Origin: Candidatus Woesearchaeota archaeon | GTDB taxonomy: Archaea > Nanobdellota > Nanobdellia > Woesearchaeales > UBA10107 | Direction of reading: 5' to 3' | DNA length: 36,970 bases | Assembly (NCBI GenBank): GCA_016935155.1 | Contig: JAFGRQ010000017.1 | Location: 1 to 36,970, forward strand | In this document: piece by piece, positions 1 through 36,970 of the stretch | How positions within the stretch are numbered: the first letter of the stretch is position 1 | How the letters are laid out: every line of letters starts with the position of its first letter | Notes under the pieces: model-generated | Seen by the model: the letters and a program-made list of their open reading frames with translations, nothing else | The model's database searches: none | Told to the model about the DNA's origin: nothing | Made by a program: the position numbers and the translations under genes

Positions 1-1
1 A

Positions 2-436
2 AGACTTATTGAAATTCCAGATGCTCCAAAATTAGAATTGGAAATGGATTTACATCCAGACAATAAAAAAGGCGGAAGGAAATTTGTTACAGGAACTAAG
101 TTTTATGTTGATGAGGAAGACTTGAAGCAGATTGGCGATGGAGAATTAGTCAGATTGATGGGCTGCCTTAACTTTACAAAAGAAGGAAATAATTTCAGTT
201 TCATTTCAAAAGAATATGGAGCTTTCAAAAATGAAGGAAAAAAGCAAATTCATTGGCTTCCCGGAGACATGAAGCAAATAACGAAAATAAAATTGAAGTT
301 GGACGACAATTCAGACGTTGATTGCTTTGTTGAGAAAGGCGTTGATGATGTTAAAGTGAATGATGTTGTTCAGTTTGAAAGAATAGGTTTCTGCAGATGC
401 GATGCAAAGAACAGTTTTTGGTTCACACACAGATAA
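2..436 (+). CDS. gltX: Glutamyl-tRNA synthetase, C-terminal anticodon-binding part (5' truncated by window edge)
   Basis: Frame open from position 2; archaeal GluRS/GlnRS-type beta-barrel motifs 'LHPD', 'VRLMG..NF', 'IHWLP', 'VVQFERIGFCRCD', terminal 'FTHR'. Confidence 0.9.
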   Translation, partial: RLIEIPDAPKLELEMDLHPDNKKGGRKFVTGTKFYVDEEDLKQIGDGELVRLMGCLNFTKEGNNFSFISKEYGAFKNEGKKQIHWLPGDMKQITKIKLKLDDNSDVDCFVEKGVDDVKVNDVVQFERIGFCRCDAKNSFWFTHR

Positions 437-461
437 ATTAATAAATGAGTTAATTTTTGCA

Positions 462-818
462 ATGAACATGAAATTGACAAAAAAAGACAGACAATTAGAG
501 CACAAGATTTTTGAAAGATGCGATTCTGAACTAAAAAAAGAAGGAAAAGGAATAGGTGCAAAGCTTTCTTTCGATGTGCTTGGGTCCTTAGTTGTGGGTG
601 CGGTGGCTGGCGGAGTGACATATGCCGCAACAGAAAACATTCCATTAGCATTAAAAGTCGCAGGAGTATCTTCAGCACTTTCATTCTACGTTGGACTCAG
701 TGGTTCACTTGATATGCATAACGACGAAATATATCAGAAAATGGAACCTCGTCTTATTAGAGCAGGAATGAATTCTAAAAAAATCGCGGAATTGCACAGT
801 GAATACCATACATACTAG
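462..818 (+). CDS. Hypothetical membrane protein (two hydrophobic helices)
   Basis: ORF 402..818; ATG 462 (MNMKLTKK) avoids overlap with gltX; hydrophobic stretches VLGSLVVGAVAGGVTYA and LALKVAGVSSALSFYVGL. Confidence 0.6.
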   Translation: MNMKLTKKDRQLEHKIFERCDSELKKEGKGIGAKLSFDVLGSLVVGAVAGGVTYAATENIPLALKVAGVSSALSFYVGLSGSLDMHNDEIYQKMEPRLIRAGMNSKKIAELHSEYHTY

Positions 819-952
819 ACTTCTTTAAATGCCCAAAAACAAGCTTTCTAGCCCGTCCTTTTATAAATAGACTAGAAACATTTTTAAACAGAAACCGCCT
901 AAAACAGCTTAAGGGGGCGTAGAAACGCCTTTTACGCATAAGAGGTGCAAAA

Positions 953-1123
953 ATGGGAGATAGTTTAGTTGTTAAGGCGAAAATCAAAGACGTTGCCAAG
1001 GGATTTAATGTTTCTGGTGACTTTGCAGATGCTTTAAGCGCAGTTGTTGAAAGAAAAATCAAGCAAGCTTGCGACAGAGCCGAAGCAAACAGCAGAAAAA
1101 CAGTAATGGCAAAGGACCTCTAA
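953..1123 (+). CDS. Small histone-fold protein (alpha3-truncated, face-to-face/DUF1931/Bd0055-like), 56 aa
   Basis: Not in the ORF track. Manual translation MGDSLVVKAKIKDVAKGFNVSGDFADALSAVVERKIKQACDRAEANSRKTVMAKDL; histone L2 motif RKTV..(R/K)DL; SD-like GAGGTG at 942-947; T-rich tract after the stop. Confidence 0.88.
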   Translation: MGDSLVVKAKIKDVAKGFNVSGDFADALSAVVERKIKQACDRAEANSRKTVMAKDL

Positions 1124-1188
1124 AGGTTCTTTTATTTTTTATAGAAATTTTTTGAAATTTTCTATTTCGAGGGCTCAAGAGTATTTTA

Positions 1189-2571
1189 TTATCTTAGAAT
1201 TCTGAAAATACTCAGGGGAGTTAGGCTTAGAAGCTTTTCTTTCGCTTCATGTATTGTGAATTTTTTGAGATGATGTCTGGTCTCTTTTACCTTTCCGATT
1301 AGCAGCAAATAAACGAGAAGTCTGCCTGCAAAACTGAGAAGCATAACGAAAAGGATAGCGGCAATCCCCCAAATAAATATGCTCAGGGAAGCAATGATTC
1401 CGCCGGTTATTGCTCCTGCAAATCCTCCAAAATTATTCAAAATATGGAAGTATGCTGTTTTTGAAGCTACCTTTTCTCTTTTTACTGCATCAAAAATGAA
1501 ATTTGTTGCCGCAAGATTAAATCCGGACCAAATAAATCCGGAAAAAAATTCGAGGCAAATTGTATAAGGAAATATCAGCGAAGGATTGTAAATAAAAACA
1601 TAGTAAGATGCAAACCAAAGCAATGCAACAGCGGAAGTAAAAATTCCCGTTACTTTCATAGTTTTTTTGGTTCCATATGCGTCCTCAAATCTTCCCCACA
1701 TCGGCATGAAGATTATGCTGCTTATTGCTGCAGCTATGATGACCATGCCAAATTCAATTTTGCTGTAGTTCAGAAATGTTAGCATATAGACCGCAAAATA
1801 AGGGGTTGCAATATTCGCTGCAAAAGACAAAAGGGAAATAAAAACGGCGAAATGGCCGTAATTTGTTCTCCAAACTGTTTTTAGAAAATGAAAAAATCCT
1901 TCTTTTTTTCTTTTTGGCTCGATGTATTCTGGTTCGTATTGCTTTTTGAAAAGTACTGCAGAATAGAGCCTTCCCAGAAAAGCAATCGAAAACAAAATAG
2001 CGAAACCATAAAAAATCTCTATTTTTTCAAAATAATCAAGAATAAATCCTGCCGCAAGCGTTGCAGCCAACGCAACAATTCCTGTGATTCTGTTTCTCGT
2101 TCCTAAATACTGTCCGTAATTCACGGGGACAATGTCTTTCATCCATGACATCCAGACAGGATTTACAGAAAGTCCAGCTCCTATGAGGAGGGAAAACACA
2201 ATGATTGTGAGTGCAGGAGCCAAGCCGTGGTTTATTTTGAAAATAAAAAAACTTGCGGCAATTGCAAGCATTGCCAGCCACATCAGGCTTTGAAAAATAA
2301 CACCAAATATAACTATGTCTTTTCTTTTTCTTATTTTCATCAAATCCACAGACAACAATTCCGACACGCTGCCAAGAAGAGTAGGAAGAGTAGTTAAAAT
2401 ACCAATTTGTGCATTATTTGCTCCGATAGAAAGCGCAAAAGGAGTCATATATCTAAGACCAAATCCATCCATAACACTATACGCAGAACCTTCCTCTATG
2501 CTTATGTTTCTTGCCTGTTCTTTTAAGTGTTCTTCGTCAAGCGTCTTTTTTATTAATTCTTGTTTCTTCAT
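1189..2571 (-). CDS. MFS transporter
   Basis: 460 aa with about 12 hydrophobic helices; MFS motif A-like 'WGRFEDAYGTKK'; 'WMSWMKDIVP...G.YLG.RNR' is typical of an archaeal/bacterial MFS subfamily. Confidence 0.88.
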   Translation of the reverse strand: MKKQELIKKTLDEEHLKEQARNISIEEGSAYSVMDGFGLRYMTPFALSIGANNAQIGILTTLPTLLGSVSELLSVDLMKIRKRKDIVIFGVIFQSLMWLAMLAIAASFFIFKINHGLAPALTIIVFSLLIGAGLSVNPVWMSWMKDIVPVNYGQYLGTRNRITGIVALAATLAAGFILDYFEKIEIFYGFAILFSIAFLGRLYSAVLFKKQYEPEYIEPKRKKEGFFHFLKTVWRTNYGHFAVFISLLSFAANIATPYFAVYMLTFLNYSKIEFGMVIIAAAISSIIFMPMWGRFEDAYGTKKTMKVTGIFTSAVALLWFASYYVFIYNPSLIFPYTICLEFFSGFIWSGFNLAATNFIFDAVKREKVASKTAYFHILNNFGGFAGAITGGIIASLSIFIWGIAAILFVMLLSFAGRLLVYLLLIGKVKETRHHLKKFTIHEAKEKLLSLTPLSIFRILR

Positions 2572-3163
2572 TTTCTTCTGCAGCGAATCCCAAAATTAAA
2601 GTGGACATTCTCATGACAAACTCAATCATGACCACAAAAATACCGTAATATATCGCTTCTTTCCAAAGAGAGGTCACATCAAATAATCTTACAAACAAAT
2701 TCACAAGAGAAAATTGAGAAATGTCAGTTAGAAAAACTGCCAAAAGTGCGAACGGAACCAATTTTGCAATGTCTTTAGAGAGATCTTCATGATAGTATGA
2801 AGTTATCCTTATTGTTGCAACCAGTCCCATAGACAGAAGAAGAATGTCTGCGATTGCATTGTTTGACAAAGCAATAAGGAAAACAGAAATTATTGCGAAC
2901 CAAAACATAACAAATATCGGAAAAAGAACAAGATATTCGAGGACATAGAGGAGCACATTGACCACGTTGCTGAGTTTGCTCTTGAGCAGCCTGACTCTTT
3001 TTCTGAGATTAAGAGGGAATATGTTTTTTTTAGACAGGCTTCCATACAGCTGATAGACATAAAAAGAATAGAAAACCATGCCGACAACAACAAAGAGAAG
3101 AGTTTTGATTATGTTGGCTCCTTCCTCAAAGGATAGTTGGGACAGCACCTCTTGCAAAGTCAT
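2537..3163 (-). CDS. Hypothetical multi-pass membrane protein
   Basis: 208 aa, about 5 hydrophobic segments; 'IRITSYYHEDLSKDIAKLVPFALL' looks conserved; TATA-like tttaaa about 25 nt upstream. Confidence 0.75.
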   Translation of the reverse strand: MTLQEVLSQLSFEEGANIIKTLLFVVVGMVFYSFYVYQLYGSLSKKNIFPLNLRKRVRLLKSKLSNVVNVLLYVLEYLVLFPIFVMFWFAIISVFLIALSNNAIADILLLSMGLVATIRITSYYHEDLSKDIAKLVPFALLAVFLTDISQFSLVNLFVRLFDVTSLWKEAIYYGIFVVMIEFVMRMSTLILGFAAEENEETRINKKDA

Positions 3164-3276
3164 GTGGCTATTTTCTGTTCTTTTGTTTTTAAATGTTACT
3201 CAAAAAAACATGACGCCAGCACCCGGACAATGCCCAGCAAAGCTGTGCAAGCCCGTGTCCTGTCGTTTCTTCGAAA

Positions 3277-3361
3277 CGCCAGCGCCAGGATTTGAACCTG
3301 GAAGTCCTTGCGGACACTCGCTTTCGAGGCGAGCGCATTAACCAGATTTTGCTACGCTGGC
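3277..3361 (-). tRNA. tRNA-Ser(CGA)
   Basis: Reverse complement GCCAGCG-TA-GCAAAATCTGGTTAATGC-G-CTCGC-CT-CGA-AA-GCGAG-long variable arm-CCAGG-TTCAAAT-CCTGG-CGCTGGC-G; G73; CCA not encoded. Confidence 0.95.
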
Positions 3362-4036
3362 ATATTTTTCTAGCTTCCTTTGTTTTCTAGTGTGAGTGAA
3401 CCCTATCTCCTTTAAAAACCTTCTTCTGTCTTCTTTACGGGTTATGTGGAGCAAAAAATTAGTGTTCCACGTAGCTTTTTTCCTTTTGTATTCATATATT
3501 TTGCTTTGTATGTCGAATTCTTTTAACATGCTGCAAATTTGAATCAATCCAAATTTATTCACACTTTGTATAGTTATGGTTTTTTGTCCAACGTAGGCTT
3601 CACAGTCATAAAATGCACGAAGCCATTCTTTTCTTTCGGAAACCGATTTTAAATAGTTCAAGGGAACTCTCCATTCAAGACTATGAAATGAACCGTGTTT
3701 TAATAAATCTAGAACAATTGGTTTAGACGAAGCTCTGACTCGAAAATAGTTTTTTTCTTTTTTAATCTGTGGTTTTATTTCATATATTTTTTCAAATGCA
3801 AATAAAAAAGAATTTAACATTCTTTTGTTGTCTGGGAAGAAAGAAACATCATGGTGTTTGTGTGTTTTCCACGTTCTAGCTGAGACAAATCCATCTCCCA
3901 TCAAATATGCAAGTATTCTTGCTTTCAATCCGGGATATTTCGAACTATTTTTTTCTATTTTGTTTGTTTCATTTCGAAGAACTTTGCTCCACCTATTGAT
4001 TGCAATTTTTCTATTCCATTCAGATTTACTTAACAT
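3338..4036 (-). CDS. Free-standing LAGLIDADG (DOD/intein-type) homing endonuclease-like protein
   Basis: Two LAGLIDADG motifs, 'ILAYLMGDGFV' and 'WLRAFYDCEAYV', both with the acidic residue; C-terminal 'FLKEIGF.H..K..KL'; no Hint splicing motifs; last 24 nt lie inside tRNA-Ser(CGA). Confidence 0.88.
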   Translation of the reverse strand: MLSKSEWNRKIAINRWSKVLRNETNKIEKNSSKYPGLKARILAYLMGDGFVSARTWKTHKHHDVSFFPDNKRMLNSFLFAFEKIYEIKPQIKKEKNYFRVRASSKPIVLDLLKHGSFHSLEWRVPLNYLKSVSERKEWLRAFYDCEAYVGQKTITIQSVNKFGLIQICSMLKEFDIQSKIYEYKRKKATWNTNFLLHITRKEDRRRFLKEIGFTHTRKQRKLEKYASVAKSG

Positions 4037-4057
4037 GACTCAAGAAAGATTTCTGGG

Positions 4058-4088
4058 TTTAAATATCTCACGCGAGGTTGTCTTGTGG
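4058..4088 (-). promoter_or_regulatory. Putative TATA box plus conserved 13-bp motif CCACAAGACAACC upstream of LAGLIDADG gene 1
   Basis: Motif at 4076-4088 and TATTTAAA at 4058-4065; same motif and spacing recur at 15653-15683. Confidence 0.7.
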
Positions 4089-4154
4089 GAGAGGTGGCCC
4101 ATTGTCCCACGCTGGCCTATTGAATCGGAGCAGAACGTCAATATTAAAACCTTT

Positions 4155-4610
4155 TTATTCTATGTCATGTATTCGGAATGTAATATAGTAGTTCATTAAG
4201 AAATTCAAAACACCAACAACTGCACATGAAATAAAGTTTGCAAGGAAATAATGCATTTTCAGAACTTCAACTAGGAAAGCAAGAACACCTAAAACAGCGA
4301 TTCCGCTTAGTGTATTTATGATAAAAAACAAAGCAAATCCTTTTTTGTGTGATGTTTTTGTTCCCTTGAATCCCCATCGTCTGTTCAAAGTATAACCAAC
4401 AACGCTACCAATAACATATGCGGCACCTGCAGAAATCAAATACTGTATTTTGAATAATTCAACAAACAAAAGAAGTAAAACATAATCTGTTCCTGCAGGA
4501 AATACGCTCGTTATTGCGTATCTTATGTATCTGGTTAAAAGATTTGGAGCTCTTCCTCCTAGTGATGTTGCATGATTCAAAGCATTTTTTACTCTTCTAA
4601 TTCTTTTCAT
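4155..4610 (-). CDS. GtrA family membrane protein (putative lipid-linked sugar flippase)
   Basis: 'RYIRYAI...TDY..L...E', 'YTLNRRWGF', four hydrophobic helices, C-terminal 'LNFLMNYYITF'. Confidence 0.85.
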   Translation of the reverse strand: MKRIRRVKNALNHATSLGGRAPNLLTRYIRYAITSVFPAGTDYVLLLLFVELFKIQYLISAGAAYVIGSVVGYTLNRRWGFKGTKTSHKKGFALFFIINTLSGIAVLGVLAFLVEVLKMHYFLANFISCAVVGVLNFLMNYYITFRIHDIE

Positions 4611-4617
4611 AATAAAA

Positions 4618-4692
4618 TACCCCTGTTGGGATTTGAACCCAAGTTTCCGCCCTGAGAAGGCAGAGTGCTTGACCGGGCTACACTACAGGGGC
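4618..4692 (-). tRNA. tRNA-Glu(CTC)
   Basis: Reverse complement GCCCCTG-TA-GTGTAGCCCGGTCAAGCAC-T-CTGCC-TT-CTC-AG-GGCGG-AAAC-TTGGG-TTCAAAT-CCCAA-CAGGGGT-A; TATATAAA about 25-30 nt upstream. Confidence 0.93.
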
Positions 4693-4737
4693 ATAAACAA
4701 ACTTGTTTAGAAGCTATTTATATAGATATCGCCCAGT

Positions 4738-5208
4738 TTATCGCTGATACGTTTGTCTTATGCATTCTTCTACTTCAGAAACCAATCCTTTATTTTTTTC
4801 AGTTCCATAATAACCAATGCAGCACTTAGCAAGAGGTGCATTAAGATGAGCATCATGAGGCTCATTCAAGTACAGTTCAAATTCAAAATATTTTTCTTTA
4901 TTTTTTTTTGATGTGTGAATTGTCAGTGATGAAATTATTTTGTCTTTTGTCATGTTTTCCGTGCTTCCTTTGTATTCCGAGCCGTCAAAATACTTGACTG
5001 CAATATCAGATAAATCGAGGCACAATCCTTTTTGTGCAAGAACTTTTGCAAGAACATTTGGCATAGCTCTTCCATGAGACTCAATGAATCTTGTAACAAT
5101 TGTCGGAAAATTGTGTTTTGGTGTCGGTCTTCTTGTCGTATTTGTTTCAAGATAATGTATTTCTCTTCGTCTTCGTCGCAGAATTTCATTTAGAATTTGC
5201 CGTTTCAT
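4738..5208 (-). CDS. Hypothetical protein
   Basis: 156 aa ORF with a TATA box (ttatataaa, about 5231-5239) at leaderless spacing; no recognised motif. Confidence 0.65.
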   Translation of the reverse strand: MKRQILNEILRRRRREIHYLETNTTRRPTPKHNFPTIVTRFIESHGRAMPNVLAKVLAQKGLCLDLSDIAVKYFDGSEYKGSTENMTKDKIISSLTIHTSKKNKEKYFEFELYLNEPHDAHLNAPLAKCCIGYYGTEKNKGLVSEVEECIRQTYQR

Positions 5209-5314
5209 ATTTTTGTGCCTCGGTTAGTTATTATATAAACTCTCGTTTTCCCATTTGAGTAGCACAGGACACCTCCACCAAATGTTTATAAATGATTTAA
5301 GTGCCTAGTTTAAC

Positions 5315-6145
5315 ATGGACTCCCCCAAAGCAATCAAAAGAGTGCAGTCTGCTTCTTCAATCAATACATTCAAGCAATGTCCAAGAAAATATTTCTACCA
5401 ATACGTTCTCGCGCTGCCCATTGTAGAAAACATATATCAAATTAGGGGAAATATTGCGCACGATGCGCTTGAGCATTTTTTTCAAATCAACATAAATCAC
5501 ATCAATGAAAAAAATTTTGAAAAAGAGCTTAAAATAGCTATGCAGGAACTTCTTATTTTTCATTGGAGAAAGGAAAAAGAAAGACTTGATAAATTAAAAC
5601 TAGAGCCAGCTAAAATTAAATTTTATTTTGAAGAGACGCTTCACATGCTTATTGGATGGGTTGATTTGTTCTGCAAGAAAATAAAAACCACAAAAAAATC
5701 GTTCAAGGATGCATTTGAATTCTTGACTCCGATAGCTGAGCAATATTTTATTTCAAATAAATATGGTGTTCAAGGGTACATGGATGCTATCGAAATTCAA
5801 GAAGGCCACACAAGAATCATGGATTACAAAACTTCATCAAAGAATGAATTAACTGACGAATATCTGCTGCAGCTCGCAATTTATGTTTTATTGTACGAAG
5901 AAAAATACAAAAAATTTCCTGATGAAGTTGGATTGTATTTGCTCAAGCACGGAGAAAAATCAATCAAAGCAGACGAAAATTTGCTCAAGCTAGCGAAAAA
6001 GGAAATCCTTGCTGTGCATGAAAGAACGCAGAGCGAAGAAATTGAAGATTATCCTAAAAAAGAAGGTCCGTTGTGCAAATGGAGTTCCGGAAAGTGTGAT
6101 TTCTATGATATTTGTTTCGGGCAGAAAAAAGTCAAGGATTTTTAG
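5315..6145 (+). CDS. PD-(D/E)XK nuclease, RecB/AddB/solo Cas4-like, with probable 4Fe-4S cysteines
   Basis: 'SASSINTFKQCPRKY', 'G...H..LE', 'GYMDAI...IMDYKT', 'QLAIY', C-terminal 'CKW....CDFYDIC'. Confidence 0.88.
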   Translation: MDSPKAIKRVQSASSINTFKQCPRKYFYQYVLALPIVENIYQIRGNIAHDALEHFFQININHINEKNFEKELKIAMQELLIFHWRKEKERLDKLKLEPAKIKFYFEETLHMLIGWVDLFCKKIKTTKKSFKDAFEFLTPIAEQYFISNKYGVQGYMDAIEIQEGHTRIMDYKTSSKNELTDEYLLQLAIYVLLYEEKYKKFPDEVGLYLLKHGEKSIKADENLLKLAKKEILAVHERTQSEEIEDYPKKEGPLCKWSSGKCDFYDICFGQKKVKDF

Positions 6146-6470
6146 AAGTTTCTTTTTCTTGTTTTTCAAATTTTTCTATGATGTGAGGAAGACGATTCAG
6201 AGCATCTTTGTGAATACCCATTATTGCAATTTTTCCCTTGAGATTCAGTCCCGTTCCTCTGCAGCTGCAATCGTAGTATTCAGATTTCCCTTGGTTATTG
6301 AGATGATAAATTCCTCTGTGTTCCGGCTTGCAGGTTGTGCATGCTCCGCCATTAGAAATTTGATTCAAGTATGTCTGATAGACAAGGTTTTCATCAAGTT
6401 TTAAATCAAGACTTACTTTTTTGGGTAAATTAAATAATGCTCTTCCTATTTTGTCTGCCAAGGATATCAT
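6132..6470 (-). CDS. Hypothetical protein with CxxC/CxC cysteines
   Basis: 112 aa; 'ACTTCK' and 'DCSCRGTG'; TATA-like ttatttaa about 20-28 nt upstream. Confidence 0.55.
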   Translation of the reverse strand: MISLADKIGRALFNLPKKVSLDLKLDENLVYQTYLNQISNGGACTTCKPEHRGIYHLNNQGKSEYYDCSCRGTGLNLKGKIAIMGIHKDALNRLPHIIEKFEKQEKETSKNP

Positions 6471-6553
6471 GGAGTTCGTTGGAAATAACTTATTTAAGAA
6501 CTTATCGAAATTGTGAGTTCAAGGAGTCTTCCAAGTTTCGCAAAAACAAAAAA

Positions 6554-6674
6554 TGAGCCCGAGGGGATTTGAACCCCCGACCCCATGGTTACTTTCGGAA
6601 CCTTGTTTCGAAAGTTCGAAAACGAAGGTTTTCGTTAAGAGCCATGTGCGCTAACCAGACTGCGCTACGAGCCC
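6554..6674 (-). tRNA. tRNA-Lys(CTT) with a 46-nt intron at 37/38 (intron 6590-6635)
   Basis: GGGCTCG-TA-GCGCAGTCTGGTTAGCGC-A-CATGG-CT-CTT-A[intron]A-CCATG-GGGTC-GGGGG-TTCAAAT-CCCCT-CGGGCTC-A; removing the intron gives a 75-nt cloverleaf. Confidence 0.92.
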
Positions 6675-6731
6675 ATTAAACAGACTACGCAGTGCAGGCA
6701 TTTATATACTTTCTGGGTGGGTAACAAAAGC

Positions 6732-6766
6732 TTTATATACACATTATACTAGATATATTGTGTATA
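6732..6766 (+). promoter_or_regulatory. TATA box overlapped by a palindromic operator (TATACACA-N15-TGTGTATA)
   Basis: TTTATATA at 6732-6739; perfect 8-bp inverted repeat at 6736-6743/6759-6766 with further inner symmetry; ends 3 nt before the RHH gene. Confidence 0.7.
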
Positions 6767-6769
6767 CAA

Positions 6770-6910
6770 ATGAAGGAAAAAGAGACCACGCTCAGACTTA
6801 GAGAGTCAACTAAAAAGAAACTCAACGAAATAGAATTTGCTAAGAAAGGAAAATCCTATGATGATATTCTCAATGAATTGCTCGACAAGTACGGGAGGCT
6901 GGCAAAATGA
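6770..6910 (+). CDS. Small ribbon-helix-helix DNA-binding protein (VapB/antitoxin-like), 46 aa
   Basis: Not in the ORF track. MKEKETTLRLRESTKKKLNEIEFAKKGKSYDDILNELLDKYGRLAK; beta-strand 'TTLRL' plus 'SYDDIL.ELL' pattern; ATGA overlap with the next gene. Confidence 0.8.
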   Translation: MKEKETTLRLRESTKKKLNEIEFAKKGKSYDDILNELLDKYGRLAK

Positions 6911-9900
6911 AAACAAAAGAATTTTTGCCGCTCCTTTTTGTGTTTATTGCTGTAATTAGTGCATTTGCTGTTTCAACAATAACCTCTGTGACAATCAATA
7001 CGACGTATTTCACAAACCAGACAGTAGAAAACATTACTGCTTATTGGGTTGACGGGGATGTTGTCAATATTACGGATTGGAGAGTGAATGGAAATTCGAT
7101 TGCCTATGCGTTCTGGCCGTTTGATGGAAGCACAAACAACACGAGAGCGGCTGACTATAGTACTAGCGGAAGAAATGGAACTGTCATTGAAGGAGGAACG
7201 GTTGTTGTTTGGGATGCTGTTGGAGGATTTGACGGACACGGAGCATTCAATTTCTCGGGAGGCGCAGGATATATAATCCATGATTCAAACATAAAAATAA
7301 ATTATTCTTATGGTGGCGGAACCATGGAGAATATTTCTGTTTTGTTCTGGGTGAAATCTCATCTCAATTCCGGCCAGCTGGGAATTTTTCAGCTTGCAAA
7401 CATGCTTAACAGCGGAAATCCATGCATTTTAATTCAAAAAAACGCAGGAAATCTGAGCTATTATGTTTCTGCAGGCTACAGGAATACAACGACGGATTTG
7501 GTACTGAACGAGTGGACGCATGTAGCAGTCACATTCAGCACCCAATCTCAGACTTGGAAATTTTACAGGAACGGCCAGGTTTTGAATGAATATTCGGGGC
7601 CGGCTACACACTGCGATACGCCGGTAAATGATATTTATTTGGGAAACGGGTTTAACGGATTTTTTAACGGCTCCGTAGATGATTTTAGATTGTACAACAG
7701 GTCACTGAGTGCAGAGCAGATACTCAATATCTACAACAACCGCTCAGATTTTATAAGTCACAACGACACATCAAGGGGAGAAAATTGGACTGTGTGCGTA
7801 ACACCATACAATGGTACGGATGTTGGGACTGAAGTTTGCTCAAATCAAATAACAATCAAAGAAAATATTGCGCCGATTGCAGTGAACGTCACAATCAACA
7901 CGACGAATGCAAGAAACTTTACTTCGGAGGACATCACAGTTTACTGGAGTTCAAGCGATGATGACGATTATGAAGGAGCCGTGGTCAATATCACGGATTG
8001 GAGGATGAACGAAACATCAATCGCTGTTTTGAATATGCCTTTTGAAGCAGACGGAAATCAGAATGCAACAGACTATTCAACATATGGGAGCAACGGAACA
8101 AATCAATGGGAAGTGACTTGGCTTCCTACTTCGGGGCATGATGGAGGAGGGACGTACCTTTTTGATGGAGCAGACTATATTGACCATGCTAGTCCTGTTC
8201 TTCCTATTGGGGATGACCCTTATGCAATAACCGCATGGATAAATACGACTGATGTGTGTGCTTATAGGGGAATTGTTGGATGGGGAGGTTACGGAAATTC
8301 AAATCAGGTAAACGCATTTAGATTTGATTCTGATTCTGTACAGCCCGGAGAAGATTGCCATCTCCTTAACTATTGGTGGGACACAGACCTCAATGTCAAC
8401 ACATCCATCCCAATAAGGGATGGTCAATGGCACTTTGTTATTGCAATGTATGACCAAACGACGCGTTCGATATGGATTGATGGCGTGCAAATGGGCAATG
8501 ACACTCCGGCAGCAGACCACGCAGTGCCCGATACAAGCAACTTCAGGATAGGCTCGACAAACGGCGAAAATTTCAACGGAATGATTGATGATGTGAAAAT
8601 ATTCAACAGGTCGCTTTCACCCGAACAAATAGCTTATTTATATCAACACAGGGTAGATATAATTTCAAGTTCAGAAACGCAAACAGGAGATATCTGGACA
8701 GCATGCGTAACACCGAATGATGGGTTTAATGGAAGGACTGTTTGTTCAAACAATTTAACTGTTGTGGGAGATAATGCTCCTCCTTCATGGAATGAAACAC
8801 CAACAAATCAGGAGTTAGAATATGGAAGCGTGTTCAATTATCAGGTAAATGCAAGCGACTCGCCGCTCAATAACTATTTCATAAACGATACAACAAGCTT
8901 CAATATAACGTCAACGACAGGAATCATTAATAATGTTTCTCTTCTTTCTGCAAAAACTTACTGGCTGAACATTTCAGCAAATGATACTTACAATAATCAA
9001 ATTTCAGCAATAATAAATGTTACTGTAACAGATACCATAAGTCTGCTTTCAATATATCCTAACGCGACGGAGGAGCTGCAAAACATTACAACAGAAACTA
9101 GTTTGAACTTAACAAAGAACTATACGGGAACAACAAATTTCACATTTAATGTCACGGCAGATGACATAGGAACAACAGCATTAACTTTCACATGGTTTGT
9201 AAATCAGGTAGTCGAGTTTGTTGAATCTTTGACTTCGGGATGGACAAGCATGTTCAGTTATTTCTTTTCCGTAGGTAATTACAACGTATCAGTTGTCGTA
9301 AACAATTCTTTTACAGAATTAAACGAAACATTTTCGTGGAATTTGACAGTAAATGATGCAAACCTGAATGTAACTGAACTTGCATGGATAACAACAACGG
9401 GAGTTACTTCAAGCGATTTACATTATAATCAAATAATAAAAAACATAACAACAAAAGTAAATTCCACAGTTTCTGCAACGGTGCTGCTTAATGTCCTGTA
9501 TCCAGACGGGACAAATCTGCTGACGAATGCAGAGATGACGAACGTCGATGGAACGGCATTCTACTATGATTCGCAGTTTATTCTTGACAGAGTCGGAAAT
9601 TGGAATATAACAATAACTGCAAATGAAACATCAGCAACATTTTCCAAGAGCTCATTGCTTGATGTGACGAGATTCACAAATCCAACAACGGCTGATGGAT
9701 ATGAAGGATTCGACTCAGGAAAAATTCCTTCTGCAGCGGAGATAAACAATCTTACTGCGTATGGATTTAACTTAGTTGGACTACAAATCAATTATTCCAG
9801 ATTCGACACGGATTGGGAAGCGCTGAAGGCGGCAATAAATTACACATTTTCTGATGAAGACAGCAGTTCATTCATAAAAATTTATTTTGACAAAGGAAAT

Positions 9901-12900
9901 TATTCAAATTACACGGGAGAATGCAATAAGGTGAACGCAAACATGACTGATTTGAGAAGTTACCCTTATGTCGATGGAACTGCGTTTATTGTTGTAGATT
10001 TGAATTCAACTGGAACAGATAATAAATCTTTATTTGTAAATTCTGTATCGGCGTGCATCGCGTCGGCAGTAAATGACCAGTTCCCGATTTATTCTGCAGT
10101 TTCTAACATCAGTCCGGATACAAATTACGTTTCGAATTGGACCATGCACAAAGTGTCAGGAAATAATTTAGAATATGCAACAAGCAGGGAAAACACAATC
10201 TTAAGGTTATCGACATTATATACCAGAATATATAACGGAACAAGTGATGAGTTCAAGAACTGGGCATCAGACTATTATTCTGGCGTTATTGCTAATCTTA
10301 GGGATAAGCCATCTTCAACTCAGCCAACAGACACAATCATTGCAAGACTCGACAATGGAGATTTGATAATCTTTAATAATCAGTCGGGCACATCGCAGAT
10401 AGTTAACTTATCAATTGCTGCAGGAAACGATGCGTGGGATTATACAAACAAAGAACTATTCGAAAACCTTTCGGCAGCATCAGAGAGTGTAGCAGTAACA
10501 ACGCCGCCATATTCAGCATCTATTTTGTTTTTGAACAATTTCAGCAAATTCATCATGATTGACAATGCAACTTCCACATTATACAAAGAAGGCTCGACGA
10601 TTTTTGCTCATTTCAATTACACCCAAGATACGTCCGGCTCAGGAACATATTCCATAGTAGGAACGCATGACGCTCTCACCGAAGTATGGAACCCGAATTA
10701 CGTCTTAGAAAATTTGGAATTTCATACTTATGAACAGTTGATGTATACAAAAATAACCGACTTTAACCCGTACGAAGTAATTGTAGTATCGATTGCGTCC
10801 GTAAATACTCCAACTGTTGTAAATCAATCTCTAAGAGTTTCTGAATTCCCAGATATTCTCAATAGAACTTACGGATATGTTTCCGTTTCTGACTACGACA
10901 ATTTAAACAGCACCGGACAAAACGAAACAAACTGTTCTCTGACGAACGGATGGGAAGATGATAAGAAATCAGAAATAAACAACGTAATTGCGAACTATTC
11001 AATAAATTTGTTCCTTGACGGGTTCGATATAGGATATACTGTCAGCCCGTCATGTTTTGAGGACAGAATAAAACGATTGGCTGATTACGTGAGATTTGAA
11101 AAGAACAAAAAATCAATTTTCAATACTTACACCATTTACGAAATGGTTTCAAATTACGGAGACAAGGTTATGAGAGAGTCTTGTTTTTCCAGATGGGCAG
11201 GGACTGTTGATTCTCCGACGTATTCTTACGAAAACATGACTTTGATGGTTGAGAATGCCAACTTCCTTTCAACGACAAATAAACCAGTTATTTGCATGGC
11301 GTTTGGGGATGTCAATGATTATGATAAAATGGCATGGGACTTTGCAGCTTTTGCAGTCATATACGGAACAAAAACAGGAGGCGGGGATAACAACACGTTC
11401 AGATATGCTCAGCCTAACTTCCAATTGCAGAGGGAAATAAGAGTTCCTGATTTGGGCAACATGCTGCAGAACACATATGATTCCTCAACAGACCCTTCTG
11501 ACTGGACCAGAAGATACTCAAATGGAATAGTTCATGTAAACCCCTTGAGAAATGAAACGTACAGCAATGGAAAATACTATTGGTTTGACGACGGCAGCAC
11601 AATAAACAATCTGAGTATCACATCACAGCATCAGCAATATCACAGCGGAGTTTGTCATGAAGACTACGATTCAGTTCTTACAATCTTTATTTCGAACAAT
11701 GGTTCATGGGAAGAAACATCACAAACCATAGGAAGCTGCGAGGTTTGTGCAGAAGATCCTAACTGCGGAACGGGAGATACGCAGTGGGTTGCGGGATATG
11801 TAACAAAACAGATAAATTGGACTCCGAACGGGCATTATTGGCTGGCATTCAGTCCAAGCATAGCAACATCAACAGGAATAAATCTGTACAATAAAATAAA
11901 CACCACGAGCGGAATTCATTCGTACTATGGAGATTTTATGGTAGGAAGTCTTGGAGATCCCGAAGATGGCTCGTGGAATGAGTATGGAAGAATAGGCACG
12001 TCTGGAAACATTTTTACAACCAACTGGGACATAAATGTAGAGACTAATCAGACAACAAGCGCGAGTGTGGATACTTCTTTGACGACAATAAGCAGCACAA
12101 TAGTTTACTATAATCTGACGACTCACAATCAGCATAATTTGACAATCACTTCCTCAAAATCATACAATCTTCCAGTGTTGGCAGAATCAATTTTGATAAA
12201 CGAATCGTATATCAGAGGAATTTTCTTCAATGGAACAGAGCTTAATGTATCAGATGATATAAACTGCCTTGAAGCAAATCCTGAATTCAATTATTCGAGT
12301 GTGAATGGATATCAGCACGGGGCATGCAGAGTTAACTCAAGCGATGGTTATTACTACCGGGTTTTGGCTCCTCATTTATCTACAATGGTTTATAGTGTTG
12401 AGATGGAAGGAAAACCAATTATCGAGGGAATATATCCTAATGCGACTGGCGATATGCAAAACATAACTGAAGGGAATCAAATAAATATGACCTCAGAATA
12501 CATTGCGACCAATCACTCTTTCAATGTAACCGCTTCGACATATGACAACCATTCGCTGACATTCACATGGATTGTAAACCAAGTTGTAAAGCTGATTGAA
12601 ACGCTGATTTCAGGGGCGACAAGTATGTTCAGCCAGTTTTTTGATATGGGAAGCTACAACATAAGTGTAACTATAAATGCATCAGATGTTTCGCAAAACA
12701 AAACATTTTCGTGGAACGTAACGGTCAGTGATACTACCGCTCCGGCATGGAATGAAACGCCAACAAATAGAACTGTTGAGTTTGGTGATGCACTTTACGT
12801 CAGGTTTAATGCAAGTGATGTGCTGTTCAGCGACTATTCGATTAACGACACAGAAAATTTCATAATTGATTCGTCGGACGGAACGCTCACAAATTATACT

Positions 12901-14505
12901 GAATTGTCGTTCGGAACATATGTTCTTTCTGTAACGGTCAACGACACCTCAAATAATCAGAATACAACTATGATTTACATATTTGTTCAGGATACTGTTG
13001 CGCCTTACTTCGTTCAGATTCCGCAGAATGCAACCGCAGAATATGGTTATGCATTCGAGATGATGGTTAATGGCACAGACAATACGGCTATTGACAAATA
13101 TCATTTCAATGACAATATTAATTTCACAATGAATTCCACAGGATTTATTCAGAATTACACTCTTCTTTTTAAGGGAGAGTACATACTGAATGTTACAATA
13201 AACGATACTTCAAACAATCAAAATTCAACCATATTTGGTCTGATTGTGAATGACTCGCTAACGCCGGGGCTTGTTTTGCTTGACCCGTACAATGAAGCAG
13301 GAGACAATGACGGAAATGTTTCATTCACTTTCAATGTTTCAGACAAGTCAGAAATAATTAACTGCACATTTAATTTCAGCGGTTCATTCAATCAATCGGA
13401 TAATTTGATTACGAGGGACATTGTGCAGGATTTCATCGTCAACAATCTGGATGTCGGGGAATATAATTGGAGCATTACTTGCACCGATGCTTCAAATCAT
13501 ACTAATGTAAGCGGGACAAGATTCTTCAATGTAGTCAAAACAACAGAATTTTCGGGGGACACAACAAATCTCACTCAGGTCAATCTTTCGAATATTGCAA
13601 ATTTCACTCTTGAGGAAACGACATACGGAAAGATAACTTTCCTTGAAAATGTGAATCTGAGCGGGGCAATTAATGTGGACGATTTTGTAAATGTTTCATA
13701 CAACAGAACGGAGGTAAACTCGAGCGGTCTTCCAACTCTGAACACGTCGGCAAGGGTAACTCTTTATGGTCTTCCTTTTACCAACCCGAGACCTATGAAG
13801 GACGGAGAAGTGTGTTCAGACTGCACTGAAATTTCATATGCAGGAGGCATATTTGTCTTTGAAGTAACTTCCTTCAGCGTTTATTCTGCGGGAGAAACTC
13901 CTGTCACGTCAGGAGGTGGAGGAGGGGGCGGATCTGGAAGTGGTTCATACATAACATTGGTTGAATGCAGAACGGATGCTGAATGCGGAGTTCTCGGATA
14001 CTGTTATGAAAATGAGTGCGTACCGTATGAATGTGTCGCGAACGGCGATTGTATGCCGGGCCAAGTATGTTTGATGAACAAGTGTGTGGATTATGATGTA
14101 AAGTCAGAATCCACAAAACAAGAAGCGGTAGAAGAAGCACCCAAAGCAATAACAGCAAGTGCAACGAAAGAACCCGAGAAAAAGAAAGGGTTCAAAATGC
14201 CCGAGTTCAGACTGCCTAAATTGAGTCTGAGCCCAGCGATGAGAGATGCAATCGCGAAAACAACCACCGTTTTTGTTGCAATAATTTTGATTTTGACGAT
14301 TGTTTTGCAGATTAAAAAATCGCTGTCGATAAGCAGAGAAGGAAAATACTTGGATAAGCTTGTTGTCCAAAACAGAATCGCATACAGACTTGGCAACATG
14401 GAAGAGGCAGCAAAGACTTATGAAAAATTCAAGGAAGAACTCGAAAGGAGCCCGGAAGATGTCAAGCAAAAATTCAAAGATGTTGAACAAACGTTGAACA
14501 AATAA
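6907..14505 (+). CDS. Giant membrane-anchored surface glycoprotein (2 LamG/ConA-like domains, Ig/cadherin/PKD-like repeats, putative TIM-barrel glycoside-hydrolase-like region, Cys-rich repeats, C-terminal TM)
   Basis: Signal peptide; LamG motifs 'WTHVAVT...FNGSVDDFRLYNRSLS' and 'WHFV...FNGMIDDVKIFNRSLS'; repeated 'D..AP.WNETP.N' cadherin-like units; many NxS/T sequons; Gly/Ser linker; 'C..D.EC.....C....C' repeats; TM 'TVFVAIILILTIVL'. Confidence 0.85.
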   Translation: MKTKEFLPLLFVFIAVISAFAVSTITSVTINTTYFTNQTVENITAYWVDGDVVNITDWRVNGNSIAYAFWPFDGSTNNTRAADYSTSGRNGTVIEGGTVVVWDAVGGFDGHGAFNFSGGAGYIIHDSNIKINYSYGGGTMENISVLFWVKSHLNSGQLGIFQLANMLNSGNPCILIQKNAGNLSYYVSAGYRNTTTDLVLNEWTHVAVTFSTQSQTWKFYRNGQVLNEYSGPATHCDTPVNDIYLGNGFNGFFNGSVDDFRLYNRSLSAEQILNIYNNRSDFISHNDTSRGENWTVCVTPYNGTDVGTEVCSNQITIKENIAPIAVNVTINTTNARNFTSEDITVYWSSSDDDDYEGAVVNITDWRMNETSIAVLNMPFEADGNQNATDYSTYGSNGTNQWEVTWLPTSGHDGGGTYLFDGADYIDHASPVLPIGDDPYAITAWINTTDVCAYRGIVGWGGYGNSNQVNAFRFDSDSVQPGEDCHLLNYWWDTDLNVNTSIPIRDGQWHFVIAMYDQTTRSIWIDGVQMGNDTPAADHAVPDTSNFRIGSTNGENFNGMIDDVKIFNRSLSPEQIAYLYQHRVDIISSSETQTGDIWTACVTPNDGFNGRTVCSNNLTVVGDNAPPSWNETPTNQELEYGSVFNYQVNASDSPLNNYFINDTTSFNITSTTGIINNVSLLSAKTYWLNISANDTYNNQISAIINVTVTDTISLLSIYPNATEELQNITTETSLNLTKNYTGTTNFTFNVTADDIGTTALTFTWFVNQVVEFVESLTSGWTSMFSYFFSVGNYNVSVVVNNSFTELNETFSWNLTVNDANLNVTELAWITTTGVTSSDLHYNQIIKNITTKVNSTVSATVLLNVLYPDGTNLLTNAEMTNVDGTAFYYDSQFILDRVGNWNITITANETSATFSKSSLLDVTRFTNPTTADGYEGFDSGKIPSAAEINNLTAYGFNLVGLQINYSRFDTDWEALKAAINYTFSDEDSSSFIKIYFDKGNYSNYTGECNKVNANMTDLRSYPYVDGTAFIVVDLNSTGTDNKSLFVNSVSACIASAVNDQFPIYSAVSNISPDTNYVSNWTMHKVSGNNLEYATSRENTILRLSTLYTRIYNGTSDEFKNWASDYYSGVIANLRDKPSSTQPTDTIIARLDNGDLIIFNNQSGTSQIVNLSIAAGNDAWDYTNKELFENLSAASESVAVTTPPYSASILFLNNFSKFIMIDNATSTLYKEGSTIFAHFNYTQDTSGSGTYSIVGTHDALTEVWNPNYVLENLEFHTYEQLMYTKITDFNPYEVIVVSIASVNTPTVVNQSLRVSEFPDILNRTYGYVSVSDYDNLNSTGQNETNCSLTNGWEDDKKSEINNVIANYSINLFLDGFDIGYTVSPSCFEDRIKRLADYVRFEKNKKSIFNTYTIYEMVSNYGDKVMRESCFSRWAGTVDSPTYSYENMTLMVENANFLSTTNKPVICMAFGDVNDYDKMAWDFAAFAVIYGTKTGGGDNNTFRYAQPNFQLQREIRVPDLGNMLQNTYDSSTDPSDWTRRYSNGIVHVNPLRNETYSNGKYYWFDDGSTINNLSITSQHQQYHSGVCHEDYDSVLTIFISNNGSWEETSQTIGSCEVCAEDPNCGTGDTQWVAGYVTKQINWTPNGHYWLAFSPSIATSTGINLYNKINTTSGIHSYYGDFMVGSLGDPEDGSWNEYGRIGTSGNIFTTNWDINVETNQTTSASVDTSLTTISSTIVYYNLTTHNQHNLTITSSKSYNLPVLAESILINESYIRGIFFNGTELNVSDDINCLEANPEFNYSSVNGYQHGACRVNSSDGYYYRVLAPHLSTMVYSVEMEGKPIIEGIYPNATGDMQNITEGNQINMTSEYIATNHSFNVTASTYDNHSLTFTWIVNQVVKLIETLISGATSMFSQFFDMGSYNISVTINASDVSQNKTFSWNVTVSDTTAPAWNETPTNRTVEFGDALYVRFNASDVLFSDYSINDTENFIIDSSDGTLTNYTELSFGTYVLSVTVNDTSNNQNTTMIYIFVQDTVAPYFVQIPQNATAEYGYAFEMMVNGTDNTAIDKYHFNDNINFTMNSTGFIQNYTLLFKGEYILNVTINDTSNNQNSTIFGLIVNDSLTPGLVLLDPYNEAGDNDGNVSFTFNVSDKSEIINCTFNFSGSFNQSDNLITRDIVQDFIVNNLDVGEYNWSITCTDASNHTNVSGTRFFNVVKTTEFSGDTTNLTQVNLSNIANFTLEETTYGKITFLENVNLSGAINVDDFVNVSYNRTEVNSSGLPTLNTSARVTLYGLPFTNPRPMKDGEVCSDCTEISYAGGIFVFEVTSFSVYSAGETPVTSGGGGGGGSGSGSYITLVECRTDAECGVLGYCYENECVPYECVANGDCMPGQVCLMNKCVDYDVKSESTKQEAVEEAPKAITASATKEPEKKKGFKMPEFRLPKLSLSPAMRDAIAKTTTVFVAIILILTIVLQIKKSLSISREGKYLDKLVVQNRIAYRLGNMEEAAKTYEKFKEELERSPEDVKQKFKDVEQTLNK

Positions 14506-14537
14506 AACCTTTCGTGTTTTTTTGATTCCTTATATAT

Positions 14538-14777
14538 CTACCGTCCAAACACTCTTGCCAGCAAACCTTTTTTAGGAAACAGTATTTCATCTATTTGTCT
14601 GTTTATTTCTTCCCTAGATATTAGCTCGGGTGCATTCATTGAATATTGCATTGGTTTTCCGTTTTTTCTTTCAAAATATGTTCTCAATTCACAAATACTC
14701 ATGCATCTAATTTGATTTATGCTTAACCCTGTTTTTTGTTCAACTGCTTTTTCGTATGTTTGTTTTGCTGTTGTCAT
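14538..14777 (-). CDS. Hypothetical protein (79 aa)
   Basis: The track ORF 14538..14924 reads through the tRNA; the plausible start is ATG 14777 (MTTAKQTYEKAVEQKTG), 6 nt after the tRNA 3' end. Confidence 0.55.
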   Translation of the reverse strand: MTTAKQTYEKAVEQKTGLSINQIRCMSICELRTYFERKNGKPMQYSMNAPELISREEINRQIDEILFPKKGLLARVFGR

Positions 14778-14783
14778 TGTGAG

Positions 14784-14922
14784 CGCCGTGGCCCGGATTT
14801 GAACCGGGATATCCTTGCGGAAACAAGCTCTATGGTACTTTCCTTGGAAAGTGATTCCAGGCTTACGCTCATGGCTTTTTAAAGGCCACAATTTGCGCAG
14901 TACCAGGTTGTGCCACCACGGC
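14784..14922 (-). tRNA. tRNA-Ser(GGA) with two introns: 30 nt at 29/30 (14863-14892) and 25 nt at 37/38 (14830-14854)
   Basis: GCCGTGG-TG-GCACAACCTGGTACTGC-G-CAA[intron1]GC-CT-GGA-A[intron2]A-GCTTG-variable arm TTTCCGCAAGGATAT-CCCGG-TTCAAAT-CCGGG-CCACGGC-G; the 84-nt mature form folds; both introns have BHB-like junctions. Confidence 0.88.
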
Positions 14923-14950
14923 ATACTTTATTTTTCTCAAATTGGGGTTT

Positions 14951-15631
14951 TTATAAACCTAGTGCTTTTTTAAGGGCCTTTTCCTTCTTTTCGTGAGAAA
15001 AACCAACTTTCTGAGAAAATGTTTCTAGTGATTTTCTGTCAGTTATTCTTATTATTGTGACCTTCGAATAATTCTCTTTTTTGGGTTGATAGAAGTAAAT
15101 TTTATTTTCTATTTCCATGGATTTGAGCAGAGAGGATATTTGTTTCATTCCTTCTTCATTAACTGTTTGGATTTTTATTGCTCTTTTCTCAACATGTGCT
15201 TCAGCAGAGAAAAAGCCTCTGATCCATGCTTCTTTGGCTCCCGAAACAAAAAATAAAGATAATGGAGGAGACCATTTCTTTATTCCGAAATTTGCTGTGT
15301 TTTTTAAATCTTGAACGATTGTTTTAGAACAGATTCTTGCATCGATGAAGTTTTTCTCTTGTTTTATCGAAGGATCTTTTCCATAAATAAAATTCATGGC
15401 CTTGGTGTAGTCTTTTAGCATATTTTTGTCATCCGCAAAAAAGTTAATCTGAGAATGAATGTAGCCTTTGTTCATGACTTCACGTACGCTACCGTCTCCT
15501 GCAATAAATCCACAAAGAAGTGCTTTTTGAATAATTGCATTTCTGTTATTCTTTATTCTTTTTCTTTCTTCTTTATGTATTTTCTTCCATCTATTTTGTG
15601 CTACTTTTTTGTTTCTATCTGAAATACTCAC
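14951..15631 (-). CDS. Free-standing LAGLIDADG (DOD/intein-type) homing endonuclease-like protein, paralog of 3338..4036
   Basis: Motifs 'LCGFIAGDGSV' and 'WIRGFFSAEAHV'; 'IQTVNEEG', 'FSQKVGFSHEKK'; N-terminus 'S..NKKVA.NRW.K' shared with the first copy; GTG start at leaderless spacing from ATTAAAAA. Confidence 0.88.
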   Translation of the reverse strand: MSISDRNKKVAQNRWKKIHKEERKRIKNNRNAIIQKALLCGFIAGDGSVREVMNKGYIHSQINFFADDKNMLKDYTKAMNFIYGKDPSIKQEKNFIDARICSKTIVQDLKNTANFGIKKWSPPLSLFFVSGAKEAWIRGFFSAEAHVEKRAIKIQTVNEEGMKQISSLLKSMEIENKIYFYQPKKENYSKVTIIRITDRKSLETFSQKVGFSHEKKEKALKKALGL

Positions 15632-15652
15632 GAGGTTAGAAAAATACCGATG

Positions 15653-15683
15653 TTTTTAATGTTTTTGTGCGGTTGTCTTGTGG
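15653..15683 (-). promoter_or_regulatory. Putative TATA box plus conserved 13-bp motif CCACAAGACAACC upstream of LAGLIDADG gene 2
   Basis: Motif at 15671-15683 and ATTAAAAA at 15653-15660; same offsets from the start codon as in copy 1. Confidence 0.7.
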
Positions 15684-15731
15684 TCAGAGTAAACAGAAAG
15701 CCATAAATATGAGTTGTTTGACTGCATATCC

Positions 15732-16151
15732 ATGAAATACGATTACAACATCCTGGAACATGGAAAATCATTGAGAGATTTAAGTCTAAAAGCAGCAGTA
15801 AACCTGAATCACTATGCAAGAAGAATAGGAGATTTAAACATTCAAAGCACAATCGAACTTGCTGATCTGCTTATGCATTTGGCAGAAAAATCAAAAGAAA
15901 AAAGATTAGACAGATTAACTTCTTCAGCTCTCGAAATGGCCTTGACAAATAATGCTCCTGATGCATCATATGATAAACTGGATCTCTATCAAGAACTAAC
16001 AATTTTTGCGCATGAATTAAGAACGAGAAACATAAATAGACTTTCTTATTTAACTGATGTTTGCTTCGATATAAATAAATGCATGAGAAGGGAAGCAGAT
16101 CCTGTTCTTAATGCAGCAAATAAAATTCTAGAAAACGCAAGAAATAATTAA
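15732..16151 (+). CDS. Hypothetical helical protein
   Basis: ORF 15714..16151; ATG 15732 fits the TATA-like ataaatat at 15703-15710. Confidence 0.6.
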   Translation: MKYDYNILEHGKSLRDLSLKAAVNLNHYARRIGDLNIQSTIELADLLMHLAEKSKEKRLDRLTSSALEMALTNNAPDASYDKLDLYQELTIFAHELRTRNINRLSYLTDVCFDINKCMRREADPVLNAANKILENARNN

Positions 16152-16456
16152 ATCATTTCAATTTCAATATTCAATCCTTCTGGGATTGGAACTCTCATAA
16201 CTAATCTCAAAGAACGCTCATCAACACCCAAATCAATTAATCTCTTGTGGATTCTCATTTCGTATCTTTCCCATGTTGATTTTCCGTTTCCACATGGCGA
16301 TTTACGCGTAGCTATCTTGAGTTTTTTAGTTGGTAAAGGTATAGGGCCCCTCATTGCCACTCCTGTTTTTGTAGAAATGTCTTTGATGTAGTCACAAACT
16401 GTGTTGATCTTTCCAATATCTGTACTTGCTATTTTTATTCTTGCTGTTTGTGCCAT
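16148..16456 (-). CDS. rpsJ: 30S ribosomal protein S10 (uS10)
   Basis: 'GPIPLPTKKL...RKSPCGNG..TWERYEMRIHKRLID', archaeal S10 signature. Confidence 0.98.
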   Translation of the reverse strand: MAQTARIKIASTDIGKINTVCDYIKDISTKTGVAMRGPIPLPTKKLKIATRKSPCGNGKSTWERYEMRIHKRLIDLGVDERSLRLVMRVPIPEGLNIEIEMI

Positions 16457-16515
16457 TTTGCGTGTGGGCCATAAGGAAATTAATCCCTATGATAAAAATA
16501 AAATGAAATAAAGGC

Positions 16516-17826
16516 TTACATAGCCTTTTTAATTAAATCGATGCACATTCCTGCTGCTACTGTTGCACCGGAATCTCTGATTGCGAATCTCGCAAGCTGA
16601 GGTATTTCCTTCTGCTTTTCGATGCATAATGGCTGCATTGGTTTGCATTTTATAATCGCCGCGTCACCATTTTTGATGAAGTCGGGATGTTCTGCCAGTA
16701 CTTCTCCAGTCATTGGATTTAGTTTTTTAACCAGTTCTGTAATTTGGCATGCAACCTGTGCTGTGTGAATGTGGAATACTGGTGTGTATCCAACAGTAAT
16801 TACAGATGAATGGTTCAATACAACAATCTGCGCTGTGAATTCTGTTGCAACAGTAGGGATATTGCTTGAGTGACCAAGAACATCTCCCCTTGCAGCGTCC
16901 TTCTTTTCAACTCCTCTGACTACGAAGCCAATGTTATCACCAGGTTCTGCGCTTTGAAGCGCTTCATGGTGCATTTCGATTGACTTTACTTCTCCAGAAA
17001 CTCCTTTTCCTTCTCTTCCTGGAACGATAGTAACTTTGTCATTTACCTTAATCACTCCTGTTTCGACCTTTCCAACCGGAACGGTTCCGATTCCTGCAAT
17101 TTTGTAAACATCCTGCAAAGGAAGTCTCAATGGAAGGTCTGTTGGTTTCTGAGGTTCTTTCAGGTTGTTCATTGCTTCGAGCAATGTTGGTCCTGTGTAC
17201 CATGACATGTTTGTAGATTTCTTTGCAACATTATCTCCTTTCAATGAGGCAATCGGTATGAACGGAACGTCTTCAATTTTCCATCCAGATGCTTTCAGCA
17301 AAGCTGATACAGCTGTTTTTACTCCTTCGAATCTTTCTTTGTTGTATCCCTGCATGTCCATTTTGTTGACAGCAACGATTAATTGTCCAACGCCAAGGAT
17401 TTTTGTCAGTCTTGCGTGTTCTACTGTTTGAGGAGGAAGTTCTGTGACTGATTCTGTTCCCTTGATTTCGTTCGCACCGCATACAAGAACTGCAACATCA
17501 GCTTGTGCTGCTCCTGTAATCATGTTTTTAACGAAGTCTTTGTGGCCAGGCGCATCAATTATTGTGAAATAATATTTGTCAGTTTCAAATCTCTGGTGAG
17601 ACAAGTCGATTGTAATTCCTCTTTCCTGCTCTTCTTTCAGAGTATCCATTACGTAAGCAAATTCGAAGCCTACTTTTCCAAGCTCCTTTGCTTTTTCTTG
17701 AAGTTTTCTCATTGCCTGTTCGTCTACATTTCCTGAATCATACAATAGTCTTCCGACTGTCGTAGATTTTCCGTGGTCGATGTGACCCACGAATACAATA
17801 TTTACGTGTGGTTTTGCCTTAGCCAT
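16516..17826 (-). CDS. tuf: Translation elongation factor aEF-1A (EF-1alpha)
   Basis: 'GHIDHGKST', 'ERGITID', '[15 protein letters not shown]', 'NKMD', 'RFAIRD'; SD GGAGGAA upstream. Confidence 0.98.
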
Positions 17827-17959
17827 TTTTATAATTCCTCCCTATGAATAGGATAATTTTGGGTTTTGATGTTGCTATTTAAAGCTTTCGCTTAAATGAG
17901 TTCTCTATCCCCCTTAGACTATAGAATTTAAGGGGCTTTATAAAGGTTTCTGTGTAGAA

Positions 17960-18628
17960 TTAGTTGTGCAAGTTCTCATTCATCCTGTCCATTAGAAATT
18001 TTTCAGCTTTTTCGACTTCACTTCCGCCAACCAGGAATTCAAGAGTCTCTCCTTTTTCGAACGTTGGATTGTTGAACTGCAAATCACAGTAAGGAACAAT
18101 GTTTCCGTTTTCTCTCAGATAAAAGTCAGGGATTATGTTTTTTCCATTCACGAAGACATTGCAGTAAAATCCTTTCAATGCTTCAACTAAAGAATTTATT
18201 TGTTCTGTGTTATCAACATTTACCTTGTGTTTGTGGAATATTCCTTTCGCAGTTTTTTCTCTCCGCAAATACCAGTTTTCAACCCATTTATTTCCTTTTT
18301 CAGATTCTCTCCATTCGCACAAAATGTTGTTTATTTCATCTTTCTCATGGGAATAGTTAGTATCAATTCTCTTTTTCATTTCATGGAGATTTCTGTCAGA
18401 CTCACAGGCATATTTTGTGCCTTTTAGACCTTCACGAATCAATTCAAAATTTCTTTGTAAATGCAATCCCGTATCCCATTCTTCTTTGTGTACAGATACT
18501 GCTTCTCTTGTTGTAATTGGTTTGCTTTCTATTCCGTGGTAGAATTTATGTGTAAGTGCAGCTTCCAACTCGTAAGGTTTGACAATTGCGATTTCAGAAC
18601 TATTGTTGGTCTGGGTTTCGAGCGCCAT
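17960..18628 (-). CDS. Hypothetical protein
   Basis: Long ORF; ATG 18628 (MALETQ) fits a TATA-like element at about 18651-18660. Confidence 0.65.
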   Translation of the reverse strand: MALETQTNNSSEIAIVKPYELEAALTHKFYHGIESKPITTREAVSVHKEEWDTGLHLQRNFELIREGLKGTKYACESDRNLHEMKKRIDTNYSHEKDEINNILCEWRESEKGNKWVENWYLRREKTAKGIFHKHKVNVDNTEQINSLVEALKGFYCNVFVNGKNIIPDFYLRENGNIVPYCDLQFNNPTFEKGETLEFLVGGSEVEKAEKFLMDRMNENLHN

Positions 18629-18685
18629 TTTGGATTTTCTCAAGTGAAACTATTATTTAAAGAATGATATATATTTTATATAAAT

Positions 18686-19063
18686 TTACTGTATGTTCTC
18701 ACTTGCGGCAACGAGTTCTTCCAGCTTTTCTTCTGCATCTTCTGGTTCAACCGCCTCAAGAGCCGTTTTTTCAAGATTGCCCTCTTTGAAGGAATTCAAC
18801 TCTTCTTTTTTCAAATATAGTTCTTTGCATTCTGTGTGAGGATCTCTTGGGACAACATTGTAACTCAAATCTGCTCTGCAATCGACACAAGCACCCTGGG
18901 TTATTTCAGATATTCTTTTTGGAACGAGTTCTTCACAGCAGTAACAAGGAATGGTGTCTTTTTTTTCATCGGGACTCAACTCTCTGCATCTTTTTGTTAC
19001 AACATCTAGAAATCTTATGTATTCCATTCCGTGCCAGATTATTTCTTTCATATTTTCTTTCAT
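18686..19063 (-). CDS. Hypothetical protein with putative Zn finger (CxxC...CxxC)
   Basis: 'CYCCEELVPKR.......CVDCR'; TATA ttatataa at about 19091. Confidence 0.6.
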   Translation of the reverse strand: MKENMKEIIWHGMEYIRFLDVVTKRCRELSPDEKKDTIPCYCCEELVPKRISEITQGACVDCRADLSYNVVPRDPHTECKELYLKKEELNSFKEGNLEKTALEAVEPEDAEEKLEELVAASENIQ

Positions 19064-19145
19064 ATCAAAAACTCGGGATATCCAAGTCCTTTATATAACT
19101 TCTCTTTAGTTATTTTTATAAACGGCGGGTGAGGAGATTCTCACC

Positions 19146-19355
19146 ATGAGAAGGTCATGGATGATAATGGGGGGAACTGCTGTTGCAGCCGGATTAACGA
19201 TGATTCTGGCCCTTGTTTTTGCTGTTGTTGCAATCCCGATTTTGATTGTTGGAGGGATTCTTATGTTTTTAATCGGTTTGCTCATTCCGGAGAACGGCGC
19301 CTACTACTTCACGTACGATATCAAAAAGAAAAGAATGGTCAAGAAAAGAGCATAA
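19146..19355 (+). CDS. Small membrane protein
   Basis: 69 aa with a long hydrophobic hairpin; TATA tttataaa about 25 nt upstream. Confidence 0.6.
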   Translation: MRRSWMIMGGTAVAAGLTMILALVFAVVAIPILIVGGILMFLIGLLIPENGAYYFTYDIKKKRMVKKRA

Positions 19356-19401
19356 TGTTTAAATACTAAAAGGGTATTTTGCTAATCAAGGGGTGCTTAA
19401 C

Positions 19402-19962
19402 ATGGGTAAATTTATAGATAACTGGGAGCCGCCAAGGCTCGAAGAAAGGCAAAATTCTTTCGGATGGCTGTGGTTAATATTTTTGTTCGTTGCAATTGGG
19501 TTGGTCGTTTTGTTTTTAATGCAGCAGAAAACAGGGAGTCAAGCTCCTTCGCAGACTGTGCAGGAAACAAGTGCGCCTTCAGCATCTGAATCTTCAACGC
19601 CAGGCGCATCATCTGCGCAGCCTAATGTTGCAGCATCTTCTGCACCTGAAATAGACCGGTCTTGCACAGCAGTTGCAGGAATTGTTCCAGGAACGACAGT
19701 CAGAGACGGAAATGTAATTACTGTTTCATTCAAAAACAACGGAAAAGTAGGAATTGAAGGTTCATATTTTGAATTTTCCTCTGGAGAAAAAAAGATTTAC
19801 AAGATGAACTCTGAAGCGGTTGCGATTGGCGGATTGGTAACGTACACGGTTGATTTAGATGACGCAGCAGGAGAACTTGGTTCGGAAGTCAAGTCATTTG
19901 TTATACTTCCAATCCAAAACGGAAAAGCTTGTTTGAATCAAAGAATGGTTGTGATTAAGTAA
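19402..19962 (+). CDS. Single-pass membrane protein with Ser/Pro/Ala linker and extracellular beta domain
   Basis: TM 'WLWLIFLFVAIGLVVLFLM', low-complexity linker, Cys pair; ATG 19402 fits the TATA tttaaata at about 19358-19365 less tightly than usual. Confidence 0.7.
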   Translation: MGKFIDNWEPPRLEERQNSFGWLWLIFLFVAIGLVVLFLMQQKTGSQAPSQTVQETSAPSASESSTPGASSAQPNVAASSAPEIDRSCTAVAGIVPGTTVRDGNVITVSFKNNGKVGIEGSYFEFSSGEKKIYKMNSEAVAIGGLVTYTVDLDDAAGELGSEVKSFVILPIQNGKACLNQRMVVIK

Positions 19963-19967
19963 TCACA

Positions 19968-20315
19968 TCATTTTTTCCATTTTTCTATTCTTTTTTTGCA
20001 TTCTTTGCATCTTTTTTTCAAATCTCCGATTGAAATGTTAATATTAACTTTTGCATTCCTGTGTTCTTTCGGCAGATAAGAAAAATCGGGAGCTTTTAGT
20101 TTTGAATTGTGTGAATAACCTCTTCTTAACATTTCTTTTACCAATTGATTGTGTCTTTTTTCATAGCTCTTCGGTTCAATCTGAACTTTTGGGGAGATTC
20201 TTCCATGAACTTTGATTTTCTTTTTGAAAGAAGGAATAAATTTATGCAATTCTCCGTGCTCGCCAAGAAGATGTTTTCTGCACAATAGTTTTGGGTCAAT
20301 CATCCACATTCTCAT
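19968..20315 (-). CDS. Pyrimidine-dimer DNA glycosylase / T4 endonuclease V-like protein
   Basis: 'MRMWMIDPKLLCRKHLLGEHGELH' and 'RH..LVKEMLRRGY.H' match the family pattern; ATG 20315 overlaps the upstream stop. Confidence 0.82.
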   Translation of the reverse strand: MRMWMIDPKLLCRKHLLGEHGELHKFIPSFKKKIKVHGRISPKVQIEPKSYEKRHNQLVKEMLRRGYSHNSKLKAPDFSYLPKEHRNAKVNINISIGDLKKRCKECKKRIEKWKK

Positions 20316-20710
20316 TTTTTTGAGCATTCCTGAATCGAAACGACTTCGCAGTACTTGGTATTTGGTTCATACCGCAATATAACATTAACATTAGGTAGTT
20401 TGAACTGAAAATCTTCGAATTCCGAACATAATTCGTCAAGAACTGAAGGATTTGTTTCTCTGTTTATATGAGCAATTATTTTTCCTGTTTTGTCATTAAT
20501 GTTTAAACAATCTCCGTAATTATCTTCATGCGTTGCAGAAACATTTTTTAATCCAACCCACGCGAAACCACTCTCGACAGAATACCATGGGTTTGTTTTA
20601 AGGCTTGCTGCATTATCTACGAGGTCTTTTATAGATTCGGCGATATATTGCTGAGGAAGAAAAATTTTTGATAATATTCCTTTGATGCCTTTTTTTTGTA
20701 ATAATTGCAT
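20312..20710 (-). CDS. Hypothetical protein
   Basis: 132 aa ORF; TATA tatataaa about 22-30 nt upstream; coupled to the glycosylase gene. Confidence 0.6.
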   Translation of the reverse strand: MQLLQKKGIKGILSKIFLPQQYIAESIKDLVDNAASLKTNPWYSVESGFAWVGLKNVSATHEDNYGDCLNINDKTGKIIAHINRETNPSVLDELCSEFEDFQFKLPNVNVILRYEPNTKYCEVVSIQECSKK

Positions 20711-20779
20711 AGTTAGATTTGTTTTTTCTAATATATAAATACATAGGATGAAAACTAAATAAAAAATAAACGGTTATCG

Positions 20780-22996
20780 CTAACCGCCTGCATGAGATTT
20801 TGCAACACCCATTTCATCAACAGACAGTTTCTTTCTCTCTCTAATCTGTCCAACCACTTTGCCCTGCAACTCTGGATTCATTCTTTTGAAAGTCTGGTCA
20901 GCCATGGATTGAACGCCGCGTCCATTTGTTGCAGACCTTAAATCATTTGATAGTCCAAATGTTTCTGCAACAGGTATTTCTCCGCGAACTGTGACAAAAG
21001 ATTCTTCTTCAGTTATGACATCAATTAAAATTCCTCTTTTCTGAGTAACTAATTTAGTTAATTCTCCCATGTATTCAATAGGTGCTTCAAACAATAACGT
21101 CTGAACTGGTTCAAACATAACTGGTTTGGCCTGTATCATTGCGCCTCTGATTGCTTCTCTCACAGCAGGAAGAACTTGCGCCGGTCCTCTGTGAATAGCA
21201 TCTTCGTGCATGTTGATGTCAGTTAATCTGACAACCATGTTGACACATTTTTCTCTCGCTAAAGGACCATAAGACATGACATCTTCAAATCCATCAATTA
21301 TTAATTCAAGAATTTCCTCGATTCCAACAATACCTCTTGTTTGGTCTAAAAATATATTCCCTTCATAAATGTCTTTAACCTGTCTTGATTCTTTGTTGTC
21401 AAATCCTGCATTTTCCAAAGCTTCCCATAATTTCTGGTCTTTTTTCTTAATTCTGCCGTTTGGAATGAAGCCGTCTGCAATCGCCTTTGACATTGTTTCT
21501 GACATTTGCTCAACCTTAATGTAGATTTTGTTGTGCTTGTTTGGAGATTTTCCTTCAACTTCCGGAGATTCACCGGCAACTGATTCTCTGTAAACAACAA
21601 TTGGAGGAGAGCCAAGGACATCAACATTTTTTTCTGTCTTGATTCTGTTTTCAACGATTTCTAGGTGCAGTTCTCCCATGCCGCTCAGCAAGTGCTCTCC
21701 TGTTTCTTCGTGAATTTCAACTTTGATTGAAGGATCTTCTTTTACAACCTGTCTTAAAACTTCAACTAGCTTAGGCAAATCTGCAGGATTTTTTGCTTTG
21801 ATTGCTTTTGTAACAACCGGCTCGAAAATATGCTTCATTTCTTCAAAAGCAACATCTGGTTCGAGAGAAAGTGTATCTCCCGCTCTTGTTCTAACTCCCA
21901 TTATTGCAACAATGTTTCCGCAGGGCATTGCCTCGATCATTTCCGGCCTTACTCCTTTGTAAACATAAAGATTCTGAATTTTTTGTTTTGAATTATCACC
22001 CGAGATGCAAACTTCCTGTCCTGACCTTATCGTTCCTGAATACAGTCTTCCTGCTGCAACTTCTCTGTTGCTTCTCTGGTCAATTAAAATTCTTGTAACA
22101 ACAAAAGTAAGTTTTCCGTCTGGATTGCATGACAATAAATCTTTTCCTAATTCGGAGTCAATATCTCCTCTCCATATTTTTGGAATTCTGTAAGCCTGAG
22201 CTTGTTTAGGGTCAGGAAGGTGCTTGATAACCATATCTAAAAGAACTTCATATAATGGAGCCTTGTCCCAAACCCATTTTTTCCTTACATCTTCGTCTAA
22301 ATTGTAAATATTTAAAATATCTTTGAATGAAACCCCTTTTTTTTTCATGAACGGAACAGACATAGCCCAGTTGTCTCTTGCAGAACCAAACGCAACAGAA
22401 CCGTCTGCAATATCTACTTTCCATTTCTCCCTGAATTCGGGTTCTGCTATTTGTCCAACTAATTTATTGAATTTGAGAACAATTTCAGCGAATCTTTTCT
22501 GCATTTGCTCGGGAGTGAACATCATTTCTTTGATTAATCTGTCACATTTATTGATGAAAAGAACAGGTTTAACTCTTTCTCTAAGTGCCTGTTTCAAAAC
22601 AGTTTCTGTCTGAGGCATTATTCCTTCAGAAGCGCAGACGAGAACAACAGTTCCGTCAACAGCCCTCATTGCTCTTGTAACATTTCCTCCAAAATCAACG
22701 TGACCAGGAGTATCAATGAGATTGATAAGGAAATCTTCTCCATTAAATGTGTGAGCCATGGAAACGTTTGCTGAATCAACAGTAAGAAGTCTTTCCTGCT
22801 CGTCTTTGTGCTGCCATGTTGCCATCCCCTCTTCCAAATCTCCTGCTGCTTTTTCAGACATTAAACCAGCCGCTGCGAGAAGATTATCTGTCAAAGCTGT
22901 TTTGCCATGGTGAATGTGAGCAGAAGTAGCTATGTTTCTAATGTGAGTTTGATTTGATGCAATTCTCAGCATTTTTGCCAGTTTTTCATCTGCCAT
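20780..22996 (-). CDS. fusA: Translation elongation factor aEF-2
   Basis: 'NLIDTPGHVDFGG.VTRAMRAVDG', 'NKCD', 'SGMGELHLE', 'SPNKHN', diphthamide loop 'HEDAIHRGPAQV'. Confidence 0.98.
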   Translation of the reverse strand: MADEKLAKMLRIASNQTHIRNIATSAHIHHGKTALTDNLLAAAGLMSEKAAGDLEEGMATWQHKDEQERLLTVDSANVSMAHTFNGEDFLINLIDTPGHVDFGGNVTRAMRAVDGTVVLVCASEGIMPQTETVLKQALRERVKPVLFINKCDRLIKEMMFTPEQMQKRFAEIVLKFNKLVGQIAEPEFREKWKVDIADGSVAFGSARDNWAMSVPFMKKKGVSFKDILNIYNLDEDVRKKWVWDKAPLYEVLLDMVIKHLPDPKQAQAYRIPKIWRGDIDSELGKDLLSCNPDGKLTFVVTRILIDQRSNREVAAGRLYSGTIRSGQEVCISGDNSKQKIQNLYVYKGVRPEMIEAMPCGNIVAIMGVRTRAGDTLSLEPDVAFEEMKHIFEPVVTKAIKAKNPADLPKLVEVLRQVVKEDPSIKVEIHEETGEHLLSGMGELHLEIVENRIKTEKNVDVLGSPPIVVYRESVAGESPEVEGKSPNKHNKIYIKVEQMSETMSKAIADGFIPNGRIKKKDQKLWEALENAGFDNKESRQVKDIYEGNIFLDQTRGIVGIEEILELIIDGFEDVMSYGPLAREKCVNMVVRLTDINMHEDAIHRGPAQVLPAVREAIRGAMIQAKPVMFEPVQTLLFEAPIEYMGELTKLVTQKRGILIDVITEEESFVTVRGEIPVAETFGLSNDLRSATNGRGVQSMADQTFKRMNPELQGKVVGQIRERKKLSVDEMGVAKSHAGG

Positions 22997-23007
22997 TTTT
23001 AATTACC

Positions 23008-23526
23008 TCATTTCCAATATGAATATTCAACTGTTTCTTGTTTTGTTTCGTTTGGATAAATTTTGCTCACCAATTCATCCGGTTTAAACCAAAGCTTGAT
23101 TTCACGTTCTGCTTGTTCCCCATCTTCTGAAGCATGCATCACGTTTTCGAATACACCGCTATCGGAATGTATTCTTCCGTATTTTCCTCTTATTGTTGTA
23201 GGTTCTGCTTTTTCAGGATTTGTTGCTCCTGCAAGTTCCCTTATCTTTGCTATCGCATCTTCTCCCTCATACACCATTACGAGAACCCTATTTGTATGAT
23301 AGTGCCCCATGATATATTTTAGAGTTGCTTCGAAAATAGCTTCTCCTTTAGCTTCTTTTAGTTTATGATAATGTCTTTCTGCAAGTTCTCTTGAAACACT
23401 AACTATTTTTGCACCGACTATCGTTAATTTAGTCTCTGCAAGTTTTGAAATAATGTCTCCAGTTAGAGATTTAACCAAACCATCTGGTTTGATTATGACT
23501 AAACATTGTTCAACTTTTTCTGTCAT
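23008..23526 (-). CDS. ndk: Nucleoside diphosphate kinase
   Basis: 'IIKPDG', 'GATNP..AEPTTIRG', catalytic 'NVMHAS', 'AEREI.LWF'. Confidence 0.96.
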   Translation of the reverse strand: MTEKVEQCLVIIKPDGLVKSLTGDIISKLAETKLTIVGAKIVSVSRELAERHYHKLKEAKGEAIFEATLKYIMGHYHTNRVLVMVYEGEDAIAKIRELAGATNPEKAEPTTIRGKYGRIHSDSGVFENVMHASEDGEQAEREIKLWFKPDELVSKIYPNETKQETVEYSYWK

Positions 23527-23527
23527 T

Positions 23528-23815
23528 TTATTTAGTTTTTTTAGGAGATTCTTTTTTTACTTCTTTCTTTGTCTCTTTGACTTCTGTTTTTACTTTCTTC
23601 GAAACTTGATTTCCTTCCTTCAGCAATCCCAATCTAACTTGCTTCGCATTTTTGTATTCGACAGTCCAGGGAGTTTCTCTCGCGACTCTTTTTAATTTAA
23701 GCAGGTTCTTTTCGCATTTTCTGCTGCAAAAATTAATTGTCTTTCCATCTTTCATGAAAAGAGTTTTCCCTGTTCCTTTTTCAATTTCAGAACCGCAGAA
23801 AGAGCATTTGGTCAT
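23528..23815 (-). CDS. rpl24e: 50S ribosomal protein L24e
   Basis: 'CSFCG..IEKGTG......DG....FCS.KC....WT'; Lys-rich tail. Confidence 0.95.
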   Translation of the reverse strand: MTKCSFCGSEIEKGTGKTLFMKDGKTINFCSRKCEKNLLKLKRVARETPWTVEYKNAKQVRLGLLKEGNQVSKKVKTEVKETKKEVKKESPKKTK

Positions 23816-24123
23816 TTTCTTCCGCCGCCCTGGAATAATTTCTGGGCTTCAAATTCTGTTTCTCTGAGCATCAAGATATCTCCGAGCTGAATGGGTCCCC
23901 TGACATTTCTTCTTAAAGTCTTATTTGCATCTCTTCCTTCAAGAACCTTGCATCTTATTTGAGTTACCTCTCCTCTCGTTCCTGTTCTTCCTACGATTTC
24001 CTCAACTCTCGCAGGAACCGCAGGGGAAAATGAAACTCCTGATGTCTGCTTCTGCTCGGGCTGCTGTTTTCCTTTGAACTCGTTCATAACGAGTTCTTTT
24101 TTTTGTGGCTTATCGCTTCCCAT
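23812..24123 (-). CDS. rps28e: 30S ribosomal protein S28e with N-terminal extension
   Basis: 'PARV.EIVGRTG.RGEVTQ.RC..LEG......RNVRGP...GDILML.ETE.EA'. Confidence 0.95.
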   Translation of the reverse strand: MGSDKPQKKELVMNEFKGKQQPEQKQTSGVSFSPAVPARVEEIVGRTGTRGEVTQIRCKVLEGRDANKTLRRNVRGPIQLGDILMLRETEFEAQKLFQGGGRK

Positions 24124-24167
24124 TTTTAAACTCCATTTAAAACTTGAAAATTTTTAATTTTCATTGT

Positions 24168-24488
24168 TTACTCTTTGGCAATTTGTGTGATTATTTTCTT
24201 TGATTCGCCTTCTTGAACAATCGCAACGCTTGATGTTGGAAGTGCAAGTCCTGCGGCTGTTCCGAGTTCTTCTCTCGAATCAACTTCAACGCAAGGAACT
24301 CCTTTTTCTTTTGCAAGAATAGGCAAGTGCATTATGATTTCAGCTGGCTGTGTATCTTTTGCATAAACAACAAGCTTTGCATTTCCCTTTTCCAAGGCTT
24401 TTGTGACTTCGTTTGTTCCTTTTTTTATTTTTCCTGAATTCTTAGCTACTTCGATTGCTTGTAATGCTAGGTCTTTTTTGTCGCTCAT
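24168..24488 (-). CDS. rpl7ae: 50S ribosomal protein L7Ae
   Basis: 'GKIKKGTNEVTKALEKG.AKLV..AKD.QP.EI..HLP.L..EK.VP......ELG.AAGL'. Confidence 0.97.
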   Translation of the reverse strand: MSDKKDLALQAIEVAKNSGKIKKGTNEVTKALEKGNAKLVVYAKDTQPAEIIMHLPILAKEKGVPCVEVDSREELGTAAGLALPTSSVAIVQEGESKKIITQIAKE

Positions 24489-24527
24489 TTTTGCTCCAAC
24501 CTATTGGATTACAAGGACTTAGAATGC

Positions 24528-24563
24528 CCTCGTTCAGCGCCAGTGCGCGTCATAACTCATAGG
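24528..24563 (-). promoter_or_regulatory. Tandem kink-turn in the rpl7ae 5' UTR (L7Ae autoregulatory site)
   Basis: Minus strand CC-UAU-GA-GU-UAU-GA-C-GCGC-ACUG-GCGC-U-GA-AC-GA-GG: two 3-nt bulges, each followed by tandem G.A/A.G pairs; TATA TTTATAAA at 24589-24596 places it at the transcript 5' end. Confidence 0.8.
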
Positions 24564-24641
24564 TATGTTATTTTTGCTTAACTGCTTGTTTATAAAGCTT
24601 ACGATGTTAGATTTAAATAGTTTTAGTCAAATCTTCCTTTC

Positions 24642-24980
24642 ATGACACCGGCAGCAACATTAACAAAAAAGGGATACGATTTGGGGCAGCACAGACTGCG
24701 CATTGTTCACAAAAAAAGAGAAGTAGAATTTCTCGCGAAGTGCACTTATTACTTAGAGGCGTTAGATATCGTCAGGCATTTGATTGAAGTAAATGATTTA
24801 TTGATGGATGAGGGAATTAAGCAAAATGAGAACAAGCTAAAAGAAGAATTAACCATTCTTACAAAGATTGGCAAGGCAATTAAGCAGGAAAAGCCGGCTG
24901 ATTTTGAAAGGTTAAAAAAAGAATATTTTGAATATTTGGAAAAGAATGGTGTTTTTTCAGAGTTAAATAAATATGGATAA
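24642..24980 (+). CDS. Hypothetical helical protein
   Basis: 112 aa; TATA tttaaata at about 24612; overlaps the next gene. Confidence 0.6.
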   Translation: MTPAATLTKKGYDLGQHRLRIVHKKREVEFLAKCTYYLEALDIVRHLIEVNDLLMDEGIKQNENKLKEELTILTKIGKAIKQEKPADFERLKKEYFEYLEKNGVFSELNKYG

Positions 24981-25509
24981 GCATTACGATTTGAAATTAG
25001 AAAAGCACGAATTAGAAGAAGAAACAGAAGAGAAGATTAAACGAAAAAAGATAGCAGCATTTGTTTTCAGTATTTTTCTTGCTTTGTTGATGCTTTCTTT
25101 CATTGTTCCGCATGACGTGCTGATAAGTCTGATTGAAAGTGAAACAATAAACAACAACACAATCGAAAAGGATGATGTAAAATATTATTTCAAACCCGAT
25201 GTGCTTGAAGCTTTGCAGAAATATTATGTTGAACACCAAACAGCAGAGTTCAAGCTTTGTCTCGAAGGATTTGTAAAAGACGGTTCATATTATGTAACGT
25301 CTTTCTACGAGCCAAAAATTTATTTTAACAATCCAATCACTGTTCATTCAGCAATCTGTAATGAATCAACAATTATTGATTTGCATTCTCATCCATTGAG
25401 AAACTGCATTTTTTCGGAGCAGGACATAATGACATACAGAATGATGAATAGAGAAATGGCCGGTGCTGTGATGTGCGACATTGACAGGTTTAATTTTTAT
25501 TCTGGATAA
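24973..25509 (+). CDS. Membrane-anchored JAB/MPN (JAMM) domain protein
   Basis: N-terminal TM 'IAAFVFSIFLALLMLSFIV'; Glu in 'AEFKLCLEG' and exact HxH-x7-S-x2-D motif 'HSHPLRNCIFSEQD'. Confidence 0.75.
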   Translation: MDKHYDLKLEKHELEEETEEKIKRKKIAAFVFSIFLALLMLSFIVPHDVLISLIESETINNNTIEKDDVKYYFKPDVLEALQKYYVEHQTAEFKLCLEGFVKDGSYYVTSFYEPKIYFNNPITVHSAICNESTIIDLHSHPLRNCIFSEQDIMTYRMMNREMAGAVMCDIDRFNFYSG

Positions 25510-25676
25510 TTTGTGTTGTTTAATTATCTGAAAAAGCTACAAAATTTCAGAGAGACTCCGGCAGAACACAGAACACAACCCAGCACTTGATTTTTCAAAA
25601 ATTTTGGTTTTATGGAATATTTAATTAAAATAAAAAAGGAAGAATGGTGTGGGCGCTGAGTTCAAATGGAGAAAAT

Positions 25677-26498
25677 CTAAACCAATGTTAAAATAAACTC
25701 TTTTAAAAATATCAAAGCAACATAAGCAATCAGGAATGCAGGCAAGAATGGAATTCCTAGTTTAATCTGAATTTTACCTCTGTAATTCTTCAAGGCGTTT
25801 ATTTGTTTCATGGTTATTCCGTGATATTTTGGAGATGCGATTAGCTTGCCTTTCATTCTTATTTCATCTATTATCCAGTCTCCTTCTGTTAATTGCGAGG
25901 CCTTTACTTTTTTTATCAAACAGGATTTTTCAACAGATTTAACAAAAATATATGAACTGACTGCAATAAGAAACAGCAGAGCAAGTCCTGACAGAAGAAA
26001 AGCAAAAGCAAATTCAATCGCAGCGAAAGAAAGCAAAGAAATAACTAAAAAAACGGAGGCAAAAACAAAAATAGATTTTGATTTCATGAATTCTTTTCTG
26101 AATGTTCCGGCAAAAATTCTTTTGTTCCTCATTGCGAGATAAACAGACCATATGATTCCGTAAACAGCTCCAACAAAAATGAGCAGAATGAAAAAAACAA
26201 ATGCAGAGCTATTTAATCCGGTTACTGCTCCAATTCCCATTGCCGCACTTACATCTCCTCCTCCCCACTGCGATGATTTGTACATAAGATAAGCAGCACA
26301 AAAGAAAACTGCAAGTCCAAGCAGTCCGTCTAGCAAATAACTGAAGTTTGAGGTGAATATTGAGTTCAAAAGCCGTATTCCAATCGCTCCGGCAAGGAAA
26401 CTGTAGCTAATCCAGTATGGAACTTCGTGTTTTCGAAAATCAGTCACCGAACCGGCAAAAAGGGCAGTTATTGCGAGCAAATTTAAAACAAGGTCCAT
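25677..26498 (-). CDS. Prepilin/prearchaellin peptidase (family A24, PibD/FlaK-like)
   Basis: Catalytic 'SVTDFRKHEVP' and 'WGGGDV'; multi-TM; C-terminal 'LTEGDWI...GIPFLPAF'. Confidence 0.9.
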   Translation of the reverse strand: MDLVLNLLAITALFAGSVTDFRKHEVPYWISYSFLAGAIGIRLLNSIFTSNFSYLLDGLLGLAVFFCAAYLMYKSSQWGGGDVSAAMGIGAVTGLNSSAFVFFILLIFVGAVYGIIWSVYLAMRNKRIFAGTFRKEFMKSKSIFVFASVFLVISLLSFAAIEFAFAFLLSGLALLFLIAVSSYIFVKSVEKSCLIKKVKASQLTEGDWIIDEIRMKGKLIASPKYHGITMKQINALKNYRGKIQIKLGIPFLPAFLIAYVALIFLKEFILTLV

Positions 26499-26552
26499 TG
26501 TGTTCTTAAATCTCCCAAAAAACTATATAAATGTTCTTGTATTGTGAATAAC

Positions 26553-27227
26553 ATGAACACATCTCATATCGCTTTTATTTGCAAGGATTCTGCAGCATGG
26601 GCTTTGAAAAAGAAAAAGAAGCTGTATGAAGGATACAGAGCATCTTTCAAAAAAATAAATGAACTGTTGGGGATGCAGATTAAAAAAAACATACCTATTA
26701 TGACTGTTTTTATTTCTCCAAAAAATCTTGAATTACCAAATGAATATTCCGCTTTGGTGGATGAGTTGGTTGTTTTTATGAATGAATTGGGCGCCGATAA
26801 AACAATACATAATAACAGAGTCAAAATTTCCGTTCTTGGAAAATGGTACGAAATGCCTCCGAGGCTGATTGAATCGATTAAGAAGCTGATTGACCAAACA
26901 AAAGAATATGATGAGTATTTTCTAAATTTATGCATAAATTACGACGGCCAGGAAGAGATTGTCGATGCAGCAAGAATGGTTGCGAGAAGAGTCAAGTTGG
27001 GAAAGATTGACCCGGAGAATATTACGAAGGATGCAATAAAAGATGATTTGTACAGCTCTTATTTCATGCCGCCGGATATAATTTTTGTTTCAGGAAAGAG
27101 GCAATCAACATACGGGTTTCTTCTTTGGGATTCTGTTGACTCGAAGATTGTTTTCATGAACAAGGCATTTTGCGAGATTCCTATCAGATTGATTGAAAAG
27201 CATTTGAAGAAGAAAAAGGCAGAATAA
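26553..27227 (+). CDS. cis-prenyltransferase (UppS-like) homolog with degenerate active site
   Basis: 'HIAFI', 'LNLCINYDGQEEIVDA', 'PPDII...G......GFLLWDS' fit the UppS fold; the DGNRR motif is replaced by KDSAA. Confidence 0.75.
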   Translation: MNTSHIAFICKDSAAWALKKKKKLYEGYRASFKKINELLGMQIKKNIPIMTVFISPKNLELPNEYSALVDELVVFMNELGADKTIHNNRVKISVLGKWYEMPPRLIESIKKLIDQTKEYDEYFLNLCINYDGQEEIVDAARMVARRVKLGKIDPENITKDAIKDDLYSSYFMPPDIIFVSGKRQSTYGFLLWDSVDSKIVFMNKAFCEIPIRLIEKHLKKKKAE

Positions 27228-27230
27228 TTG

Positions 27231-27252
27231 TTATTTTCTATATTGAAAATAA
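27231..27252. repeat. 22-bp near-perfect palindrome (terminator hairpin or operator)
   Basis: TTATTTTC-TATATT-GAAAATAA just after the UppS-like stop and upstream of the RHH pair. Confidence 0.45.
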
Positions 27253-27365
27253 AAAACAAAGAGAAACTCTTATAAATCTTATTAAAAATTATAATTTCTT
27301 AAAAGAGGCCGCATGAAAAACATCAAATCAAAGCTTTGCCTATTCAATGTCGCACAGGGTACCAC

Positions 27366-27515
27366 ATGAAAAAGAAAGTTCCTTTGCCTGTTTCTATCGA
27401 TGAAGAGCTAGCTGAGTGGATAAACCAAGAAGCTGAAAATTCTGAATTTAGAAATCGTTCTCATCTTGTTGAACAGGCAATCAAAGATTTTTTCCTGGAG
27501 GAAAGGAATGACTAA
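27366..27515 (+). CDS. CopG/MetJ/Arc-type ribbon-helix-helix protein, 49 aa
   Basis: Not in the ORF track. MKKKVPLPVSIDEELAEWINQEAENSEFRNRSHLVEQAIKDFFLEERND; 'VSIDEEL...I.........NRS.LV..AI' RHH pattern. Confidence 0.85.
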   Translation: MKKKVPLPVSIDEELAEWINQEAENSEFRNRSHLVEQAIKDFFLEERND

Positions 27516-27693
27516 AAAAATCCCTTTTCCGGTTTCTGTCGATGAAGAAATTGTAGAAAAAATAAACCGGGAAGTTGAAAAGGGAGTCTTCAGAAACCGT
27601 TCTCATCTAGTTGAACAGGCAATCCTGAATTTCAAAAAGAAAAGAGAGCTTGGAACTTTAGCAAAATTCACGGAGGAGAAAGATGAAAAATAA
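27508..27693 (+). CDS. CopG/MetJ/Arc-type ribbon-helix-helix protein, 61 aa (tandem paralog)
   Basis: MTKKIPFPVSVDEEIVEKINREVEKGVFRNRSHLVEQAILNF...; shares FRNRSHLVEQAI exactly with the upstream copy; SD-like GGAGG before ATG 27508. Confidence 0.85.
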   Translation: MTKKIPFPVSVDEEIVEKINREVEKGVFRNRSHLVEQAILNFKKKRELGTLAKFTEEKDEK

Positions 27694-30600
27694 GTCCTCC
27701 ATAAAATATATGTTCGCTCTTGCTCTCCTTCTGGCTTCTTTCAGCTTCGCTTTGTTTTCAATACAGCCGGGAGATAATTTTATGGCAATTACTGGATTGA
27801 CCACAATATCCGGCGGCGGCGGAAATCTTTCAACTTTAATAATATATGATGATTTGGATTTGAGCGGAAGCGACGGAACTCTGATTCAAAACTATGTATT
27901 TTATGCAAATTACTCGAACACAACAGACTCTGTAAATATAACTGGAGCAACATGCGACATAAATTTCACGGACTTGAGTGGCGCAATGACTTACAACACA
28001 ACATCTACATTTTATGAATTTGTGAGGAATTTCAGTTCGTCAGGGCAAAAGCATTACAATATCTCCTGTTATGCATCAACATTTGAACAGTTAAATGCAA
28101 CGGACAGCATAAACGTTACAAACTTCGCCAACTGCGACAGCTGTGATTCGTGTTCGAGAGCAGCGCAAATTGGAAATTTAACAGTCAATTTAACACAGTC
28201 TATTAATACGACGGTGAGCTGCATAAATCTCAGCGATTCGGACAATATCGTGATTGACTGCAATAGTTTTTTGATAAATTCAACGGCAGCGGCCGCTTCA
28301 GATGTTTCGCTGATTTCGGGAGGAAGCGTTGATTATCCTCTTGACATGAACGACCGCATTTCTGTTAAAAACTGCAATCTCTCGGGAACCGCAGGCAGTG
28401 CAATCAAATTGAACGGAACGGCCTTCTTTGCGGCCAATTTGAACTTAGAAAACATAGATACAGGCAGCGGATCAGCAGTCAATATTCACGGCGGAAATGA
28501 TTCTTGTATAGTGAATAGTTCCTTCATTAATTTGGATAATATTGCTGTTTATTTGTATGGCAACAGCAGAAGCAATTTCACGCTGGACAGCTGTTTTTTC
28601 GATACAAATACATACGGATTTTTAATTGATGGGGGAATTGTCAACGAAATCAAAATAACTAATAATATTTTTTCGAATTCAGCAACTTCAGCAGTGCTAA
28701 TGCAGGTGTTAGCTCCATTTACCGCAGCAGGATTGCTATTTTCAAACAATACAATAACGAACGTGTCTACTGATCATGGTGTATTTACAAACGCCATAAC
28801 TAATATCAACATAAGTGATAATTGCTTCATTAATGTTAGCGGCAAAGGAATTTATGTTATTGCCTCTCAAAACGGAACAATCTCAAACAACATCGTAGAT
28901 TTGTGCGGGACAGGAATTGATTTGACAACGTCAGGCAACATGACAATATCAAACAACAGCTTGACAAATTCAACAACAGCAATAATGATAACCGCCTCAG
29001 GAAATAGCACAATAACGCGGAATTCTATTTTGAGTTCCGAATACGGAATTGATGTCGGGGGAGGTTCGTTTTTTGATATCATTACTCAAAATTATGTTTC
29101 CGGCATCTCAGGGCAGGCTGATTCAGCGGCAATAAATCTGCAGAATGGCGCAGGCAATACATCTGTTATCAATGGAAACCTTCTTTTCAATTCAACTTAC
29201 GGAATTAGAATAGGTTCCGTAAGCGGGTTGATAATTGCAAACAACACGATAGAAAATAATTCTTTTGACATATTAAGTTCAACACAAATTAGCTACTCTT
29301 TCGAGAAAGGAAACAATTCTGTTGATTTTCCATCCATTTTGAATGTGAGCAACAGCCAGCAGAACATTTTCTTAAATGACAGCATAATCTCAATTAATGC
29401 ATCTCTCGAGTTAAGCCTAAACAGGTCAGCAAATGTAACTCTTGTGCTACCTTATGGAACATGTCCTGCAAAGATTTACTATTATGGTTCATTTACGACA
29501 AACCGTTCATTAATTGTTGACGACGGCCAGCTTTGCACAGCATCAACAAATCCCGCATGCACTAACATGGTTTGTTCCGGCAATTTAATTTCATTTACTG
29601 TGGCTCATTTCGATGGTTATGCAGTCGGATTCGGAACTGCTCCGGAAGTAAACAATGTGATATTGAATTCAACATATTCTACAAACTTCACAACAGAAAA
29701 TCTGACTGCTTACTGGAATTCAACAGATCCTGAAAATGACACGGTTGTGAACATAACTGACTGGAGAATTGACGGTGTGTCTTATGCAAGACTTAATCTT
29801 CCTTTCGAAGGAGGGAGCAATTCTACATACACAAAAGATTATTCCTCATACAATGCAGATGTATTTGTAGTTAATGCTACTTGGAATTATACGGGAGGAC
29901 ACGATGGTTATGGAGCATATGATTTCAACGGAAACCGCAGCTATATCTACACTCCCCTGAATGCAAGTGATTTCAACAGAAGCATGGCAGTTAGTCTGTG
30001 GTTAAAAACAGAAAGCAACGGCAGTGTGATGGGTTTCTCTGACGGCATACCTTTTGGAGGAAATTATGATAAGGAAATAACTGTGATGGGAGACGGAAGC
30101 ATAGATTTCCGCTTATATCCCAACGACCCATATATCGGTGCAGCTACAACGGGAGTAGATGTAATGGATGGACTTTGGCATCACTTGGCTGTCATCAGAA
30201 GTTTCGATGAAGGAACTTTCATTTATGTTGACGGCGTTTTGAGGGCATCAACAACAAGTATAGAAAATGAAAGCCAAGGATATGAAGGATATTTAACAGT
30301 AGGAATCAACACGCAGCACAAAATATACTTCAACGGAACAATTGATAACTTTTTGATTTTCAATAAATCTATTTCATCGCAGGAAGTTTTGCTTCTTAAT
30401 GTATCAAGAACAGATACGCTTTCAAAATACGAGACACTAACAGGAGAAAACTGGTCTGTCTGCGTAACTCCCAATGACGGAACTTTCGACGGCACAACAG
30501 TCTGTTCAAACAATATTTCAATAAGAAACAAAGCAGAATTTATTTCTGTTTATCCAAATCAGACGAATGAATGGCAGAACATAACCGCCGACGATACTAA

Positions 30601-33600
30601 CATAACTTTGACAATAAATTCAACTTCCTCTCAAAACACAACATTCAATGTTACAATTACTGCAGACAGCGCAACATTCACGTTCAGCTGGTTTGTAAAT
30701 GGGATTTTAGAATTTGTTGATGTGGTAGTCAATGGATTCATAAGCATGTTCAGCAGGATATTCCTGGCAACAGACATGACTAATGTGACGGTTGTTGTAA
30801 ATTCAACAGAAGCGGGCGTAAATGACACATTTACATTCCATGTGAACGTAACTTGTTTAATTCCTTCAGCAGACGGATTTACATTGAATGAAGATGGAAT
30901 AACTTTGTGTCCAGGAAACTATACCATAAATGGAAGTATAATAATCAACACAAGCAATGTTTATCTGAGCTGCGACGGGTCGACTTTAACAGGGAATGCA
31001 ACAAACCAAGCATTCAAGCAGGTCAGTCTTCACAGCATAAGCAACATAACAATCAGAGACTGCATTTTCAAAAATTTCAACGGAGCAATATATTTGATGA
31101 ATGTAAGCACAGCGTATTTCCTGAATAATTCCTTCCACAACAACACATACGGAATTTTCGTAAGCTCTTCAATAAATGCAACAATTTCAAACAACACATT
31201 TTACAGCGGACTTTATGGGATTGTGAATGATGTTGAAGGAGACAAGAACACAATTTCGTACAATAACTTCTACAATCAAACTGGTGAAGCAATTTCCATA
31301 ATCCAAAAAGGACCGACAATAGAGTATAATGTATTTGATGGATGTACGCTCGGAATTGGGCTGGAATTCAATCCGTACGGCGGAGGAAATGCAAACAGGA
31401 ATTTAATCGGCTCCAACATAATTAAAAACAATTCGATAGGCATACGTGCAAGAGCTTCTTACCATAACCAATTCACCGATTTGAATATTTCATATACGCG
31501 CCAGGCATTCTTGTTCAGCGATGTTCCTTCATTTGGAGCGGTAAACGTAAATAACTCAATAATAAATCCTCTTTTCCTCGGCAACACTCACGACGTAGTT
31601 TTCAATTACGATGCAAACGAGAGCGACAATAACACTCTTTTCATAAATGACACTCTGGCAAATTCAGTTACATTTTTCTTGGTTGGAAACATAACAAACC
31701 TAACAAACAATTACTTCCTAAATTCAAGCATAATTGCTGTAAACACAACAGGGGAGCCAAATCTAAATACGAATGCAACGGTCTCATTTGCGGTGCCTTC
31801 ATGCAGTGTCGAGCTGTTCAGAAACACAGGATATTATGAGGAAATTTCAGGTGCGGAAAGCGAAGCATCTCAGTGCACTTCATGTGAGAATATTGTCTGT
31901 GCAAATAGCATAATGAATTTCACAACACCATCGTTTTCCACAATATTCGCAGCATCCATTCCAAACATAACGGAAATATTTCCAAATTCAACTAACGGAA
32001 CACCCCCTGTATTGGGAGAGGATACAAATGTTTCCATCGTTGTAGAAACGGGAACAAATATCACATATAATGTAACCGCGCTTGATTATGATTCAGCCAC
32101 GCTGACATTCTCGTGGTTTGTTGACGGCGTTGAGGCACTTGTCGAGGCGGTGGTGGGTGTTCTGAACACTTTTGTCAGCATATTCAACAAGATTTTTTCA
32201 GACATAGCGTATCACAACATTACATTAGTGATAAATGATTCAGCAAGGCAGGACAATTTCACATTTTATGTGCTGTCCAACGATACAATTTCTCCTTTAT
32301 TCAATGAGTCCCTGAGCAACATAACTGCAGAAGTCGGGGAGGCAATTGCATATGATGTTAATGCATCGGATTTATTCTTTGATAAATATTCGGTAAATGA
32401 CACAACAAGATTCAAAATAAATTCGAGCACAGGACTGCTTGAAAATGCAACGTTTGTTTCCTACGGATGGTATGAAATAAATATTTCCGTTAATGATACA
32501 AATAACAATGTTAATTCATCAGTAATTTGGGTCTTTGTCAACGATACAATTCCTCCGTCATTCAACGAAACTCTCAGCAACATAAGCACATATGCAGGAT
32601 ATTCTGTCTATTACTGGATTAATGCATCTGATTTGTCCGGGGTTGATGCATATTACATAAATGACACAGTCAGATTTAAAATAAACAGGAGTACAGGTAT
32701 CATGGAAAACATTACCTCTCTGACCGCAGGAACCTTTGCAGTAAACATAACGGTCAATGATACTCTTGGAAACATAAATTATTCTGCAATAACCGTTTTT
32801 GTCTCTGATATTCCGACAACGCCAGCAACCGAAACTGGAGGAAGATCTACCCATTCAGGAATTTTCTATACTCCTCCTGCTGAAGAAACAGAACCGGTAC
32901 TGGAGGTTCCTTCTGCATCCGTTTCGTCAATAACCGCGGAAAACATAAATCTTAATCCCTTCGCATGCACGGAAGTAGCAGGGGTAAGTCAGACAACCAG
33001 TTCAATTAAACCAGGAACTTCAATTTCAAATTTAATTTTGAAGCCAGGATATGAAGTTCTCGTTTCTCCTTTCAAGGTTGAATGTACCGATTCAAGTTTC
33101 AAAATAAGTCTGTCTCTGCCGGATTCATACACAAACATAACTGCATTAAGATGCAGAGGAAACGACTGCAGTGCAGTATCATTAAAAGAGATTTTCAATT
33201 TGGAATGCGGAGAAGACATATTCGAAAACATTGAAAGGACATCATCTGTGCTGTCTCCAGAATTTTTCCCTCTTCCATTAGAAAGAGTTGAATCAAAACC
33301 AGGAACCGCAGAAGTTTCTTCAAGCAGAACAAGATTGGTTTTCTCCGGAATAATAGACGGAAAACTAGCCATTGACAAAGTGTTTGGAGATGTTCCTGAA
33401 GCACAAAATCCAAAAATAAAGATTGTCAGCACGCCTACACAAATATTATTTGATTCATTGAATCAAAAGCCAATGAACATAACCCTTCCATATTTGTTCG
33501 AGGAAAAAGTAGATGAATACAGCATTGCGCTTTACGCATTGAAAAATAACGAGTGGAATTATATCGGAGGAACGGTCAACGCAGGTTCCAAAACAGTTAC

Positions 33601-34975
33601 TGCCGAAATAAGAAATGTTTCAGAATTCGCAGAGAACAAGATTTTGACTGTTGCCGCAATGGGACTTGTGTGTTTGAACTGCTACGACGGAAAATTAACA
33701 AAAGTTTATGACGGAACTTCAAGAGATGCCGTATTGCTTATACACGGATTTGAAAATTCACCAGAGCGATTTGAAGAAATGATTAATGAAATGAAATTAA
33801 CAAATCAGCCATGGCAGGTTTGGACTTATGGATATCCTTCAAGCAAAACAATCGAAGAGAATGCAAAAGAACTGGCAGATTTGCTTCAGGCAAAATCGGG
33901 AGAATTCGATTACATTCATGCTGTTGGTCACAGCATGGGTGGAATGATTGCGCAGGAGGTTCTTGCTTATGCAGAGGCGCAGAATAAAGGAAAGACGCAA
34001 AGACCTTATACTTTTGTTGATAAATTTGCAAAAGTAATTGCTGTTGCATCTCCAAACGAAGGCACAATTACAAGCAATGCAAAAGAGTACTTCAATAAAT
34101 TCCTAAATGAAAAAATAGGCTTCCTGTTCAACTTGAACAGCAAAGTATTGGCTGAACTTCTAAAAGGAAAGCAAATTTCCAGAGCTGAGAATGTTGAATA
34201 TCTTGCCGTTGCCGGAACTATGCCTTATGATTTCACGAAATTCTTTGCAGAAGATACAGTGAGTGACGGGCTGGTTTCGCTGGAGAGCGCACAAAATATC
34301 GGCGGAGTTTCAGTGGATGATTATTGCGAGGACTTCTGGAGTCTGAATACGACACACTTCGATCTTCTTAATAATTTTGATTCAAGAAAGATAATCGAGA
34401 GAATAATTTCAAAAGAGGTTTCAGAATCAGCCGGCGGAAAAGGATTGATAGGTTATAACCAGTATTTCGAACTTGCAGTTGACTTATGCAGTCCGAATGA
34501 CCAGTACATAATAATCGGAGAAAAACTTAACAAGGACAGGCAGCCAAATCCTGGATTGTGCAACTGCGGAAACGGTGTCTGCGGAGTCGACGAAGATGAA
34601 TTTAATTGTCCTGTTGACTGTGCAAGAATTGAGATGCCGAAGGAGACTTGGTGGCAGATTCTTTTGAGATTTGCACCAATCAGAAATATGTTGATTGTGC
34701 TGCTATTGATTTTAACTGCTATTGCGGTGCTGTCAAGGAAGCACAGAAAATACACAGCAATGTTTTCTCTCGATGAGATGAAAATGAAAGAGGCATGGCT
34801 GAATGAAAGGATTGTGCACATAAGATATCACTTGAAAATGAATGAACTGGATGAGGCCGCTGCGGAGTACAGCAAATTCGTGGAAGAATACAACTCTTCG
34901 CCTGCCTTGCTAAAGGAAAAGTTCAAGGAGGACGCTCGAAAAACAAGAAACTGGGTGGAGAGCAAAATAAGATGA
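27683..34975 (+). CDS. Giant membrane-anchored surface protein (right-handed beta-helix/NosD-like regions, LamG, Ig/cadherin-like repeats, alpha/beta hydrolase, Cys-rich motif, C-terminal TM)
   Basis: Signal peptide; 'GI.l....N.TI.NN' beta-helix repeats; LamG 'WHHLAV...FNGTIDNFLIFNKS'; 'LLIHGF', 'GHSMGG', 'SPNEG', 'DGLV', 'THF'; 'CGNGVC...E....CPVDC'; TM 'MLIVLLLILTAIAVL'. Confidence 0.85.
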   Translation: MKNKSSIKYMFALALLLASFSFALFSIQPGDNFMAITGLTTISGGGGNLSTLIIYDDLDLSGSDGTLIQNYVFYANYSNTTDSVNITGATCDINFTDLSGAMTYNTTSTFYEFVRNFSSSGQKHYNISCYASTFEQLNATDSINVTNFANCDSCDSCSRAAQIGNLTVNLTQSINTTVSCINLSDSDNIVIDCNSFLINSTAAAASDVSLISGGSVDYPLDMNDRISVKNCNLSGTAGSAIKLNGTAFFAANLNLENIDTGSGSAVNIHGGNDSCIVNSSFINLDNIAVYLYGNSRSNFTLDSCFFDTNTYGFLIDGGIVNEIKITNNIFSNSATSAVLMQVLAPFTAAGLLFSNNTITNVSTDHGVFTNAITNINISDNCFINVSGKGIYVIASQNGTISNNIVDLCGTGIDLTTSGNMTISNNSLTNSTTAIMITASGNSTITRNSILSSEYGIDVGGGSFFDIITQNYVSGISGQADSAAINLQNGAGNTSVINGNLLFNSTYGIRIGSVSGLIIANNTIENNSFDILSSTQISYSFEKGNNSVDFPSILNVSNSQQNIFLNDSIISINASLELSLNRSANVTLVLPYGTCPAKIYYYGSFTTNRSLIVDDGQLCTASTNPACTNMVCSGNLISFTVAHFDGYAVGFGTAPEVNNVILNSTYSTNFTTENLTAYWNSTDPENDTVVNITDWRIDGVSYARLNLPFEGGSNSTYTKDYSSYNADVFVVNATWNYTGGHDGYGAYDFNGNRSYIYTPLNASDFNRSMAVSLWLKTESNGSVMGFSDGIPFGGNYDKEITVMGDGSIDFRLYPNDPYIGAATTGVDVMDGLWHHLAVIRSFDEGTFIYVDGVLRASTTSIENESQGYEGYLTVGINTQHKIYFNGTIDNFLIFNKSISSQEVLLLNVSRTDTLSKYETLTGENWSVCVTPNDGTFDGTTVCSNNISIRNKAEFISVYPNQTNEWQNITADDTNITLTINSTSSQNTTFNVTITADSATFTFSWFVNGILEFVDVVVNGFISMFSRIFLATDMTNVTVVVNSTEAGVNDTFTFHVNVTCLIPSADGFTLNEDGITLCPGNYTINGSIIINTSNVYLSCDGSTLTGNATNQAFKQVSLHSISNITIRDCIFKNFNGAIYLMNVSTAYFLNNSFHNNTYGIFVSSSINATISNNTFYSGLYGIVNDVEGDKNTISYNNFYNQTGEAISIIQKGPTIEYNVFDGCTLGIGLEFNPYGGGNANRNLIGSNIIKNNSIGIRARASYHNQFTDLNISYTRQAFLFSDVPSFGAVNVNNSIINPLFLGNTHDVVFNYDANESDNNTLFINDTLANSVTFFLVGNITNLTNNYFLNSSIIAVNTTGEPNLNTNATVSFAVPSCSVELFRNTGYYEEISGAESEASQCTSCENIVCANSIMNFTTPSFSTIFAASIPNITEIFPNSTNGTPPVLGEDTNVSIVVETGTNITYNVTALDYDSATLTFSWFVDGVEALVEAVVGVLNTFVSIFNKIFSDIAYHNITLVINDSARQDNFTFYVLSNDTISPLFNESLSNITAEVGEAIAYDVNASDLFFDKYSVNDTTRFKINSSTGLLENATFVSYGWYEINISVNDTNNNVNSSVIWVFVNDTIPPSFNETLSNISTYAGYSVYYWINASDLSGVDAYYINDTVRFKINRSTGIMENITSLTAGTFAVNITVNDTLGNINYSAITVFVSDIPTTPATETGGRSTHSGIFYTPPAEETEPVLEVPSASVSSITAENINLNPFACTEVAGVSQTTSSIKPGTSISNLILKPGYEVLVSPFKVECTDSSFKISLSLPDSYTNITALRCRGNDCSAVSLKEIFNLECGEDIFENIERTSSVLSPEFFPLPLERVESKPGTAEVSSSRTRLVFSGIIDGKLAIDKVFGDVPEAQNPKIKIVSTPTQILFDSLNQKPMNITLPYLFEEKVDEYSIALYALKNNEWNYIGGTVNAGSKTVTAEIRNVSEFAENKILTVAAMGLVCLNCYDGKLTKVYDGTSRDAVLLIHGFENSPERFEEMINEMKLTNQPWQVWTYGYPSSKTIEENAKELADLLQAKSGEFDYIHAVGHSMGGMIAQEVLAYAEAQNKGKTQRPYTFVDKFAKVIAVASPNEGTITSNAKEYFNKFLNEKIGFLFNLNSKVLAELLKGKQISRAENVEYLAVAGTMPYDFTKFFAEDTVSDGLVSLESAQNIGGVSVDDYCEDFWSLNTTHFDLLNNFDSRKIIERIISKEVSESAGGKGLIGYNQYFELAVDLCSPNDQYIIIGEKLNKDRQPNPGLCNCGNGVCGVDEDEFNCPVDCARIEMPKETWWQILLRFAPIRNMLIVLLLILTAIAVLSRKHRKYTAMFSLDEMKMKEAWLNERIVHIRYHLKMNELDEAAAEYSKFVEEYNSSPALLKEKFKEDARKTRNWVESKIR

Positions 34976-34996
34976 ACAAAGAAGGAGGAAAATAAA

Positions 34997-35782
34997 ATGA
35001 AAAAATCAGTACTGGTTTGCCTTGTTTTTTTATTAACAGCATGTTCAAGTCAAATGGACACAGAAGTAAGGCCAGGCAATGATGGGTTTGTCATCGGAAC
35101 AGGAGACAATGCTATTTTGCTCACGCACGGGTTAAGTTCTTCTCCTCGTGAAGAAAGAGCGCTCGCAGAATATTTGGCAGCGAAAAATTTCACGGTTTAT
35201 GTTGTAAGATTAGAAGGACATGGAACAAGTGTCGAAGATTTGACAAGAACAAAATGGGAAGACTGGTACAAGAACTATCATGAAGCCTATTTGAATTTGA
35301 AGCAGGAAAAGCAAAAAGTTTATGTCGGAGGAATGTCTTTGGGAGGAGTTATTGCACTCAAATTAGCCGAAGACGAAAAAGTTGACGGCATCATCGCTTT
35401 AGCACCTTCATTGGTTTTGGATGATGAAAGATCAAAATACGCATGGTTTTTCAAATATTTTACAAAATACAGCTTGAGAAATATTTCAAAAGAGGACTTG
35501 CCATATAATTACGACAGATTCCCTATTTCTTCTGTTGCAGAAATGCTTGAAATGTCGGCTGTTGTGCAGGCGGATTTAAGCAAAATAGATGAACCTATTT
35601 TGATAATGCAGTACAGGGATGATTACAGAGTTAATCCTGCAAGTTCGCAGATTGTTTATGAGGGGGTTTCGTCCTCAAAAAAAGATTTGGATTGGATTGA
35701 AGGAAATGGGCATGTAATGATAACAGCTCCGGATAAAGAAACGCACTTCGGCAAAATATATGGGTTCATACGTAACCTTTAA
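34997..35782 (+). CDS. Alpha/beta-fold carboxylesterase/lipase, predicted lipoprotein
   Basis: Lipobox-like 'LLTAC'; 'LLTHGL', 'L.GHGT', nucleophile 'GMSLGG', 'DDYRV', 'GHV'; SD GAAGGAGG. Confidence 0.88.
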   Translation: MKKSVLVCLVFLLTACSSQMDTEVRPGNDGFVIGTGDNAILLTHGLSSSPREERALAEYLAAKNFTVYVVRLEGHGTSVEDLTRTKWEDWYKNYHEAYLNLKQEKQKVYVGGMSLGGVIALKLAEDEKVDGIIALAPSLVLDDERSKYAWFFKYFTKYSLRNISKEDLPYNYDRFPISSVAEMLEMSAVVQADLSKIDEPILIMQYRDDYRVNPASSQIVYEGVSSSKKDLDWIEGNGHVMITAPDKETHFGKIYGFIRNL

Positions 35783-35819
35783 ATACTAAATAAGCCTAAA
35801 AACAAAAAGGCATAGACAA

Positions 35820-36110
35820 ATGGAATTCCTGACAGGAGTAATATTCATTGCAAATTTCTTTTTAGCTATTATAGCCGGTTTAATCGCTGCCACTTTGTTT
35901 GAGATTTCAAAAGGAAAGCAGATTAAGCCTTGGAAACCTTTGGCTTGGGCGCTTATTTTCTTTGCGATAGAAGAAGTAATAAAAACGTTGCGGGCATTTG
36001 GTCTCTATGAAAACATATGGATAACTCACGTTATTCCATCAGTAATTGCAATGCTTTTGATTTATGCTGTTGCACTGCAGATGCTGGCAGTCAAGGAGGC
36101 TGAAAAATGA
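35820..36110 (+). CDS. Small 3-TM membrane protein
   Basis: Three hydrophobic helices; 'IKPWKPL..ALI.F..EE'; paralog of the next gene. Confidence 0.72.
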   Translation: MEFLTGVIFIANFFLAIIAGLIAATLFEISKGKQIKPWKPLAWALIFFAIEEVIKTLRAFGLYENIWITHVIPSVIAMLLIYAVALQMLAVKEAEK

Positions 36111-36418
36111 CGCTTGCTGAATCAGTAGCAATGGTTGCTCCTTATTACAATGCAGTTTTGATAATTATACTGTTCGTGATGTTTTTCAAGTTATTTTCAC
36201 ATGATTCGAGGAAGTTTGCCTACATCAAACCGTGGAAACTGCTTTTTGTTGCTCTTGTAATATTCCTCGCAGAGACGGTCATGACTGCACTGAAAATGCT
36301 TGGCTTGATTGATTATCCGTGGATTATCTTCGGATTTTTCGAAATGGCAATTATAACGTTGTTCATATACATGCTGCTGCTTCAGAAGCAGTTCATAAAA
36401 ACTGGGAAGAAGGATTAA
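36107..36418 (+). CDS. Small 3-TM membrane protein (paralog of 35820..36110)
   Basis: 'IKPWKLL..ALV.F..E'; ATGA-coupled; SD GGAGG. Confidence 0.72.
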   Translation: MTLAESVAMVAPYYNAVLIIILFVMFFKLFSHDSRKFAYIKPWKLLFVALVIFLAETVMTALKMLGLIDYPWIIFGFFEMAIITLFIYMLLLQKQFIKTGKKD

Positions 36419-36419
36419 A

Positions 36420-36674
36420 ATGGATTCAAAAGGACTATCTCCATTGACATCAACAGTTCTACTGTTGGTTTTATCAGTAATCATAGGAGTTGTCGTTATG
36501 ACTTGGGGAAAATCCTATGTTGAACAGGCAGCAGTGGAAAAGGCATATTCTGTTGAGACTGAAAAGCCGTCATCAATTCTGCAGGACTTGGATGAAAGAT
36601 TGCAGAGCGGTGAAATAACAAAAGAACAATATGATAAAATTAAAGCAGTTGTTTTAAGTCAGAATGGCAAGTGA
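36420..36674 (+). CDS. Archaeal type IV pilin-like protein (class III signal) with C-terminal SHOCT-like helix pair
   Basis: 'SKG|LSPLTSTVLLLVLSVIIGVVVMTW' pilin N-terminus; 'LDERLQSGEITKEQYDKIK' SHOCT pattern. Confidence 0.75.
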   Translation: MDSKGLSPLTSTVLLLVLSVIIGVVVMTWGKSYVEQAAVEKAYSVETEKPSSILQDLDERLQSGEITKEQYDKIKAVVLSQNGK

Positions 36675-36970
36675 GATTAGGTTAATTCTGTTTGATTTCG
36701 ATGGAACATTAGCTGATTCTTTTGATATTGTTCTTCAATCAATAAACGAACTTTCAGACGGGTTTAATTATAAAAAGATAAAAAATAATCCTTCTTTAAG
36801 AAAAAAGCACATGAAACAAATTATTGATGATTTGGGGATTTCAATGCTGAGATTTCCTTTTTATGTTAGAAAACTGAAGGAACTCGTGTTTGAAAAAATG
36901 CACGGTGCCTTTTTATTCAAAGGAGTGTCACCTTTGATAAAAAAGCTTCACAAAAATTATGTTGTTGGAA
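36664..36970 (+). CDS. HAD-superfamily hydrolase (phosphoglycolate phosphatase-like), 3' truncated by window edge
   Basis: Not in the ORF track. MASEIRLILFDFDGTLADSF... motif I DxDGT; 'LFKGV..LIKKL' later; frame open to the window end. Confidence 0.88.
   Translation, partial: MASEIRLILFDFDGTLADSFDIVLQSINELSDGFNYKKIKNNPSLRKKHMKQIIDDLGISMLRFPFYVRKLKELVFEKMHGAFLFKGVSPLIKKLHKNYVVG

What the first reader, a model, noticed from the sequence alone, without database searches (positions are those of the whole stretch)
3202..4149. LAGLIDADG + tRNA-Ser(CGA) cassette bracketed by copies of the tRNA ends that can pair into an outer acceptor-like duplex
Seen on the minus strand, in order: a TATA-like TTTTAATA (4142-4149); about 26 nt later GCCAGCGT (4116-4109), an exact copy of the first 8 nt of the tRNA (3361-3354), followed by G-GGACAATG; then, downstream of the tRNA, CATTGTCC-GGG-TGCTGGCG (3232-3214), which repeats the tRNA 3' end; then a T7 tract (3202-3208). 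The two flanks can pair with 14 Watson-Crick and 2 G-U pairs and a 1x2 internal loop. The G-U pairs work only on the minus strand, the transcribed one. The duplex would enclose about 870 nt holding the nuclease ORF and the tRNA. Each flank also has a competing local hairpin. Inference: the 8-nt 5' copy could be a target-site duplication from insertion at tRNA position 8/9 (removing it restores promoter+tRNA), or the outer stem is a processing or circularisation signal.
Basis: partly seen in the sequence, partly recalled or inferred. Interest (0 to 1): 0.8.

Follow-up and report, generated by a model that had tools for sequence, protein, structure and literature searches.

The report
Nested tRNA-Ser gene with homing endonuclease
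A serine tRNA gene of a small archaeon lies, with an inserted selfish nuclease gene, between leftover copies of its own two ends; such copies are common around tRNA genes in this genus, so their ability to pair is mostly inherited, not a special signal.

Summary

- **Outer copies exist without the nuclease.** Two same-genus genomes lacking any LAGLIDADG gene here (G005, G004) have the same nested layout: promoter, 5' end copy plus hairpin, complete tRNA-Ser(CGA), hairpin plus 3' end copy, T-tract. A third (G003) has the same promoter directly on a plain tRNA.
- **3' end copies are common.** They follow 8 of 31 tRNAs in this genome and about 10 of 41 in G005. About 0.02-0.05 per genome is expected by chance. 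They sit behind two conserved hairpin modules.
- **Module B.** It shows covariation and was found in one genus only. CATTGTCC is part of it.
- **The duplex.** The acceptor-like 7-8 bp is inherited. The extra 8 bp is rare by chance (46 of 100,000 shuffles). It is absent from the other nested loci and poorly populated in the 903-nt fold. No bulge-helix-bulge motif was seen, and no RNA data were available.
- **The nuclease.** It is a free-standing, probably active I-DmoI-like enzyme with its own promoter. Its ORF ends inside the tRNA, as in a 45%-identical metagenomic relative.

The parts
4142..4149 (-). TATA-like box TTTTAATA, the presumed original promoter of the tRNA-Ser(CGA) gene. It lies 25 nt upstream of the outer 5' copy.
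   Evidence: The same box with the same 25-nt spacing precedes the plain tRNA in G003 and the outer 5' copy in G005. That it works as a promoter is inferred.
4107..4116 (-). Outer 5' copy of the tRNA start, GCCAGCGTGG. It matches 8 of 8 nt of the inner tRNA. With the next three bases it matches 12 of 13 nt of the G005 tRNA-Ser(CGA) 5' end.
4085..4110 (-). Local 5' hairpin GTGGGA...TCCCAC, which competes with the long-range stem. The same position holds a hairpin closed by the end of the 5' copy in G005, G004 and G000 Ser(TGA), with different stem sequences.
   Evidence: The covariation was read by eye, not counted.
4100..4107 (-). GGACAATG, the 5' arm of the 8-bp extension of the outer duplex. 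It is specific for this genome.
   Evidence: No counterpart in the G005 or G004 nested loci.
4076..4088 (-). CCACAAGACAACC, a promoter-upstream motif shared by 13 sites in the genome. Here it lies 9 nt before the nuclease gene's TATA-like box.
4058..4066 (-). ATATTTAAA, the TATA-like box of the nuclease gene, ending 21 nt before its ATG (short-leader or leaderless mRNA inferred).
   Evidence: The same layout occurs in L077.
3338..4036 (-). Free-standing single-chain LAGLIDADG homing-endonuclease gene (232 aa). The last 24 nt, including the TAA stop, lie inside the tRNA (D-loop).
   Evidence: Pfam. D48 and E146 are invariant in 7 of 7 relatives. AlphaFold pLDDT 92. Foldseek matches PI-PfuI and I-DmoI.
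3277..3361 (-). Complete, intron-less tRNA-Ser(CGA), the inner functional gene. It is 96% identical to the G003 tRNA and about 71% to that of G005.
3222..3258 (-). Family-B hairpin module (ACACGGGCTT-GCACAGC-TTT-GCTGGGC-ATTGTCCGGG). It contains CATTGTCC (3232-3225), the 3' arm of the extension.
   Evidence: Alignment and pair counts. Model R1 scores it 48.9 bits, but it was one of the sequences the model was built from.
3214..3227 (-). Outer 3' copy TCCGGGTGCTGGCG: T-stem 3' strand, acceptor 3' strand and discriminator. 12 of 14 nt are identical to the inner tRNA end.
3202..3208 (-). T7 tract, the likely terminator of the whole unit. Only TTT follows the inner tRNA.
   Evidence: Termination is inferred.

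Best explanation
The bracket consists of two partial copies of the ends of the tRNA-Ser(CGA) gene. They belong to a recurrent kind of tRNA-gene rearrangement in this genus, not to the nuclease insertion.

**Anatomy**
- The original promoter still carries the first 8-10 nt of an older tRNA start, followed by a small local hairpin.
- The T7 terminator still follows an older T-stem/acceptor 3' strand, which is preceded by a conserved family-B hairpin.
- Between them lies a complete, newer tRNA-Ser(CGA).
- In this genome only, there is also a free-standing LAGLIDADG homing-endonuclease gene with its own promoter. Its ORF runs 24 nt into the tRNA.

**Why the flanks pair.** The two outer pieces copy the two strands of an acceptor stem, so they are complementary by descent. 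The extra 8 bp (GGACAATG/CATTGTCC) uses the constant part of the B module and is peculiar to this genome.

**Likely working (inferred).** Transcripts from the outer promoter and/or the nuclease promoter run to T7. RNase P and tRNase Z release the tRNA. The RNase P cut removes the stop codon from the nuclease mRNA, so only unprocessed transcripts can give a normally terminated protein. The outer pieces are leader and trailer.

**Shown versus inferred.** The anatomy, the distribution among relatives and the conservation are shown. The transcription, the processing, the order of events and the mechanism that makes the end copies are inferred.
For: 1. **Nested loci without a nuclease gene.** G005 has TATA, 25 nt, a 13-nt 5' copy, a hairpin, tRNA-Ser(CGA), a B hairpin, a 15-nt 3' copy and a T-tract. 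G004 has a 14-nt 5' copy with another hairpin type, the tRNA, an A module and a 16-nt 3' copy. G001, G002 and G003 have plain genes.
2. **3' copies are frequent.** They lie 53-105 nt behind 8 of 31 tRNAs in G000, plus one tRNA cut by a contig end. In G005 the union gives 10 of 41. Shuffled flanks give 0.015-0.05 per genome.
3. **Module B is a real, local family.** 98.9% of cells are paired and 3 pairs change on both sides. It was found in 5 of 101 genomes, all of one genus out of 96 genera. CATTGTCC is part of its constant sequence.
4. **The flanking elements turn over.** The orthologous tRNA-Cys carries B in G000 and A in G005.
5. **The inner tRNA looks newer than the outer copies.** It is 96% identical to the G003 tRNA and 71% to that of G005. 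The outer copies resemble the G005-type ends: 12 of 13 nt at the 5' end, and a CCGGG T-stem at the 3' end.
6. **The nuclease cassette exists elsewhere without the bracket.** L077 has a 45%-identical ORF that ends 15 nt inside an intron-bearing tRNA-Ser(CGA) and has no outer 5' copy.
7. **RNase P is available.** RNase P RNA is present at 150.8 bits.
8. **The nuclease looks intact.**
Against: - The 8-bp extension next to the copies is rare in shuffles (46 of 100,000), so pure chance is a poor account of it. I have no positive explanation for it.
- Outer 3' copies stay identical to the tRNA's acceptor strand plus discriminator in about 17 of the 19 elements I compared by eye.
- In two G000/G005 pairs (Gly-GCC; Thr) the outer copy carries the same acceptor substitution as the inner tRNA. 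This fits selection for pairing as well as recent origin.
- The three nuclease-free nested precursors fold (MFE) with the outer stem closed (3 of 3).
- The mechanism that creates the copies is unknown. The repeat lengths vary (9-26 nt), which does not fit a fixed-stagger transposase.
- All 5' copies seen are at tRNA-Ser genes, the neighbours of this nuclease family. A link between the 5' copy and nuclease activity therefore cannot be excluded.
- There is no transcript evidence of any kind.
Confidence: 0.6

Rival explanations
1. The outer stem is functional. The primary transcript begins with a copy of the tRNA 5' strand and ends with a hairpin plus a copy of the 3' strand. Together these form an acceptor/T-arm-like minihelix that is kept by selection. 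It would serve precursor stability or docking of RNase P, tRNase Z or the CCA enzyme. In this genome it was lengthened by 8 bp to hold together the 900-nt nuclease-tRNA precursor.
For: - MFE folds of 3 of 3 nuclease-free nested precursors close the outer stem.
- Promoter and terminator sit at the outer copies, not at the inner tRNA.
- Outer 3' copies match the tRNA's acceptor strand in about 17 of 19 elements and follow acceptor substitutions between G000 and G005 (Gly-GCC, Thr).
- The B hairpin's closing stem pairs with the copied T-stem strand and covaries (C-G, U-A, U-G).
- The 8-bp extension is rare by chance.
Against: - Most tRNAs with a 3' copy have no 5' copy, so there is no outer stem in most cases.
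- A-type modules are preceded by T5-T7 tracts that should end transcription before the copy.
- The extension is not conserved in the other nested loci.
- The predicted probability of the stem in the 903-nt RNA is 4e-4 to 4e-3, and the MFE does not use it.
- Module B also occurs away from tRNAs with unrelated closing stems.
- The family is confined to one genus, which fits a young repeat better than a processing device.
Confidence: 0.15
2. The 5' copy is a scar of nuclease-linked recombination at tRNA-Ser genes. The LAGLIDADG family cuts tRNA-Ser genes, and repair or homing leaves a duplicated 5' part upstream. In G005 and G004 the nuclease gene was later lost and replaced by short hairpin repeats.
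For: - All 5' copies seen are at tRNA-Ser genes: window Ser-CGA, G000 Ser-TGA (two copies), G005 Ser-CGA and Ser-GCT, and G004 Ser-CGA. None was seen at other tRNAs in the scans of G000 and G005.
- Both nuclease paralogues sit directly upstream of tRNA-Ser genes. In 5 of 5 loci of the second type the ORF is followed by tRNA-Ser(GGA).
- In four relatives an 11-nt copy of the tRNA's D-arm (CTGGTACTGCG) lies between the TATA box and the ATG of the nuclease gene.
- Nuclease presence tracks an intron at or near that very site. It is present in 5 of 5 nuclease-bearing loci and in 1 of 4 nuclease-free ones.
Against: - L077 has the nuclease+tRNA-Ser(CGA) cassette without a 5' copy.
- The 5' hairpin types differ between G004 and G005.
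- This account does not explain the 3' copy, which is common at tRNAs that have no nuclease neighbour.
- No remnant of a nuclease ORF was noticed in the 50-nt inserts.
Confidence: 0.15
3. The outer pieces are exons or processing arms of an archaeal bulge-helix-bulge element. The nuclease gene plus the inner tRNA would be excised by the splicing endonuclease and circularised, as with rRNA introns that carry LAGLIDADG genes.
For: - This genome and its relatives have tRNAs with several introns at unusual sites.
- The nuclease fold is closest to archaeal intein- and intron-encoded enzymes.
- A 3-nt bulge (GGG) lies between two helices of the drawn duplex.
Against: - There is no second bulge 4 bp away. 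The helix runs on for 8 bp and the opposite strand has 1-2 unpaired bases, so the defining geometry is not met (by eye).
- The inner tRNA is complete on its own.
- There is no Rfam intron match in the window.
- The nested loci of G005 and G004 show no such motif either (by eye).
Confidence: 0.04

Closest known systems
Partial tRNA gene copies left by integration of mobile elements into tRNA genes (att repeats), e.g. the 21.4-kb island PYG1 of Pyrococcus yayanosii between a partial and a complete tRNA-Gln with 44-bp direct repeats (PMC9897764; abstract and section 12 read)
   Same: A complete tRNA and a same-sense partial copy of one of its ends flank inserted DNA. A true example exists in the same genus. 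In G003, tRNA-Ser(CGA) is followed by a Phage_integrase gene, and a repeat of its last 10 nt plus trailer lies 11.7 kb away.
   Different: - Here the DNA between the tRNA and its 3' copy is only about 45-90 nt, has no integrase, and is one of two conserved hairpin modules shared by many different tRNAs.
- 5' and 3' copies can bracket the same tRNA.
- Repeat lengths vary from 9 to 26 nt.
tRNA-Thr(GGU) locus of Caldiarchaeum subterraneum: a 5' tRNA fragment 1.8 kb upstream of the complete gene, separated by an element that encodes a recombinase (PMC3293823; abstract read)
   Same: The layout 5' fragment - mobile gene - complete tRNA matches that of the window. It is taken there as evidence that mobile elements disrupt and duplicate archaeal tRNA genes.
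   Different: - The inserted gene here is a LAGLIDADG nuclease, not a recombinase.
- The 5' fragment here is only 8-13 nt.
- The same fragment occurs in relatives without any inserted gene.
Free-standing homing endonucleases that sit beside the conserved gene they target, including 'collaborative homing', where a nearby intron interrupts the target site, and autorepression by an operator resembling the homing site (phage T4 seg genes near tRNA genes, F-CphI/psbA, I-TevI).
   Same: The nuclease is not inside an intron or intein, has its own promoter, and abuts a conserved RNA gene. In the sister cassette, nuclease presence goes with an intron in the neighbouring tRNA-Ser(GGA), and a copy of the exon side of that site lies in the nuclease's promoter region.
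   Different: - The host is an archaeon and the enzyme class is LAGLIDADG.
- The ORF overlaps the tRNA.
- The target site is unknown, and neither cleavage nor homing was tested.
I-DmoI and other LAGLIDADG enzymes of archaeal rRNA bulge-helix-bulge introns
   Same: Single-chain two-motif fold. Foldseek gives a TM-score of 0.76-0.78 normalised to I-DmoI, E about 1e-9. Acidic residues are conserved in both motifs.
   Different: Sequence identity is 16-19%. The gene is not inside an intron, and no bulge-helix-bulge motif brackets it.
Split, permuted and multi-intron archaeal tRNA genes (reviews PMC4033280 and PMC3978253; search listing only)
   Same: The organism is the same kind, with heavily disrupted tRNA genes. 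The ends of precursors pair in those systems.
   Different: In those systems no complete tRNA is encoded in one piece and the pairing forms a bulge-helix-bulge. Here the inner tRNA is complete and the motif is missing.

Membership tests
LAGLIDADG homing endonuclease (single-chain, two motifs) | Match to a LAGLIDADG profile | tested here: met
   PF14528 at E 4.7e-14, 52.8 bits against a cut-off of 22.5.
LAGLIDADG homing endonuclease (single-chain, two motifs) | Two motif helices, each ending in a catalytic acidic residue | tested here: met
   G47-D48-G49 and E146 are invariant in 7 of 7 aligned relatives. Their assignment as catalytic is by analogy.
LAGLIDADG homing endonuclease (single-chain, two motifs) | Pseudo-dimeric alpha-beta-beta-alpha-beta-beta-alpha fold | tested here: met
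   Model pLDDT 92, pTM 0.87. Best PDB matches are PI-PfuI (E 1.1e-11), the TliVMA intein nuclease and I-DmoI.
LAGLIDADG homing endonuclease (single-chain, two motifs) | Site-specific DNA cleavage and homing | not testable with these tools
   Only the patchy distribution speaks for mobility. At tRNA-Ser(CGA) it is present in 1 of 6 genus genomes.
Target-site duplication made by the nuclease-gene insertion | The duplication is present only where the insert is present | tested here: not met
   G005 and G004 have the 5' copy without the gene. L077 has the gene without the 5' copy.
Archaeal bulge-helix-bulge intron or processing stem | Two 3-nt bulges on opposite strands separated by a 4-bp helix at the boundaries | tested here: not met
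   By eye, there is one 3-nt bulge (GGG) opposite 1-2 unpaired bases, followed by an uninterrupted 8-bp helix. No scanner was run.
Archaeal bulge-helix-bulge intron or processing stem | Excised or circular RNA product | not testable with these tools
   No RNA holder of this stretch was listed, and the laid RNA contigs covered only tRNA-like parts of other organisms.
att repeat of an integrase-borne mobile element in a tRNA gene | A direct repeat of the tRNA 3' part at the far end of an element that encodes an integrase | tested here: not met
   A direct repeat is present, but only about 50 nt lie between tRNA and copy and there is no ORF. The G003 locus shows the true form.
Split or permuted tRNA gene | No uninterrupted complete tRNA; halves joined through leader-trailer pairing | tested here: not met
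   The inner tRNA is complete and canonical.
Family-B hairpin module (defined here) | Closing stem, CTT, GCAC-stem-loop-stem-GGGC, ATTG, closing stem | tested here: met
   Window 3258-3222 aligns with 8 other copies. 98.9% of cells are paired and 3 pairs change on both sides. It is one of the sequences the model was built from, so its model score is not independent.

The most novel reading that the evidence does not exclude
In this genus some pre-tRNAs are built as a tRNA inside a pseudo-tRNA. The primary transcript starts with a copy of the tRNA's 5' strand and ends with a T-arm-like hairpin plus a copy of its 3' strand. These pair into an outer minihelix that selection keeps matched to the inner acceptor stem. 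The minihelix would serve as a handle for end-processing or protection of the precursor. The homing-endonuclease gene has settled inside this frame, and the stem was lengthened by 8 bp to hold the 900-nt precursor together.
Probability: 0.12. Interest if true: 0.8.

Novelty: new variant of a known kind. Interest (0 to 1): 0.5.

Why it matters
- **For annotation.** The acceptor-like bracket is not evidence of a new processing signal. It is what two displaced gene ends look like.
- **For the evolution of archaeal tRNA genes.** The locus and its relatives give a compact, datable series. tRNA-Ser(CGA) is plain in three species, nested in three, and nested with a nuclease in one. Short structured repeats sit exactly at the D-loop and T-loop sides of duplicated tRNA ends. 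This bears on the old question of how archaeal tRNA genes become interrupted, duplicated and split.
- **For homing endonucleases.** A free-standing LAGLIDADG gene whose stop codon lies inside an essential tRNA is an unusual coupling, since tRNA maturation would truncate the nuclease mRNA. The sister cassette offers a testable case of a nuclease working together with a tRNA intron.

Tried and rejected
- **Whole-transcript fold** (931 nt). The MFE does not contain the outer duplex. On its own this is weak evidence for so long an RNA.
- **Rfam.** At gathering thresholds on the window, and at E up to 10 on both flanks, only tRNA matches and chance-level hits appeared. No group I intron or other family was found.
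- **Outer flanks as two halves of an older tRNA split by a newer copy.** Local alignment of the flanks (without the exact end copies) against the tRNA scored no better than shuffles: 1074, 866, 753 and 690 of 2,000 shuffles were at least as high. The idea is kept only as speculation.
- **Modules A and B as ends of a virus or plasmid.**
  - The A core had 0 exact matches in viral contigs.
  - The loose B pattern gave 29 stretches. By my own estimate, not a computed control, that is near chance for 18 specified bases. None scored above 21.2 bits with model R1, against 43-53 bits for true copies.
  - The far end of the integrase element in G003 is not B-like.
- **Expression.** No RNA holder was listed for this stretch. 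The four runs laid were contigs. The two RNA runs covered only 34-38 nt of tRNA-like sequence at under 95% likeness. Nothing can be said about transcripts.
- **DNA contigs of run X1.** They break at 4057-4088, where the repeated promoter motif lies. No joint skipping the nuclease gene was listed.
- **Metagenome scan with the nuclease protein.** It gave only 2 loci, one of them cut by the contig end. This is too few for covariation of the stem.
- **Brute-force removal of candidate introns from the second cassette's tRNA.** ARAGORN called Ser(gga) for my boundaries, but it gave many other calls for neighbouring boundaries. I rest that reading on the variable arm and on the orthologues.
- **Tools and sources not available or not used.**
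  - The first request for sequencing runs did not complete and was repeated unchanged.
  - Complex prediction, the protein atlas and the large protein searches were not used.
  - Supplementary tables of PMC9897764 (S2, S3), which may list other small partial tRNA duplications, were not seen.
Full report
**1. Observation**

On the minus strand the window reads as follows:
- TTTTAATA at 4149-4142, directly after the stop of a GtrA-family gene (4610-4155).
- 25 nt of spacer.
- GCCAGCGT at 4116-4109, then G, then GGACAATG at 4107-4100.
- A 232-aa ORF at 4036-3338.
- tRNA-Ser(CGA) at 3361-3277.
- CATTGTCC-GGG-TGCTGGCG at 3232-3214.
- T7 at 3208-3202.

The ORF is a LAGLIDADG_3 protein (E 4.7e-14). 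Its last 24 nt, with the TAA stop, lie in the tRNA's 5' part. RNAduplex gives -25.5 kcal/mol for the two arms: -13.4 for the end-copy part and -10.0 for the 8-bp extension.

**2. Is it more than chance?**

- The acceptor-like part is complementary because the arms copy nt 1-8 and the last 8 nt of the tRNA.
- The 8-bp perfect extension next to them occurred in 46 of 100,000 shuffles of the adjoining 30 nt. This criterion was chosen after the fact. An 8-bp match anywhere in the 30x30 nt occurred in 87 of 5,000 shuffles.
- The best duplex between the whole flanks is not unusual. 175 of 1,000 shuffles were at least as stable, and 622 of 1,000 with the copies kept.
- In the 903-nt RNA from 4116 to 3214, forcing the stem costs 3.5-4.9 kcal/mol against the ensemble, giving P of about 4e-4 to 4e-3.
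- The MFE of the 931-nt stretch does not use the stem.

**3. Relatives without the nuclease**

The window is contig C33 of a 771-kb, roughly 90% complete genome. It has intron-bearing tRNAs and an archaeal RNase P RNA (150.8 bits). A DNA search of the six genomes of the genus and reading of the loci gave three states of tRNA-Ser(CGA).

| State | Genomes | Layout |
|---|---|---|
| Plain | G001, G002, G003 | In G003, CTTTTAATA, then 25 nt, then the tRNA |
| Nested, no nuclease | G005, G004 | See below |
| Nested with nuclease | G000 only | The window |

- **G005:** CTTTTAATA, 25 nt, a 13-nt copy of the tRNA start, a hairpin, the complete tRNA, a hairpin, a 15-nt copy of the tRNA end, then TTCTTTTC. 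The MFS gene follows, as in the window.
- **G004:** a 14-nt 5' copy with a different hairpin, the tRNA, a different 3' module, and a 16-nt 3' copy.

The outer copies therefore do not depend on the nuclease gene. The conserved promoter spacing says that the outer 5' copy is the old start of the gene.

In these nuclease-free nested loci the pairing does not extend beyond the acceptor-like 7 bp, apart from G-U pairs (by eye). Their MFE folds do close the outer stem in 3 of 3.

**4. A genus-wide feature**

ARAGORN with introns found 31 tRNAs in G000 and 41 in G005.

*3' copies*
- In G000, an exact copy of the acceptor 3' strand plus discriminator lies within 140 nt downstream of 8 of 31 tRNAs: Phe, Cys, Met, Thr-TGT, Gly-GCC, Leu-TAA, Arg-GCG and the window's Ser-CGA. 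A ninth tRNA is cut by a contig end.
- In G005 the union of three scans gives 10 of 41. One of these, Val-GAC, has decayed.
- Shuffled flanks give 0.015-0.05 per genome.
- In some cases the repeat runs on into the trailer, for example 26 nt at Leu-TAA and about 15 nt at the G005 tRNA-Lys. The duplication is therefore at the DNA level.

*5' copies*
- I saw them only at tRNA-Ser genes: the window, G000 Ser-TGA (two copies), G005 Ser-CGA and Ser-GCT, and G004 Ser-CGA.

*Module A*
- It contains GGTCTCGGAACCGAAGGTTCTGAGG.
- All 5 copies found in G000 and all 3 in G005 follow a tRNA.

*Module B*
- It is a closing stem, CTT, GCAC-stem-loop-stem-GGGC, ATTG, closing stem.
- Nine copies align with 98.9% of cells paired. 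Three pairs change on both sides, and 0 of 500 shuffles reach the covariation score. The sample is small and the sequences are related.
- CATTGTCC of the finding is the constant ATTG plus the copied T-stem strand of module B.
- A model of B found it in 5 of 101 genomes, all in one genus of 96 genera searched, with the stricter filters.
- Its weaker hits lie in other intergenic places, with closing stems of unrelated sequence.

*Turnover*
- The orthologous tRNA-Cys has B in G000 and A in G005. Other tRNAs carry a module in one species only.

**5. The nuclease cassette**

*Distribution*
- The genome has a paralogue at 15631-14951, 35% identical.
- Among 61 genomes, 15 have a match at E <= 1e-5. 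The best non-self matches are 33-37% identical. All five of that group, own paralogue included, are followed within about 30-45 nt by an intron-bearing type-II tRNA. I read this tRNA as Ser(GGA). ARAGORN's labels for it are inconsistent.
- A metagenomic contig (L077) has a 45%-identical ORF that ends 15 nt inside an intron-bearing tRNA-Ser(CGA). It has the same kind of promoter region and no outer 5' copy.
- A 151-nt contig of another study covers 3275-3418 with 3 differences.

*The protein*
- D48 and E146 are invariant in 7 of 7 sequences.
- The model has pLDDT 92.
- It matches PI-PfuI, the TliVMA intein nuclease and I-DmoI.

*The promoter*
- The gene has its own TATA-like box (4066-4058) behind the motif CCACAAGACAACC.
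- That motif occurs at 13 places in the genome with at most 1 mismatch. By eye, 12 of them have a TATA-like box 9-10 nt downstream. It is therefore a promoter element, not a piece of tRNA.

*Age of the inner tRNA*
- The inner tRNA is 96% identical to that of G003 and about 71% to that of G005.
- The outer copies resemble G005-type ends.
- I infer that the cassette (nuclease plus its tRNA) entered an already nested locus, or replaced its inner tRNA by co-conversion. Ancestral presence followed by loss cannot be excluded.

**6. How it most likely works**

- Shown: the anatomy and its distribution.
- Inferred: transcription from 4116 and/or from about 4036 through to T7, since only TTT follows the inner tRNA.
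- Inferred: RNase P and tRNase Z release the tRNA. The RNase P cut removes the last eight codons and the stop from the nuclease mRNA, so tRNA maturation and full-length nuclease synthesis compete.
- The outer pieces would be leader and trailer. They can pair because of their origin.
- The origin of the end copies is open. A true integrase element with a repeat of the tRNA end exists in G003, but the short modules have no integrase and no viral counterpart. A test for relic tRNA halves was negative.

**7. What speaks for more**

- The rarity of the 8-bp extension.
- The near-constant identity of outer 3' copies with the tRNA's acceptor strand, including shared substitutions between species at Gly-GCC and Thr (by eye).
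- The placement of promoter and terminator at the outer copies.

These points keep a functional outer minihelix alive as a minority reading. The restriction of 5' copies to tRNA-Ser genes keeps a link with the nuclease family alive.

**8. Comparison with the known**

- Partial tRNA copies are known as by-products of integration of 9-23-kb elements (PMC9897764, abstract and section 12).
- A 5' tRNA fragment upstream of a complete gene, with a recombinase element between them, is described in Caldiarchaeum (PMC3293823, abstract).
- I found no description of 45-90-nt hairpin modules with tRNA-end copies, or of a LAGLIDADG ORF ending inside a tRNA. Three full-text searches were run, and only listings were read for most hits. 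This is not proof of absence. The supplements were not seen.

**9. Verdict**

The target-site idea is right only in that the 5' copy is the displaced gene start. The processing-stem idea is unsupported. The finding is a new variant of known tRNA-gene disruption by mobile DNA, with an unexplained and interesting repeat system around it.

Noticed in passing
window 14783-14922 (-): The tRNA after the second LAGLIDADG gene is, by my reading, tRNA-Ser(GGA) with two introns: about 30 nt at the D-arm/anticodon-stem junction and about 25 nt after position 37. ARAGORN calls it His(gtg) with one intron, and Rfam misses it.
   Followed up: partly
L003-L006, about 10-40 nt upstream of the nuclease ATG; tRNA alleles in L147, L148, L149, L150: In four relatives an 11-nt copy of the tRNA-Ser(GGA) D-arm (CTGGTACTGCG) lies between the TATA box and the ATG of the nuclease gene. 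This is the exon sequence just before the first intron of the neighbouring tRNA. An intron at or near that site is present in 5 of 5 nuclease-bearing loci and in 1 of 4 nuclease-free alleles (G003 yes; G001, G004, G006 no). It suggests a nuclease that targets the intron-less site, and perhaps an operator.
   Followed up: partly
window 4076-4088 and 15671-15683 (-); 11 further sites in G000: The motif CCACA(A/G)GACAACC lies 9-10 nt upstream of TATA-like boxes of unrelated genes. There are 13 sites with at most 1 mismatch. It is probably a shared promoter or regulator site. Contigs of run X1 break there.
   Followed up: partly
G000 C1, C20, C22, C28, C29, C44, C45; G005 C1 (many places): Two conserved hairpin modules (A and B) sit between tRNAs and copies of their 3' ends. 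Module B is confined to one genus. It also occurs in other intergenic spots, often 10-70 nt from the start codon of a gene on the other strand.
   Followed up: partly
G000 C49 1832-1936 (-); G000 C20 3471, C29 36184, C52 7076, C22 1334, C39 1943: The hairpins of the 5' elements (ACAATCTCGGCAAAGCCGAGCTGTCGC and CACGCCGAGGGAAACCCTCGTCTAC types) are also dispersed repeats away from tRNAs.
   Followed up: no
G003 C3 483679-495500 (L079, L080): tRNA-Ser(CGA) of G003 is followed by a tyrosine integrase gene (PF00589, E 1.9e-22). A repeat of its last 10 nt plus 14 nt of trailer lies 11.7 kb downstream, so this is an integrated element. A similar sequence follows tRNA-Glu(TTC) in G000 C29 and tRNA-Ser(GGA) in G003.
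   Followed up: partly
L009 (G055) and L010 (G015): A different small LAGLIDADG gene lies about 85-110 nt downstream of an intron-bearing tRNA-His in two other families of the order. Free-standing LAGLIDADG genes beside tRNA genes may be common in this order.
   Followed up: no
window 6554-6674 (-): tRNA-Lys(CTT) with a 46-nt intron. It is found by Rfam, and by ARAGORN only when introns are allowed.
   Followed up: no
window 6907-14505 (+) and 27683-34975 (+): Two very long ORFs of 2532 and 2430 aa. They were not examined.
   Followed up: no
L005 (G032), tRNA after the nuclease gene: Its tRNA-Ser(GGA) appears to have three introns (D-loop, anticodon loop, T-loop). The T-loop intron ends in hairpin-ATTG-AAAG before TCCGGG, which is reminiscent of module B.
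   Followed up: no

What the first reader, a model, noticed from the sequence alone, without database searches (positions are those of the whole stretch)
3277..15683. Repeated cassette: free-standing LAGLIDADG endonuclease gene directly upstream of a tRNA-Ser gene (two independent copies)
Seen: two homologous ~230-aa double-motif LAGLIDADG genes (3338-4036, 14951-15631) about 11 kb apart. Each is co-oriented with and abuts the 5' end of a serine tRNA (Ser-CGA, overlapping by 24 nt; Ser-GGA, 28-nt gap). The other two tRNAs (Glu, Lys) have no such gene. Both proteins share an unusual basic N-terminal segment (S..N(R/K)K(I/V)A.NRW.K) ahead of the nuclease and keep the acidic catalytic residues. 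Established: LAGLIDADG enzymes normally sit inside introns or inteins, or are domesticated as WhiA. Here they are in neither. Inference: a family of intronless homing elements that insert at the promoter/5' boundary of tRNA genes, or a domesticated tRNA-linked DNA/RNA-binding system. This is the best candidate for an undescribed system in the window.
Basis: partly seen in the sequence, partly recalled or inferred. Interest (0 to 1): 0.88.

Follow-up and report, generated by a model that had tools for sequence, protein, structure and literature searches.

The report
Homing endonuclease cassettes in tRNA-Ser genes
Two intact LAGLIDADG nuclease genes each sit directly in front of a serine tRNA gene, and comparison with about 125 related loci suggests a selfish DNA cassette that breaks into tRNA-Ser genes, rebuilds the tRNA and may spread a small tRNA intron with it.

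Summary
ORF1 (3338-4036, -) overlaps tRNA-Ser(CGA) by 24 nt. ORF2 (14951-15631, -) ends 28 nt before a two-intron tRNA-Ser(GGA) (14784-14922). The proteins are 36% identical double-motif LAGLIDADG enzymes with invariant catalytic Asp/Glu. Their closest solved relatives are PI-PfuI and I-DmoI.

The linkage is a family property. Of 125 DPANN loci, 114 have a tRNA-Ser immediately downstream, 10 run off the contig, and in one the tRNA is cut by the contig end. The family is patchy: full-length in 6 of 151 genomes of the order. A same-genus genome has an empty site.

Upstream of the ORF, 25 loci (including ORF1) carry a displaced tRNA 5' fragment on the same strand. It ends at about position 29/30. 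Exactly there, most linked tRNA-Ser(GGA) genes carry a bulge-helix-bulge mini-intron with a covarying central helix.

The uninterrupted site occurs in 68 of 144 nuclease-free genomes but in only 2 of 75 linked tRNAs. Decayed ORFs and intron-only alleles also exist.

Best reading (0.66): a free-standing homing cassette inserted inside tRNA-Ser genes, with an intron-protected or divergent replacement tRNA. Cleavage has not been tested.

The parts
3214..3227 (-). Displaced 3' end of an older tRNA-Ser (T-stem 3' strand, acceptor 3' strand and discriminator), 49 nt after the intact tRNA-Ser(CGA).
   Evidence: Local alignment to the 3' end of the intact tRNA scores 18; 1.5% of 200 shuffles reach that score (L002). 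Its acceptor strand pairs with the upstream 5' fragment. Sequence read.
3277..3361 (-). tRNA-Ser(CGA), intron-less. Its first 24 nt also encode the last 7 residues and the stop of ORF1.
   Evidence: ARAGORN; Rfam RF00005, 59.7 bits; sequence.
3338..4036 (-). ORF1, 232-aa double-motif LAGLIDADG protein. It belongs to the mixed CGA/TGA/GGA clade of the family.
   Evidence: Pfam PF14528 E 4.7e-14; carries all invariant residues; placed in a CGA subclade (97* SH-aLRT) of clade II.
4076..4116 (-). Displaced 5' fragment of a tRNA-Ser (acceptor 5' strand and D arm, 4098-4116), followed by the conserved motif CCACAAGACAACC (4076-4088). It ends about 40 nt before the ORF1 start.
   Evidence: nhmmer hit from model position 1. 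Local alignment to the intact tRNA: 4.5% of shuffles score as high. The same GGGACAATGG-type fragment occurs in L054, L055 and L115. Motif statistics.
14784..14922 (-). tRNA-Ser(GGA), 139 nt, with two introns (mature length 84 nt).
   Evidence: Sequence; ARAGORN with introns finds it but miscalls it His; homologous to the sister-genome allele L032:1658-1757; pattern hit at G000:C33:14855-14904.
14863..14892 (-). 30-nt bulge-helix-bulge mini-intron at tRNA position 29/30: GCGC-AA|A-[hairpin]-GCGT-AA|G.
   Evidence: Absent from the sister genome allele. Joining at the two bulges gives exactly that allele. The central helix pairs 4/4 in 35 of 37 homologous inserts, with compensatory GCGC/GCGT and GCAC/GTGT forms.
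14830..14854 (-). 25-nt intron at the canonical 37/38 position.
   Evidence: Read from the sequence. The sister allele has a 13-nt intron at the same place.
14951..14957 (-). TTTATAA: the last Leu codon and the stop of ORF2, doubling as the TATA box about 29-35 nt upstream of the tRNA 5' end.
   Evidence: The stop lies inside TTTATAA in 40 of 42 non-redundant loci with a gap of 20 nt or more. 41 of those 42 have a TATA-like box at -36..-24.
14951..15631 (-). ORF2, 226-aa double-motif LAGLIDADG protein. It belongs to the all-GGA clade.
   Evidence: Pfam PF14528 E 1.7e-16; 22 homologs at 44-58% identity, nearly all 224-232 aa; AlphaFold pLDDT 94; Foldseek top hits PI-PfuI, TliVMA intein endonuclease and I-DmoI; clade I.
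15665..15683 (-). Upstream element CCACAAGACAACC-GCACAA, about 35-55 nt before the ORF2 start. It is probably a strongly decayed remnant of the tRNA D arm up to position 29, or an operator.
   Evidence: The 13-nt core is identical upstream of ORF1. The motif class CCACWRGWCR occurs in 13 of 89 upstream regions versus 1 of 713 control windows, in 11 of the 13 at -52..-70 from the start codon. As a tRNA remnant it is weak on its own: the L001 alignment is matched by 49% of shuffles.

Best explanation
Both genes are free-standing LAGLIDADG homing endonuclease genes of one DPANN-wide family that specialises on tRNA-Ser(UCN) genes.

Inferred mechanism. The enzyme cuts an uninterrupted tRNA-Ser gene in a stretch of about 20 bp running from the D-loop to the anticodon loop. 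The consensus there is GGTAYTGCGCAA|GCCTGGAA, centred on position 29/30. Break repair then copies a cassette from a filled allele. The cassette consists of its own promoter, the nuclease gene, a TATA box built into the stop codon, and either a new 5' part of the tRNA or a complete tRNA.

The old 5' part of the tRNA is left upstream as debris, and so sometimes is the old 3' end. This debris also serves as a homology arm. The tRNA behind the nuclease gene is the cell's working copy. It escapes cleavage in one of two ways: a small bulge-helix-bulge intron (or a D-loop intron) splits the site, or the sequence there has diverged.

Shown by sequence comparison: the architecture, the strict tRNA-Ser linkage, the patchiness, the empty site, the decay products, the intron association and the depletion of the uninterrupted site.

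Inferred only: nuclease activity, the exact cleavage site, and repair-mediated copying.
For: 1. Enzyme.
- Both proteins have two LAGLIDADG motifs, with D46 and E144 invariant in 22 of 22 sequences. These align to the GDG and AE of PI-PfuI.
- The model is confident (pLDDT 94). Its best fold matches are PI-PfuI, the TliVMA intein endonuclease and I-DmoI; WhiA appears only at rank 37.

2. Fixed target.
- 114 of 125 loci have a tRNA-Ser directly after the ORF. Ten lack sequence and one is cut inside the tRNA.
- Anticodons by pattern: GGA 94, CGA 10, TGA 8, undetermined 2.
- The commonest gaps are 25 nt (25 loci) and -15 nt (15 loci).

3. Patchy distribution and an empty site.
- Full-length members occur in 6 of 151 genomes of the order, with one truncated copy in a seventh.
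- The same-genus genome G150 (98% complete) has S10, a 94-aa ORF and tRNA-Ser(GGA) with no nuclease gene and no 29/30 intron.

4. Insertion inside a tRNA gene.
- A tRNA 5' fragment starting at acceptor position 1 lies within 200 nt upstream of the ORF on the same strand in 25 loci. None lies on the opposite strand.
- A GTAYTGC-R element, followed by 3 variable nt and then TAAT-AGAA, sits at a fixed -50..-63 from the start codon in about 37 of the 94 non-redundant loci.
- Some loci also keep a matching 3' end after the intact tRNA: L055, L067/L148, L076, L065, L044 and window ORF1.

5. Intron at the same point.
- The 29/30 insert forms a bulge-helix-bulge. The central helix pairs 4/4 in 35 of 37 at the expected register, against 4 or fewer of 37 at shifted registers. 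GCGC/GCGT occurs 26 times and the compensatory GCAC/GTGT 8 times.
- The intron allele is present in 5 of 7 nuclease-positive or remnant genomes versus 8 of 144 others (Fisher p = 4e-5).

6. Site depletion.
- The uninterrupted site is found in 68 of 144 nuclease-free genomes, in 0 of 7 nuclease-positive or remnant genomes, and in 2 of 75 non-redundant linked tRNAs.

7. Decay stages.
- The G026 copy keeps only residues 124-226, with 2 in-frame stops. L076 has lost the middle of the ORF.
- G061 keeps only the last codons and the TATA box in front of an intron-bearing tRNA.

8. Genomic context.
- ORF2 lies in a housekeeping context, just after the EF-1alpha and S10 genes.
Against: - No cleavage, expression or population-level presence/absence data exist. 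Only assembled contigs were available, and they showed nothing useful.
- 16 of 64 linked tRNA-Ser(GGA) genes have no insert before the anticodon.
- 2 of 75 linked tRNAs (L057, L096) carry the consensus uninterrupted site next to an apparently intact ORF. Either the proposed site is not exactly the target, or those enzymes differ or are inactive.
- The protein is unusually uniform for a selfish nuclease: nearly constant length of 226 aa and 44-58% identity.
- The homology arms would be short (30 nt or less).
- No viral vector was found.
- The upstream remnant of ORF2 itself is not significant as a tRNA match; 49% of shuffles score as high.
- The site pattern was defined after seeing the G150 and G000 alleles, and related genomes are not independent. 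The Fisher p-values are therefore indicative only.
- tRNA ends and anticodons come from my own heuristics. Several tRNA starts were mis-set (rows with long negative gaps).
Confidence: 0.66

Rival explanations
1. A homing element. The free-standing nuclease gene inserts in the intergenic space at the 5'/promoter boundary of tRNA-Ser genes and cuts there or nearby. The tRNA fragments and the introns would then be unrelated by-products of general tRNA-gene turbulence in these archaea.
For: - The ORF always abuts the tRNA 5' end.
- The stop codon and TATA box are fused.
- Many loci show no recognisable upstream fragment. The 5'-fragment motifs are found in 35 of 89 upstream regions.
- 16 of 64 linked GGA tRNAs have no 5' insert.
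Against: - Upstream fragments are strand-specific (25 loci on the same strand, 0 on the opposite) and sit at a fixed distance from the start codon.
- Their end coincides with the 29/30 intron site.
- The intron allele and the depletion of the uninterrupted site track the nuclease gene.
Confidence: 0.14
2. A domesticated LAGLIDADG protein with a cellular role tied to tRNA-Ser. Candidate roles are a transcription regulator of the downstream tRNA, in the manner of WhiA, or a helper for splicing the unusual introns.
For: - Strong sequence and length conservation, and an invariant extra N-terminal helix (N7, A11, R14, W15).
- Constant co-orientation with the tRNA, which shares its promoter region with the ORF end.
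- A conserved upstream motif that could be an operator.
- WhiA appears among the fold matches, at rank 37.
Against: - Full-length copies are found in only 6 of 151 genomes of the order and are missing from a 98%-complete congener.
- The catalytic Asp and Glu are invariant, unlike in WhiA, and there is no HTH domain.
- Pseudogenised copies exist beside intact tRNAs.
- 8 genomes carry the 29/30 intron without the protein, and many linked tRNAs have no intron, so the protein is not needed for splicing.
- Flanking tRNA debris is typical of insertion events.
Confidence: 0.12
3. The ORF is a passenger at the edge of a larger integrase-mediated element of the pNOB8 type that integrates into the 5' part of tRNA genes. 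This follows the model proposed for tRNA-Thr in Caldiarchaeum.
For: The layout is the same: a 5' tRNA fragment, an insertion with a gene next to and co-oriented with the reconstituted tRNA, and an extra intron in that tRNA (Sugahara et al. 2012, PMC3293823; abstract and Discussion read).
Against: - Only about 40-110 nt separate the fragment from the ORF start, so the whole insertion is the nuclease gene.
- No integrase domain was found in the window ORFs scanned: 14 ORFs between 1189 and 19063, of which 7 had no Pfam family and the giant 6907-14505 ORF was not scanned.
- The same minimal unit recurs in 125 loci.
- ORF2 lies directly after the EF-1alpha and S10 genes.
- No member was found on viral contigs.
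Confidence: 0.04

Closest known systems
Archaeal monomeric LAGLIDADG homing endonucleases (I-DmoI of a 23S rRNA intron; the endonuclease domain of the PI-PfuI intein)
   Same: Two-motif single-chain fold with an Asp in motif 1 and a Glu in motif 2. These are the best sequence matches (1dq3, E 8.6e-13; I-DmoI, E 8e-5) and the best fold matches.
   Different: The genes here are not inside an intron or intein; they have their own promoter and start codon. They carry an extra conserved N-terminal helix. The presumed target is a tRNA gene. Identity to the solved proteins is only about 20%.
Collaborative homing: free-standing F-CphI beside the intron-containing psbA gene of cyanophage S-PM2
   Same: A free-standing nuclease gene lies next to a gene whose ORF-less intron sits where the intron-less allele would be cut. 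The intron protects the host allele and can travel with the nuclease gene (passages of PMC6083498 read).
   Different: F-CphI belongs to the Endo VII nuclease family, the intron is a group I intron, and the host is a phage. Here the nuclease is LAGLIDADG, the intron is a protein-spliced bulge-helix-bulge intron in a cellular archaeal tRNA gene, and the cassette also duplicates the 5' part of the target gene. Cleavage is untested here.
tRNA-Thr(GGU) locus of Caldiarchaeum subterraneum (Sugahara et al. 2012, PMC3293823)
   Same: A 5' tRNA fragment lies upstream, an inserted element carries a gene adjacent to and co-oriented with the reconstituted tRNA, and that tRNA has an extra non-canonical intron (24/25 there). 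The authors proposed that the intron was gained through the mobile element.
   Different: That case is a single locus with a 1.8-kb insert and a predicted recombinase, explained by att-site recombination. Here the insert is about 0.8 kb and holds only a LAGLIDADG gene. It is seen in about 125 loci, the intron is at 29/30, and the target is tRNA-Ser only.
LAGLIDADG genes inside archaeal rRNA introns (bulge-helix-bulge introns of Thermoproteales; group I introns of DPANN rRNA genes)
   Same: The same nuclease superfamily is associated with archaeal introns, including in Woesearchaeota and Pacearchaeota (passages of PMC6125680 read).
   Different: Those ORFs lie within the intron of an rRNA gene. 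Here the ORF lies outside the small intron and upstream of a tRNA. No group I intron model matches the window or 8 related loci.
SegB, a free-standing GIY-YIG homing endonuclease of phage T4
   Same: A free-standing nuclease gene associated with tRNA genes. That SegB lies in the T4 tRNA gene cluster is recalled, not checked here. Only the abstract of PMC13096335 was seen, in a search listing.
   Different: Different nuclease family and a phage host. There is no target-gene fragment duplication and no intron-based immunity.

Membership tests
LAGLIDADG homing endonucleases (single-chain, two-motif) | Two LAGLIDADG motifs, each heading an alpha-beta-beta-alpha-beta-beta-alpha domain | tested here: met
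   Pfam PF14528 for both ORFs. The model has helices 30-46 and 132-144, each followed by beta hairpins. Foldseek probability is 1.00 to PI-PfuI and I-DmoI.
LAGLIDADG homing endonucleases (single-chain, two-motif) | A conserved acidic residue at the end of each motif (metal binding) | tested here: met
   D46 and E144 are invariant in 22 of 22 sequences, including both window proteins. They align to GDG and AE of PI-PfuI. That these are the catalytic residues of PI-PfuI and I-DmoI is recalled knowledge.
LAGLIDADG homing endonucleases (single-chain, two-motif) | Site-specific double-strand cleavage of a 14-40 bp target | not testable with these tools
   A target is only inferred (GGTAYTGCGCAA|GCCTGGAA).
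LAGLIDADG homing endonucleases (single-chain, two-motif) | Encoded within a self-splicing intron or an intein | tested here: not met
   Each ORF has its own start and stop. No group I or II intron hit occurs in the window or in L001-L008. Family members are 207-232 aa without intein flanks. This feature is usual for the family but not obligatory.
LAGLIDADG homing endonucleases (single-chain, two-motif) | Sporadic occurrence at one fixed genomic site, with empty sites in relatives | tested here: met
   Full-length copies in 6 of 151 genomes. tRNA-Ser follows the ORF in 114 of 125 loci. G150 has an empty site.
Collaborative homing (free-standing nuclease plus ORF-less intron) | An ORF-less intron in the neighbouring gene at the nuclease's cleavage site, with intron-less alleles in nuclease-free relatives | tested here: inconclusive
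   The intron allele occurs in 5 of 7 nuclease-positive or remnant genomes versus 8 of 144 others. The uninterrupted allele occurs in 68 of 144 versus 0 of 7. However, the cleavage site is unknown, and 16 of 64 linked GGA tRNAs have no 5' insert.
Collaborative homing (free-standing nuclease plus ORF-less intron) | The intron blocks cleavage of the host allele | not testable with these tools
   Needs a cleavage assay.
Archaeal bulge-helix-bulge introns | Two 3-nt bulges on opposite strands separated by a 4-bp helix, with splice sites in the bulges | tested here: met
   The central helix pairs 4/4 in 35 of 37 inserts at the expected register and in 4 or fewer of 37 at shifted registers. A compensatory change GCGC/GCGT to GCAC/GTGT is seen. 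An outer helix was not found by eye, so this is a relaxed form.
Archaeal bulge-helix-bulge introns | Removal restores a functional tRNA; a splicing endonuclease is present | tested here: met
   Joining at the bulges gives ...CTGCGCAA|GCCTGGAA..., identical to the intron-less G150 allele. The EndA catalytic domain PF01974 is encoded in the genome (106 bits). Splicing itself was not observed.
Integrase-type elements integrated in tRNA genes (pNOB8 or SSV type) | A tyrosine recombinase gene within the element | tested here: not met
   The only ORF between the 5' fragment and the tRNA is the LAGLIDADG gene. No integrase family was found in the 14 window ORFs scanned; 7 of these had no Pfam family, and the giant 6907-14505 ORF was not scanned.
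Integrase-type elements integrated in tRNA genes (pNOB8 or SSV type) | A direct repeat of part of the tRNA at the far border of the insertion | tested here: met
   5' fragments in 25 loci on the same strand. In L099 the outer and inner copies match at 26 of 27 positions.
WhiA-type domesticated LAGLIDADG regulators | Loss of the catalytic acidic residues and a C-terminal helix-turn-helix domain | tested here: not met
   The acidic residues are invariant. No WhiA or HTH Pfam hit was found. WhiA is only rank 37 by fold.

The most novel reading that the evidence does not exclude
This is the first concrete route for the gain of non-canonical tRNA introns in Archaea. A free-standing LAGLIDADG nuclease and a 20-50 nt bulge-helix-bulge intron at position 29/30 of tRNA-Ser would spread together by collaborative homing.

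The nuclease cuts intron-less alleles. Repair then installs either the intron alone, or the intron together with the nuclease gene and a duplicated 5' exon.

In a second mode the cassette carries a complete, cleavage-resistant tRNA-Ser and destroys the resident one. The cell then depends on the element's tRNA, which amounts to a tRNA-gene drive.

The displaced 5' fragments would also be a ready source of the split and fragmented tRNA genes seen in Archaea.
Probability: 0.4. Interest if true: 0.88.

Novelty: new variant of a known kind. Interest (0 to 1): 0.78.

Why it matters
How archaeal tRNA genes acquire introns at odd positions, and why tRNA genes become fragmented, is still open. [quoted passage not shown] The idea that introns protect tRNA genes from mobile elements has been argued mainly for integrases (Discussion of PMC3293823).

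This family gives that question a testable system. It offers a small nuclease, a predicted 20-bp target in a universally conserved tRNA, natural filled, empty, intron-only and decayed alleles, and two ways of protecting the linked tRNA. If the nuclease is active, it would also be a new compact LAGLIDADG scaffold with a defined natural target.

There is a practical point as well. These multi-intron tRNA-Ser genes are missed or mis-typed by standard tRNA finders. DPANN genomes may therefore be scored as lacking tRNA-Ser(GGA) when they do not.

Tried and rejected
- Group I or II intron host: rejected. Rfam found only tRNAs in the window at gathering score and in L001-L008 at E up to 0.1.

- A giant ORF-bearing tRNA intron (5' exon upstream, 3' exon downstream, with no inner 5' exon): not seen. 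In every locus with enough sequence the downstream tRNA has its own acceptor 5' strand. L042 has a perfect upstream 5' exon but its contig ends inside the ORF, so it remains open.

- Splicing-helper role: disfavoured.

- Viral carriers: none among IMG/VR contigs. 22 pattern matches were found and none was confirmed.

- Expression and population polymorphism: no RNA holder was listed. Only one DNA run holds the stretch, and it may be the source sample. Only assembled contigs were available. The joints over 14811-14903 carry other letters and short sides (20-22 nt), so they come from tRNA-Ser genes of other organisms in the sample. This is no evidence either way.

- Remnant search upstream of the 8 intron-bearing but nuclease-free tRNAs: only G061 gave a recognisable C-terminal remnant, and the profile E-value was a weak 0.28. 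The call rests on its position and on the KK..LKK.L.L-stop pattern.

- The second upstream motif (CCACWRGWCR) could not be assigned with confidence. It sits where the GGTAYTGCG remnant sits in other loci and can be aligned to the D-loop with indels. Its conservation across clades may instead mean an operator.

- BHB geometry was checked only for the central helix and bulges. I found no outer helix by eye.

- Literature: five searches found no description of a LAGLIDADG gene linked to archaeal tRNA-Ser genes. Subscription journals and supplementary files were not visible and could hold one.

Full report
**1. The observation**

The window is contig C33 of a 771-kb, 59-contig, roughly 90%-complete genome with 37% G+C. 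Records that hold relatives are titled Woesearchaeota, Pacearchaeota, Nanoarchaeota and Micrarchaeota.

ORF1 (3338-4036, -, 232 aa) and ORF2 (14951-15631, -, 226 aa, GTG start) both hit Pfam LAGLIDADG_3. They are 36% identical over 214 residues. They are the only two copies in the genome.

tRNA-Ser(CGA) lies at 3277-3361. ORF1 runs 24 nt into it and stops in its D-loop.

Default ARAGORN and Rfam at gathering score miss the second tRNA. ARAGORN with introns finds a tRNA at 14783-14922 but calls it His. Read by eye, it is a class-II tRNA with acceptor GCCGTGG/CCACGGC, a long variable arm and anticodon loop CUGGAA. It has two inserts, 30 nt at 14863-14892 and 25 nt at 14830-14854. The gap to the ORF2 stop is 28 nt.

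**2. The protein**

A word-index search found 22 proteins. Nearly all are 224-232 aa, and they are 44-58% identical to ORF2. In the 22-row alignment, N7, A11, R14 and W15 in the N-terminal segment are invariant. So are G45-D46-G47 in motif 1 and E144 in motif 2.

An exhaustive profile search found 92 clusters (50% identity) at E up to 1e-30 and 593 at E up to 1e-10. The profile's best solved relatives are the endonuclease part of the PI-PfuI intein (E 8.6e-13) and I-DmoI (E 8e-5).

The AlphaFold model is confident (pLDDT 94, pTM 0.89). It shows a long N-terminal helix (residues 3-24) ahead of two alpha/beta LAGLIDADG domains. Foldseek ranks PI-PfuI, the TliVMA intein endonuclease and I-DmoI first. 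WhiA appears only at rank 37.

On sequence and fold grounds, this is therefore a nuclease-competent, single-chain LAGLIDADG enzyme with a family-specific extra helix.

**3. The tRNA-Ser link is a property of the family**

I collected 125 loci:
- 8 from whole-genome searches;
- 37 of the 39 from genome contigs, leaving out two that duplicate earlier loci;
- 80 from metagenome contigs.

A tRNA with a paired 7-bp acceptor stem starts right after the ORF in 114 of them. Ten have under 110 nt of downstream sequence. In the last one (L084) the tRNA is cut by the contig end.

By pattern the anticodons are GGA (94), CGA (10) and TGA (8); two are undetermined. All are serine UCN isoacceptors. The commonest spacings are +25 nt (25 loci) and -15 nt (15 loci). 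Some starts in rows with long negative gaps are artefacts of my heuristic.

In 40 of 42 non-redundant loci with a gap of at least 20 nt, the stop codon lies inside TTTATAA. In 41 of the 42 a TATA-like box lies 24-36 nt before the tRNA start. The conserved C-terminus (...L-G-L-stop) therefore doubles as the tRNA promoter.

A tree of 94 non-redundant ORFs has two deep clades (99% SH-aLRT). One is all GGA: 59 rows are GGA and 4 have no tRNA sequence. It holds ORF2. The other is mixed GGA/CGA/TGA and holds ORF1 inside a CGA subclade. The two window copies are therefore old paralogs, not a recent duplication.

**4. Patchiness and the empty site**

In an even sample of 151 genomes of the same order, full-length members occur in six: G000, G025, G027, G007, G106 and G141. 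A truncated copy is present in G026. The other, weaker hits are different LAGLIDADG proteins, many of them inside long ORFs.

G150 belongs to the same genus and is 98% complete. It has none. There the order is EF-1alpha, S10, a 94-aa ORF, then tRNA-Ser(GGA).

In the window, ORF2 lies in the same housekeeping neighbourhood: EF-1alpha at 16516-17826 and S10 at 16148-16456. No integrase was found among the window ORFs scanned.

**5. The cassette sits inside a former tRNA gene**

Upstream of the ORF, on the same strand, many loci carry the 5' part of a tRNA-Ser. A profile of the first 28 nt of the linked tRNAs finds hits that begin at acceptor position 1 in 25 loci. They end 38-130 nt before the start codon, mostly 42-68 nt. 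No such hit lies on the opposite strand in the same 200-nt zone. Window ORF1 is one of the 25 (4098-4116).

In many more loci only the D-arm end survives. A GTAYTGC-R element, then 3 variable nt (still CAA in three loci), then TAAT-AGAA, lies at a fixed -50 to -63 from the start codon in about 37 of the 94 non-redundant loci.

In the best-kept cases the similarity to the linked tRNA stops exactly after ...GCGCAA or ...GCACAA. That is position 29 (L042, L071, L072).

Outer and inner copies can be nearly identical: L099 matches at 26 of 27 positions. They can also differ in the acceptor stem (L131, L134) or throughout (L054-L056, L067).

Several loci also keep a 3' end that pairs with the outer acceptor strand, downstream of the intact tRNA. 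These are L055 (variable arm to 3' end), L067/L148, L076, L065, L044 and window ORF1 (3214-3227). In L055 the outer tRNA has no anticodon arm, so it is dead and the inner tRNA is the working copy.

**6. A bulge-helix-bulge intron at the same point**

The G150 allele reads ...GGTACTGCGCAAGCCTGGAA... without interruption. The window allele has 30 extra nt after ...GCGCAA.

Across homologous inserts the layout is constant: GCGC, a 3-nt bulge, a hairpin, GCGT, a 3-nt bulge. In 35 of 37 non-redundant cases the two 4-mers pair perfectly at this register. At shifted registers 4 or fewer of 37 do. GCGC/GCGT (26 cases) is replaced by GCAC/GTGT (8 cases), which is a compensatory change.

Cutting within the bulges, as in canonical archaeal introns (established geometry), joins ...GCGCAA to GCC.... 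This reproduces the G150 sequence. The genome encodes the EndA catalytic domain.

Among 64 non-redundant linked tRNA-Ser(GGA) genes:
- 48 have at least 8 extra nt before the anticodon. Of these, 37 are at 29/30 and 11 are in the D-loop or elsewhere.
- 16 have none, and those tRNAs differ in sequence across the same stretch.

**7. Association tests**

In the 151-genome sample the uninterrupted pattern GGTANTGCRCNNNNCTGGAA is present in 68 genomes. None of the seven genomes with a full or truncated family member has it (Fisher p = 0.017).

The 29/30-intron pattern is present in 13 genomes. Five of these are among the seven (G000, G025, G007, G106, G026). The other eight are among the remaining 144 (p = 4e-5).

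Only 2 of 75 non-redundant linked tRNAs carry the uninterrupted pattern.

These p-values are indicative only. The pattern was chosen after seeing the alleles, and genomes share ancestry. The positive genomes do, however, belong to different families of the order.

**8. Decay stages**

G026 keeps only residues 124-226 of the ORF, with two in-frame stops. L076 has lost the middle of the ORF. Both still have the intron-bearing tRNA behind them.

Of the eight intron-bearing, nuclease-free genomes, G061 still has the last codons (KK..LKK.L.L-stop) and the TATA box in front of the tRNA.

Together with the empty, uninterrupted alleles, this matches the stages of a homing cycle: susceptible, invaded, degenerating, and lost with immunity retained.

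**9. Mechanism proposed**

The following steps are inferred.
- The enzyme recognises the conserved D-loop-to-anticodon-loop stretch of tRNA-Ser genes and cuts near 29/30.
- Repair uses a filled allele as template. Its upstream 5' fragment pairs with the left end of the break, and its tRNA body pairs with the right end.
- This copies the promoter, the ORF, the TATA/stop and a new 5' exon (or a whole tRNA) into the break.
- If the left end instead pairs with the inner 5' exon, only the mini-intron is copied. That would explain intron-only alleles.
- The linked tRNA is protected by the intron or by divergence.
- Recombination between the outer fragment and the inner 5' exon would delete the ORF.

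This combines free-standing homing and collaborative homing as described for F-CphI and psbA (passages of PMC6083498). Its 5'-fragment layout is like the Caldiarchaeum tRNA-Thr locus, which was ascribed to an integrase element (PMC3293823, abstract and Discussion).

**10. What argues against it**

- There are no biochemical, expression or population data.
- Two linked tRNAs carry the consensus site.
- A quarter of the linked GGA tRNAs have no insert.
- The protein is unusually uniform for a selfish nuclease.
- The homology arms would be short.
- The upstream element of ORF2 is a motif-level match only.
- A conserved motif, CCACWRGWCR, occurs in 13 of 89 upstream regions against 1 of 713 controls. 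Its 13-nt core is identical before both window ORFs. It may be a decayed D-arm remnant or a binding site; I could not decide which.

**11. Novelty**

Five full-text searches found no description of LAGLIDADG genes tied to archaeal tRNA-Ser genes. The known DPANN LAGLIDADG genes are in rRNA group I introns (PMC6125680, passages). Supplementary files and subscription journals were not visible.

I file this as a new variant of a known kind. It is a free-standing LAGLIDADG homing element with three new features: an archaeal tRNA gene as target, duplication of the target's 5' part, and a protein-spliced intron as the likely immunity device.

Noticed in passing
window 14783-14922 and 6553-6675: Standard tRNA finders fail on these genes. 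Default ARAGORN and Rfam at gathering score miss the two-intron tRNA-Ser(GGA). ARAGORN with introns calls it tRNA-His(GTG) with a 61-nt intron. tRNA-Lys(CTT) has an intron of 46-48 nt. Genome-wide, only 31 tRNAs were found in 59 contigs, many with introns.
   Followed up: partly
L004/L043, L065, L158 (G144): Some relatives carry a further intron inside the T-loop of tRNA-Ser (after GGTTCAAA), up to about 130 nt long in L065. The 3' debris after the window's tRNA-Ser(CGA) (3214-3232) resembles the 3' end of such a T-loop intron plus exon.
   Followed up: partly
window 6907-14505 (+): A 2532-aa ORF lies between the two cassettes. It has an N-terminal signal-like segment, many N-x-S/T sites, internally repeated modules, a Cys-rich region near the C-terminus and a C-terminal membrane anchor. 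It is probably a giant surface protein. G+C is slightly higher there (0.41-0.43 versus about 0.37).
   Followed up: no
window 5315-6145 (+): A 276-aa PD-(D/E)XK nuclease (Pfam PDDEXK_1, E 6.7e-26, with weaker Dna2 and Cas4 hits) and a C-terminal Cys cluster. It stands alone between tRNA-Glu and tRNA-Lys.
   Followed up: no
window 14538-14924 (-): The listed 128-aa ORF starts inside the tRNA-Ser(GGA) gene, so its first part is almost certainly not coding. A shorter ORF beginning after the tRNA (MTTAKQ...) may be real.
   Followed up: no
protein P0023: The best hit of the exhaustive profile search is a 454-aa protein with two matched stretches, about twice the family length. It may be a tandem or fused pair of family members. 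It was not examined.
   Followed up: no
L040/L080/L081 (about 330 nt after the ORF), L006:3653-3674, L007:723-745: Several loci have a second tRNA-Ser, or a 5' fragment of one, close to the cassette. In L040 this is a tRNA-Ser(CGA) with an intron. tRNA-Ser genes seem to cluster or to be duplicated around these elements.
   Followed up: no
G000:C27:28475-28735 (L165): The only tRNA-splicing endonuclease match lies in an open frame of 181 aa, the size of a single-unit enzyme. Yet the genome's tRNAs carry introns at non-canonical positions, which are usually linked to broader-specificity enzyme forms.
   Followed up: no

Follow-up and report, generated by a model that had tools for sequence, protein, structure and literature searches.

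The DNA examined here is a stretch of 36,970 nucleotides (hereafter, the window) that spans positions 1 to 36,970 of contig JAFGRQ010000017.1 in the Candidatus Woesearchaeota archaeon assembly GCA_016935155.1. It contains two free-standing genes of the LAGLIDADG_3 family, both on the minus strand. The first (P0001, 232 aa, 3338..4036) matches PF14528 with an E value of 4.7e-14 and its last codons overlap a tRNA-Ser gene. The second (P0002, 226 aa, 14951..15631) starts with GTG, which aligns with an ATG in the orthologues of two relatives of the same genus (G002 and G005), and matches the same family with an E value of 1.7e-16. The two proteins are 36% identical. The nearest solved structures are the endonuclease domain of PI-PfuI (E 3.8e-6) and I-DmoI (E 0.021), and both proteins are of the two-motif, monomer type, with the motifs ending in ...MGDGF and ...YDCEAY in P0001 and in ...AGDGS and ...FSAEAH in P0002, so that the acidic residues are kept as in active nucleases. 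The distribution of the two genes differs: P0002 appears to be vertically inherited in the genus and sits in conserved synteny in G002 and G005, with 55-59% identity and neighbours 75-92% identical, while no orthologue of P0001 above 37% identity was found in the five genus relatives searched (G001-G005).

An earlier note had pointed out that an identical 13-bp motif precedes both start codons at exactly the same distance, and this observation is correct. The 13-mer GGTTGTCTTGTGG is exact at 4076-4088 and 15671-15683 on the plus strand and reads CCACAAGACAACC on the coding strand. The distances (4076-4036 and 15671-15631) are both 40, i.e., 39 nt lie between the motif and each start codon. TATA-like octamers are found at -29..-22 in both cases, TATTTAAA (4058..4065, minus strand) before the ATG of P0001 and ATTAAAAA (15653..15660, minus strand) before the GTG of P0002. 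This is the ordinary leaderless geometry of this genome, in which TATA-like hexamers start at -30..-28 in 324 of 651 crude ORFs. The rest of the two upstream regions does not align meaningfully. The first copy is followed by an extension, TCGCGTGAG (4067..4075, minus strand), that occupies the usual position of the BRE (we call this arrangement class A), while the second copy is followed by an A-rich, BRE-like stretch (class B). We found a third box in the window that the note had not reported, GCACAGGACACCT at 5262..5274 on the plus strand. It is followed by a TATA box, TTTATAAA (5285..5292), whose hexamer starts at -30, and by a gene (5315..6145, plus strand, 276 aa) coding for a PD-(D/E)XK, Cas4/Dna2-like nuclease (PF12705 E 6.7e-26, Dna2 2.7e-8, Cas_Cas4 2.4e-5). 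Orthologous genes in G001, G002 and G003 also carry the box.

Within the window alone the statistical support is weak, since 13 of 100 shuffles gave at least two matches when two mismatches were allowed. At the level of the genome (771 kb) the support is strong. There are 6 exact copies and 13 with at most one mismatch, against 0 for the reversed pattern, while from the base composition we calculate that about 0.01 exact copies would be expected. The pattern CCAC[AG][AG]GACAA[CT][CT] matches 15 times against 0 for the control. A weight matrix identified 22 promoter sites, dispersed over 15 contigs at gene starts, with scores of 18.6 bits or more, against a maximum of 10.1 bits for the reversed sequence, although the matrix was built from 18 of the 22 sites that it then scores and only 4 are independent finds. 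The first copy in the window has the highest score in the genome (56.0 bits), the second scores 34.5 bits and the third 18.6 bits. The genes downstream of these sites come from crude ORF calls of our own.

The position of the box relative to the core promoter is very constant. All 22 sites face a gene, a TATA-like element follows each of them, the box ends 12-13 nt before the TATA hexamer and in 17 of 22 cases there are 39-42 nt between box and start codon. The class A extension, in the form NCGYGTGAG, follows the box at 8 of the 22 sites, where it replaces the A-rich BRE that is ordinary in this genome at -7..-3 of the TATA hexamer.

A way to approach the meaning of the box is to examine the genes that it precedes. 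By Pfam comparison these include Hef, XPD, a Hel308-like C-terminal half, Hjc, PolB, a PriS-PriL primase fusion, NreA, the PD-(D/E)XK nuclease and six clear plus one weak LAGLIDADG_3 genes, together with small putative DNA-binding proteins (among the box-headed ones are those designated here HTH166, RHH73, a 73-aa RHH protein, and Zn50, a 50-aa zinc-ribbon protein). RadA belongs to an operon in which it starts 19 nt after a box-headed ORF of 90 aa (p90). Four targets in this genome are of unknown function (ORFs of 324, 150, 90 and 39 aa). Some sites appeared at first to lack an ORF and gave no Rfam or tRNA hit directly downstream, but were then explained by leaders and small ORFs. Comparison with a protein atlas returned unnamed clusters for p90, and the idea that p90 is PC4-like found no support and was dropped.

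The box is also present upstream of orthologues in sister species, in G002-G006 for Hjc, Hef, the Hel308-like C-terminal half, the PD-(D/E)XK nuclease, PriSL, Zn50 and LAGLIDADG genes. The box-p90-RadA arrangement is kept in six other genomes (G001, G003, G004, G005, G015 and G030) from at least three families. When the P0002 promoter was compared in three species, only the box and the TATA were conserved. A scan of 151 genomes of the order gave 381 matches against 78 for the control, and 38 genomes have 4 or more matches against 0 for the control. A CCAC-NN-GACA form recurs across the order, where a GCGTGAG form of the extension is also found, and in one family of a second order. The targets in these other genomes include UvrB, a UvrA-like N-terminus (labelled so here, Pfam giving only the ABC ATPase N-terminus), Hef, a Rad50-like ATPase, RFC, Cas4, XPD, Bro-N proteins, an integrase, an RNase-H-like exonuclease and TnpB. 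These counts have to be taken with caution, since many genomes of the order have 0-2 matches (about the control level), the numbers in some relatives are inflated by multi-copy TnpB or repeated elements and related genomes are not independent samples. The order-wide tallies of box matches, of Orc orthologues and of PF14528 matches also include three genomes flagged as unpublished (G117, G126 and G137), on which no sequence and no specific claim rests, and totals were also drawn up without them. A scan of viral contigs with the order-wide 22-mer gave a single contig, within what we would expect by chance.

The interpretation given in the earlier note is partly supported. It had proposed that the motif is under selection and that it could be an element end, a binding site of the LAGLIDADG protein itself acting in autoregulation just upstream of the BRE, or a conserved RNA motif. 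Selection on the motif is supported, as is its location just upstream of the BRE/TATA, where a DNA-binding protein would act. However, the box is not private to the LAGLIDADG genes, as it heads 22 promoters in this genome, most of them for unrelated DNA replication and repair genes. The note had considered that the 13-mer being common genome-wide without a link to these genes would speak against its reading, and this holds by half, because the motif is genome-wide but linked to a coherent gene set that includes these genes.

A reading centered on the LAGLIDADG proteins, either as autoregulation or with a domesticated paralogue acting as a WhiA-like transcription factor for the whole regulon, appears unlikely. 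In its favor, LAGLIDADG genes are the largest single class of targets in this genome, many are found also among the targets in G015 and G044, the 22-bp class A element has about the length of the target of a monomeric LAGLIDADG enzyme, and P0001 and P0002 resemble the monomeric enzymes I-DmoI and PI-PfuI. However, most box genes are not LAGLIDADG genes, two other LAGLIDADG_3 genes of this genome (on contigs C39 and C49) have no box, and across the 151 genomes LAGLIDADG load and box count are uncoupled. For example, G030 (although only 78% complete) has 10 box sites and no PF14528 match, while G032, G127, G142 and G111 have 12-18 PF14528 matches and 0-1 box sites. The acidic residues of both motifs in the two proteins, kept as in active nucleases, also weigh against this reading. 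It is likewise improbable that the box is a basal promoter variant without a dedicated factor, read directly by TFB, TBP or RNA polymerase, or by a variant TFB or TBP, to set promoter strength for this gene class. The rigid phase with the TATA box and the replacement of the A-rich BRE at class A sites would fit such a role, but only one locus matches the TFIIB family in this genome (90% complete) and one TBP gene was seen, so no alternative basal factor is evident. Besides, the box has 13 bp of high information, is absent from the other roughly 300 leaderless promoters and is restricted to a functionally coherent set, which is the signature of a specific regulator.

The two remaining possibilities, a mobile-element end or homing site and an RNA motif, are not supported and we consider both very unlikely. 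The patchiness of P0001 and the presence of the box at TnpB genes in G003 and G267 could suggest the boundary or half target site of a homing-endonuclease cassette, but P0002 is syntenic, the 3' flanks of the two ORFs share no motif that could be a partner half-site, similarity stops exactly at the box and TATA, and the same box precedes core genes such as RadA, Hjc, PolB, Hef and XPD. As for RNA, the short inverted repeats that the note had described at the distal end of both copies exist as written, the one at copy 1 (GTGGGA/TCCCAC, 4085-4110) being a perfect 6-bp pair, but they are at chance level and not conserved. Over the 22 sites the mean best stem touching the distal end is 3.77 bp, against 3.69 bp in 4400 shuffles, RNA folds of either strand of either copy gave z-scores of 0.78, -1.63, 1.23 and 0.42, and no Rfam family matches at these places. 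Moreover, the box lies upstream of the TATA box and so is not in the mRNA.

These observations taken together suggest that the 13-mer is the invariant core of a promoter-proximal operator, which in this genus reads CCACARGACAACY and order-wide CCAC-NN-GACA, often followed after about 5 nt by GCGTGAG. We give this reading a probability of about 0.8. The operator would sit about -52/-53 from the start codon of mostly leaderless genes and mark a regulon of DNA replication, recombination and repair genes, and of nuclease genes of selfish or domesticated origin (LAGLIDADG, and TnpB in relatives). What the analysis demonstrates is recurrence far above chance, a fixed geometry, the functional coherence of the targets and conservation upstream of orthologues across species, families and a second order. 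That a sequence-specific protein binds the box next to or over the BRE, controls TFB/TBP recruitment and thereby makes these genes fire together on DNA damage or in the replication phase is an inference from sequence alone, no RNA sequencing run containing the stretch having been listed. From the position just upstream of the BRE we lean (about 60:40) to activation over repression by BRE occlusion. In this view the two LAGLIDADG genes are members of the regulon, and their expression would be tied to the time when recombination repair capacity is high.

The candidates for the putative factor are an Orc1/Cdc6 protein (the box shares CCAC-W-GGA with the ORB-like elements of this genome), the box-headed small proteins HTH166, RHH73 and Zn50, or an as yet unrecognized protein, but our attempts to identify it, with three protein families compared over 151 genomes, gave little. 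HTH166 (P0003), for which the protein atlas gave only an ArsR-like winged-helix lead, is 44-84% identical across the order (mostly 50-67% outside the genus), but was found in only 47 of 151 genomes and is missing, with this query, from the box-rich genomes G015 and G021. There are two Orc1/Cdc6 genes in this genome, and an Orc1-type gene is present in 149 of the 151, but orthologues of the second paralogue (P0004, OrcB) at over 50% identity occur in only 12. Neither tracks box-rich genomes, the associations being weak (14 of 47 against 24 of 101 box-rich genomes for HTH166, and 5 of 12 against 33 of 136 for OrcB).

A wider reading, which remains tentative and to our judgement slightly less probable than not, is that an SOS-like DNA-damage or recombination-repair regulon exists in DPANN-type archaea, old enough to span a whole order and reach a second one. 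It would be driven through the CCAC-NN-GACA box next to the BRE, with radA (behind a conserved long leader of 190-270 nt and the 90-aa partner gene) as its most conserved member. Selfish nucleases (free-standing LAGLIDADG genes, TnpB, integrases and Bro-N proteins) would have repeatedly plugged into it, and would then cut DNA only when the repair capacity of the host is raised. In a bolder version, the box would descend from the origin recognition box and the replication initiator Orc1/Cdc6 would double as the transcription factor of the regulon, as DnaA does in bacteria.

Outside the Sulfolobales, the regulation of the DNA-damage response in archaea is poorly understood, and no transcriptional regulon is known to us to have been defined for the small-genome DPANN lineages. 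Literature searches, supplementary files apart, found no report of the motif or of a DPANN repair regulon, and the hits for the 10-mer appeared from their titles to be in unrelated eukaryote papers. A box of high information with rigid promoter geometry, conserved from species to order level, provides a concrete handle. It predicts which genes are co-regulated (radA, hjc, hef, xpd, polB, primase and nreA, and uvrAB and rad50 in relatives), assigns a likely DNA-repair context to several proteins of unknown function (p90, the 39-aa, 324-aa and 150-aa proteins, HTH166 and Zn50) and offers a bait for fishing out the regulator. It also suggests how free-standing homing-endonuclease-like genes and TnpB are kept tolerable, by coupling them to the repair regulon, in parallel to the SOS-controlled mobile elements of bacteria.

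For the comparison with described systems the literature consulted included PMC6061795, PMC1904270 and PMC3528665. The archaeal origin recognition box (ORB or mini-ORB), bound by Orc1/Cdc6, is also 13 bp long and asymmetric. The box variants CCACAGGA and CCACTGGA equal the first 8 nt of the ORB-like elements of this genome (CCACAGGAAATGAGGGGG) and resemble the reverse complement of the Pyrococcus mini-ORB TTCCAGTGGAACT (PMC1904270). However, the ORB cores TTCC and GAA, called perfectly conserved in PMC1904270, are not kept: the box has nnCC ... GAC, with no conserved TT before it and an invariant GAC(A) where the ORB has GAA, and the G that makes GGA is lost in the variants CCACAAGACA and CCACTTGACA. 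The boxes are dispersed at promoters and not clustered at an AT-rich origin, while true ORB-like elements with a G-run lie on contig C59 near the OrcA gene and upstream of the TBP gene, which is followed by MCM, and the box centre does not co-vary with the ORB centre. Regarding the LAGLIDADG proteins, the regulator WhiA shows that this fold can become a transcription factor, but no HTH of the WhiA type was seen in P0001 and P0002, there is no evidence that they bind the box, and their genes are free-standing, not in an intron or intein. In its location immediately upstream of the BRE/TATA in fixed phase, consistent with recruitment of TBP or TFB, the box resembles the sites of archaeal activators such as Ptr2 and TFB-RF1, which have other sequences and other regulons.

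The gene content runs strikingly parallel to that of the bacterial SOS regulon (LexA box), with uvrA and uvrB, a PolB-type polymerase, an XPD/DinG-type helicase, junction-processing enzymes, the RecA/RadA recombinase, DinD/Bro-N-like proteins, and mobile-element nucleases and integrases wired into the regulon. Yet no S24/LexA-like peptidase (PF00717) was found in this 90%-complete genome, the box is not a palindrome and it lies upstream of the BRE/TATA of an archaeal promoter rather than over a -35/-10 promoter. In position and regulon logic the box resembles the DNA-damage-responsive element of the Sulfolobales (DDRE, 5'-ANTTTC-3'), a short asymmetric promoter element at -23..-55 from the ATG, shared by DNA-damage-response genes and bound by Orc1-2, which activates them (PMC6061795). 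The lineage is different (here a DPANN-type archaeon, with a factor so far only inferred) and so are the sequence, CCAC-NN-GACA being unrelated to ANTTTC, and the gene set, which consists of recombination, excision repair and replication enzymes plus nucleases here and of Ups pili, the Ced system and TFB3 there.

The + strand 13-mer GGTTGTCTTGTGG, which reads CCACAAGACAACC on the coding (-) strand, is exact at 4076-4088 and 15671-15683, and in both cases it lies 40 nt from the first base of the start codon (the A of ATG 4036 and the G of GTG 15631), with TATA-like octamers at -29..-22. The observation made in the earlier note was confirmed. Both downstream ORFs code for LAGLIDADG_3 proteins (P0001, E 4.7e-14, and P0002, E 1.7e-16) that are only 36% identical to each other, and outside the motif and the TATA box their upstream regions do not align. 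The 3' end of the first of these ORFs (3338-4036, -) overlaps the 5' part of a tRNA-Ser(CGA) (3276-3362, -) by about 25 nt, and the tRNA may be co-transcribed from the box promoter. A 121-nt Rfam tRNA match (51.5 bits) at 6554-6674 (-), not called by ARAGORN, is probably an intron-containing tRNA. The window also contains two giant ORFs of 2532 and 2430 aa (6907-14505 and 27683-34975, both +).

Inside the window alone the repeat is not statistically compelling, since with two mismatches allowed 13 of 100 shuffles gave two matches, and it was the genome that settled the question. The window is contig C33 of an incomplete 771-kb assembly of 59 contigs (G000, 89.9% completeness), in which the 13-mer occurs 6 times exactly and 13 times with at most one mismatch, against 0 for the reversed control, while a looser pattern gave 15 matches against 0. 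A weight matrix built from 18 sites recovered those (the seed sites match by construction, so that this step is partly circular) and 4 more, all 22 scoring 18.6 bits or more against a maximum of 10.1 bits on reversed sequence. One of the four new sites, GCACAGGACACCT at 5262-5274 (+), is in the window, 40 nt before the ATG of the ORF at 5315-6145.

Every site is followed by a TATA-like element, and the 13-mer ends 12-13 nt before the TATA hexamer. In 17 of the 22 sites 39-42 nt separate the 13-mer from a start codon, the others having 46, 48-75, 50, 165 and 246 nt. This is the normal leaderless layout of the genome, in which TATA-like hexamers start at -30..-28 in 324 of 651 ORFs (ORFs throughout are our own crude calls) and an A-rich BRE lies at -7..-3 of the hexamer. 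Eight of the 22 sites (class A, including the copy at 4076-4088) continue as NCGYGTGAG up to the TATA box, whereas the others (class B, including the copy at 15671-15683) have an ordinary A-rich BRE there.

According to Pfam, the genes behind the box in this genome include Hef (helicase, ERCC4 and HhH), XPD, a Hel308-like C-terminal half, Hjc, a family-B DNA polymerase, a PriS-PriL fusion, NreA and the PD-(D/E)XK (Cas4/Dna2-like) nuclease of the window. The Hel308-like gene (C44:22194-23756, -) encodes only the C-terminal half (Helicase_C, HTH_61, domain 4) and has its own box promoter; no DEAD-domain half lies within 2.7 kb upstream, and the same N-terminus is seen in a relative of the same genus (G005). 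It may be a split gene. LAGLIDADG_3 genes with the box are the two in the window plus those on contigs C10, C34, C52 and C20, and one weak case on C27 (E 0.0042). Two further LAGLIDADG_3 genes, on C39 and C49, have no box, their best scores being negative; the one on C39 begins right after what looks by eye like a tRNA. Other putative targets are a 166-aa winged-helix-type protein (HTH166), a 73-aa RHH/antitoxin-like protein, a 50-aa zinc-ribbon protein (Zn50) and ORFs of 324, 150, 90 and 39 aa without a family. The 39-aa ORF (C21:7216-7335) has counterparts of 39-45 aa in G003 (same genus) and G044 (same order); this conserved ORF ends in FDVQFSDRW, lies behind a class A box and is overlapped by a second small ORF. 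HTH166 (C31:804-1304) is unusually conserved, at 44-84% identity in 46 other genomes of the order (mostly 50-67% outside the genus), and sits behind a class A box with a leader of about 85 nt that contains a small hairpin (GCCGAATCAATTCGG in relatives).

The 90-aa ORF (p90, C20:845-1117) follows a 246-nt leader (C20:599-844), and only 19 nt after it comes RadA (C20:1136-2176), so that the recombinase appears to be transcribed from a box promoter. The box-p90-RadA arrangement recurs in four genomes of the genus (G001, G003, G004 and G005) and in G015 and G030 of the same order. The p90 protein, with no Pfam family and 49-83% identical in these 6 relatives, is always encoded directly upstream of radA, and is a candidate RadA partner or single-strand-binding factor. 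The leader, 190-270 nt long, has sequence blocks conserved in four species, for example AATTCACGGCA and CCATTGAAACAAAACGCGAAC; it gave no Rfam hit and is a candidate regulatory leader or small RNA.

Within the genus, the exact pattern CCACRRGACAACY occurs 18, 8 and 8 times in G003, G004 and G005, with controls of 0, while G001 uses CCACTRGACAACY (T at position 5) at 11 or more sites and several sites in G002 read CCACTGGACAACC. The box precedes orthologues of Hjc, Hef, Hel308C, PD-(D/E)XK, PriSL, Zn50, HTH166 and LAGLIDADG genes, with protein identities of mostly 55-85%. P0002 is syntenic in G002 and G005, with neighbours 75-92% identical, and in the three-species alignment of its promoter only the box and the TATA box are conserved. 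In the second genus of the family (G006), CCACRRGACAnnY plus TATA precedes Hjc, Hef, Zn50, Cas4 and the RFC small subunit.

Across the order, 151 genomes were scanned with CCACNNGACA followed by 16 N and WWWWA, which gave 381 matches against 78 for the reversed control; 38 genomes had 4 or more matches, against 0 genomes for the control, although many have only 0-2, which is near the control level, and related genomes are not independent. The commonest form is CCACTGGACA, about 5 nt, then GCGTGAG, 1-2 nt, and then TATA, often preceded by a second CCAC unit. The targets sampled in G015, G044, G106, G084 and G030, together with G003, were Hef, UvrB, a putatively UvrA-like N-terminus, a Rad50-like SMC ATPase, Cas4-like nucleases, Bro-N proteins, an XerC/D-type integrase, an RNase-H-like exonuclease, three TnpB genes and many LAGLIDADG and HTH-LAGLIDADG-like genes. 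In a second order of the class only one family (f140) was rich, with 13 sites in G267, 7 in G276 and 6 in G264, the other families of the class that were searched having 0-2 matches. Its form is a tandem CCACTTG-CCACTTGACA before XPD, Cas4-like, Bro-N, exonuclease and TnpB genes. TnpB genes (OrfB_IS605 plus Cas12f1-like TNB) thus carry the box in their promoters in two orders, at three loci in G003 and three in G267. Counts in relatives include multi-copy elements: an identical box promoter sits at 6 places in G276, 4 of them within about 300 nt of a contig end, which suggests a repeated element, and TnpB copies inflate other counts.

Among the readings offered in the earlier note, that of an element end is not supported, given the synteny, the unrelated 3' flanks of the two ORFs and the many core genes that carry the box. 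A conserved RNA motif is also unlikely, as the box lies upstream of the TATA box, the inverted repeats are at chance level (3.77 bp against 3.69 bp) and the folds are unremarkable. Nor does the box appear to be specific to LAGLIDADG genes, since over the same 151 genomes G030 has 10 box sites and no PF14528 match, while G032, G127, G142 and G111 have 12-18 matches and 0-1 box sites. The interpretation in the note was partly right, in that one of its alternatives was a protein-binding promoter element under selection, which our analysis supports, but it was wrong in scope. The motif points to a conserved replication, recombination and repair regulon, of which full-text literature searches found no description and into which, in this view, nuclease genes of selfish origin are wired.

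The analysis itself shows an asymmetric, high-information element of 13 bp that is locked in phase with the TATA box, restricted to a coherent gene set and conserved before orthologues. That is the signature of a binding site for a specific regulator next to the BRE, although the binding and any effect on transcription are inferred from sequence alone. Since in class A promoters the conserved extension occupies the BRE position, occlusion (repression) is also possible, and we lean only slightly towards activation. Neither HTH166 nor the second Orc paralogue is likely to be the universal factor. The only TFIIB-family locus of this genome lies in an open frame of just 161 aa (C8:5449-5880, -) and may be a truncated, frameshifted or split TFB gene.

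Sites directly upstream of the BRE are typical of archaeal activators such as Ptr2 and TFB-RF1. The Sulfolobales DDRE, which is bound by Orc1-2, lies at -23..-55 from the ATG (PMC6061795). The idea that Orc1/Cdc6 binds the box rests on this Sulfolobus precedent, on the Pyrococcus mini-ORB (PMC1904270) and on the CCAC-W-GGA shared with the ORB-like elements of this genome (CCACAGGAAATGA.GGGG, with a G-run, at C59:164-181, +, and 11656-11673, -). One of these lies about 100 nt upstream of the OrcA gene, next to a long AT-rich stretch that is a likely replication origin, and the other upstream of the TBP gene, which is followed by MCM. However, the ORB cores are not kept in the box, the GGA is lost in common variants and the centres do not co-vary, so that within the main explanation we consider this candidate unlikely. 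As for the signal, which may be DNA damage or the replication phase, the content of the putative regulon (radA, hjc, hef, xpd, uvrAB, rad50, polB, DinD/Bro-N-like and mobile nucleases) resembles that of the bacterial SOS regulon, and primase and RFC also fit a replication-phase programme.
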